A DNA stretch of 64,000 nt from Octopus sinensis. Taxonomy: Eukaryota. Each line of letters opens with the position of its first letter. The stretch's first letter is position 1. The position numbers and the translations under genes are program-made. The notes beneath the pieces were generated by a model, which saw nothing but the letters and a program-made list of their open reading frames with translations, ran no database searches and was not told where the DNA came from. Below are positions 1-64,000 of this stretch, piece after piece. Where the stretch lies: assembly GCF_006345805.1 (NCBI RefSeq), contig NC_043007.1:76198001-76262000 (forward strand), in the 5' to 3' direction.

Positions 1-1509
1 ATACAGCTTCCATTCTTATATTCTGTACCGTGACTGGACGTTCTTGGATAACGTTCAACATAACACTTTTAATTTCATTTTCTGCCTGCAGTGCGGCTAT
101 AACAGTTTGTTCTAGTAGTTCCATATTTTTCGAAATAATCTCGAAAGCCAGTCCGCATGACCGATTCTTTTCGATGGGATATATTGCATTTTGAAATTAT
201 AATTTAGTAATATTACACCTATGAATCGAAAACCCATTTTTTTACCCATAAATCGACAGCAAAGTTTTATGGTATCTTTGTAATTAAAAAAAACTTCTGC
301 CACACAGAAACCCGTGAAATGTTTAACTGCAAAAGTATTTGCAAGGGCATCCTTTTCAATTTGACAATATCTCTTCTCTGCCGCTGTTAGCGACCGCGAA
401 ACGTGTTCCACTGGTTTTGTACTTCCGTCTTCGTATTTATGAAGTAGAACTGCACCTAATCCGTGGTCGGAAGCATCAGATGCTACAATGATGTCCATTT
501 CAGGATCGTAATGTGCTAACGACACGTCTAAGATAAGAATTTTTAAATTTCTTCAAAAGTGTTCAGGCATTTAGTGGACCAATTACTCTTTATTTCCTTT
601 TTTTTAAAAAATAATTTGTGCAATAGAGCTCTTAACTTGTGCATAACAGGAATATAGCTTTGATAATAGTTTGCCAGCCCAAGAAATGCTTGTAAAGTTG
701 TAATATTTGTCGGTACAGGCATATTCCTTATTGCGTCTGCCCTCGACGCGTCAGGACGTCTCCCACTTTTATCAATTATTTGCCCTAAGTACTTAATTTA
801 TAGCAGAAAGAATTCGCATTTTTCTTCACTCAAAGTGAACCTGAAAACTTTCATTTTCTTAAACACAATCTTCATGTTTTTAAGCAGTCGTCCAATTCTG
901 TAGTGAAATCGTCATACAGCCTAATCTTATCATTTTTTTAAAATACATGCCGTGACTCCTTTCTGCTACTTCCACTCTTTTCCAGTCTGTCCAACTCTTT
1001 ATTTACCGATTTAATTGCCGCGAACAGTACTTTTGTTGAATAATGAACTTCTATCACAAAATAATTTTGAAGGCACTTCCACGGTTTCTTGAAAGCCATT
1101 CTCACTCGACTTTTGGCAGAATAATGTTACAGTAACGCTCATGTTCAGTAGGAGCTTCTTTGCGCAGTAAAAAACTTAGTTTCTGCTTCATCGACCATGA
1201 CTTGAACTCGTTGTTAAAACTTTCCTCATATCTTCAATAATACGCTGGAAACGTAATACCCGCCTCCGGATTCAGAAATTGCGTTAGCCACGCCATCTGG
1301 CATAAACGAGCATACTGGATTTTCGGACTTCCCCGACAGTAACTCATTTAATTTTTATTATTGTTGTTTTGTTGCTGTTGTTGTTGTTGCAGTATTTGTT
1401 TTTGCAACCCCTGTAGTTGTTCTTCTTGTTTCTCTTGAAACTGTAATACTGCGGTTAATAGGTTTCCATGACGCAGAAATTGTCAAATAACCAATGTGAG
1501 TTTCGAACG

Positions 1510-1522
1510 ATCCTCGTCGCCA
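1510..1522 (-). promoter_or_regulatory. Primer binding site, probably tRNA-Ser(GCU) (copy B at 42932-42944)
   Basis: Minus-strand TGGCGACGAGGAT lies 2 nt after the LTR end and is complementary to a tRNA 3' end AUCCUCGUCGCCA. Confidence 0.75.
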
Positions 1523-1524
1523 GA

Positions 1525-1813
1525 TGTTATATCCTTATGGATTAACGAATACACTGCAACAGGGTAATAACAAAATAATCGAATCAATGGGCAGTAACCA
1601 CACGGAACTTAACAACAATCATTTAAGAACCAACAGTCCAACACGCTATATCGAACTGTAAACGTTGAACTCCAACTTTGAACTATCAACACACGGGCTG
1701 TGGAACTAGCAGGATCTACTCTCCGACACGAACATCCTCACTTACTCATACAACAACTTTTTACATGTAGTGGCTCAGTTTACTCTCGCCAGGAAGCGTC
1801 GTACTCTACAACA
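1525..1813 (-). repeat. 5' LTR of the Gypsy element (copy B at 42947-43237)
   Basis: On the minus strand it begins TGTTG and ends TAACA, directly followed by the PBS. Confidence 0.75.
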
Positions 1814-3876
1814 ACACATGCATACATACATACATAGTTTGCTGTTCTGTAAAGTTAAGATAGACAGTAAATGTATTGCATTCATTGAGAGATTTAATAT
1901 GCATTGAATCTTAGAAAGAGCTATTAATATTTTGATGCCAGTAAGAAACGTGGTTACACTGGCTTTAAGAACATGCCTTCAATCTCCAAGCAATCTCAAC
2001 CTGTGAGCTCAAGACTATGGTCCATGGAAAATCAACAGAAAGAATGGGATAGTTGACGCAAAAAATAATTAATGGTCAATTTCCTTATTTTCATAAATCA
2101 ATTAAGAATGACAGAAGCCCGAAGCAATTTTTGACACCACTGACCTCTAATATATATGTAAATAGCTATTGTGGTATATTGCTCAATGGTTGATGTATAT
2201 GATACAGACGAATTCTGGAGAGAAATAAAGGGCATTAAGATTCAAATGCATAAATTCCTTTCGAAAATATGCATATTAGTAGCATGTTAGAAATTATATA
2301 GATAATAATGATAAGTATAATAGAAAAAAAAAGAGATAAGCCAAACCCCAGGATACAATATATCCATAGATTACCTAATTATCCTTCATATATTATAGGT
2401 AATCTAGTTAGAAATATTTCTACCAGTATTTTTTAATTGTCGGCTAACAAACAACTAGTAAACTATAACGAAAAGTATTGGGTATCATGGATAAGATTAA
2501 GTACATTCCTCTAGAGGAAAAATCAATATTCTTCATAGACAAAGAAATGGTAATAATAATTCATACAATCTTTCTATTCAAATCCGATAAAGGAAAACAT
2601 TCTATGTAAATAAATATTTGATTTACGGAGTACCAAAACTCATATCGCGACTGATAGTTATGTCTATAAATTCGTAACAACTGAATATGAAAATAGCAAA
2701 ATTACAAGCCCAGATAATTATGAACGTGTAGGCTGATAATAAACAGTTTTTCGTGTAAAGCTAACACAAACAATAAATACATCAAATAATATAACAATAA
2801 AGAGGATGAAACCTAGGATTATATTCAAAAAGAAACCCGAATTTAACCTAGTTAGTTATTCTGTATATAAAATTGGAAAGGATACAACTGGTCCTCATTG
2901 AATATATATAGTTCAGTATAACTTCAGATGATGGTATGAAGTTAATGGTATTGGAGGTAGAAGTAGTAAAATTATAGGAGAATGATTAACATTCTCTGAT
3001 GATAACAAGAAATGAAGTATTTTTAAAGTGTTGACCTACAGATAAATAAGACATACAGGGACGTATACCATTATATCATCATTTACTTGGAAAAAGATGT
3101 TAAGTTGAATATGTTACCTGAGACAAGGTGATCTTGGAATGCCCCTAATTATCACAGTCATTCGGCTGCGTCTTGGTAATTCCATAATTAATCTATGCAC
3201 CTGTAAATAATAGAAATGATATAAGCCATGTAAACAATGATTGGCATCTATTTTGAAACGGTTCTCCTACATTTAATGTTACGAAATAGTTGTAAACAGA
3301 TAATATGCGACAAAAAAAAATGTACTTCGTGGTAAACCGAAAAACGTATTTATGTATTCCTATAATGATACTAAAGCACTTATACTGACTGTGACACTGA
3401 ACTTTACTTAAGAAGTGAATTGATTGAATTGATCATTGCAAGCACATCGTTCATTAGTGATATATATATTTTCTTGTGAATGTTTTCAGAGGTACTTTTC
3501 TAGATATGCTGTTCATGGAAGGACTGTTTACTCTCCACAAGACATCCTCTAATGAATAGATTGTTTCTACAGAGTCTGGTATCCGAAGAGCAATATAGCC
3601 TCCTCACAGTTATGTCTGAAAAACGTTTAATTCTAATTATTTTGTTCCTCGAGGAATAAATATCCTGATATTTTCATCCACCTTTGCATTATATACACAT
3701 AACAGTGCACATGTGAATTCTTACGACGTGGGTATATGGAATCCTAGTTTGTCGGGATTACATGTATTCATATCCAGGCGCTCGCATATACATTACACAA
3801 ACGTACATGTAAACACACGACACAAAGACATACATTCAAGTGCAACAATATGTCTGACCATATTCATACATGCAGA

Positions 3877-3956
3877 ATGTATGTATGTATGTATGTATGT
3901 ATGTATGTATGTATGTATGTATGTATGTATGTATGTATGTATGTATGTATGTATGC
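3877..3956. repeat. (TATG)n microsatellite (copy B at ~45291-45395)
   Basis: Visible directly in the sequence. Confidence 0.97.
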
Positions 3957-4152
3957 ATGTATATATGCATACGTAATTATTTATCAGTGAATTATTTTTC
4001 TATGTACAAAAATCGTTTGTATATGCACACATGGTTGTACCGGATGTACACGCATAATTATTTATGCGTATAAATAGCTTTTTGCGTGTACATCCATATA
4101 CACACGATGTCAATCTATTTACTTTTTTTCTTTTTATATTTATGTAAATAGA

Positions 4153-4859
4153 CTAGCAAACACACCTGTCCTTTGGACAGTTTAAGTTGCTATTTGAAAC
4201 AATGGACAGCAGTCGAAATATCATAATGGCTGGTAAAGAAGCATCCTTAAAGTCAAACAACGGTATCAAAGGTAAAACAAAGGTATCAACAATCAGAAGA
4301 GAGGGAAGGGAACATCACCTTTCAAGTAACTCTGAATAGGTAAAGTTAAGCTTGCCAAAGTTTAAAGCAGTTTCAGTATGTAGATTAAGTTAGTTTGGTA
4401 TTGGATATTCATCACGTATAGTTTTCCTAGTCAACTGAATCACCGTCGTAAGTGGACAACAGAAATAAATGGACGAAATCCTTTCACTTTTATAAAAAGA
4501 TTAAAAAGAAAATGAGGTTCAAAAGGCACTCGTTTTTTCACAATGAAAAATGGTTTCGTAGAAGCCGGAAATTCGCGACAAAATGTATGTTTATTAAGCA
4601 CAACAGCCTGCAGTGCATGCCGCTGGGCATTAAAGCCAATCACACAAAACTACATTTTTATCGATAAAAACTCACTTTTTGCCAAAGTAACCACATCTTT
4701 ATAATTTGCGAATTCTAACCGTCGCGGCTCTCATCCAAACCACGCATTTAATATCCCTGTTAATTTTCAGCACGTTCCTAGCTTCGGGTGTGCCGCCATT
4801 AACAGTCAAAACGAAATGTGCATACAATTTTCGTCCAAGGACTGTTTTATAGATATAGA
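4153..4859 (-). mobile_element. Non-autonomous Helitron
   Basis: Minus-strand 5' end TCTATATCTATAAAA. 3' hairpin CTGTCC-AAA-GGACAG followed by terminal CTAG and then T. Confidence 0.75.
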
Positions 4860-5235
4860 AAATATAAGGCTACTGTTTGTTCCCTTAATTGTTATCTCCC
4901 CTACACTACATATAACTCTAATTCCACCACAATTATTCTCCTCTGTTTACGTTATTATTAAATATAACTTTTCCACACCATTCCATAGATATTATATATA
5001 TTTTATATATATAGATATTATATATGTTTTTAGCAGCGGATAATGTAAATAAATTTTCTCGCGTCTTCAATAATTTTAATTTCTTATTTTTAATTCTTAT
5101 TTAAAATTTTATTTTTTATTTTTATTTTTATCTTATTAACTGTCTTTAGGTATCTACCACTTCATAGATCCGTAATATTACACTTACTTTTTCTGTAAAA
5201 ATTGGACATAATACTTACATGTCATTTTAATTATA

Positions 5236-5568
5236 CATACATCTACCATCCTGTTTCCGCAGCCTTTCCCTTCGACGATTCTTTACAAACAATACACAAT
5301 GCTTCAGGCAAACTACAATACTCTCCTATATCTACGCCTGGACCAGGCCGAGTTCGCGATCGATAGGGAATTGATCAAGCTATCTGAGAAACGTGCAAAT
5401 TTCGGATGCCAAATAAACTTTCTTAAACGCTGCTTAAAAATCAACATGATTCCCAACACCATCAGGATCATACATCTACCCTCGTACTTCCTTGCCCTTC
5501 GACGATTCATTACAAACAATACACTATGCTTCAAGCGAACTACAATACTCTCCTATATTAATTATTAA
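5236..5568 (+). mobile_element. Penelope-like element, N-terminal ORF fragment (copy B at ~46690-47021)
   Basis: KLSEKRANFGCQINFLKRCLKINMIPNTIRI resembles the FL..C....IP motif at the start of Penelope ORFs. Confidence 0.55.
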
Positions 5569-6254
5569 TTTTATAAACCAGAAACCATATATGGTTACTT
5601 TCAAGCACTTTTTTCTAATTAATTACTAAACCTATCGATGCTTAAACATATATCCTAGTCTCTAGTATTACATAATCATTTACTTCCTTATTTGGTTTGT
5701 CTTTTCCTTAAAATACTGTCTCACCAGTTTTTTTTACTTCATATATGGGAGTTTTAAATTAGCTCCTTTATACAAATCCATTGAGAGTATGTTACCCTTA
5801 TTGTTATTATATATATCAGCTAATTAGTATTATATATATCAGCACCCAAGTGTTATCGTTTAGTCTAGTTTAAATAGACATGACTCCAAGAACAATAACA
5901 CATTACAAAAGGAGTAATAACACCATACCTATGTAATTATAACGTCTTTTTAGCTATTTTCTTATTTTTGGGTTACTGACCAGTACGTTTTGACAACTCA
6001 GATTTTTAAAATGAATTTAATGCCTTTTTGGATGAAGCGATCGTATAGTTACATGAATAAAAAAACATCATCCATATTAACATCTAATCTCCTCCGTTTA
6101 CGTAAAATATGAATGAATTTGTTGAAATTTGTTTAATAAGTTAAATCTTTTACTTAATATATTTATATGACATTTTATATCTACGCTAATTTACACTAGA
6201 AAATTCAAAGTAAAATATGAAGAAACAATGTTAGAAATCTGTTTGGAAATTACT

Positions 6255-6820
6255 CCAATTAAAGGACGAATTCGCATTATCGTTTGGTTAGGCTTTAAAA
6301 GGTCAAAGTGGACTAAACTTGTCATATTCCACCAATTATAAAACAACACCTTACGTGGGTGCTTACTGTCATCGGTGCTTGACATTTTTATAGAGAACCC
6401 ATTTCTTGTCACCAGTCACTATTCGGTGGGAAAACGGTTCATTCGTGAGACGTGACAGAAAAGAAGAGCACATAAGCACTCTCTGCGCGCGATTAGATTC
6501 GAGAAGTTTGTGAGGAACCCGTTGACCCAATTTGCTGACTTTTCCAATAGCCAAATCCAAGCTTCTCTGCTAGTTTCTCAATAGTTATGATGGGATTCTT
6601 TTCTACCAGGGTTTGCCGGACGTCCTCATCGAGCTCAACAGATATTCCAGGATGAGGCTCGTCTTCTAGGCTGTGGGTTCCGGCTCAGAATTTCTAGAAC
6701 TACCGTTGACACTGGCTTATGCTTATTGTCTGATTCTATATACTACATTAATATTATTCGCGTTTTCAGTTGCGCTATTGCCTTTATTGAACTCATAAAG
6801 CAGAATATGCCGAATATGAA
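6255..6820 (-). mobile_element. Decayed mariner transposase (copy B at ~47690-48255)
   Basis: RVPHKL, RIVTGDKKWVLYKN and HPRKVL...WW motifs in ORFs 6191-6560. Confidence 0.9.
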
Positions 6821-7799
6821 GACTGAAGTGTTTTGACCAGTATATCTTTCATAATAATTCGAAATTAGCTACGCAGAAAACAAAATAATGCACTTTCTCT
6901 GGATTAGTTGTGCTCTTCCTCTCGACGAGCTTACACATGGCACAAATATTTGTAACTGGTGTTCACGAAAAAACATCAGAGAAAGCTTCAGGTCAAATTA
7001 TAAATTCTCACCAATATAATAAGTATATTCCTAAAGTTTGTCATTTTCACTTTTTATCTTTTGTTTGATTCAGGACTATGTTTATTGACTTACATACATT
7101 TATTAACCATAATCTAGTGACGTTTATGAATGATCTCCTAAAAAGATGTAAGGCATCATATTCTCAAGTTAAATATAACAATGAAGGGTTGCGTTCATAA
7201 CTTTCACCAAAGTTTTGGAACAACTTCAAATACAAATCGGAACACGACTTCTGTAATTGGCATTTATAGATTTTGTAAGCTCACTGTCTCACATCTAGGG
7301 TATTATTCCAATAAATATTTGTATGTACAATTTGCACAAAAATGAATTGCGATTCATTAAAGTAAGTTCTATCTATGTCTTATTGTAGGAATTTCGTCTA
7401 AACGAACGTTCAATGGGATTGAAACCAGAATGTACTAAAGAGCTAACGGAATTTTAATTGCTACAACAAAGTGTGTCTAGTGATTCACCGATTCTGCCAT
7501 ACAAAAATACACACACATATTCTGATTCATAATCTCACTAGAATCTAATGCAGATATTTGTCATGTAAGAGAATATCAAAGGAATATCACAAGATACGAG
7601 AAATGCAAAAACGTCTTTCTTAATTAAAGTAACTTGAAAATCCTTGTGATGTATTGAAATTCTCGGATAAGCTCTGGAAAATCTGTTGAAAAGGAAATGA
7701 TCTTCTGCTTTCAAGTAGATCAAAACTTACGTTTTATACAGGTTAAATAGTGCCAAAGGAACAAAACGGTATTATTTAAATTCAATAGTTAGTCTATTA

Positions 7800-8228
7800 G
7801 GCGCAGGTGTGGCTAATAAGGAACTTCTTCCCAGTCACATAATTCCGAGTACAGTCCCACTTCGTGGCACCTTGGACATGTTTTCTACTATAGTCTCCGG
7901 CCGACCATAGCCTTGTGAGTGGATTTAGTAGACGGAAACCGAAAGAAGCTCGTCGTATATATATATCTTCTTTATGTATGTGTGTGTTTGTATGTGTGTG
8001 TGTGTTTGTATGTGTGTGTGTCTGAGTTTCCCACACTACCATTACCACCACCATCACTTGATAACAGATGCTGGTGCGTTTATGTAACTTAGCGGTTCGG
8101 CAAAAGAGACCAGCATAATAAGTACTAGGCTTACAAAGAATAAGACATGGGCTGATTTCTTTAACTAAAGCCTTTTAAGGCGGTGCTCAACCATGGCCAC
8201 AGTCAAATGATTGAAACAAATAAAAGAA
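7800..8228 (+). mobile_element. tRNA-derived SINE family 2 (CORE-like), with internal microsatellite (copy B at 49216-49625)
   Basis: tRNA-like head ggcgcaggtgtggct. Matches the copy at 22917-23386. Confidence 0.85.
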
Positions 8229-8532
8229 CATCATGAAAAGTTGACTAACAATGATAGCACGTTGTCACTTATGTGACACTGGGGAGACGTGGAGCATATA
8301 TTTTAAGATTTAAACACGAGTTTGTTCACATTCTAAAATGATTTTACTCGAAAATCATTCTCAGAAATTAAGCAAGTTATTTAGAACTTATTACATATAT
8401 AGTAGAATGGTTAGAATGGTAAATCAAATCAGCTAATACTTATATAGTGACAAAAGAATGGTGTACTCGAATATACACAAAGTATCAAACTGATATTGCT
8501 TTCCGTACATAAAAAAGGCACATCTAATGAAT

Positions 8533-9473
8533 ATACGAGATGGTATGACAAAGTTCCCGGACTAGTTCTGTAGCGCGCCAACGAATAGCACAACGAATAG
8601 CGTGTGTAGTGAGAGCTTACAGTGACTTTCATGAGGCAGTGCGCCGAGTGATACCTACTTCTTTATTGCCCATAAGGGGCTAAACACAGAGGGGACAAAC
8701 AAGGACAGACATAGGTATTAAGTCGATTAGATCGACCCCAGTGCGTTACTGGTACTTAATTTATCAACCCCGAAAGAATGAAAGGCAAAGTCGACCTCGG
8801 CGGAATTTGAACTCACAACGTAACGGCAGACGAAATACCTCTAATCATTTCTCCCGGCGTGCTAACGTTTCTGCCAGCTCGCCGCCTTTTGCGCCGAGTG
8901 ATACCGCTGTGTTTACTTCGCAAGTTGTGAAATTTGTGTTTTTATGATCACGTGTATGCTGTAGTCTGAGTCTCTATCATGGAGCGGAACAAAGAGCCAG
9001 CATGAAATGTTTCATTAAACTCAGGAAGTCTGCTACAGAAACATTGAGCATGCTTCGGCAAGCTTACGGCGAAGTGGTGGCAGTGGGTTGTACGCACTGT
9101 TTCGAGTGGCACAGGTGCTTCAAAGGCGGAAGAACATCCCTGGAAGACGATAAGCGATCTGGTAGACCTGCCAGGAGCGTCAACCGAGGAATGTGGGGAA
9201 ATTCATCCGTTTCGGCGTGAGAATCGTCCGAGGACAATCAATGCCATTGCTGATTTTGTTGGATTATTGTATGGGTCCGTGCAGGTAATACTAATGTCTG
9301 AATTGCACATACGACGTGTCGCGAGTTGGGTCTGCGGATTCAACCTTGAGATGAAGCAGCAGGAGATGAAGGCCTCTTCAACTGGGACGAAGCAGCAGTC
9401 ATCACAATGGAAGAAGCCTTCATCTCTACGAATGAAGACGGCTTGAAAGAGCCGCAGGTCAATGAAGAATATG

Positions 9474-9478
<5 letters not shown>
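8533..9478 (+). mobile_element. Decayed mariner element (left end and HTH region), interrupted by a SINE
   Basis: TA followed by TIR-like cgagatggtatgacaaagttcccggact. ORF 9002-9220 reads KLRKSATETLSMLRQAYG...FEWHRCFKGGRTSLEDDKRSGRP. Confidence 0.88.
8656..8889 (-). mobile_element. Full-length tRNA-derived SINE family 1 with 16-bp TSD
   Basis: TSD tgcgccgagtgatacc at 8640-8655 and 8890-8905. Head ggcggcgagctggcagaa with B box gagttcaaattcc. Copy B keeps only the remnant at 50074-50158. Confidence 0.93.
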
Positions 9479-9549
<71 letters not shown>

Positions 9550-9561
9550 ATATATATATAT
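9477..9561. repeat. (TA)n microsatellite
   Basis: Visible directly in the sequence. Confidence 0.97.
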
Positions 9562-10777
9562 GTAACTGAATAGCTCGTCGTTGTTAAGAAATTTTTACAA
9601 TAGAATATCTTATATAAAATTTTATTTATTCTATGTCAGATCATGCCTTCCCCGACAGATAAGCCTTTTGATCAGGACAGATTTGTACAATTTTTTGCCA
9701 AAAGACTTCGTTGAGGATTTTATTTTATATTAAAATTATTTATATATCTGTTCGACGGTTTCACACGACTTTGATCATTAAAAGTTCAGAAATCTTACAA
9801 CTCTGGTCGTCGTAGTGCTTTGCTTTCGTTCGTTTAATAAAAATTCTTCTTCCTAAGGATTTTGCTTTCATTTCATGAAAGATAGCTATCATGCAGAAAA
9901 TGCCAGCTCCAAATTCTGTTTTCTGATTAGGTGAGATTGATTAAACTTTAAACCTCAGTAACATTTTTCAACAATTTTTTGAAACAAATAAGTAACAAAA
10001 TAGGATTAATCGGATTTAATGTAGAAAATTATTTCAATATACTAAATTTGAAAATTTTGACGTAATTTTAGAGTTTCAGAATATGTGACAGCAACAGGGA
10101 AAACCCTACAAGAGTAGACACATAGACAGTTATAGGATGTGACATAGAATATTCGGACACATGTATATATATATGTGCTCGTAAAAGGTTTACAATTACA
10201 GCCCTACCATAGTATCCAGCATTATGCAGCTCAAGACGAACGGTTTTGTTTGACGCAGGATTGACAAGGTCGTAATTTATCTCTCCTGTCACTGTTGCCG
10301 CCATGCTTCGATGATTTTACACACAATATATTTCCCTATTGTGCAGTCTGTCCCTATGAGTTTCGCTTTCCATCGCCTGTTTTTGCCAAAAAAGTGAAGG
10401 AATGGAATTGCTAACATCAAAAAACATTTAGTACGATTTGTCTTTATTTTCAAGTGTATCATAGCAAAGGTTGTATAAGAGTGTATAATGTACAAATTTA
10501 CATACGAATATGAATTAAATCATATAGTTTCTCCTTTACAAACAGTCGACTAACGCTGTTAGCTCGCTGTGGATGATGTAACAGTCGAGAATCCATAAAT
10601 ACGCATTTGTTCACTTCAGTAATATCATTTTACTGGAGAAATACAATGAGAAATTAATCACATTGTTTAGAACAGTTCATATGCAACATTGTATATAAAG
10701 GAAATGATCACCGAAACCGGCAATTAGTGATAGTAAGAACATGTACTCGAATACATACAAAGTAGGATAGACATATT

Positions 10778-10898
<121 letters not shown>

Positions 10899-11286
10899 GA
10901 AAAGTAACTGTTGTGCAGTTGAAATGGCTTTCCCAAAAGCTGTCGACGTATTATATTTTAGCTTAGTCAGAAAGCGAACATCTGTGCCAAATAGAATAGG
11001 AATTTGTAGGTGCTTGATCTGGATTATAAATTTGAATTCCTACCAATAACCATTGCAAAATTTATCTCCATGGCTAACTGCCTAAGTACCAAAATGAGGT
11101 GTTGGAAGTTACAAAACCGGAAAACAAACATCTATTCAGAAGGTTTCTGTTCCAATCTGCCACAGGTGCCGTCAAACTATATAAAATAGAAATACCATCA
11201 ATGCCTGTGCCGTAGAATACATGTTCACACACACAAACACAGACATACACACACATATACATACACACACACATACACACACACAA

Positions 11287-11350
<64 letters not shown>

Positions 11351-11406
11351 ATTTTTTGCGTAATGAGATAAAAAGGCTGTATAGATATTAGAACATTTAT
11401 AGATAG

Positions 11407-11459
11407 GTCGTACTGCTGTTTCCAGGATATTTATTAATTATATCACGTCATCGGAGACG
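11407..11459 (-). ncRNA. Degenerate type I hammerhead ribozyme motif
   Basis: Minus strand: gtct CCGAUGA cgtgatat..atatcctg GAAAC agca GUA cgac, with U4 changed to C. The copy B version (~55795-55850) has lost the cleavage arm. Confidence 0.55.
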
Positions 11460-11679
11460 GTGTGAGAGGATACAAAATAGGGAGTGGGGTGAAGAAAAGA
11501 AAATAGATGTAAGATAAGTAGGAATATTGAAGTTATAGATCCATTTTTTTAGGCAGAATGGTATATATGTAAATTTCCAATACCCTATGAGTAAAATCCA
11601 GCAGAATTTAAAATGGCTCCTTTCAAATATAGAGTTTATACACAATGTAAGATTCCAATACCTTATGAGTGAGATCCAG

Positions 11680-11950
11680 TGATGCCGGTGATTGACTACG
11701 TCGTGTGAATGGTGCATCATCACCATAAACTTCTTTCATTTCATCGAAAATCTATTTTGGTGTACGACCTTTCTAGTATAAGAACCTGATCGCGGATGTG
11801 CATTCAACTTCCTCCATTATAATACCTCAGTCCACTTCAGCAACCATAAAAGACAAATGAATACCAGTGGAAAGCTGCAATTTACAATGTGACATCTAGA
11901 GACAAGTATGTTTACTTGTCGAGACCTGTTTCAGTTCCGTATCCGCCAAT
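11680..11950 (-). mobile_element. Mariner 5' fragment (copy B at ~56060-56330)
   Basis: Translates as MEEVECTSAIRFLY*KGRTPK*IFDEMKEVYGDDAP, a mariner N-terminal HTH. Confidence 0.8.
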
Positions 11951-12087
11951 AACCGGAAGTGAGTCAAGGGAAATATTTAATGAACACCCTCGTGTGTGTG
12001 TGTGCCTTTATATATGTATGAAAGTATGTATATATGTATATATATATATAATATTATATATATATATAATATAATATATATATATAT

Positions 12088-12118
<31 letters not shown>

Positions 12119-12629
12119 GCATGTATATGTGTGTGTGTGATCCATAGATGAGACCAAGAGATTCTCTCTATGGAGTACATGTAGTTGTGTACAAATGATT
12201 CAAACATACACTCTGATGTATTTAAAGGAAACCAACTCCACGGGGTAAGCAATTACTAAACGTGTGATAAAGTTGACCAGATTTAGAGGCAGTTATATGG
12301 ATAAACAAATTAGAAGTATTAAATATAACGATTTTGATATGACCTACAAAATATGTATATATGTATGCATGCAAAACGAGAGAAAGCGAAGTGAAGATTT
12401 CAGATTATGAATATTTAAGTATAAATAGACAGATATTAATATTAATAGATACAACTTACACAGAGAACAAACGACAGAGAAAACTAAAGGGTTGGAAGGA
12501 AGGTATTATACGTCCAACAGTTGCTGGAATTATAAAACCTTTATTCCTGACACTTTAATTTTTGTCTGTCATTTTTACTGTATGTAAGTTAGATCTATTA
12601 AACTAAATATCTGCGTATTTATAATTAAA

Positions 12630-12884
12630 AGGCGGCGAGCTGGCAGACAAAAGGCGGCGAAATGGCAGAAACGTTAGCACGCCGGGCGAAATGCGTAGCC
12701 GTATTTCGTCTACCGTTACGTTCTGAGTTCAAATTCCGCCGAGGTCGACTTTGCCTTTCATCCTTTCGGGGTCGATTAAATAAGTACCAGTTTCGCACTG
12801 GGGTCGGTGTAATCGACTTAATACCTATGTCTGTCCTTGTTTGTACCCTCTATGTTTAGCCCCTTGTGGGCAATAAAAAAATAG
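12630..12884 (+). mobile_element. SINE family 1 with duplicated head and 15-bp TSD, specific to copy A
   Basis: TSD gtatttataattaaa at 12615-12629 and 12885-12899. Empty site in copy B at ~56989-57003. Confidence 0.93.
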
Positions 12885-13529
12885 GTATTTATAATTAAAT
12901 ATTCATTGACTGAATTTCTCCACTTTTTTGTTACTCTCGTTTTGCATGCATACATATATACATATTTTGTATTTCATATCCGAGCTGTTATAATATTTGA
13001 TACATCTAATTTGTCTATCTGAATAATCGTCAATTGCCTCTATACATATTTGTGCGTGAGTGCATGCATATATGTTTGCATGTTTTTGTATATATATATA
13101 TATGTATATATATTTATATAGACATGAATTGTTAATGAGGACAGGGAAGAAATACCCCGAAACACAATGACCCTACGCATATCAGTTACTATGATATTAT
13201 ATGATATATATAACTGGAACCGGATCAACGCTAGAAATCTATAAAATAATTTATAAGAATTAAAATGAAAAGAATTCAGTCTATTTACATCCAGTGTTGA
13301 TAAATCAAAACTTACATCCGACAAATAATTTTCGTCATAAGCACCCACTGTGGAGATGAATATTTGGTTATGCTGTATACTAGTGGAAGAAGGAGAGAAA
13401 ATAGACAAGTATATCGGCTGATATCCATTGCCTTTCCTTTAGAGATAGTGACGTGGCGTAAATATACACGTAAGAAATATCCGGTAAGTACTAAACATGC
13501 GTTCGCTCACTTCCGGATCGGTCGCACGC

Positions 13530-13530
13530 A

Positions 13531-13613
<83 letters not shown>

Positions 13614-13760
13614 ATATCTGTCTGTCTGTCTGTCCGTCTCTCAGTCTGTCTGTTTCTCTATCTATCTATTTATCTACCCGTCTATCTCTTTCTGTCTTGC
13701 ACACACACACACACACAACACAAACCTACACATACAAACACACACACATACACACGCACA
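13530..13760. repeat. (TCTA)n/(TCTG)n/(CA)n compound microsatellite
   Basis: Visible directly in the sequence. Confidence 0.95.
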
Positions 13761-14109
13761 TGACGTATATATAAACACTCATACACAAAATTTGATATCC
13801 TATTGGAAGGGAGAATGTTAAAGGAATACCACGAAATGCAAGCGTGTGTATTAGATACGAATTTTTCCTAATCACATGGTTCGCATGGTTCCATCGTCAG
13901 TAGCACTATGCTGCATTTTGTGCAAGGGACAGATTGGTGAAAGCCTTGTGAGTGCACATTGGTAGTTGTATAGATATATATCTGTGTATGTGTCTGCGCG
14001 TGCGCATGTATGTATAGACATATATAGTAATTAAAAAATAATAATCCAGGGATGAAATTTATAAATATTTTGATGTTTTAATGATACAACACAGACATCT
14101 AAATTAATA

Positions 14110-14300
14110 TGGTTTCTCTAAGGATAAGCCGGAAATAGTCAGCACATTTTTTTTTTACTTCTGTTAGACATGGTTCCCTTGGGATATTATCTAGATGTTT
14201 CTGACATCCCTTTTTTTTATCATACCTAGGGCACTGACAATAACAGGAATAGTTCTCACTTTAAGAGGTCACATCTTTTGTATTTCAATTTCCAGGTCCT
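14110..14300 (-). mobile_element. 3' fragment of an RLE-type (R4/Dong-like) non-LTR retrotransposon
   Basis: Translates as KDLEIEIQKM*PLKVRTIPVIVSALGMI. Confidence 0.75.
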
Positions 14301-15149
14301 TATGTGGAACGTGTAAACCAAGTTTTATTATTGAAACTTACAATTTTATACTTCAGAACAATTATTTCATATTTTATGACATCTACTATCGACAAAAATG
14401 TGGAATTGCGATGGGAACCTAATAATGAGATATTTTGAATTCACCATATATGAAGTGTCACTGCAAACATATGGATATCCATTTCACCTTTATATAAGAG
14501 AGATAAGATATGCGAAAAGATATGTGGAAGACTGCTGTATCATTTGGAATGAGACCTTTGATAAAAGTTTGAAATTAAAATCAATACTAAATAGTATAAA
14601 CCCTAATATTTAGTTTACAATGGAATATAGCAAAGAACATCCCCCATCCCATTTCTTATATAATCTGATAAAAAGTCAACAACGAAATTGTAACCGATAT
14701 TTATCATAAGCCAACGGAGTCGAAGAAAATATCTTCTTTTTAGCTCATGCCTCGCGAAACACATCAAAAGAAATATTCCCGTTCATTTAACACAAAGACT
14801 TTTTGCAATGGTGTTTGACGGAAATACACGGGACCTTCGTTTTCAAGACCTTATAAAAACACTCACTTATAGATGATAGAATTAAGCGTGCCAGAACAAA
14901 AAGGCATTAGAATACCAAGGGATAACAAACGAAACACCACACCGTATCTCAAAATACTACCGCTTATAACAACTCACAACGCTAGAAACAATGCGGCATA
15001 TAAAGCCATTGTACAAAATCTGTCAATGTTCACTGGGGATCCAAAAATGTACTACCTTCTGAAAACATAAATTCATCAAATGTAAAAAGCAATCCAAATC
15101 GCTGAAAAGACTACTGACAAAAGTAAAGCTTTACACAAAAACCATGAAA

Positions 15150-15505
<356 letters not shown>

Positions 15506-15914
15506 AATGATATTAATTGAGGGTATAAACCCCAAATAAGTGAAATACTTCTGAATAGATAAATATACTCCATACAGTAAAATGTAAACAAACTCCTTCA
15601 ATTAAGTGTAATACAAGTAAATATTTTAAAACCACGTTCCATCTGTAATACAAGTAGAGGTGAATATAAGACCAGAATTCAATTCGATTTTAAAAGTAAC
15701 GCTATAACCTTCAACTGAATACCAACGCAGGAAGCTTGTCCGAATTAATTCACTTTGAAAACGTCGTAAGTGATGGACCCCTGATGAAATTGCAGCGACT
15801 AGGATGCATAATTGCATGCAGAGTAATGTGTAGTTGCTAGCTATATAGCTAGATTGTCCTTTAAACTGTCAAGTAGGGATAAACAGCCCTCTGTGATTCA
15901 TTAACTAATGCATT

Positions 15915-16043
15915 ATCGCCTGATGAAATGAATCAATGATGATCAACCGGATGCCCAAGGATGCTATGGACTATACTGCACTAATTCCCAGAGATATGGA
16001 CTCTGATTTTGAAGTAATCTGATTTGTGGAAACGCGTAGCGAT
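15915..16043 (+). ncRNA. Type I hammerhead ribozyme (Penelope pLTR type)
   Basis: Stem I atcgc/gcgat. CUGAUGA at 15920-15926 and GAAAC-GC-GUA at 16029-16038. Stem II is ~100 nt, closed by atgaatca/tgatttgt. Confidence 0.8.
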
Positions 16044-16096
16044 GTATTAAATATTTATAAATTCCATCCGAGAATTATTATTATTATTATTATTAC

Positions 16097-16169
<73 letters not shown>

Positions 16170-16170
<1 letters not shown>

Positions 16171-16620
16171 TATGTTTGACTTTTGCTTTATGTCTGTACA
16201 AGTTGGCTCCAAGTCTCACCCAGAGACCTCAAGAGACAACAGGTTGGAAGTTCACGTTGTTGTTATGCCTAGTGTGCCATATATTTGGGGTTTTTTTTTG
16301 GTGTTCTACTAGTGAATGTCTAATTAATAAATTAGAAAAAAAAAGGTTTGTTTTAAACCTTGGTGTTACATAGAGAGTATTTTGCGTAGGATATGAGTTC
16401 CCATGAGCACTATCTTTTGAATTTCTGCCGTTTTGGGGTTTCCTGGTATCTGTGTTAGGTAGCAATCAGCCCCTATCGCCATCATTTCCAGGGCACCTAT
16501 GACAAGTATTGTTTTAGTCTTCAGGTTCCACATTTTGCTGATTTCTATTTCAAGATCTTTATATTTGCTCAGTTTTTGGTAGGTCTTGACAGATACGTTT
16601 ATATTGATTGGGACAGTCGA
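16170..16620 (-). mobile_element. 5'-truncated RLE-type (R4/Dong-like) LINE inside (TAA)n
   Basis: Translates as KLSKYKDLEIEISKMWNLKTKTILVIGALEMM...IQKIVLMGTHILRKILS, with (TAA)n on both sides. A ~45 nt 3' end copy lies on the + strand at ~15335-15380. Confidence 0.85.
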
Positions 16621-16679
<59 letters not shown>

Positions 16680-16879
16680 GTCAAGTAACTGAAACAAATT
16701 AAGAATGTGAAAATATATACATGTATATATACATGTGTGTTTGGGCGCGCATGTATGTATGCGTACGTTTGTGCGTGTGTGTGTGTTTGTGGGGTTATAT
16801 ATGTTATACATGTATATACATGTATATACATGTATATACATGTTATACATGTATATAATACTATCATAATACTATCTTT

Positions 16880-18502
16880 GTGGTCAGGTCTCCGCTTGGA
16901 GCTACTGGTAACATGTAACCCAGTACAACCTGTTACATGGTCGGGTCGTTGGCGACTAAACTGGGCAACCCCACCAAGATTTCTTGGTGAGGAGGGTGAT
17001 TGGACACCCAGCAGGACTAAAAACAAAACCTGTCAAAGGCAGAGGAACTCTCTCATGAGTCAATGGCCATCCAAAATCCGGAGTGGAGCCCCTAAGGCGG
17101 TTGGATTGCGCCATGCGTGCCACCTTCCGGCAGCTCCTGCATCTTGGTCTACTCCCAGTTGTCTTGACTTTGTCTTGCCACTGGATCCGGCGCACCAGGA
17201 CGAGAGAGTGAGGCTGATCCTGCGCAAGTCACCCTCACTATAATCCAATTCACGCGCATGTCACGACATCATGACGTCATGACACCATCCCAAAGTCCTG
17301 TGGCGATGGGGAAACGGCGAAGTAGCGGGTGAGGATACACTGGGAGCTGCAGTCGTGAACCCACACACAGGCGGCTCAGGACATGTGGTCGCCCCTCACT
17401 GAACTAAGGCAGCAGTGGAGTCCGGCAGCCTCCTGAGTGACCGAGCAGCCCTCTTCAGGATCGTTCTGCTCGCCTCCCCAGTCGTCAGAGACTTTCTCTT
17501 TGCTGACGACTGCGCCCTTAATGCAATCGATGAGCAGGAGATGCAGCTCGAGATGGACAGGTTCTCATCAGCCTGTGACAACTTCGGTCTCACCATCAGT
17601 GCCAAGAAAACCGAAGTGATGTTTCAGCCAGCCCCCGGCAAACAATACCATGAGCCTCAGATAAGGGTGAACGGACGGATCCTACGAGTGGTGGAAAATT
17701 CACCTACCTGGGCAGCACTCTCTCCTGCAATGCCAACATAGATGCTGAAACCCATCAACAGAATCTCCAAGGCACAGCGCGTTTGGGAGACTTCGAAAGA
17801 AAGTCTGGGAGCGGAGAGGAATCAGCCTCAGCACCAAGCTGAAAGTCTACCGGGCAGTCGTGCTTACCACCCTACTATACGGCTGCGAGACGTGGACTGC
17901 TTACCGAAGGCACGAGCGCCAGATAAACCACTTCCATCTCAGGTGTCTTCGGAACCTCCTTCACATCCGCTGGCAGGACAAAGTCCCAGACACGGAAGTT
18001 CTGAAACAGGCAGATCTCCCTAGCACCATCACAATCATGCGCAAGGCCCAGCTGAGATGGGCGGGCCACGTCTCCCGCATGTCCGACACTCGCATCCCAA
18101 AACAGCTCTTCTACGGTGAACTCGGCCAGGGTAGGCGCAAAGTTGGAGGGCAGAAGAAGCGCTACAAGGATAGTCTCAAGGTCTCTCTCAAAGACTTCTC
18201 CATCGGAACAGAGACCTGGGAGACACTTGCTGCCAACCGCTCATCCTGGCGCAGCGCAATCACCGTGGGAGCAGAGACAGCCGAGGAGGGACGGATTCGG
18301 TCAGCGGAGCAGAAACGTCAGATGCGTAAAGCCAGAGCCGCCTGCACCAGTAGCACGGCCCCTACCCACTTCTGCCCCACCTGTGGGAGGGGCTTCCTTG
18401 CCCGGATTGGCCTCACCAGCCACCTCAGGTCTCATGGCGGCAGTTCCATCAGATGATGTCAGTTGGTCATCTTCGAACCGAAGGACGAACATTATTATTA
18501 TT
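16880..18502 (+). mobile_element. RTE-clade (BovB-like) LINE, internally deleted (5' region joined to RT C-terminal half)
   Basis: Motifs DFLFADDCAL, FGLTISAKKTEVM, LLYGCETW, LRWAGHVSRM and C-terminal CPTCGRGF...HLRSH. (ATT)n tail. Frameshifts at ~17700-17780. GC-rich. Confidence 0.95.
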
Positions 18503-19420
18503 TTATATGTTATCGTAAAAAACCACACATCTCTTAAGATTCGGCTAACCAGGTTTTGTCGTCGAAATAATTTATTTCCTCATTTTTCAAGCTGTTTGTC
18601 AACTGTCAACAGACTAGTGAAAAATGATGAAATAAATTATATCGATTAAGAAAACTCGGATAGCTTTATTTGACGTGTTTTGTGGTTTCTATCATAATAC
18701 TATCTTTACTCTTTATGCCAACTCTGCTAATTTGTAACAGCTTATGCATCGAATAAGCAATAGTAAAATGCGGCAAAGTTTCAATAACCCACGTACCGGA
18801 TCTAGCGAATATTTGCATCTAAATACCAACCAAAGAGATATAAACCGCAATGATAAACGCCAATTACGATCAATTTGTAGTAGTAGAAATACATATGATA
18901 GATTTAACACGGTAACAACGTCGGTAAATGGAGTCGGGACTGCCTTATATACAAATAAATACGATAACTGCTCATGCAGAGAAAAATCAAAATGTCCTTT
19001 GATGAATCTCTGTACGAGTACAAATCTTGTATATAAATGTACGCTGCACACAAGGGGAGGGCCATATACTTACATTGGGCAGACGGATGAGTCATTTAAG
19101 AATCGTTACTGTAACCATGTAGTCAGCTTTAAAACAATCAATAAGAGACATTCAGCATCTTTGGCAGATTTTGTATGGCAATTAAAATATGGATAAAATG
19201 AAGTACAGAGTAAATTGTTCCATAGAAAGGTATGCGAGACTATACAATATAATTTCCAGGGGATGCCGTCTCTGCTCCGAGGAATCCCTGTCTATTCCGT
19301 GGACTACGAGAAGATCATTAACAGAATTTCTAAACGAATTTCGAGATGCCTACACGCATATAAATGCACTTTCGCACAATGCAATAGGAACGATTTAATT
19401 TACTTTAAGATATGGATAAC
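18503..19420 (+). mobile_element. Penelope-like (Naiad-type) GIY-YIG endonuclease fragment
   Basis: NCSCREKSKCPLMNLC..LVYKC...YIGQT..FKNRYCNH, then CRLCSEE and RCLH. CxCx5C linker present. Confidence 0.88.
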
Positions 19421-19779
19421 TTAAGTTTACTTTTAACCTCCCCAATCTTACAAATAAAGTAGAGAGATACCTCGTTTAATGATTATGAGTGCACCAAACC
19501 TCAGGTGTGCGTATGCTGACATTTGTGCGGATGCTTATATGAGCGAATGTACTTGCGCCATGCAGCTTGCCCCAGGGCGTTTATGCACTATAGCATACAC
19601 ACTCATGTACACAAAAAAAAAATTATTTATATAATCTATTCATTTACATTAATGTGTGTGTGTGCGTACGTGCAGACGGCGGGCGTCCGTGTGTGTGTGT
19701 GTGTGTGTGTGTGTATCAGCGTCTGTGCGCGCGCGTGTGTATGCATACCTTTCTGTCTATCAACATTTGCAGATACAAA

Positions 19780-20205
19780 GGTGGCGAGCGGCAGAAACGC
19801 TAGCCCATCGGACTAGATGCTTAGGGGCATTTCGTCCGTCTTCATGTTCTGAGTTCAAATTCCGTCACGGTCGATTTTGCCTTTCATCCTTTCCAAGTCG
19901 ATAAAATAAGTACCAGTTGAGCACTGGGATCTATGTAATTGATTATTTCTCACCCGATATTACTGGCCTTCTGTCAAAATTGAAATCAATATATACAAAT
20001 CTACAGACAACGAGCTAGCAGGGTGGTTAGCATGCCGGACATTTCTTTCGTCCTTAGTTTTTGAGTTCAAACGCCGCCGGGGTCGACTTTGTCTTTCATT
20101 CTTTCAGGGTCAATAAAATAAGTACCAGTTGAACACTGAGGTCGATGTAATCGTGTTTCTCCCTCCACCGGAATCACTGGTCTTGTGCTAACATTTGAAA
20201 CCAAT
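19780..20205 (+). mobile_element. Two old, diverged copies of SINE family 1
   Basis: The gagttcaaa..gtcga.tttg.ctttcat.cttt..gtc.ataaaataagtaccagttga core occurs twice. Confidence 0.8.
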
Positions 20206-21334
20206 ATATACAGGTATACGTGTTTATGTGTGTGGATTATTTGTGTATGTAAATCTCCACTCATCTTCTTCACCCGCTTAATTCCTGGAAGGATTATAGA
20301 GGAAGAACGCTCGATCCTGTCTTCCACCGGGTCCCGTCACAATTAACCATATCCATTTGATTCAGCTGGAACCCGAAAAGAGACTAACCGAGCTCATTGA
20401 TGTTTTCCAGACAACTTGCTCATGATGTACCCCTGGTTTCCTGTCAGTTGTTTTGCCCGCAAAATCTGTCCATTGATTCATTCCTAATATATTCTTACCT
20501 CACTTCTGTAGTATCGGGAATATGATCGGGAAGTAGATGCCCTACCTAGAATACCTCTCTGATGTCCAGGATACGCACACGATACAATAACGTTCTCCAA
20601 GCACTCTTCGTAGGAACCCTATTTCGGCCGTTTCTTTTTCGATTATTAGCCAAGAGGACCAGAACTGCTCTCGTTTATTCTATTTCTTCCATATACTTGA
20701 AGCTACGAAAATGGAGATCTTTCATCGCCGGTAATGTGTATTACACTGGGCACCACAAAGGTTCGTGGTCTTTGATTGTTGGAGGTTTTCACTTATTTGT
20801 AATCATGAAAGATTATGCAATAACCGATTACGCACCTGTTCAACAATGGACGGGATCACATGTGGGTGTGCAGAGAACCGTGGCTGCTTATGTCCATATA
20901 TTTAGGTAGCTGTGGAAATTCCCCAATGTTGCTTATATGCTGAATACTACAACAGAAGAATAAAACACAGACTGTTTGATCCGCCATTCAAGATTACCTA
21001 TTGCAGTTAGAATTATTATTAGTCCGTCTTTAAGTTATGAGGAAGGACACATGCGAGGTTATCTTAAATTAAGACAGGGACTTCTTCGCTACCTTATGTT
21101 TGATTCGGTTGATATATTTCCGAAGTTAAACATTTTAATATACAAAACATTTTAACATACAGAATACACTTCATATTATTACATATACTATACGTTAATG
21201 CAAAAAATATTGTGTTTATTGACTATGTTCAAAATGATCACGGAATCAGTCGTAAACTTGCTAAGGTAGTTACAAAAGTCTATCAAGACCAAGCGCCCAA
21301 GATAAACTGATAAATGGGATCTTGTTTCATTAAG

Positions 21335-21680
21335 ACAATGCTTCAGCACCCAAATCTTTGGTTTCAATGTCAGCATTGCTTGACTGGATTTGAACTGGTT
21401 GGTCACCTATGTTAGTGATTTGGTTCCAACTGATTACCATCTGTTTCCCAACATGAAAAACACTCGGCTGGGCACCATTATCGAATAGATGATGACGTTT
21501 TATCTGCTGTTGGTGACTATTTTGAGCAAACATAATAGCGTCTTCACCAGTGCGATCCAAGCACTGCACGTACTGATGGAAGTGTGGACAGTAAGAGGGA
21601 CTATGTTAAAACATTAACTTCATTTAGTCACATTCCATGAAAGAATTTTGCTTAGCATATGAGCATTTCAGTCGACAAGA
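21335..21680 (+). mobile_element. Mariner transposase C-terminal remnant
   Basis: DLVPTDYHLFPNMK matches the YSPDLAPSDYHLF motif. Confidence 0.75.
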
Positions 21681-21894
21681 GTTAACTGATACTGGTAGCG
21701 CGCTGCAGCTAAAATGCTATTGAGTATAATTTGAAAAGTCTTGTAAATATTCGATGTGAATTAATTCACTTCCATTCTAAAGATTTTGCAATATGACAAG
21801 AGAAAAGTTATTCACTCCAAACCACGATGTTTAGAAATTACATATACGCCCTGCGCGCACACACACACTTCATATTATTACATAATATATATAT

Positions 21895-21978
<84 letters not shown>

Positions 21979-22916
21979 GAACATGAATTAGAGATAAAAC
22001 CACTATTAAGCAACTCAAACACTGATAGACATCAACCAATACATAAATAACAAATAATATAAATATAATTAATATTATATATAATATATATATATAAAAT
22101 ATAAAATTAATTTTTTTTTAACCAAAATGTATAAAAAGAATGATAAGGATATTCCAATACCCCCAAGGAAAGAATATATTTTGAAACTTATTAATAATAT
22201 TAAGGAATTTGTTTCTAGGGTTAAATGGAAAGCCTACTATGATAACTATAATATATCTAATTTTAATGATATTATGAATACTAATGTTTTTATTCAAATT
22301 TGAAATCTAAAAAGAAGTCCCATATAATAGAGATTTACAGATCTTAGAAGATAATATTTGGAAGGTGGTGAAAAATATTAAATTTCATAAATACCCAAAC
22401 AGACATAATAAATATTTAAGAAATTTAGCTATTAGAATTAAAGAAATGAGAAATATGGATGGTATTATTGTACAATCAGATAAAACTAGGAATCTATATA
22501 AATTGAATGTTAAATTATACTATTACCTTTTAGAAAAAGAGATAATTAAAAAATATAAAATTGTTCCAGATAATACACTTTATACTATAAACAAGGCCTC
22601 TAAATTTGTCATGATGAACAATTAGTCGGATAATAAAACTGAACCTTATGTACCTATGCATCTTAGAATTACTTTGAAAGACCATAAAGATAATTTTTAT
22701 TCAGACCCTAAAGTTAGATTAATTTGTCCATGTAAATCGGGCCTTGGTAAATTGAGTAAACTCATTTTAGATAAATATATTAATAAAGTAAATAAATTAA
22801 ACTACCTCAACTTATGGATTAGTAATAATAATACTCTAAATTGGTTTAATAATATTAAAGAAAAAAGCGATATAAATTTATTCAAAAAAGTATAGCTAAT
22901 TATTATTCTTATATTA

Positions 22917-23386
<470 letters not shown>

Positions 23387-24361
23387 ATGAAATTGTGTTT
23401 AATAAGGCCCTAGTATACGCAATGAATAAGGTAGGAAGGACTTTTGACGAGGTTAATGTAATTAAAATGTCTAGCAAATCGTTTATTAGATACAATAATA
23501 AATTATGGGCTAGGAAGGATACTAGGGACTATTTTGATATACTTATGGGGGCACACGATTCTGCACAAGCTACGAATTTGGTAGGTATTTATCTATTATC
23601 TGAACTTCAATTAGAAAATTTAAAACTAGACGGTGGTTTATATAGGGATGACCTTTTATTAATTACAAAGAATTGCACTAATAGGAAGCTAGAATTATAT
23701 AAAAAGAAACTTTATTGTTTCTTTAAAAGATATGGTTTAAGTATTACTATATTTAATGTGAAGTATAATGTAAATTATTTAGATATTAATTTTAATCTAA
23801 TAACGGGTAAAACACAACCATATCATAAATTTATTGAAAACCTTAGATATATATGCTAATAGTAATCACCCACCATCAATTAAAAAATCGATCTAAGTAA
23901 ACGAATATCATTACTTTCTTATGATTTACAGATTTTTAATAAACATGTACCTTATATTTATGAAGCCCTGCGAGAGGCAGGATATAATAATAATATTAAA
24001 TTCTTTAATAAAAATAAAAATAAAAATATTAATAATAATTATAATAATTATGATAGTAATATTAGTACTAATTGTAGTTGTAATATTAATAATTGTAGTA
24101 CTTATGGCAATAAAAATTAAAATAAGAATAGAAATAAGACGAATTTTGATATTAATTCAATAAATGATAATTATAATAATAATTTTAATAATATTAAAAG
24201 GAAATAAAAAAAACGCAATGGTAATAATAATAATAATGATAATAACAATAATAATAATAATAATAATATAATAATAATAATAATAGTGATAATATTAATA
24301 TGATGAATTATAATAGTGCTAATAATAATAATATAATAATATAATAATAATATTAATAATG

Positions 24362-25025
<664 letters not shown>

Positions 25026-28000
25026 AAATTTGGTTAATTGTTCCTTATGGGGCAGAAGTTAAAACCAACATTATTAAAGAGAATTTAGATATTATTGAAC
25101 AATTTCTTCATGATAATCGTAAATATAAAAAAACATTTCTCTAATAATAATCTTGGAGTAGGTTACTCTAACACTAATATTGTAGGTTACATTATTTCTT
25201 CTTTTAACAAATGTAATTTGAATAATTTTCGTAAAACAAAATTTTTAATCATGGCAATAAAAATAAATGATTGTACATGTAGGGATAAAGCAAATTGTAT
25301 GTTTAATAATAAATGTGATTTTAAACGATGTTCTATATAAATGTATAGTTACATTAATTAAATATAATAATAGGAATAATAATAACTTAGACGCCATTTA
25401 TATAGGGTCCACTTCCTCTAAAATAAAATTAAAAATCGCACAGCCTATGCATTCATTTAAAAATTAAAATCATATAAACTCTACAGGGATTAGCAAATAC
25501 ATATGGGGGTAAAATCCCAAAGAACTAGGTATAATTTAAAGTGGGAGATAATTTGTAAGGCCAAAAAATATAGTATAGCTAGCAATTATTGTTATTTATG
25601 TTCTAGTGAGTTTAATGAAATTTTATTTAATGCACTTAATAATTTAGAAAATACACTAGACGAGCATAAAATTAAATGTAGACACAGATTACTTTACTTA
25701 TATAATAAATTTTTACATAAATAGAAACTATATTTAAACCCTTTTTTGTTTCTAATTTGTAGTTATATGTACTAGTATTAATTCTAAAATTTAGTATGTG
25801 ATTTATAATATATATTACATGATTTAATAAGTTTAATTTAATATTATTAAATAAGTAATTAATAATTAAATAAATTAAATAAATGTATTAATTAATGATA
25901 GTAGTGTTGGGTTTGCAATTATGTATGTGGTTTGAGTCTTAGCCAATAAGAGTTAGTTAAAGTTCTTTAAATACTTATAGTTAGATTATATTTAGATGTT
26001 TATTTTATTATTAAATATTTAATATATTTAATGAATATAGATTAACTGATGGTTTACAATTTTGAATGTATAGGATGATAATTTTTTTCTTTATGTAATC
26101 TTTTTTATAATGTTGATATGTACTTTATTTATTCAATTAAAGAACGAAGTATTCGATCTAAATATAAATTAGTTTACCTATATAATAAGTTTAATTTGTT
26201 ATTGTTAGCATTTGTTTTGAGTATTAATATTATATATAATATATATTTATTTTATACTACAGTCAAGTATATAGTTTGTAATAAATTTATTAAATTAATC
26301 AATATGCATGTATTGTTTATATATTTCGGTGTAGATTTATTTAGATGTTTATTTAATTAATATTATATAATGAATTTTGTTAGAATATAGTTTTATATTA
26401 ATTAGTGGTCATAATATAGATAATGTTTGAATTACTACTGAATTAATTTTGAATGTGATGTGTCTAATAGCTATTTTTTATTTTATTTAAATATAGATTT
26501 GACTACAACGTTACCTTTTTTATATAAATTTAATTAATTTTTATATGATATTTGAGTATATACAGTAATTGGTAGTTATATAAATTATTTAATTTATAGA
26601 GTATTGAGTATAATTTATTGTAGTTATTTTTAATTGTAAATTTTATAATATATAGTGATTTTATATCTTATAGTGACTTTGTTCTCTTTAACTATTATAA
26701 CTAAAATATAGCCGTATTTTCCATTGATAATATTTATTCATAATTTTCATTGAAAAAATATATTCCTAGTTATTGTTAAAAGAATTTTCCCTCTGTTTAT
26801 TCTATTTCTGTTAATAAAGTAATTTCATGAGTATTCTTAAAAAAGCTTAAAAGATGTTTTCTGTTTTAAAATTTTAGTTAATGACACGATTTTTGAAAGC
26901 TAAGTAAACCCTTTCTATTTAACATTTTTAAAGATATTTTAATAAGTTTTATTGCATTGTATTGTATATTATATAACTACTGATTGTTAATTTTATTCTA
27001 TAATTATTTAGGTGTTGATGATATGTATTTACTTATTAGATTATAACTGTACGTTATTTGTAAGATTATTGCTAAGCCAACGAGATATGTAGGTCGTAAA
27101 ATAGTTATACAGTTCTTTAAAGATAGGTTATACGTTTATAATTTGATTATTCATCATTAATTTTTTAATGTATTTCAAAAATATATTATATTAATATTTA
27201 ATATTTATGTAAGTAATATTGGACTAATTAATTTATTTATTTTTCATTTTATGTCTATATATTTATTGATAGCGTAAATTTTAGATTTTAATTACAATAT
27301 TTGTTGATAATAATTTAGTTATTATTTTTAAATATTTCATAATTATTAGATGTGAACTTAAATCTAAAAATATGAATAGTGATTACTTAGTTTCATAATT
27401 TAGTAATTAAATATTGGACTATAAATGAGTTAAGGATATTTGTGAGTTTATTATGTTTCTTTACATTCATATTATATCTTCATAGATATCTCTAATAGAG
27501 ACTTTGTTCTCTTTATATATTATAGCTAAAATATAGCTGTATTTTCCATTGATAATATTTACTTCTAATTTTTATTGATAAAATATATTCGAAGTTTTTA
27601 TTGTTAAAAGAATTTTCCAACTGTTTATTATAATTTTAGTTAAGGATACGTTTTTTGAAAGCTAAGTAAACCTTTTCTATTTAAGATTATTGCAGATATT
27701 TTAATACGTTTTATTGTATTGTATTGTAAAATATATAACTAATGATTGTTAATTTGATTCTATAATCATTTTGTTGTTGATGATATGCATTTAATTATTG
27801 GATTATAACTGTACGTTATTTGTAAGATTTTACTTAGCCAACGAGATATATTGATCGTAAAATAGTTATACGGTTCTTTTCAGATAGGTTATACGTTTAT
27901 AATTTGATTTTTAATCTTTAATTTTTTATGTATTTCATAAATATATTATATTAATATTTAATATTTATGTAAGTAATAATGGATTAATTAATTTATTATC

Positions 28001-28200
28001 TTCATAGATAAATACATATCTCTATCTATTTTTTTACCTTGAAATTAAATATTTAACATAAAAAATGGGCTGTATGACATAATCCTAATGTTTTAAACTT
28101 CTAATTTAGACAATGGAAATTTTTATAAGAAAAATTATTTTATTTATTTCTTAAAAAATATTGTTTAACTCTATTTGGTTATTTATTTAACTATTTTCAT

Positions 28201-28296
28201 TAACCTGATGATTGAATATAATTTAACTCGAATTTATTTCAATTAAATTTAAACTTAATGAAATTCGAATTTAATTATAGCCATGAAACCTACTTA
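28201..28296 (+). ncRNA. Degenerate hammerhead motif in the Penelope 3' pLTR
   Basis: CUGAUGA at 28205, long stem tgaatataatt/aattatagcca, GAAAC at 28285, decayed cleavage arm. Copy B (~59408) has CUGAAGA but has lost GAAA. Confidence 0.55.
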
Positions 28297-28517
28297 GTGT
28301 TTTTATTTATTATATTATATTTTTTATTCTTTTAATACATTTTGGTTTTAAAAAAAAATTCATATTTTATATACATATATTATATATTATATTAATTATA
28401 TTTATATTATTTGTTACTTATGTATTGGTTTATGTCTATCACTTATTGAGTTGCCTAATTGTGGTTTTACCACTAATTGATATTTTATATATTTATACTG
28501 TATATATATGTATATAT

Positions 28518-28595
<78 letters not shown>

Positions 28596-28842
28596 CTCTC
28601 TCTCACGTTTACTATATATATATATAATTAATTATATATATGTAATTAAAAGTATTAATAATGAAATCATGAGACGTAGGTAATCGATATATTTTATAAA
28701 TTTTCATTTGATTTGCTCATTTTTTACATTTTGTCATTTGCTGGGTTTTTTTCTTGAGAACACACTCTTTGTGGCAAGACGATTTGTCGTCTATCTCTAG
28801 CGTATAGGAATCCACTTTAGTGGTCATTCCTCTTAAGAATTG

Positions 28843-28885
<43 letters not shown>

Positions 28886-29499
28886 CATATACATACATAC
28901 ATACATACATACATACATGCACATTAAAGCGCCTGCACACACAAAAACTCACACTCAAATATATATATATATATATATATAGTGTTTGAAATGGTATACA
29001 AATTTTGCATATTGAGAAAAGAACTTTGAGACAATTCTTTATTAGCACTTTCGTTTTTTTAACCGAACTCTTCGAGACAAAAATTAATACCAAAGTGATA
29101 AAAACAGAACGCTTCTTCGTTCTTTCATGTGAATTGAATGTTTTTCGCTTTGTTCATAAGCAGAGTAATTTTTTTGTCTTTTTCTAGGGAGGGAAACAGA
29201 GAGAAAGATAAGGCCCATGACAATCGAAAAAGAAAAAAAATAGAGGGGAAAAAATTGACAGAGAGAGAGAGAGAGAAAAGTTCATTCAATTATATTGTTC
29301 GTTTTGGAATCAAGAGAGGAAGAAAAAAGAAAATATTTTCGGGAGCAGGACAATCGAGTAAGAGGAAGAAAAATATATGCGCGTGGACGCGTGTGTGTGG
29401 ATGCATAGATGTATATGTGTGTATATATGAGTATATACGAGTGTTGGTGTTTGTATGTGCATGTAAGGTTATACACATGCATATATATATATATGTTTG

Positions 29500-29529
<30 letters not shown>

Positions 29530-29532
<3 letters not shown>

Positions 29533-30974
29533 AGATAGGGGTTGAAAATTCAACCCACCATGGGATAATATATATCCAGTATAGTATATTGCATAGTATA
29601 TATGTATATCTTGGTTAGATACCTAGCTCTAGATAATGTAATGATATTGTATAATATGTAATATATGAGAGCATTTTATGAGTTTGGTGTGTTTAGGTTG
29701 AGAATATAGGTTTTTTGTATGTGTTTATTTGGAAGGTTTTTATTGTATATTTGGTCTTTCTTTGTACTCACCTTAATTTGTATCTTATGCTATTTACTAA
29801 TAAACCTTTTTCATTTTTTTCATTTTTTCATTTACATACATTTGGCTTTATAAATATTACCAGCCTTATATATTTAGTTTATATCTATAGTCCTCTGGAT
29901 CTGTACTTTAAATTATCCTTCCATACATATTTACTTTCAACAATATAACATATATATTCACTTTATTTATTTTTTATTTTATTGTAATGTTATCAATCTC
30001 TGCATTTAGTCTTCTAATTATTTATTTATTTGCCTATTTAAGTGTAGATGTTTACATACATATCAAGTCATCTAATTTGTTATCTATTTATTTTTTACTT
30101 ATTTACTTATACTAGGGTAGTTTTATACATACATATCTATCATTTATTTTTATTTAATTTTAATAATATATTAATACATATATACTGGTTTGTACTTATA
30201 ATATGTGTATAACCGTATTTATTCCTTCGTATTTATTCCTTCTTATTTATTTTATCACATTTTATCTTAAGTATTTATAATATAAATTTTTTAAAAATTT
30301 CTGTGATGTTCTCATAAGCGTTTACATTAGTACTTCCCCTTCTATTTTTTAATGCCTAATCTGGTATATTATGGCATTAAATTTATTAAGTAAATAAGTG
30401 ATTTATTTATAATATATAAATTAATATATATTTTATATTTTATAATTTAGCGTTCTTGGAATCATAACAAACTTACGATAAATCTAACAACCGTATGTTT
30501 ACTATGCAACAAACCGGTGTTATAAATTTTAAGTTACCCATGAAATAATTTTCTGACTTAGTAACATACTGATATTTAAAAATATATTTATATCTAAATT
30601 AAATATTTTATGAAATGCATGGGTGGTTCTTTTTCGTTATTTGAGGCACAGTTATAATTTTGAAGGACTAAATGGTAGCATAGTTGCTTCCCTTTTTGTT
30701 TATCTATGTGCTAGTTGTTGCTTGTGATTATGTATGTGTATAAGTGTATGTATATACATATAACTATGTGTGTATGTGCGATTGATCTGTAGATGCGTGT
30801 GTGAATATTGGCGTTCCTTGACTAACCAACCGTATAATTTTCTTTTGTGATTTAAATTTCAAACCAATAGCCAATCGAATTAATCTAAATTTTCTTTACC
30901 TAGTGGTCAGCATTTCTAAACTCATAGTTATTTCGATCTTGAAAGGATGGACTTGGTGCAAACTTAACTGTATC

Positions 30975-31038
<64 letters not shown>

Positions 31039-31660
31039 ATTAATAGTAATTTTTATTAACTTTTATAGCTTTAGAATTTTATGAACTGAACCAAGGTTTT
31101 AATTATTATTTTTCATCTCCCTATGTGTTAGCCAAATATGTATAATATCGGTACTTATTAATATTAATATATACACTGATATATATTTTGTTTTATTTTG
31201 TTCTGTTTACCTTCCTTTATTGTACCAATGAGTATTATATTATATAAGTGTAGCATTATGATGTATAAGTTTTTATATTTTACATTTTTATATTTTTATA
31301 TTTATATGTATATGGTTATATAATATTTTTCACAATTATAACAAATTTAATTTAATTCTCTGAAGAGGCCGTGGGGCATCCTTGTTAATGCCTCATTTAT
31401 ACCTGCCTTTATGGCTTATAGGTTAAATGAGGTATGACTGCCCTCACTGCCGAAACAGCTGTCAGTTTTGATTTAATTGCATATTATATTTGAAATTTTT
31501 TACTTATATCTCTTTATCTTTTTACTATTACTGTATATCTCATTTTGTATAATGCCTTTACTCATATGTAATGGTGTATTAAAGTATTGATTGGGTATCA
31601 TCGGATAGTTGATGTTTTATTGATTTAAGTATGTTTCTCCATTCTCTAATTTTGTAATAT
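29530..31660. mobile_element. Highly decayed AT-rich Penelope-like element carrying a hammerhead
   Basis: Bounded by (TA)n and contains the hammerhead at 31353-31470. Coding remnants are barely readable. Confidence 0.45.
31353..31470 (+). ncRNA. Type I hammerhead ribozyme with long stem II
   Basis: CUGAAGA at 31360-31366. Stem II pairs ggc.gtggggca/tgccctcac.gcc and atgcctcattta/taaatgaggtat. GAAAC-AGCU-GUC at 31452-31463. Stem I is weak. Confidence 0.85.
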
Positions 31661-32321
31661 ATATATATATATATCACTCCCAGCGTAAAAAATTTCTTTC
31701 TTTCGCACGCCGCCTCTGCTACTGAAAAGTCTTGCTTTCCACACGCTGCCACACAACATCTTTCGTCTAGCCAAAAAAAGGCCTTTTTCGTCTGTTTGGT
31801 TTTTTTCTCATTGTCCTCTTGTTGTTTGATTTCCCGTATTGTATTCCCTTTTTATTTCTCATCGTGTATTTTTCTGTACATGTATTTTTATCTTGTATTT
31901 TACTGTGCAGTTTTATTGTTACATCCTGTTTGTGTTCTTACCCGTTTTACCCCGCTGCTTGGAATTTTATTTTAATTCTCTCGCAGGAAGGACTAGTTAA
32001 CGAGTGTCCTGTCTTGCCTGAGTTATCTACCGACAGCTGATGACGGTGGATTTTTCCTTGTGTAGCATGTCTTGTACTTGTTTTTCTTGTAAAAAATTTG
32101 GATTTTTCCTTGTGTAGCCTGTCCTGTACTTGTAAAATTTCTGTTTTTCCCGTTTCTACGTCTTGTTGTGGCGTCCTGTACTTACGTATATTTATTTATA
32201 TATGCACGTATATATACATGTAGATATAGGTACGTACATATATGTTTGTATGTATGCATATATTTTTATTTATCACACATATATATATGTAAAATAATAT
32301 GTGACAATTCATCGGTAGCCA

Positions 32322-32384
32322 AGATAAAACTCTGAGTTTCGGATGCCGAGGTGGAAATCCACAACACTATCTCTTCGGGTATCT
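32322..32384 (-). ncRNA. Degenerate hammerhead motif
   Basis: Minus strand: agatac CCGAAGA gat..gtgga tt tccac..atcc GAAA ctc a gag UU ttatct. Confidence 0.55.
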
Positions 32385-33090
32385 GGACATCTGAAAAACG
32401 CTATGAAAAAAGACCGTTATACAAAGGGAAATTACTGTGTTATAGTCCGCTACTTCTATAATAGCGCTAATTCAATGACCGCTAATTAAAATAAGGTTAA
32501 AAGATCATAGTAAACATTTATATAGGTGTCTTTCTTCTTTTGTTATCTTTCCGTATTTACCAATATATATATATATATCTGTCATGCAGTCATAATGTTT
32601 ATTATATCTACTTGCGAGTGTATATACGTGTGTATCTCCATCTGGTTCAAAGATGAGATTTTCGATTTTCGATCAAATGAATTTTCTGCTCATTGATAAA
32701 GCGACAGAATGACTGAGCATCCCACACATGCTGATATGTTTATGTAATTCTCAGTTGCAATGAGTGTAAAATAGCATGTGAAAATGTTATATATGTGGAC
32801 TATACCTACAACCCACCTGATGGTCTACAATACAGTTTGCATCAACTTGTACTCACAAATTATGTGTCGACATACTCTAGAAAATTACATTTCTTCAAGA
32901 TGCAACGAAATAAAAAAAATCAAATCCATGCCCACATGATTCCTTTTCTGGCATCTGCCTTTCGTGTAAACAGACGTCCTTTACGACAGAAACCCAGGAT
33001 AAGCGAATTCCACGGATATATATCGTCATGCTGCACCGCTGAAATCTATAAGTTTTTTATTCATTTTCTCTTTGTTTATTTTCTTTCATT

Positions 33091-33125
33091 CTTTTCTGTT
33101 GAAGAGCGTAGGCTCGAAACACAAG
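33091..33125 (+). ncRNA. Minimal hammerhead-like motif, decayed (copy B at 60490-60526)
   Basis: Composite of both copies: ctttt ctgttga a gagc gtag gctc GAAAC GUA aaaa. Confidence 0.45.
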
Positions 33126-33949
33126 AATCATTTTAATTTTCTCGAGCGTCAAACTAATACACTTGCTTGATGTTCATACTCCTGTCGTCACCTTTTGTTT
33201 TCCTATAAATTTCAACTATGTATGAGTGTGTGTGTGTGTGGCTGTGTATGTGCCTGTGTGATTATATATATGTATATGCATTTTTCTTCTCATCTCTATA
33301 TATATGTACGAGTGTGTGTGTGCCTGTATGTGTGTCTGTGTCTGTCTGTCTGTGTCTGTGCCACTTTGCGTGTTTATGTGATATGTGGTATAGATAATAA
33401 AATACGTTAAATCTAGTCTGTATAATCAGTTTAGTGCTGTTCAGTTCCTCCTCTAAAAACATTTGGAGAAAATACAAGTTTCACACACAGGAAGTATACA
33501 TTCATAGGGCTTCTAGAGAATTCTTACAAGCGTAGGTATATAGATAAATATATATTTCTCGATATATTTTTACTTACTATTTCGTCTTTGATTTAGATTT
33601 TACATCGAAAGGGGATAATTGTTTTTGTTATGACAGTGTAAACAATCAATTAAGGAAGCAATATATAGCATACACTAAACCAAACTCTAATACAGACTTT
33701 GGTTATCAGCGAGCAGGTTTTATAACAATGGTGAAACATATTTTTAAATTGAAATGGCTTATGTTTGAGTGTGTTTGGCGTTCAGTGTTTGGTTAATCCT
33801 TTATAAAATGTCTCGAGAAATTGTAAGTCTGTAAATGAACTGGTTATAAAACTGAATTAGTGTAAAAAAATTAACAAGTGTAAAAACAAAATAAAAGCGT
33901 AGCTTGTTAGTATGATTAAGTTCAGTTTTATTGCAGCATATTTCCAAAT

Positions 33950-34810
33950 GATACTTAATGATACTTATTTGACATTAAAGTTTCTAATTAACTAATCGTG
34001 TACACGTATGTGTTTTGATAATGTAACTTAGTCTTGCCAATATATATTTTTACAATTCAGATCAAAGTTTGGCTTTGCCTTCAACTGCCACAAGTTTTTC
34101 TTTAAACATGTTTGATTGGTTATCAAATAATTTGATGTACCAATTTGCCTCATAACTGGCAAGTTTGATTTGACAACGGTAAACATTTTCTTTTCACGTG
34201 GATTAGGTCCCCCAATAAAGTGGCTTCTGTTCGTATTTTAGAGGGCGCTCCAAGTGAGTCGTCGTTCTTTTCTGATACTAATAGCGATGACATAAATTTT
34301 CCTGGCTATACACTGTGGAATGTTACGATGTGTATGTACTAAACTGAATGATTTAAATTCCTTGCACCTATGTGTATCTGACTTTATAATATATATATAT
34401 GATGTTGGTATTTTTTTAGAATTGCAGTTATTTCAGGAAACCGCAATTTTGTTATGTTCGTTTCCTATGCAAACTTCAGAGTTTGGTGAAAATTGTTCAG
34501 AAGAATACTCAAGTCTGCTAAAGTGTCTCTAAATGTTATTTAATAAGGAAACAGTCATCAAACAAGCATTAGCGTGCCTCTTGTATATTTTCAAACTTCA
34601 GTACAACTGATTCCTTGTAATTATTTCGTGTAGTATTTATTCCAAGTGTTCATTGGTGTCTTTGCATACATTGCAGCAAATTTGATTAGCATGTCTGCAT
34701 CTCACATTTGAAGATAGTTTTTCGCATTAGTTTCAAGACAAGGCTAAGAGCATCTGCTATGACAGTCCATTGTAAATCTTCTGAGAATTACCAGATAAAT
34801 AAGTGTGAAA
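33950..34810 (-). mobile_element. Strongly decayed Penelope-like RT/thumb remnant (copy B at ~61380-62290)
   Basis: Fragments LLNNFHQTLKF and NIPQCVARKIYVI resemble the Penelope RT end and thumb. Confidence 0.55.
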
Positions 34811-34825
34811 GATCGAAGATATAGT

Positions 34826-36781
34826 TCAAGGTGAAGAAAAGCAGGCGTGTGTTCCGCAGAATATATAAAGTGGATGGAAAATGGTTTCAGGCAAATGGCG
34901 AGAACATTCCTTGGGTTTCAAAATAGGGAATAATAGATCCAGGATAGTAATACGAGTGTAACGTGACTGATAGTCTTTGTAGTGTGTAAGAATTATATGT
35001 GAAAGACGAGACATTGAGATGTGGAAATGTAAGGCTCTTGTGTTGTCAATATAGTTTACAAACATGTTGTGGAGCCGCTAGTCTTATGAGATGTAGCAAT
35101 TGTAATGAATGGACAAATGCAATAAATGAAGAATAATAACTATAGGAAAAGGATGGGCATGAAAAGAATATCATTTTATATTGCACTATTTGGTCATTCA
35201 GGGTAACTACCACTGTCATTGACATCGGTGGGCGAAGAATTCAATGCAAACACGTTACATGTCGTTTTAAGAATATAGGAGTTTAGAGATCCAGCTATCA
35301 CCAAAGTGAGGACTCCTATTCGTATTGGATGCAAATGAAAGGCGGAAGAGAACCCGGTCGAAGTTAGTGCGCAGACAGAGTAAAAGTTTTGGTTGCGGAG
35401 CAGAATGTCAGAAGAAATGTGGATTTTCTAATTACAAATACAGTAATTCAGTAGGTAGAATCGGAGTGAAAGGGAAAGGAGCAACTATAAAGGTAGGAGA
35501 ACATTAATTTCAGTGTGTATGTGTACGGTGGGACGAAGTGGATCTGGAACGCAATTTGTAGAACAAAGTATTTCCGAGGTATAAAATATCGATTCAATTT
35601 GTAACTGAATTCTCATCTGTAGAGGACAGAATCTTTGCTCGAGTTGTTTTCAACAGAATATGAAACTCACTTGGGAAACCATGTTTACCGTGAATCTTTA
35701 GGGCTGGGAGAGAAACTATTGACATGATATACATATATATATATATGTTACTTGCCGCATGTAACAGAGGAAGTACGGGAGATGAAAAGTGAAATATTTA
35801 TGATTTTGATGATTTAACAAAGGGTTTTGGTTTTGACTGTCGTGATTCTTTGTGGTCAAGAGATTGGGATCCCCAACAAAATGCCCAGTGTTATAACTGG
35901 GCAATTTGTTCCATGCAACACATACAAGCTTCTGTTAAATCAGATAGTACATCGTCAGATCCTCTCGTGTAAAAGGTTTCACAAAGAACTGGTGCATTAT
36001 GGCTCTTTATGTCGGCACGAGTCCGAAATTCATTGCTGGATGGAGTGAGGAGAATGAAGCGCATTCCCTTACTGAGGAGGGAGCGCTCCGCCTCAGAGAA
36101 GGGAAGATCTGGAGGAATGGTAAGTACAGACTGAAGCGGTGAAGAGGTGGATGGATAGAAGTAGGAGGGTGGACGGGATAGAACTAAGAGAAGCGATGGG
36201 GTAGAAGTAAGAGGGTTGGAAGGGATGGTGGAAGGATGGGAGGGAAGAGATGGGGGTATGTGTGTTGGGGCTGGAAGGACGGGTGTTTGGAGGGTATCAG
36301 GGACAGAGAGGTGTAGTAGCGGAGTTGGGGTAGTGGCATCGGGTGTGATGGAATGGAGGAGTGAGTGGAGTTTATGTTGTTTGGTGTTAGCGAGAAATTG
36401 ATGAAAGAGATGATGTAAATGGATTATGCAACGTAATGTGGTGTTGGCATGGGAGGGCGACTGAGAGGAGAAGATGGAAAAAGCATGATGAAGAAGACTT
36501 TCGATGGTGCGTATTTTGGAGTGATTAGAGCGAATAGTGGCACGCATAAGGCGGTAGGATGTAGTACGGAGTATGGGTAGGATGGTTGTAGCAGAGTAGA
36601 GAGTGGGGTTAAAATGGAGGCGGATACATTTAGGGATGAGGCGGTGATATAAGCAGCGACTGAGCAACGAAATGTGGGTAGAGAAACGAGTTTTTTTATG
36701 TATGTACACTTTTAAATAAAAACAAACATCACGTTCATCGTACGATGTAAAAGTCACAAATTTATTCGGAGGCTTCATCAA
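34826..36781 (-). mobile_element. Decayed Penelope-like element (copy B partial at ~62320-63500)
   Basis: ORF 35891-36781 has HISLLSRCLYHRLIPKCIRL and IPPDLPFSEAERSLLSKGMRF, followed by degenerate RT, thumb and endonuclease pieces. Confidence 0.75.
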
Positions 36782-37686
36782 CTCTACTTTTAGTAATTGT
36801 TTCTATTCTATGAACTGCAAAGAGTTACGAAATATTTTAGTGTTAGTTATTTTCTCTGAGCATAGTAGGAGGAGGACAGGCAGTTTTAAACAAAGGTTCA
36901 CTTAATTTCCACGCCAAAAACCTCAATATGGTTCAGTACCTCTAGTCGTTTCACTCCGGCATACCCTATATTCTTGTAGCTGTGGCTATAATTACCATTA
37001 AAAGAAACCTAAATTGTACGGGAAAAGCTACAATTAATTTCCTTAAAATCAAAACTTTTATGAATATAATAAGAAAAGCATCATAAATTTGAAACATATT
37101 GCTTTTTATTTGAGATCTAAGCCCATAACAAACGAGACCTCCATACCAGCAAGTTTGAGCAAAGTGGTGTAGTAGAAGCTGAAAAATAAAATCCAGTCTG
37201 ATGTGATCAGTTGGACATGCCTCGCCCCATTCTTCAAAAATTCATATAAAAATTCATTGTAAGGATTAAAATTTCTATTTATAGATTTAGGTAAAATCGA
37301 ACGTTAAGTGGGATCAAGCAGTACAAGGAATCCTGATGTCACTACATTAGGTTTGTCACTCGCAGAATGGCAATTCTTCATATGTCCCTATTCCTCTAAG
37401 AACTTCACTTTCCAAAGAAATCTACGTAAGCTGAAGTCAAAGAGATTTTACTCGCGCAGACGAAATACAATCTGAACTGTCTACTAAGTTTGGTAAGGTT
37501 CTATGAACTACACTTGCAAATGGAAGCAACACAAATTTGATAACAATGTCTATGTGTAGGTATATATGTATAATTATGAAGTTTGATTACAAGCTTCATC
37601 TTGCCCAGTTACACCACCTGCCTTCATGGACAAGTGCATACCACCGTGCACCTCGCGTTCAGTAATATGCGTGATGTGTGCTAGGA

Positions 37687-37727
<41 letters not shown>

Positions 37728-37728
<1 letters not shown>

Positions 37729-38206
37729 CTCTTATTATAAAAGGCAGATTTTATCTGCCTCCCTTTGTATCTTATAGAAATCTACAATATAGGTTTCTTC
37801 AATTACAATTTACCTAGCATTTTTAAGAGTAGAATGCATCGGGTCATGCCATGTCCAGTTTTTAAAATTTAAACTCCAATTAAGCAAAATTTACAGAAAA
37901 CTCACATTCTGGTGTGTATGTCAAATGCTTTTCTTAGTCTGGTTTACAGCACACGCAAACGCACACACACAGTGTGCGACGAATAAATTGAAAGTAATTC
38001 AGTGTGTTGACAGGTAGATAATAGAATGCGGTGACGATGGCGATGTAATATTTGTTTCTGTCTATGACGCTGATAGATACATGAGTAAAATGTATGGGAA
38101 GCTAAGACATAAGAGTGAGTGAAAATGTTCTTGGAAGAGAGTAAATAGCGAGAGAGAGTGATTTGAGGAAGACTTTACATTAAATAACCGTAGTGGCTTG
38201 TGTTAG
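37728..38206 (+). mobile_element. Probable non-autonomous Helitron (second family)
   Basis: Starts A|TCTCTTATTATAAAAGGCAGA after (TA)n. The 3' hairpin and end are poorly preserved. Confidence 0.45.
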
Positions 38207-38224
38207 TAATAAAGTAAACATACA

Positions 38225-38394
38225 CTCATACATACATACATACATACATACATACATTCCTACACACACACACATACACACACACATACATACATACACA
38301 CACACATACATACATACACACATACATACATACATACATACACATACATACATACATATACATACATACACACACACACATACACACACACACA
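38225..38394. repeat. (CATA)n/(CA)n microsatellite
   Basis: Visible directly in the sequence. Confidence 0.95.
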
Positions 38395-38659
38395 GTATTG
38401 AAGCTTGAGAACAATCAGATACATTTGCAACACATCTGTTGAAAATATTATTGTTCACACACATACATATACATATATACATACAGACAGACAGACAGAT
38501 AAACACACACACACACACACACATACATGATCCAGCATGGCCACAACCTCAAGGCTGAAACATATAAAAGAATAACAGAATATAAATGTGTGCATGTGTG
38601 TGAGAGAGAGAGTGTGTGTGTATATGTATGTATGTATGTATGTATGTATATATATATAA

Positions 38660-39250
38660 TAATGCGGTTTTTTCAACAGCTTGAACTAAAAGTCAGAGGG
38701 GAATGGGATAAACTACTTATATTAACTTGCTATAAAAGCAGGTAGTAATTTTATCTTGTCCTTATTCATAGTGCAAGTTTTGAAGAGTGCATTTCGATTT
38801 TAACAGCTATTTTTTTCAAAGCTATGTTGGAAGTAACAAAGGAGCATATTTGGCATATTTTGCTTTATGAGTTCAATAAAGATAACAACGCAACGGAAAG
38901 TACAAGAAATATTAATGCAGTATATGGGGATTGGACAATAAGCGTAAGGCAGTGTCAATGGTGGTTCCAGAAATTCCGAGCCATAAACTACAGCCTAGAA
39001 GACGAGCTTCATCCTGAAAGATCTGTAGAACTTGACAAGGACATCCTGAAAACCCTGGTGGAACAAAATCTCATCGTAACTGTTGAGGAACTAGCAGAGA
39101 AGCTTGGATTTGTCATTCAACCATTCATTGAGACCTGTGTGCTATCGGAAAAGTCAGCAAATTGGGTCAATGGGTTCCTCACGAACTTTCCGAGTCTAAT
39201 TGCATGCAGAGAGTGAATGTATGCTTTTCTTTGCTGTCACATCTCACCAC
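38660..39250 (+). mobile_element. Mariner 5' half (HTH domain)
   Basis: ORF 38824-39216 reads HILLYEFNK..NATESTRNINAVYG...WFQKFRA..YSLEDE. Same family as 6255-6820. Confidence 0.9.
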
Positions 39251-39266
39251 TACTGCGCTATGTATA

Positions 39267-39902
39267 TCTATATATATAAAACTGTAGTTGTGTGAGTGTC
39301 TGTCCCCTTCGATTTAGATTCCTAACTACTCCCACATTTTGCGGTGCAGTTTAACCAAATTCGGGTAGCTTATAGTCGTGATTCATATCGAGCCCGTCTG
39401 AGTATTAGCGCGCGTCTACGATGAGTCTACGATTTTAAAAATAATTTAACATCATTTTTTATTCCATTTTAATGCATAATTTTTCGTGTGTCGATGGCGG
39501 CGGAGTTGGCGTCCACGCTCACACCTGCACCTGTGGGGAAGGGAGTGTAAGGAAATCAACGTCGTAATGCATTGTGAAGGAGACCAGCGTTCTTTTAGAA
39601 CAACGATTTCATGGCTTGAAGACACCAAAACAGAAATGGCTAAGAAAGCGTCTACATGAGTCTACTATTTAAAAAAAAATTTACCATGGTTTTTTTTCCA
39701 TTTTAATGCATTTTTTCGCTATTATATAAGGGAAGTAACTCTCTAAAAATGTCTACGATGAGTCAACGATTTTTTAAAAAATTTACCATCATATTTTTTC
39801 CATTTTTAATGCATTTTTGGCTATTTTTTGGCTATAACTCTCTAAAAATGTTTATATAGTTATTTCCCTTACAAACCCGAGCAACGCCGGGCGATACTGC
39901 TA

Positions 39903-39903
<1 letters not shown>
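39267..39903 (+). mobile_element. Complete non-autonomous Helitron
   Basis: 5' end A|TCTATATATATAAAA. 3' hairpin CCCG-AGC-AAC-GC-CGGG followed by CTAG|T. Internal repeats of tctacgatgagtc..tttaccatc. Confidence 0.9.
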
Positions 39904-39976
<73 letters not shown>

Positions 39977-39983
39977 TATATAT

Positions 39984-40019
<36 letters not shown>

Positions 40020-40112
40020 CATATATATACATATATATATATAATATATAATATATATATATATATGTATATATATATACATATATATACATATATATAT
40101 ATAATATATATA

Positions 40113-40189
<77 letters not shown>
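39904..40189. repeat. Long interrupted (TA)n with a 60-bp higher-order repeat
   Basis: Visible directly in the sequence. The lines at 40021 and 40081 begin identically. Confidence 0.95.
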
Positions 40190-40196
<7 letters not shown>

Positions 40197-40329
40197 ATGA
40201 GGGTGTCTAAAAGACACCAACATGCCGAAATAGCAGTCGAAACACTGACTATAGTACCACGTTAAATGTTCATATCGCACCATGAGGTAAAGCGGAGGGA
40301 CAAAACATACAAGCAAAAGTTATTGAATA

Positions 40330-40389
40330 ATTCAAGATCCAAGGATTTCTGGTTCTGCTTTAGATAAGCTTTACCGTCATCAATTGAAT
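40330..40389 (-). ncRNA. Degenerate hammerhead motif (C3 changed to U)
   Basis: Minus strand: attcaa UUGAUGA cggt..acca GAAA tcc tt gg AUC ttgaat, with a perfect 6-bp stem I. Confidence 0.6.
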
Positions 40390-40699
40390 ATATCAAGGGT
40401 ACATCAATACAGATATATATATGCACAGCAAACGATGAGGCAATTTCCGTTGCCTCATCAATTAAGCCCACTCGATATTCGCCTTTTTATGGATTTGCTT
40501 ATCTATTAGTATACATATATATTTTTTTCATCCAAATTAGTAGATGATTTAGCGATTTGTTCATGTATATGCTTAAAATTAACATGAACAGTAAGTTGCA
40601 ATGTTTCACCAAAAAAGACAATTTTAATGTCACTAAATACGACTAGGGTGTTAATAAACGCCTACATTGCTAGAAATAAGAGTTAAAATTCTCTAATGC

Positions 40700-43237
40700 T
40701 GTAGTTAGCGCACATGAATGAAAAAATATACCAACAGGAACCCGAATCGTTCGCCATTTACCGGTCCTGCATAGTCACTGTGTAACTTAGACCATGGGTT
40801 CTTCATCTCTGGCCGGGATTGATATTTTACTAGCGGGGCTTTGGCTGCGAGCACCCAACTTCAACATGTTCTCACCAAGTTTTCGATAACTCGGTCCAAA
40901 GACGGCCAGTAGACGTAACTCCTCATCACAGCCTTCATCATTTCAATTCCTGGATGTTCGTTGTGAAATTGTTGCAATACACTAGTTTGTAACCATCACT
41001 CTTTGGGCATACATCAGAATATCATCGCCAGTTGAAAAACTAATGGCTTCTGAATTTATATTCTGCTAATTTTTTTAAGTTTCCTTTATTTTCGTAATAT
41101 ACACATCGTATTACAGCTTCCATTCTTATATTCTGTACCGTGACTGGACGTTCTTGGATAACGTTCATCATAACACTTTTAATTTCATTTTCTGCCTGCA
41201 GTGCGGCTATAACAGTTTGTTCTAGTAGTTCCATATTTTTTCGAAATAATCTCGACCGATTCTTTTCGATGGGATGTATTGCATTTTGAAATAATATTTT
41301 AGTAATATTACACCTTAACGTTGCAGACGATTCACAGTATGAATCGGTAACCCTTTTTTTACACATAAATCGACAGCAAAGGTTTATGGTCTATTTGTAA
41401 TTAAAAAAACTTCTGCCACACAGAAACCCGTGAAATGTTTAACTGCAAAAATATTTGCATGGACCTCTTTTCAATTTAACAATATCTCTTCTCTGCCGCT
41501 GTTACCGACCGCGAAACGTGATCCACTGGTTTTGTACTTCCGTCTTCGTATTTATGAAGTAGAACTGCACCTAATCCGTGCTCGTAAGCATCAGGTGCTA
41601 CAATGATGTCCATTTCAGGATCATAATGTGCTAACGACAAGTCTGAGTTAAGAATTTTTAAATTTCTTCAAAAGTGTTCAGGCATTTAGTGGACCAATTC
41701 GTCTTTATTTCCTTTTTTTAAAAATAATAAGTTGTGCAATAGAGCTCTTAACTTGTGCATAACAGGAATATAGCTTTGATAATAGTTTGCCAACCCAAGA
41801 AATACTTGTAAAGTTGTAATATTTGTCGGTACAAGAATATTCCTTATTGTGTCCGCTCTCCACGCGTCAGGACGTCTCCCACTTTTATCAATTATTTGCC
41901 CTAAGTACTTAATTTATAGCAGAAAGAATTCGCATTTTTCTTCACTCAAAGTGAACCCGAAAACTTTCATTTTCTTAAACAGAATCTTCATGTGTTCCAC
42001 ATGCTGTTCACGAAAATTATTCTTGATCAAAATATCGTCCGAATATGGGATTGCACATTCACACTCAGATAACATGGTATCCATGATTTGCTGGAATATT
42101 GCTGGTGCCACTTGTAATCTAAAAGGTAATCGTATGTATCTGTACAATCGTCTGTGTGTATTATTGTCAAATACTTTGAACATTTTTGGTATACATTTAT
42201 CTGTAAATAGGCTACAGACAGAACTAATTTAGAAAAAAACTCTTCCACCATTTCACTTTGAAACAATGTCCTCTGTAGTCGGGAGTGGATGGTGGTAGGT
42301 TTTTAAGCAGTCGTCCAATTCTGTAGTGAAATCGTCATACAGCCTAATCTTATCATTTTTTTAAAATACATACCGTGACTCCTTTCTGCTGCTTCCACTC
42401 TTTTCCAGTCTGTCCAACTCTTTATTTACGGATTTAATTGCCGCGAACAGTATTTTTGTTGAATAATGAACTTCTATCACAAAATAATTTTGAAGGCACT
42501 TCCACGGTTTCTTGAAAGCCATTCTCACTCGACTTTTGGCAGAATAATGTTACAGTAACGCTCATGTTCAGTAGGAGCTTCTTTGCGTAGTAAAAACCTT
42601 AGTTTCTGCTCCTTCGACCATGACTTGAACTCGTTGTTAAAAATTTCCTCATATCTTCTATAATACGCTGGAAACGTAATACCCGACCTCGGATTCAGAA
42701 ATTGCGTTAGCCACGCCATCTGGCATAAACGAGCATACTGGATTTTCGGACTTCACCGACTGTAACTCAATTAATTGTTGTTATTGTTGATATTGCTGTT
42801 GTTGTTGTTGCAGTATTTGTTTTTGCAACCCCTGTAGTTGTTCTTCTTGTTTCTCTTGAAACTGTAATACTGCGGTTAATAGGTTTCCCATGACGCAGAA
42901 ATTGTCAAATAACCAATGTGAGTTTCGAACGATCCTCGTCGCCAGATGTTATATCCTTATGGATTAACGAATACACTGCAACAGTGTAATAACAAAATAA
43001 TCGAATCAAACGGCAGTAACCACACGGAACTTAACAACAATCTTTTAAGAACCAACAGTCCAACACGCTATATCGAACTGTAAACGTTGAACTCCAACTT
43101 TGAACTATCAACACACGGGCTGTGGGACTAGCAGGATCTACTCTCCGACACGAACAGCCTCACTTACTCATACACAACTTTTTAAATGTAGTGGCTCAGT
43201 TTATTCTCGCCAGGAGGCGTCGTACTCTAGCACAACA
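40700..43237 (-). mobile_element. Degenerate Ty3/Gypsy element, copy B (gag, RT, RNase H, start of integrase)
   Basis: RT motif LPFRLQVAPAIFQQIMDTML...PYSDDILI (41914-42183). Gag ORF 42525-42719. Integrase-like HPG and PWSKLHSDYAGPVNG at ~40740-40960. Confidence 0.93.
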
Positions 43238-44542
43238 AATGCATACATACATACATAGTTTGCTGTTCTGTAAAGTTAAGATAGACAGTAAATGTATTGC
43301 ATTCATTGAGAGATTTAATATGCATTGAATCTTAGAAAGAGCTATTAATATTTTGATGCCAGTAAGAAACGTGGTTACACTGGCTTTAAGAACATGCCTT
43401 CAATCTCCAAGCAATCTCAACCTGTGAGCTCAAGACAATGGTCCATGGAAAACCAACAGAAAAAAATGGGATAGTTGACGCAAAAAATAATTAATGGTCA
43501 ATTTCCTTATTTTCATAAATCAATTAAGAATGACAGAAGTCCGAAGCAATTTTTGACACCACTGGCCTCTAATATATATGTAAATAGCTATTGTGGTATA
43601 TTGTTCAATGGTTGATGTATATGATACAGACGAATTCTGGAGAGAAATAAAGGGCATCAAGACTCAAATGCATAAATTCCTTTCGAAAATATGCATATTA
43701 ATAGCATGTTAGAAATTATATAGATAATAATGATAAGTATAATAGAAAATAAAAAAAAGAGATAAGCCAAACCACAGGATACAATATATACATAGATTAC
43801 CTAATTATCTTTCATCTATTATAGGTAATCTAGTTAGAAATATTTCTCCCAGTATTTTTTAATTGTCGGCTAACAAACAACTAGTAAACTATAACGAAAA
43901 GTATTGGGTATCATGGATAAGATTAAGTACATTCCTCTAGAGGAAAAATCAATATTCTTCATAGACAAAGAAATTGTAATAATAATTCATACAATCTTTT
44001 TATTCAAATCCGATAAAGGAAAGCATTCTATGTAAATTAAAATTTGATTTACGGACTACCAAAACTCATATCACGACTGATAGTTATGTCTATAAATTCG
44101 TAACAACTGAATAGGAAAATATCAAAATTACAAGCCCAGATAATTATGAACGTGTAGGCTGATAATAAACAGTTTTTCCTGTAAAGCTAACACAAACAAT
44201 AAATACATCAAATAATATAACAATAAAGAGGATGAACCTAGGATTATATGCAAAAAGAAACCCGAATTTAACCTAGTTAGTTATTCTGTATATAATATTG
44301 GAAAGGATACAACTGGTCCTCATTGAATATATATAGTTCAGTATAACTTCAGATGATGGTATGAAGTTAATGGTATTGGAGGTAGAAGTAGTAAAATTAT
44401 AGGAGAATGATTAACATTCTCTGATGATAACAAGGAATGAAGTATTTTTAAAGTGTAGACCTACAGATAAATAAGACATACAGGGACGTATACCATTATA
44501 TCATCATTTACTTGGAAAAAGATGTTAAGTTGAATATGTTAC

Positions 44543-44625
44543 CTGAGACAAGGTGATCATGGAATGCACTTAACTATCACAGTCATTCGGCTGCGTCTTG
44601 GTAATTCCATAATTAATTTATACAT
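44543..44625 (-). other. Candidate 83-nt exon (copy A at 3118-3200)
   Basis: Acceptor atttctattatttacag and donor cag|gtaaca. Open in one frame in copy A (VHRLIMELPRRSRMTVIIRGIPRSPCL); that frame has a stop in copy B. Confidence 0.35.
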
Positions 44626-44959
44626 CTGTAAATAATAGAAATGATATAAGCCATGTAAACAATGATTGGCATCTATTTTGAAACAGATTTCCTACATTTA
44701 ATGTTACGAAATTGTTGTAAACAGACAATATGCGACAAAAAAAATGTACTTCGTGGTAAACCGAAAAACGTATTCATGTATTCCTATAATGATACTACAG
44801 CACTTATACTGACTGTGACACTGAACTTTACTTAAGAAGTGAATTGATTGAATTGATCATTGCAAGCACATCGTTCATTAGTGATTTATATATTTTCTTG
44901 TGAATGTTTTCAGGGGTAATTTTCTAGATATGCTGTTCATGGAACGACTGTTTACTCAC

Positions 44960-45039
44960 CACAAGACATCCTCTAATGAACAGATTGTTTCTACAGAGTC
45001 TGGTATCCGAAGAGCAATATAGCCTCCTCACAGTTATGT
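44960..45039 (-). other. Candidate 80-nt exon (copy A at 3536-3615, donor mutated)
   Basis: Acceptor gtttttcag and donor gtg|gtgagt. One open frame: ITVRRLYCSSDTRLCRNNLFIRGCLV. Confidence 0.4.
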
Positions 45040-45602
45040 CTGAAAAACTTTTAATTCTAATTATTTATAAAATATTCTGATATTTTCACCCACCTTTGCA
45101 TTATATACACATAGCAATGCACTTGTGAATTCTTACGACGGGGGTATATGGAATCCTAGTTTGTCGGGATTACATGTACACATATCCAGGCGCTCGCATA
45201 TACATTACACAAACGTACATGTAAACACACGATACAAAGACATACATTCAGGTGCAACAATATGTCTGTCCATATTAATACATGCAGGACGTATGTATGT
45301 ATGCATGTATGTATGTATGTATGTATGTATGTATGTATATATGTATTTATTATGTATGTATGTATGTATGTATGTATGTATGTATGTATGCATGTATATA
45401 TGTATACGTAAGTATTTATCAGTGAATGCTTTTTCTATAAACAAAAATCGTTTGTATGTGCAAACATGGTTGTACCGGATGTACACGCATAGTTTCTTTT
45501 GCGTATAACGTTATGCATGACAACTAATTATTTGCGTGTACATCCATATACACACGATGTCAATCTATTTACTTTTTATATTTTTATACTTATGTAAATA
45601 GA

Positions 45603-46325
45603 CTAGCAAACACACCTGTCCTTTGGACAGTTTAAGTTGCTATTTGAAACAATGGACAGCAGTCGAAATATCATAATGGCTGGGTAAAGAAGCATCTTTA
45701 ATGTTAAACAACGGTATCAAAGGTAAAAAAAAGGTATCACCAGTCGGAAGAGAGGGAAGGGAACATCACCTTTCAAATAACTCTGAATAGGTATAGGTAA
45801 GCTTGCCAAAGTTTAATGTAGTTTGAATATGTAGATTAAGTTAGTTTGGTATTGGATATTCATCACGTATAGTTTTCCTAGTCAACTGAATCACCGTCGT
45901 AAGTGGACAACAGAAATAAATGGACGAAATCCTTTCACTTTTATAAAAAGATTAAAAAGAAAATGAGGGCAAAAGGCACTCGTCTTTTCACAATGAAAAA
46001 TCGTTTCGCAGTAGCCGGAATTTCGCGACAAATTGTATGTTTATTAAGCACAACAGCCTGCAGTGCATGCCGCTAGGCATTAAAAGCCAATCGTACAAAC
46101 CTAGAAGGGTTCTAGGCCCCCTTGAATCGATAAAAAATCACTTTTTCCCAAAGCAACCACATCATTATAATTTGCGAATTTTAACCGTCGCGGCTCTCAT
46201 CCAAACCACGCATTTAGTATCCCTGCTAATTTTCAGCTCGATCCTAGCTTAGGGTGTGCCGCCATTAACCGTCAAAGCGAAATGTGCATACAATTTTCGT
46301 CCAAGGACTGTTTTATAGATATAGA
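45603..46325 (-). mobile_element. Non-autonomous Helitron, copy B
   Basis: Same termini as 4153-4859. Confidence 0.75.
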
Positions 46326-49035
46326 AAATATAAGGCTACTGTTGTTCCCTTATTATTATCTCCCTACACTACATATAACTCTAATTCCACCACAATTATA
46401 CTCAACTACTTTTCATTATTATTAAATACAACTTTCCACACCATTCCATAGATATTATATATATTTTATATATATAGATATTATATATGTTTTTAGCAGC
46501 GGATAATGTAAATAAATTTTCTCGCGTCTTCAATAATTTTAATTTCTTATTTTTAATTCTTATTTAAAATTTTATTTTTTATTTTTATTTTTGTCTTATT
46601 AACTGTCTACAACTTCATAGATACGTAATATTACACTTACTTTTTCTGTAAAAATTGGACATAATATTTACAAGTCATTTTAATTATACATACATCTACC
46701 ATCCTGTTTCCGCAGCCTTTCCCTTCGACGATTCTTTACAAACAATACACAATGCTTCAGGCAAACTACAATACTCTCCTATCTCTACGCCTGGGCCAGG
46801 CCGAGTTCGCGACCGATAGGGAATTGATCAAGCTATCTGAGAAACGTGCAAATTTCGGATGCCAAATAAACTTTCTTAAACGCTGCTTAAAAATCAACAT
46901 GATTCCCAACACCATCAGGATCATACATCTACCCTCGTACTTCCTTGCCCTTCGACGATTCATTACAAACAATACACTATGCTTCAAGCGAACTACAATA
47001 CTCTCCTATATTAATTATTAATTTTATATACCAGAAACCATATATGGTTACTATCAAGCACTTTTTTCTAATTAATTACTAAACCGTACTGATTATTGAC
47101 GGTTAAACATATATCCTAGTCTCTAGTATTTCATAATTCTTTATTTCCTTATTTGGTTTGTCTTTTCCTTAAAATACTGTCTCACCATTTTTTACTTCAT
47201 ATATGGGAGTTTTAAATTAGCTCCTTTATACAAATCTATTGAGAGTATATTATCCTTATTAGTATTATATATATCAACACCCAAGTGTTATCTTTTCGTC
47301 TAGTTTAAATAGACATGACTCCAAGAACAATAACACATTACAAAAGGAGTAATAACACCATACCTATGTAATTATAACGTCTTTTTAGCTATTTTCTTAT
47401 TTTTGGGTTACTGACCAGTACGTTTTGGCAACTCAGATTTTTAAAATGAATTTAATGCCTTTTTGGACGAAGCGATCGTATAGTTACATGAATAAAAAAA
47501 CATCATCCATATTAACATCTAATCTCCTCCGTTTACGCAAAATATGAATGAATTTGTTGAAATTTGTTTAATAAGTTAAATCTTTTACTTAATGTATCTA
47601 TATAACTTTTTATATCTACGCTAATTTACACTAGAAAATTCAAAGTAAAATATGAAGAAACAATGTTAGAAATCTTTTTGGAAATTACTCCAATTAAAGG
47701 ACGAATTCGCATTATCGTTTGGTTAGGCTTTAAAAGGTCAAAGTGGACTAAACTTGTCATATCCCACCAAACATAACACAAAACCTTACGTGGGTGCTTA
47801 ATGTCATCGGTGCTTGACATTTTTATAGAGAACCCATTTCTTGTCACCAGTCACTATTCGGTGGGAAAACGGTTCATTCGTGAGACGTGACAGAAAATAA
47901 GAGCACATAAGCACTCTCTGCGCGCGATTAGATTCGGGAAGTTTGTGAAGAACCTGTTGACCCAATTTGCTGACTTTTCCAATAGCCAAATCCAAGCTTC
48001 TCTGCTAGTTTCTCAATAGTTATGATGGGATTTTTTTCTACCAGGGTTTGCAGGACGTCCTCATCGAGCTCAACAGATATTCCAGGATGAGGCTCGTCTT
48101 CTAGGCTGTGGGTTCCGGCTCAGAATTTCTAGAACTACCGTTGACACTGGCTTATGCTTATTGTCTGATTCTATATACTAGATTAATATTCTTCGCGTTT
48201 TCAGTTGCATTGTTGCCTTTATTTAACTCATAAAGCAAAATATGCCGAATATGAAGTCTGAAGTGTTTTGGCTAGTATATCTTTCATAATAATTCGAAAT
48301 TAGCTACGCAGAAAAAAAATAATGCAATTTCTCTGGATTAGTTGTGCTCTTCCTCTCGACGAGATTACACATGACACAAATATTTGTAACTGGTATTCAC
48401 GAAAAACCATCAGAGAAAGCTTCAGGTCAAATTATAAATTCTCACCAATATAATAAGTATATTCCTAAAGTATCTTTTGTTTGATTCAGAACTATGTTTA
48501 TTGACTTACATACATTTATTAACCATAACCTAGTGACGTTTATGAATGATCTCCTAAAAAGATGTAAGGCATCATATTCTCAAGTTAAATATAACAATGA
48601 AGGGTTGCGTTCATAACTTTCACCAAAGTTTTGGAACAACTTCAAATACAAATCGGAACACGACTTCTGTAATTGGCATTTATAGATTTTGTAATCTCAC
48701 TGTCCCACATCTAGGGTATTATTCCAATAAATATTTGTATGTACAATTTGCACAAAAATGAATTGCGATTCATTAAAGTAAGTTCTATCTATGTCTTATT
48801 GTAGGAATTTCGTCTAACCGAACGTTCAATGGGATTGAAACCAGAATGTACTAAAGAGCTAACGAAATTTTAATTGCTACAACAAAGTGTGTCTAATGAT
48901 TCACCGATTCTGCCATACAAAAATACACACATATATTCTGATTCATAATCTCACTAGAATCTAATGCAGATATTTGTCATGTAAGAGAATATCAAAGGAA
49001 TATCACAAGATACGAGAAATGCAAAAACGTCTTAC

Positions 49036-49098
49036 TGGATTAAAGTCACTTGAAAATCCTTCTGATGTATTGAAATTCTCGGATAAGCTCTGGAAAAT
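49036..49098 (-). other. Candidate 63-nt exon, paralog 1 (copy A at 7620-7682, donor mutated)
   Basis: Acceptor tcatttccttttcaacag and donor gtaaga. Reads FSRAYPRISIHQKDFQVTLI. Confidence 0.5.
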
Positions 49099-51229
49099 CT
49101 GTTGAAAAGGAAATGATCTTCTGCTTTCAAGTAGATCAAAACTTACGTTTTATACAGGTTAAATAGTGCCAAAGGAACAAAACGGCATTAATTAAATTCA
49201 ATAGTTAGTCTATTAGGCGCAGTTGTGGCTAATAAGTAGCTTCTTCCCAGTCACATAATTCCGAGTTCAGTCCTACTTCATGGCACCTTGGACATGTTTT
49301 CTACTACAGTTTCGGGCCGACCATAACCTTGTGAGTGGATTTAGTAGACGGAAACCAAAAGAAGCTCGTCGTATATATATATATCTTCTTTATGTATGTG
49401 TGTGTTTGTATGTGTGTGTGTGTGTCCCACACCACCATTACCACCACCATCACTTGATAACAGCTGCTGGTGAGTTTATGTAACTTAGCGGTTCGGCAAA
49501 AGAGACCAACATAATAAGTACTAGGCTTACAAAGAATAAGACATGGGGTTTATTTCTTTGACTAAAACACTTTAAGGCGGTACTCCAGCATGGCCACAGT
49601 CAAATGATTGAAACAAATAAAAGAACATCATGAAAAGTTGACTAACAATGATAGCACGTTGTCACTTATGTGATACTGGGGAGATGTGGAGCATATATTT
49701 TAGGATTTAAACATGAGTTTGTTCACATTCTAAAATGATTTTACTCGAAAATCATTCTCAGAAATTAAGCAAGTTATTTAGAGCATTTAACATATATAGT
49801 AAAATGGTTAGAATGGTAAATCAAATCAGCTAATATTTTATATAGTGACAAAAGAATGGCGTACTCGAATATACACAAAGTATCAAACTGATGTTGTTTT
49901 CCGTACATAGAAAAGGCACATCTAATGAATATACGAGATGGTATGACAAAGATCACGGACTTTGTCATACCATCTCGCATATTCGTTCTGTAGCGCGCCA
50001 ACGAATAACACACAGTTGCGTGTGCAGTGAGAGCTAACACTGACTTTCATGAGGCAGTGCGCCGAGTGATACCTATTTCTTTATTGCCCACAAGAGGCTA
50101 AACACAGAGGGGACAAACAAGGACAGACATAGGTATTAAGTCGATTAGATCGACCCCACACAATATATTTCACTACTGTGCAGTCTGACCCTATGAGTTT
50201 CGCTTTCCATCGCCTGTTTTTGCCGAAAAAGTGAAGGAATGGAATTGCTAACATCAAAAAACATTTAGTACGTTTTGTGTGCGCATCTTGTTAAAAGGCC
50301 TCAGTTGGTCAACTGCTACCAGTTTTTTACCGTATACTCAGAAAAGTCATATTGGTGTGAGAACTTCAGTAAGCGCGGAGTGTATTCTACTAAACCTCTC
50401 CATCCAATCCACATACTTGGCAATCTCTCATCAATATAGACCATTACATCACTATGGTAGTGTGGAGTTGCGCTATACACCTGGAAATAAACTCTAGTTT
50501 CAAAGTCCTCTTCAATACTTTGCATTACATATTTTGCAGCAAGTTCAAGCAAATGGAACCAGTTAGAGTGAAAAATGAATGTTCCAATTAATCTTATTCA
50601 TGATAAGTCTCACCTTAACGTAAGTCTTGCATTTTATTATGATGTTCCTCCACAATGCCCAAATGCTCAGGCTTTGTAGAAACAATTATGGTGATTAGTT
50701 GAACTCTTTCATTTATATGTAATACCATCAGTCCAAATATTATCCTTAGAAAGTGGGTACCTTCCACCCATCTTGCCAAGTACAACAAGCAAAACCCTAT
50801 ACTTCGGGCCGGCTCATATCAATTAAAGCACTATAAATTTCGATGGATACTTGAGAAATTCCTATCTCACGACTGTTTGCCGTAAGAACTGTGACGATAC
50901 GCTTCTTCTTGTACACTTTCTTACTTTGCGAGCCCATCGATGAGTACCGTCGACTGGAAAGTTTCATGCAGACATTCTGAACATTTCCACCAGTATACTT
51001 ATCTGTAATTCGAATACTGCTGAGTCGCGTCCGTGGGTCTGTTTGACATACTTTACAAAATTACCTTTGCACTTCGATTATTTTATAATAATCATAAATT
51101 ATTCGTAAATAATTAAGTTCAACCAGTGACCCAAACACCGTCTTTTACAGTATCTGTAAATAGTTATATTGTACAATGTAAATTCTCCAGTATATATATT
51201 TATATATAAGTATTTTGTCGTTGGTATTA

Positions 51230-51905
51230 GGCGGCGAGATGGCAGAAACGTTAGCACTGGGGTCGATCTAATCGACTTAATTCCTTTGTCTGACCTAATT
51301 TGTCCCGTCTATGTTTAGCCACTTGTGGGCAATAAAGAAATAAGAAACGATAGCACTCCAGGCGAAATGCTAAGCGGTATTTCGTCTGCCGTTACGTTCT
51401 GAGTTCAAATTCCGCCGAGGTCGACTTTGCCTTTCAGCATTTCGGGGTCGATAAATTAAGTACCAGTTACGCACTGGGGTCGATCTAATCGACTTAATCC
51501 GTTTGTCTATCCTTGTTTGTTCTCTCTGTGTTTAGCCTCTTGTGGGTAGCAAAGAAATAGGTATTTCGTCTGCCGTACGTTCTGAGTTAAATTCCGCCGA
51601 GGTCAACTTTGCGTTTCATCCTTTCGGGGTCGATTAAATAAGTACCAATTACGCACTGGGGTCGATATAATAGACTTAATCCGATTGTCTGTCCTTGTTT
51701 GTCCCTTCTGTGTGTAGCCCCTTGTGGACTGTAAAGAAATAGGTATTTCGTCTGTCTATTTTCTGAGTTCAAATTCCAGCGAGGTTTGACTTTTCCTTTC
51801 ATCCTATCAGGGTCGTTAAATTAAGTACCTATTGCGTACTGGGGTCGATCTAATCGACTGGCCCCCTCCCCAAAATTTCGGGCCATGAGCCTAATAGAAA
51901 AGAAT
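51230..51905 (+). mobile_element. Nested/tandem array of SINE family 1 copies
   Basis: The SINE 3' body occurs four times. Junction duplications agaaacg.tagcact and ggtatttcgtctg. Confidence 0.92.
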
Positions 51906-52305
51906 ATTTTGTCATCGATATAATTTATGATGATAGGATGATAAACGTGACAAATCCTGTAAATTAGTGAACAATATATCAATTTAATTATTACCTCAAG
52001 TGATGGCAAAGGGGAAAATAAATAATAAGCATATGTAGTTTTATTTAAAAAATAAAGACATCCAAATATAAGGAAAGAAACATGTTAGTGAAGAGAGTGA
52101 TGTGTTTTCTCAGCTGTAATAGACTATACTTATTTTTCAATAACATATTCATCACATGAAATGGTGAGTAATAGCATGTTAATGGGAACGAGAATATCAC
52201 TTGATACGAAATTTATTTCTATAAAATTTATAACTTCGAAAAATTGCGATGATTTATAAAAAGTGACATACAAAATGAAAGGAAAGATATTAAAAAACAA
52301 CTTAC

Positions 52306-52368
52306 TTCCGGACGGTTAGCCAAAGGAAATTCTGTTGACGGTAGAACAGGCTCCAAATTCTTGAGAAT
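52306..52368 (-). other. Candidate 63-nt exon, paralog 2
   Basis: Acceptor tcatttctttctcaacag and donor gtaagt. Reads FSRIWSLFYRQQNFLWLTVR. Confidence 0.55.
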
Positions 52369-54771
52369 CTGTTGAGAAAGAAATGAACTTTTGTAGACAA
52401 TTTAAACGCAAAAGTTCATGAGTTAAATTATATAGTTACTCTTTCAGAAACACCTTACTGACACTGGTGGTATGCTGCTACTGGATATAAGTCGAAAGTA
52501 CTCTCTAAGATTGAAGCACAAGTTCGTTCATTTCAGTAATAATATTTGACAGGAGGTATACTTTCAGAAACTATGCACGTTATTTAGAACTTTATATATA
52601 CAGTTGAAATCATTTGCCCTGCAGATATCAACATAATATTAAAGGTTTTGAAAAATCTGCAAGTGCAAAAATTTTTAATTTGTACTAATAACTACTGAAG
52701 ATATTAACTGTGTGCCAAAGTGTAACGGTAATACACCTGAGAAGTTGGAAGTCACAAAACCAAAAATGTCACCTGCATTTAAATTTCGGCTCCTGGTCGT
52801 TAATGGTGATAAATTATGTAAAATATAATTCATATTTGCAATGCCATCCATTCCTGTATCAGTCATCTATTCCTGTATCAGTGCGTACATGTTCAGTTAC
52901 ATACATGGGCTTGAACAATACGTCGAGGAATTGACCCGAACAGGTTCTGAAATGTTTTAAGGGGAATTTTGAGTCATTCTTTAAGTAAACACATATCTAG
53001 CTCTTTCAAGCGACGATGGGACAGGGAAGCATCTCCTCTCCTGTTGCTCCAAAATTCTGCATAAATGTTCGTTTTTAGTGAGCTCCAGTGATCTCAATAT
53101 AATCGAACTGGGAATTTGAATGTAGTCATATCTCTCTAAAAGATAGAATATTTACCTTTCCTTTCAAATCTGCCATGGTAAATGAAATGAGAACGCAGAA
53201 AGTGAAAAGACATGCAGTCGTGCTACCACATTTACAGAACACAGTTATTTAGAAATAGGAAACTTCCTAAACGTAGCAAGATCTTTTCTACACAATGTCC
53301 CAATAAAATTAAAAGCATCGGGCGGGAATGTTTCAACTGTAGGAAACAGAAAAACTTCTAAGACTTCTAAATTCTCGGTCACCATATAAAACCACAATTC
53401 ATCCAACGGATTGAAAGCATTTTCCACGAACTGGGAACATCGAAGTGGACCACTGCTTAAGAACTTCAGATGTTAGAATGGATTATCAAAACATTCGTTG
53501 TACTGAGTTGCGGCCAATTCATATTTGCAAAAGCACAAATTAACCGTTTGATTTGTGCCAAGGCATACTTAACAAGGTTTAAAAAAAACCAAGAATATGC
53601 TATGCTTTTATTCTTCTCTGATTAGATAAACGTTGACTAAGGCCAAAAGTGTAACAGAGGAAATGACAGATGGTATGTCCAGATGCTTCTGATCTCTCTA
53701 CATTGAACTACTACGTTTGGAACGTTGTTAAAAGGGCGATTATTTGATATCTCTACAATGCCAATGCTATACGGAAGGTCTCTATTGCCTGCAGATTCCA
53801 CAGCATCTGTAGGTTCCACACAGAATGTATCTGCTTTTATTGAATGATGAGGACAAATTTCAACTATTCTCATGCTGAGCTTAGACCGATGAGTACTCAT
53901 GTGTTCATGTCAAGATATATGTAAACTTACCTTTCTTCATTTTATCTTTTAACTCATATCCTTACTAATTTTGTTTCCGGGTTTTTATTACTTTACTTTG
54001 TCATGTATTCACTGTGAAATATAGCCAGAGCCATTTACCGGTTATAACCCGGAAATTGTTTCTATCCTCTATCAGTATAGTCAACTACTTACTGGCGACT
54101 ACAACATGCCAAGCGAAACCAAGTATATTTAGCGAAGTATCTTATTTAAAACGAGACAGCCAACGAGATGCATTCTGCACTTAATGATGCAACGCAACTA
54201 GCTGTACAATGTCCTATCCGCAAGGGATGCAGGATGGGTCGAAACAATTGTTGTTTTCAATAATGATTTTTTACAACTCCATTTTCCGTTCCCCTCATTC
54301 ACTATAGACTCAACAAAAACGGCAGAATTCTCGACAAAGATCCAGTGACACTTATATCATAAGTGTGGATGACATCAGATACTCTAAACTGTGAAAGTCC
54401 TTTAATCAGAATACTATATACACAAGGTCCAAATAATTATTTGTTTGTTTGTGTGTGTGTGTGCATGAGTGTGTGTGCGTGGGTGCGTGCGTACGTGCGT
54501 GCGTGTTGTGTGTGTGTGTGTGTGTGCGTATTTTGTGTGTGTGTGAGTGTGATTGTATGTGTAATCATGTAAAATACCGAACAAAATGAATTTAGGTTGA
54601 ACCTGAAATACTGAGAAAAGTGAAAATAAATAAGCGTTAGTAATTTTATTTTAAAAATACATCCAAACCACTCTGGCTAAAGAAACCTGTCAGCCAAATT
54701 GTAAATAATTATAATAAATGTTAGATTAATGGTAAATTAAAATAAATGATAGAAATCCCAAAACGACTTAC

Positions 54772-54836
54772 GTCCGAGATGTTATGCACAATTGGTTCTG
54801 GTCTCGGGGTGATGACACGAGAAATTTCTTAATCGA
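54772..54836 (-). other. Candidate 65-nt exon, paralog 3
   Basis: Acceptor cattttctttctcaacag and donor gtaagt. Reads KKFLVSSPRDQNQLCITSR. Confidence 0.5.
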
Positions 54837-55209
54837 CTGTTGAGAAAGAAAATGTCTTTATTTTCAAGTGCATCATAGCAAAGGCTTTATAAGAGTGTAT
54901 GATGTACAAATTTACATACGAATATGAATTAAATCATATAGTTTCTCCTTTACAAACAGTCGACTAACGCTGTTAGCGCGCTGTGGATGATGTAACAGTC
55001 GAGAATCCATAAATACGCATATGTTCTCTTCAGTAATATCATTTTACTGGAGAAATACAATGAGAAATTAATCACATTGTTTAGAACAGTTCATATGCAA
55101 CATTATATATAAAGGAAATGATCACTGAAACCGGCAATTAGTGATAGTAAGAACATGTACTCGAATACATACAAAGTAGGACAGACATATTTCTATCTAT
55201 CTATCTATC

Positions 55210-55277
<68 letters not shown>

Positions 55278-55684
55278 GAAGAGACTGTTGTGCAGTTGAA
55301 ATGGCTTGCCCAAAAGCAGTCGACGTATTATATTAAAGCTTAGTCAGAAAGAGAACATCGGTGCCAAAGAGAATAGGAATTTTCAGGAGCTCCATCTGGG
55401 TTATAAATTCCTACCAATAACCATTGCAAAATTTATCTCCATAGCTAACTGCCTAAGTTCCAAAGTGAGGTGTTGGAATTCCACAAAACCTGAAAATATA
55501 CGTTTATTCAGAAGATTTCAGTTCCAAGCTGCCACAGGTACCGTCAAACTATATAAAATAGAAATAACATCAATGCCTGTGCCGTAGCATACATGTTCAC
55601 ACACACACACACACACACACACAGACATACACATACACACACACACACATACATACACGCACGCACACACACACACACAGACAT

Positions 55685-55735
<51 letters not shown>

Positions 55736-56390
55736 AATCTTTTGCGTAATGAGATAAAAACCAAGGTTATGTAGATAGAACATTTATAGATAGAAGGTTT
55801 GCAGGATATTTATTAATTATATCACGTCATCGGAGACGGTGTGAGAGGATACAAAATAGGGAGTGGGGTGGAGAAAAGAAAATAGATGTAAGATATGTAG
55901 GAATATTGAAGTTATAGATCCATTTTTTAGGCAGAATGGTATATATGTAAATTTCCAATACCCTATGGGTAAAATCCAACAGAATTTAAAATGGCTCCTT
56001 CCAATTATAGAGTTTATACACAATGTAAGATTCCAATACCTTATGAGTGAGATCCAGTGATGCCGGTGATTGACTACGTCGTGTGAATGGTGTATCATCC
56101 CCAAAAGCTTCTTTCATTTCATCGAAAATCTATTTTGGTGTACGATCTTTCTTGTATAAGAACTTGATCGCGGATGTGCATTCAACTTCCTCCATTATAA
56201 TACCTTAGTCCATTTCAGCAACCATAACAGACGGATGAATACCAGTGGAAAGCTGCAATTTACAATGTGACATCTAGAGACAAGTATGTTTACTTGTCAA
56301 GACCTGTTTGAGTTCCGTATCCGGCAATAACCGGAAGTGAGTCAAGGGAAATCTTTAATGAACACCCCTGGAGTGTGTGTGTGTGTGTGA

Positions 56391-56444
<54 letters not shown>

Positions 56445-57621
56445 TTTTTGTGTGTGTGATTGTGTGTGTGTGTGTACCTGTATGTATGAAAGTATGTATA
56501 TATATATGCCTGTATATGTGTGTGTGTGATCCATAGATGAGACCCAGAGATTCTCACTATGGAGAACATTTAGTTGTGCTCAAATGATTCAAACATACAC
56601 TGATGTATTTAAAGGAAACCCTCTCCACGGGATAAGCAATGACTAAACGTGTGATAAAGTTGACCAGATTTAGAGGCAGTTATTAGAAGTATTAAATATA
56701 GCAATTTTGATATGACCTACAAAATATGTATATATGTATGCATGCAAAACGAGAGAAAGCGAAGTGAAGACTTTCAGATTATGAATATTTAAGTATAAAT
56801 AGACAGATATTAATATTAATAGATACAACTTACACAGAGAACAAACGACAGAGGAAATTAAAGGGTTGGAAGAAAGGTATTATACGCCCAACAGTTGCTG
56901 GAATTATAAAACCTTTATTCCTGACACTTTAATTTTTGTCTGTCATCTTTACTGTATGTAAGTTAGATCTATTAAAGTAAATATCTGCGTATTTATTATT
57001 AAATATTCATTGACTGAATTTCTCCAATTTTTTTTTACTCTCGTTTTGCATGCATACATATATACATATTTTGTATTTCATATCCGAACTGTTATAATAT
57101 TTGATACATCTAATTTGTCTATCTGAATAATCGTCAATTGCCTCTATATATATTTGTGCGTGAGTGCATGCATATATGTTTGCATGTTTATATATATATA
57201 TATATATATATATAGACATGAATTGGTAATGGGGACCGAGAAGGAATACCCCGAAACACAATGATTCTATGCATATCAGTAATTATGATATTATATGATA
57301 TATATAACTGGAACCGAATCAAAGCTAGAAATCTATAAAATAATTTATAAGAATTAAAATGAAAAGAATTCAGTCTATTTACATCCAGTGTTGGTATATC
57401 AAAACTTACATGCGAGAAAACATTTTTTCGGTGAAAGTAAGACACTTTTGCAGGTGAACTATTGGTTATGCTGTATACTAGTGGGAGAAGAAGAGAAAAT
57501 AGACAAGTATATCGGCTGATTTCCATTGCCTTTCCTTTAGAGATGTTTTACTGTCTATGGTACCACACTGATAGTGACGTGGCGTAAATATACACGTCAG
57601 AAATATCCGGTAAGTACTAAA

Positions 57622-57782
57622 CGTAGACTCATCGTAGACGCGCGATAATACCCAGACGGGCTCGATATGACTCACGACTATACGATACCCGGTTTTGGTT
57701 AAACAGCACCGCAAAATGTGGGAGTAGTTAGGAATCTAAATCGTAGGAGACAGACACACAACTTAACTTTTATATATAAAGA
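57622..57782 (-). mobile_element. 5' terminal fragment of the Helitron family seen at 39267-39903
   Basis: Reverse complement of ~39267-39431, with the A|TC end intact. Confidence 0.9.
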
Positions 57783-59640
57783 TATTACATGATTTAAGAA
57801 GTTTAATTTAATATTATTAAATAAATAATTAAATAAATTAAATAAATATATTAATTAATGATAGTAGTGTTGTGTTTGCAATTCTGTATGTGATTTGAGT
57901 ATTAGTCAATAAGAGTTAGTAAAAGTTCTGTAAATACTTATTAGTTAGATTTTATTTAGATGTTTATTTTATTATCAAATATTTAATGTGTTTAATGAAT
58001 ACAGATTAACTGATGGTTTATAATTTTGAATGTATAGAATAATAATTTTTTTCTTTATGTAATACATTTTTATAATGATAAAATGTACTTTATTTATTCA
58101 ATTAAAGAACGAAGTATTTGATCTAAATACAAATTAGTTTACCTATATAATAACTTTAATTTATTATTGTTTTGCATTTGTTTTGAGTATTAATATGATA
58201 TATAATATATATTTATTTTATACTACAGTCAAGTATATAGTTTGTAATAAATTTGTTAAATTAATGAATATGTATGTATTTTTTATATATTTCGAAGTAG
58301 ATTTATTTAGATGTTTATTTAATTAATACTATAAAATGAATTTTATTAAAATATAGTTTTATATTAATTAGTGGTCATAATATAGATAATGTTTGAATTA
58401 CTACTGAATTGATTTTGAATGTGTCTAATAGTTATTTTTTTATTTTATTTAAATAAATTTTGACTACAACGTAACCTTTTTTTATATAAAATTAATTAAT
58501 TTTTATAAGATTTTTAGAGTATATACAGTAGTTGGTAGTTATATAAATTATTTAATTTATAGTGTATTGAGTATAATTTATTGTAGTTATTTTTAATTAT
58601 AAATTTTATAGTATATAGTGATTTTATTCTCTAATAGTGACTTTCTTCTCTTTATCTATTATAACTAAAATATAGCCGTAATTTCCATTGACAATATATA
58701 TTCATAATTTTCATTGCTAAAATATATTCGTGGCTTTCATTTTTAAAAGAATTTTCCATCTGTTTATTCTATTTCTGTTAATAACGTAATTCCATGGGGA
58801 TTCGTATAAACGCTTAAAAGACGTTTTCCGTTTTAAAATTGTAGTTAACGACACGATTTTTGAAAGCTAAGTAAACCTTTTCTATTTAAGATTTTTGCAG
58901 ATATTTAATAAGTTTTATTGAATTGTATTGTATTGTATAACTACTGATTGTTAATTTGATTCTGTAATTATTTAGTTGTTGATGATATGTATTTACTTAT
59001 TAGATTATAACTATACGTTACTTGTAAGATATTACTTAGCCAACGAGATATATAGATCGTAAAATAGTTATACGATTCTTTTAAGATAAGTTATACGTAT
59101 ATAATTTGATTTTTAATCAATTTTTTTTACGCATTTCATAAATATATTATATTAATATTTAATATTTATGTAAGTAATAATGTACTAATTAATTTATCAT
59201 CTTCATAGATAAATACATATTTCTATCTATTTTTTTTACCTTAACAATAAATATTTAACATAATAAATGGCGTGTATGACATAATCCTAATGTTTTATGT
59301 TTCTAATTTAGACAATGGAGTTATTTTTATAAGAAAATTTATTATGTTATTTATTTCTTAAAGAATATTGTTTAACTCTGCTTTTTTATTTAATTATTAT
59401 CCTTAACCTGAAGATTGACTATAATTTTAGTTTGAATTTATTTCAATTGAATTTAAACTTAATTGTAATTCGAATTTAAAAATAAAAAAATTTTTTAAAT
59501 TAATTTTTATATTTTATATATATGTATTATACATTACGTCAATTATATTTATATTATTTATATAATTTGTTATTTATGTATGGGTTTATGTCTATCACTG
59601 TTTGAGTTGCCTAATAGTAGTTTTATCTCTAATTCATATT
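57783..59640 (+). mobile_element. 3' remnant of the Naiad-type Penelope element, copy B
   Basis: Matches 25813-28481. Confidence 0.88.
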
Positions 59641-60046
59641 TTATATATTATACTGTGAAATTTGATTTAATCCTAAATCTAATATTTCCCTGTAAGTTTG
59701 GAGCCAAACTCCCTAATATTATTATATATACACCCCCACACACACACATATATATATTTATATATATATATACTCTCTCTCTCTCTTACTATATATATAT
59801 ATAATTAATAATATATATGTAATTAAAAGTATTAATAAGGAACTCATGATACGTAGGTAATCGTTATATTTTATAAATTTTCATTTGATTTGCTCATTTT
59901 TTACATTTTGGCATTTGCTGGTAAGGCGATTTGACGTCTATCTCTAGCGTATAGGAATCCACTTTTGTAGTCATTCCTCTCATCAACTGTAATATATATA
60001 TACATACATGCACTTTAAAGGGCCCGCACACACAAACACTCACACG

Positions 60047-60091
<45 letters not shown>

Positions 60092-63000
60092 TTTGAAGTG
60101 GTATACAAATTTTGTATATTGAGAATAAGTAGGCAGCCAGAACTTTGGGATAATTCTTCTGTGAGAAGGTTTTATATGTGGACTATACCTGCAACCCATT
60201 TGATGGTCTACAATACAGTTTGCATCAACTTATAGTTACAATTTATGTGTCGACATACTCTAGAAAATTACATTTCTTCAAGATGCAACGAAATTTTAAA
60301 AAATCAAATCCATGCTCACATGATTCGTTTTCTGGCATCTGCCTTTCGTGTAAACAGACGTCTTTTACGACTGTTCCCATTCTGACAGGAACCCAGGATA
60401 AGCGACCCTCCACGGATATATATCGTCTTGCTGCACCGCTGAAATCTATAAGTTTTTTTTCATTTTCTCTCTGTTTATTTTCTTTCATTCTTTTCTGTTA
60501 AAGAGCGTAGGCTCGAAACGTAAAAATCATTTTCATTTTCCCGAGCGTCAAACTAATACACTTACTTGTTGTTCATACTCCTGTCTTCGCCTTTTGTTTT
60601 CCTATAAATTTCAACTATGTATGAGTGTGTGTGTGCGTGTGACAGTGTATGCGCGTTTGTGATTATATATATGTATATGCATTTTTCTTCTGATCTCTAT
60701 ATATATGTACGAGTGTGTTTGTGTGTCTGTGTGTGTGCCTCTGTCTGTCTGTCTGTGTCTGTGCCACTTTGCGTGTTTATGTGGTATGCGGTATAGATAA
60801 TAAAATACGTTAAATCTAGTCTGTATAATCAGTTTTGTGCTGTTCAGTTCTTGCTCCAAAAACATTTGGGGAAAATACAAGTTTCATACTGGAATTATAA
60901 ATTCATAACGCTTCTAGAGAATTCTTACAAACGTAGGTATATAGATAAATATATATTTCTCGATATGTTTTTACTTACAATTTCGTCTTTGATTTAGATT
61001 TTACATCGAAAGGGGATAATTTTTCTTGTTATGACAGTGTAAACAATCAATTAAGGAAGCAATATATAGCATACACTAAACCATACTCTGATACTGACTT
61101 TGGTTAGCAGCGAGTAGCTTTTATAAGTATGGTGAAACATATTTTTAAATTGAAATGGCTTATGTTTGAGTGTGTTTGGTGTTTAGTGTTTGGTTAATCC
61201 TATATAAAATGTCTCGAGAAATTGAAAGTCTGTAAATGAATTGGTTGTAAAACTGAATTAGTGTAAAAAAATTAAATAGTGAAAAAACAAAACAAAAGCG
61301 TAGCTTGTTAGTATGATTAAGTTCAGTTTTATCGCAGCATATTTCCAAATGATACTTAATGATAGTTATTTGACATTAAAGTCGCTAATTAGCTAATCGT
61401 GTACTCGTATGTGTTTTGATAATGAAACTTAGTCTTGCCAACATATATTTTACAGGCTTTGCCATGAACTGCCTCAAGTTTTTCTTTAAACATGTTTGAT
61501 CGGTAATCAAATAATTTGATTTATCACTTTGCCTTCTAACAGGCAAGCTTGATTTGACAACGTTAAACATTTTCTGATCACATGGATTAGACCCCCACAA
61601 CACAACAAAATGACTTGTGTTCTTATTTTAGAGGGCGCTCCAAGTTGTTATTTGGGTATTTGTTTCACACACTCAATAAAATTTTGTACAAGTTACGTCG
61701 GATTGTTTTGTTTAAACAAAAATTTATTTGCTCTGTGAGTCGTTCTTTTCTGGTACTAATAGCGATGACATAAATTTTTCTGGCTACACACTGTGGAATA
61801 TTACGATCTTTATGTACTAAACTGAATGATTTAAATTCCTTGCACCTATCTGTGTCTGACTTTATAATATATATATATATGATGTTGGTATTTTTTAGAA
61901 TTGCAGTTATTTCGGGAAACCGCAATTTGTTATGTTCGTCTCCTATGCAAACTTCAGAGTTTGGTGAAAATTGTTCAGAAGAATACTCAAGTCTACTAAA
62001 ATGTTTCTAAATTTTATTTAATAAGGAAACAGTCATCAAACAAGCATTTGCGTGCCTCTTGCATATTTTCAAACTTCAGTACAACTGCTTTCTTGTAGTT
62101 CTTTGTGTAGTATTTATTCCAAGTGTTCATTGGTGGCTTTGCATGCATTGCAGCAAATTTGATTGGCATGTCTGCATCTCACATTTGAAGATAGTTTTTC
62201 GCATCAGTTTCAAAATAATGCTAAGAGCATCTGATATTACAATCCATTGTAAATCTTCTGGGAATTACCAAATAAATAAGTGTGAAAGATTGAAGAGCTG
62301 ATTTTTTAAACACAGATGTAGTTCAAGGTGACGAAAAGCAGGCGTGGGCTCCGCAGAATATATAAGGTGGATGGAAAATGGTTTCAGGCAAATGGCGAGA
62401 ACATTGCTTGGGTTTCGAAATAGGGAATAATAGATCCAGGATAGTAATACGAGGGTAACGTGACTGATAGTCTTTGTAGTGTGTAAGAATTATATGTGAA
62501 AGACGAGACATTGAGATCTGGAAATGTAAGGCTCTTGTGTTGTCAATATAGTTTACAAACGTATTGTGCAGCCGCTAGTCGTATGAGATGTAGCAGTTAT
62601 AATGAATGAACAAATGCAATAAATGAAGAATAATAACTATAGGAAAAGGATGGGCATGAAAAGAATATCATTTTATATTGCACTATTTGGTCATTCAGGG
62701 TAACTACCACTGTCATTGACATCGGTGGGCGAAGAATTCAATGCAAACACGTTACATGTCGTTTTAAGAATAAGGGAGTTTAGAGATCCAGCTATCGCCA
62801 AAGTGGGGACTCCTATTCGTATCGGGTGCAAAAGAAAGGCGGAAGAGACCCCGGACGAAGTTAGTGCACAGGCAGAGTAAAACTTTTGGGTTCGGAGCAG
62901 AATGTCAGAAGAAATGTGGATTTTCTACTTACAAATAATTCAGTAGGTAGAATCGGAGTGAAAGGGAAAGGAGCAACTATAAAGGTAGGAGAACATAAAG

Positions 63001-63519
63001 TTCAGTGTGTCTGTGTACAGTGGGATTCAGTGGATCTGGAACGCAATTTGTAGAACAAAGTATTTTCGAGATATGAAATATCGATCCGATTTGTAACTGA
63101 ATTCTCATCTGTAGAGGACAGAATCTTTGCTCGAGTTGTTTTCAACAGAATAATAACTCACTTGGGAAACCATGTTTACCCTGAATCTTTAGAGCTGGGA
63201 GAGAAACTATTGACATGATATATATATATATATATATATATATGTTACTTGCCGCAAGTTACAGAGGAAGTACGGGAGAAGAGTGAAATATTTATGGTCT
63301 TTGATGACTTATCAAAGGGTTTTGTTTTTGTCTGTTGATTCTTTGTGGTCAAGAGATTGGGATTCTTAACAAAATGCCCAGTGTTATAACTGGGCAATTT
63401 GTTCCATGCAACACATACAAGCTTCTGTTAAGTCAGGTAGCACTTCGTCAGATCCTCTACTGCAAAAGGTTTGACAAAGAATTGGTGCATAATGGCTCTT
63501 GTTTAGTCTTCTGTTTATT

Positions 63520-64000
63520 TTTCTATGATGCTAGAGTATGCATTCAAGGACAATAATATTGGTGTTTTATTTGAATTTAGAACATCAGATGGGTGGGCTC
63601 TTCAGTCACCGAAGATTTGAGGTAGATACCTTTACTAGGACGAAAATGCATTTAGGCTTCTTGTTTGCTAATAGTAGCTGCTTTTTTCCTGGGAGCTCAA
63701 GAAATCGTAAGCTAGTTTTTCCTCTGCGGCAAAAGCGTTTGGCCTAACAATAAGTGTGTAAAACATAGAACCCATATACCAACCAAGACCAATATTTATC
63801 CAAAGAAGAGACATAACACTACCAGTCTTCAATACAGTTCACCAGCACGTAATGGTCTTGCAGACAAGCCTGTAAAATATGTGAAATATTTCCCATACTT
63901 AGGAAGTAAAATCAGTTCTTCTTTAGATGGTGAACACAGATTGAGCACTTTGGTGAAAGGCCCGATCAAAAGAATGCAGTTTCTTTTCAACGTTTCGTGT
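63520..64000 (+). mobile_element. Old RTE-like RT fragment
   Basis: GVLFEFRTSDG, FLFANSSC (decayed LLFADD) and VKYFPYLGSKISS. Confidence 0.7.

What the first reader, a model, noticed from the sequence alone, without database searches (positions are those of the whole stretch)
49036..54855. Three paralogous 63-65 nt exon-like cassettes in tandem on the minus strand
Seen: 49036-49098, 52306-52368 and 54772-54836 each follow a near-identical acceptor (cattt..ttt.tcaacag) and end in GTAAG. In the frame that leaves 2 nt at the donor they read FSRAYPRISIHQKDFQVTLI, FSRIWSLFYRQQNFLWLTVR and KKFLVSSPRDQNQLCITSR. Paralogs 1 and 2 share FSR; paralogs 2 and 3 share R.QN.L..T.R. Flanking intron motifs also recur, for example gaatatcac..gatacga. 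Splice signals and length are better kept than the exon interiors. Inference: a mutually exclusive exon cluster or an exon-repeat gene of a fast-evolving family that I cannot name. The 65-nt copy would be frameshifted.
Basis: partly seen in the sequence, partly recalled or inferred. Interest (0 to 1): 0.72.

Follow-up and report, generated by a model that had tools for sequence, protein, structure and literature searches.

The report
TMED10-derived exon repeats in galectin chimeras
These three short exons are recycled copies of the first exon of the housekeeping gene TMED10, sitting in a likely dead member of a fast-evolving octopus gene cluster that joins TMED10's signal-peptide exon to a galectin domain, which would make a normally leaderless lectin secreted.

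Summary
They belong to 27 related units in a 644-kb stretch. All derive from exon 1 (promoter, ATG, signal peptide, donor) of an intact TMED10 gene about 135 kb away. In the cassettes the ATG decayed and a new acceptor arose inside the old coding exon, leaving a phase-0 internal exon that was then copied in tandem. The genes read: TMED10-type signal-peptide exon, 0-11 cassettes, three exons of a galectin domain taken from a canonical galectin on the same contig. Galectin exons of close paralogs show dN/dS near 3. The copy in the finding has a 1-nt frameshift, a stop codon and no middle galectin exon, so it is likely a recent pseudogene; a sister copy on C11089 is fully open. No spliced junction was seen in my data; chaining of cassettes rests on a database gene model and on anatomy. 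No paper describing this was found.

The parts
57575..57583 (-). GCCACGTCA promoter motif, homologous to GCCACGTTA upstream of TMED10; perfect in 5 of 5 first exons of the A/B/C type, in 0 of 17 cassettes
   Evidence: reading it as a UPRE/CRE-like site is recalled, untested
57383..57526 (-). Gene C exon 1: ATG, predicted signal peptide ending VYS, phase-0 donor (second in-frame donor at 57409); derived from TMED10 exon 1
54837..54993 (-). Dead 5' part of the duplicated exon 1 (old promoter, ATG decayed to ATA, old signal-peptide codons), now intron and acceptor
   Evidence: (E 3.2e-12 to a first-exon-only model)
54772..54836 (-). Cassette 3, 65 nt, 1 nt short of its 66-nt in-frame counterpart on C11089; frameshifts gene C
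52369..52483 (-). Dead 5' part of duplicated exon 1 with an internal deletion
   Evidence: (E 1.9e-7)
52306..52368 (-). Cassette 2, 63 nt, phase 0-0, open in frame 0; acceptor lost in the C11089 copy
49099..49215 (-). Dead 5' part of duplicated exon 1
   Evidence: z 7.3 against TMED10; E 3.7e-5
49036..49098 (-). Cassette 1, 63 nt, phase 0-0, open in frame 0
44543..44625 (-). Galectin exon G1 (83 nt, phase 0-2) with an in-frame TGA at codon 23; open in the three sister copies
36901..37008 (-). Galectin last exon G3, open; the middle exon G2 is missing between G1 and G3 in this copy
13289..13428 (-). Gene C' exon 1 in the tandem segmental duplicate, frameshifted
10440..10579 (-). Truncated cassette-3 unit of gene C' (cut at the acceptor)
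7620..7682 (-). Cassette 1 of gene C', donor lost (GAAAG)
3118..3200 (-). Galectin exon G1 of gene C', open; its G2 and G3 lie just left of the window and are open

Best explanation
The three cassettes are tandem phase-0 exon copies derived from TMED10 exon 1, lying between a TMED10-type signal-peptide exon and galectin exons in a gene copy that is likely a recent pseudogene of a family predicted to encode secreted lectins on a repeat stalk. History: TMED10 exon 1 with its promoter was duplicated and joined in phase 0 to the last domain of a two-domain galectin (gene D still has this simple form); an internal copy of exon 1 lost its ATG and gained an acceptor where TMED10 has GAA GAA, leaving a 72-nt internal exon; this unit multiplied and whole genes duplicated. 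Function (inferred): cassettes are spliced in series into a flexible or partly helical stalk of variable length; the signal peptide sends the lectin through the ER; the lectin domain is under diversifying selection, most likely in defence or surface recognition. Shown: homology, anatomy, galectin fold, dN/dS, lesions. Inferred: order of events, splicing in series, secretion, sugar binding, role.
For: Parent is TMED10: PDB E 2.5e-12, named homologs, five intact exons. The unit at window 78112 aligns end to end with TMED10 exon 1 from promoter to donor (z 27.8, 0 of 300 shuffles); 9 of 17 cassettes beat all shuffles directly; a model built from first exons only finds all three cassettes of the finding; alignment. 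13 of 13 cassettes tested form one branch (94/92). No copies of TMED10 exons 2-5 in 644 kb. Tail is galectin: PF00337 36.3 bits over cut-off 22.1 for the C11089 middle exon, PDB galectins E 1e-10, all listed Foldseek hits for gene A are galectins. Donor: DNA of G1, G2 and G3 with flanks matches C11:53.88-53.90 Mb, same intron phases. Database model P0048 joins the TMED10-like exon directly to the galectin exons; P0038 chains 11 cassettes in frame 0. dN/dS of galectin exons 3.4, 3.1 and 29 nonsynonymous to 0 synonymous in three paralog pairs, Fisher p 0.006, 0.0009, 0.0002. Relatives beside TMED10 in two other Octopus species.
Against: No spliced junction for any cassette was observed by me. 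The database models are predictions whose read support I could not see, and P0038 does not start at the signal-peptide exon I assign to gene A. Cassettes 2 and 3 alone do not align significantly to TMED10 pairwise (66 and 16 of 300 shuffles reach them); they need a profile. The protein tree places the chimeras with the proposed donor only weakly (71/92). No signal-peptide predictor was available; the call rests on homology and hydrophobicity. Several sugar-binding residues are changed, most in gene A. The three dN/dS pairs share sequences and are pairwise counts, not a site model. Cassettes show no clear excess of nonsynonymous change between C and C11089. The lesions of gene C could partly be assembly error in a tandem duplication.
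Confidence: 0.72

Rival explanations
1. The cassettes are a mutually exclusive exon cluster: one cassette per transcript between exon 1 and G1.
For: Similar length, same phase, tandem paralogous internal exons, which is the profile used to nominate candidates (PMC5740500, passages). One-at-a-time use would also bypass the 65-nt frameshift.
Against: No enforcing feature: lengths divide by 3 (16 of 17), shortest intron 357 nt, gene C introns 2.4-4.4 kb, no docking duplex above shuffles in 4 of 4 tests (9, 20, 25, 21 of 30 shuffles reach the observed score). The conserved upstream motifs are explained as TMED10 promoter remnants. Models P0038 and P0039 join neighbouring cassettes.
Confidence: 0.1
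2. The units are alternative first exons with their own promoters, each spliced to the constant galectin exons, as in protocadherin or UGT1 clusters (comparison recalled).
For: Every unit descends from a promoter plus first exon; 3 of 17 cassettes (161257, 162441, 173504, one recent clade) keep the ancestral ATG in frame with the cassette.
Against: 0 of the 3 cassettes in the finding has an in-frame upstream ATG; the promoter motif has 3-4 mismatches in them; all carry a strong new acceptor.
Confidence: 0.06
3. The cassettes are never spliced in: they are decaying duplicates inside the intron of an exon 1 + galectin gene, and the acceptor was copied along passively.
For: Gene D works as a model without cassettes; cassettes are lost or disabled in C', C11089 (one), gene B (one) and at 110.8k and 169.5k; no junction seen.
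Against: Frame 0 open in 15 of 17 and 16 of 17 lengths divisible by 3 despite length changes of 54-78 nt, while the upstream former exon has frame-breaking indels; acceptor and donor kept across divergences of 0.2-0.6 per site; the O. bimaculoides model P0040 begins with a cassette-like end joined to the same next exons.
Confidence: 0.1
4. Gene C is intact and functional; its lesions are assembly errors.
For: It lies in a 41-kb tandem duplication that is hard to assemble; its G3 exon carries the same nonsynonymous excess as the sister copies.
Against: Three separate lesions: the 1-nt loss comes with two substitutions rather than a simple run slip, a TGA and loss of about 6 kb holding G2.
Confidence: 0.2

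Closest known systems
Intron gain by tandem/internal duplication with latent splice sites, and intronization (PMC3443670, passages seen)
   Same: Duplicated exonic DNA gains a splice site and part of the old exon becomes intron.
   Different: Here the duplicated unit is a whole first exon with promoter and signal peptide, the old donor is reused, and the new internal exon was then amplified to at least 17 copies across several genes.
Galectins (PF00337), tandem-repeat type in lophotrochozoans (PMC3269628, PMC8878817, passages seen)
   Same: Galectin fold, three-exon domain with the same intron phases as the canonical galectin on this contig.
   Different: Single domain, N-terminal predicted signal peptide (galectins are defined as lacking one), repeat stalk, N-glycosylation sequons, altered sugar-binding residues.
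Snail GREPs, IgSF + galectin plasma proteins (PMC5433772, passages seen)
   Same: Molluscan extracellular chimeric protein with a C-terminal galectin domain and altered binding residues.
   Different: No Ig domains here; the N-terminus comes from TMED10; independent origin inferred.
Congerins I and II of conger eel mucus (PMC3269628, passages seen)
   Same: Duplicated galectins diversifying under positive selection.
   Different: Congerins are leaderless prototype galectins; defence role shown there, only inferred here.
TMED10 / p24 delta (PF01105)
   Same: Promoter, signal peptide and first GOLD strand sequence are the source of exon 1 and of the cassettes.
   Different: No GOLD domain, coiled coil or membrane anchor is retained. 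TMED proteins affect unconventional galectin secretion in mammalian cells (bioRxiv 10.1101/2025.05.04.652080, passages seen); I have no evidence that this is more than coincidence.

Membership tests
Mutually exclusive exon cluster | Neighbouring internal exons of similar length, sequence and frame | tested here: met
Mutually exclusive exon cluster | Junction reads bridge the others and no reads join two members | tested here: inconclusive
   one search was swamped by repeats and listed no joint at these exons; database models join cassettes
Mutually exclusive exon cluster | An enforcing mechanism (donor-branch point under 50 nt, frame incompatibility, U2/U12 mix, docking/selector pairing) | tested here: not met
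   criteria from PMC5740500 passages
Galectin | About 130-aa beta-sandwich domain with the family sequence profile | tested here: met
   gene C itself lacks the middle exon
Galectin | Conserved sugar-binding residues H-N-R, V-N, W-E-R (motif recalled) | tested here: inconclusive
   C11089 copy has H-x-D-x-R, V-x-D, W-x-x-Q-x-R; C' lacks W; D lacks E and R; A lacks H and the W loop; the donor also has H-x-D-x-R
Galectin | No signal peptide, cytoplasmic synthesis | tested here: not met
   TMED10-homologous leader with hydrophobic core and invariant VYS; prediction by homology only
Galectin | Calcium-independent beta-galactoside binding | not testable with these tools
   needs an assay
TMED/p24 family | GOLD domain, coiled coil, membrane helix, cytosolic tail | tested here: not met
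   no paralogs of exons 2-5 in 644 kb; 0 Pfam hits for 4 of 4 derived first exons
Dispersed transposable element | Many copies across contigs | tested here: not met
   counts of this tool are lower bounds
GREP (VIgL) | IgSF domains upstream of the galectin domain | tested here: not met
   no Ig family in Pfam scans of P0038 and P0039; P0048 exon map
Structured RNA family | Rfam match | tested here: not met
   0 matches at gathering score

The most novel reading that the evidence does not exclude
An octopus-specific, actively diversifying repertoire of classically secreted galectins in which recycled TMED10 first exons act as a combinatorial cassette array (free skipping of phase-0 units, and in gene A some units still firing as alternative promoters), so that stalk length and leader vary per transcript while the lectin head evolves in an arms race.
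Probability: 0.2. Interest if true: 0.85.

Novelty: new variant of a known kind. Interest (0 to 1): 0.66.

Why it matters
It is an unusually complete record of how a new gene and new exons arise: both parent genes, the simple two-part chimera, first-exon copies without an acceptor, cassettes with an acceptor and dead copies all sit on one contig. It would give galectins, defined as leaderless, a borrowed route through the ER, and it points to an unstudied octopus lectin family under positive selection. The copy in the finding itself is probably dead, which lowers its own weight.

Tried and rejected
Expression: no RNA holder listed. Laying 3 guessed-RNA runs and 1 other run on the region was dominated by repeats; 15 joints of about 1,220 were shown, none at the cassettes; exon 1 was outside the stretch laid; 2 of the 3 guessed-RNA runs had no cover over the cassette-2 and G1 bins. 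The non-RNA run neither confirms nor refutes the 1-nt loss: its contig stops where the 65- and 66-nt forms part, and its contigs match neither assembled copy exactly. My first idea that the 63 nt equal the last 63 nt of TMED10 exon 1 was dropped: the alignment puts the acceptor 72 nt from the donor. Search for downstream GOLD exons: none. Docking/selector pairing: none above shuffles. Rfam: none. The stalk gave no usable Atlas hit, pLDDT under 50 and only a sub-threshold LED-repeat match. PDB search with P0039 alone found nothing. No annotated protein for gene C or the C11089 copy was found (word-limited searches). Four look-ups of earlier findings were empty. Literature searches with no describing paper: (main text only; supplements not searched).
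Full report
Observation. The three cassettes are at the stated places with Y-rich TCAACAG acceptors and GTAAG donors, well beyond chance (3 observed, mean 0.02 in 300 shuffles). The window is G000:C11:76198001-76262000 and holds a tandem duplication of about 41 kb. I examined 644 kb around it, the whole of contig C11089 and three galectin loci. Coordinates below continue the window numbering beyond its ends.

A larger family. A profile of cassette plus flanks finds 27 units at E under 0.001 in the 644 kb; 17 have both splice sites. I left out units without an acceptor or donor (7.7k, 10.5k, 90.7k, 169.5k) and first-exon types. The 65-nt cassette is 66 nt and in frame on C11089. Genome searches keep the units on C11 and C11089; the dispersed hits cover only an upstream repeat.

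Origin of the cassettes. The profile also hits an intact exon at -85143 that is exon 1 of TMED10 (PDB E 2.5e-12; named homologs; five exons mapped). The unit at 78112 aligns to it from promoter to donor (z 27.8), and 9 of 17 cassettes beat all 300 shuffles pairwise; cassettes 2 and 3 of the finding do not, but a model built only from first exons finds all three (E 3.2e-12, 1.9e-7, 3.7e-5). In the alignment TMED10's AACTATG has become AACTATA or AACTATT, and the codons for Cys-Leu-Arg-Glu-Glu have become the pyrimidine tract and CAACAG, so the cassette begins at the Ile of I-H-K-D-L-L-V, in the TMED10 frame, and ends at the old donor. The conserved upstream 'intron motifs' are therefore old promoter and signal-peptide sequence. 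Thirteen cassettes tested form one branch (94/92, below the starred bar), sister to the first exons of genes A, B and C, with gene D nearer TMED10 when rooted on TMED10, consistent with a single gain of the acceptor.

The genes. First exons with ATG, hydrophobic core and invariant VYS lie at 189638 (A), 84184 (B), 57526 (C, the finding), -51152 (D, plus strand) and on C11089. No TMED10 exons 2-5 follow them. Database model P0038 (XP_036362891) chains 11 cassettes of gene A in frame 0 and ends in three exons, though it starts at another 5' exon than the one I assign. These three exons encode a galectin domain: Pfam over cut-off for the C11089 and D middle exons, sub-threshold for gene A, PDB galectins by profile, a confident beta-sandwich with a low-confidence stalk and galectins as all listed fold hits. 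Model P0048 (XP_029643127) joins the TMED10-like exon directly to the galectin exons. The likely donor is the last domain of the two-domain galectin at C11:53.86-53.90 Mb: DNA of all three exons with flanks matches it, intron phases agree, its first exon starts in phase 0 like the TMED10 donor, and it is the only non-chimeric hit of 3 in a genome search; the protein tree supports this only weakly (71/92). Related models occur in O. vulgaris four accession numbers from TMED10 and in O. bimaculoides on a contig of the same length as TMED10's. My searches found none outside Octopus, which is weak evidence of absence.

State of gene C. Exon 1 is open, but cassette 3 is 1 nt short, G1 has a TGA and G2 is absent. 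C' has a frameshifted exon 1 and disabled cassettes but open galectin exons; B keeps only a broken G3; the C11089 copy is open throughout, with the cassette-2 acceptor lost. This is birth and death of genes and cassettes. Gene C is likely a recent pseudogene; assembly error is not excluded.

Selection. Between C, C' and the C11089 copy, galectin exons have dN 0.42, 0.34, 0.24 against dS 0.13, 0.11, 0 and flank divergence 0.04-0.06 (Fisher p 0.006, 0.0009, 0.0002). These are pairwise counts on overlapping pairs. Cassettes and exon 1 show no clear excess (0-6 differences per cassette between C and C11089).

Splicing mode. Nothing enforces exclusion: phase 0-0, introns of 357 nt to 11 kb, no shared docking duplex above shuffles in 4 of 4 tests (criteria from PMC5740500, passages). 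None of the three cassettes has an in-frame upstream ATG; 3 of 17 elsewhere keep the ancestral one. Direct evidence is lacking: one search showed no joint at these exons. One guessed-RNA run (X7) had a contig of depth 30.6 over exon G1 and low cover in the cassette-2 bin, a weak hint only, since the run may hold DNA. I therefore favour splicing in series, with skipping tolerated, as an inference.

Comparison. The mechanism matches imprecise intron gain by internal duplication and intronization (PMC3443670, passages). Galectins are defined as lacking a signal peptide (PMC3269628 and PMC8878817, passages); snail GREPs are plasma chimeras with Ig domains (PMC5433772, passages); congerins are galectins under positive selection; a squid haemocyte galectin is noted without such features (PMC3349304, passages). 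No paper on TMED10-galectin chimeras or these accessions was found; supplements were not searched and may list them. The sugar-binding motif and the UPRE/CRE label are recalled.

Verdict. Real exon repeats with a traceable and unusual origin, in a previously undescribed-looking family of predicted secreted galectins; new variant of known kinds; interest 0.66, held down by missing transcript evidence and by the probable death of this copy.

Noticed in passing
window 2-13496 vs 41112-57622; 25801-36007 vs 57772-63500: Tandem segmental duplication of about 41 kb at 87-96% identity; contig C11089 holds a third, gene-intact unit flanked by spacer on both sides (paralog or divergent haplotype).
   Followed up: partly
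L040:8848-9009 (+) and L042:1644-1865 (+): Gene D (XP_029643127, 'galectin-4-like'): simplest TMED10-exon-1 + galectin chimera with four N-glycosylation sequons; best target for functional work.
   Followed up: yes
L039:2364-2520 (+), L018:3989-4148 (-), window coordinate about 90.7k (+): Broken exon-1 copies without an acceptor; intermediates or orphans.
   Followed up: partly
L015-L016 (cassettes 161257, 162441, 173504): These keep the ancestral ATG in frame with the cassette through compensating indels, and use GTTGGT donors; possible alternative first exons.
   Followed up: partly
G1 and G2 exons of all chimeras: A Cys in P-C-x-R at the end of G1 is present in the chimeras but not in the donor galectin, while the F-x-C Cys of G2 is shared; a gained disulfide is possible, untested.
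   Followed up: no
window about 40400-43000 (-): Decayed pol-like fragments resembling an LTR retrotransposon (by eye, recalled motifs), shared by the duplicated units.
   Followed up: no
window 47880-48253, 38845-39247, 6445-6818: Mariner-like transposon fragments (by eye); SINE-like arrays at 50069-50158 and 51250-51860.
   Followed up: no
G000:C11:74.29-74.32 Mb, C11:53.86-53.90 Mb, C3:138.99-139.02 Mb: Canonical two-, two- and four-domain galectin genes; several domains carry H-x-D-x-R instead of H-x-N-x-R.
   Followed up: partly
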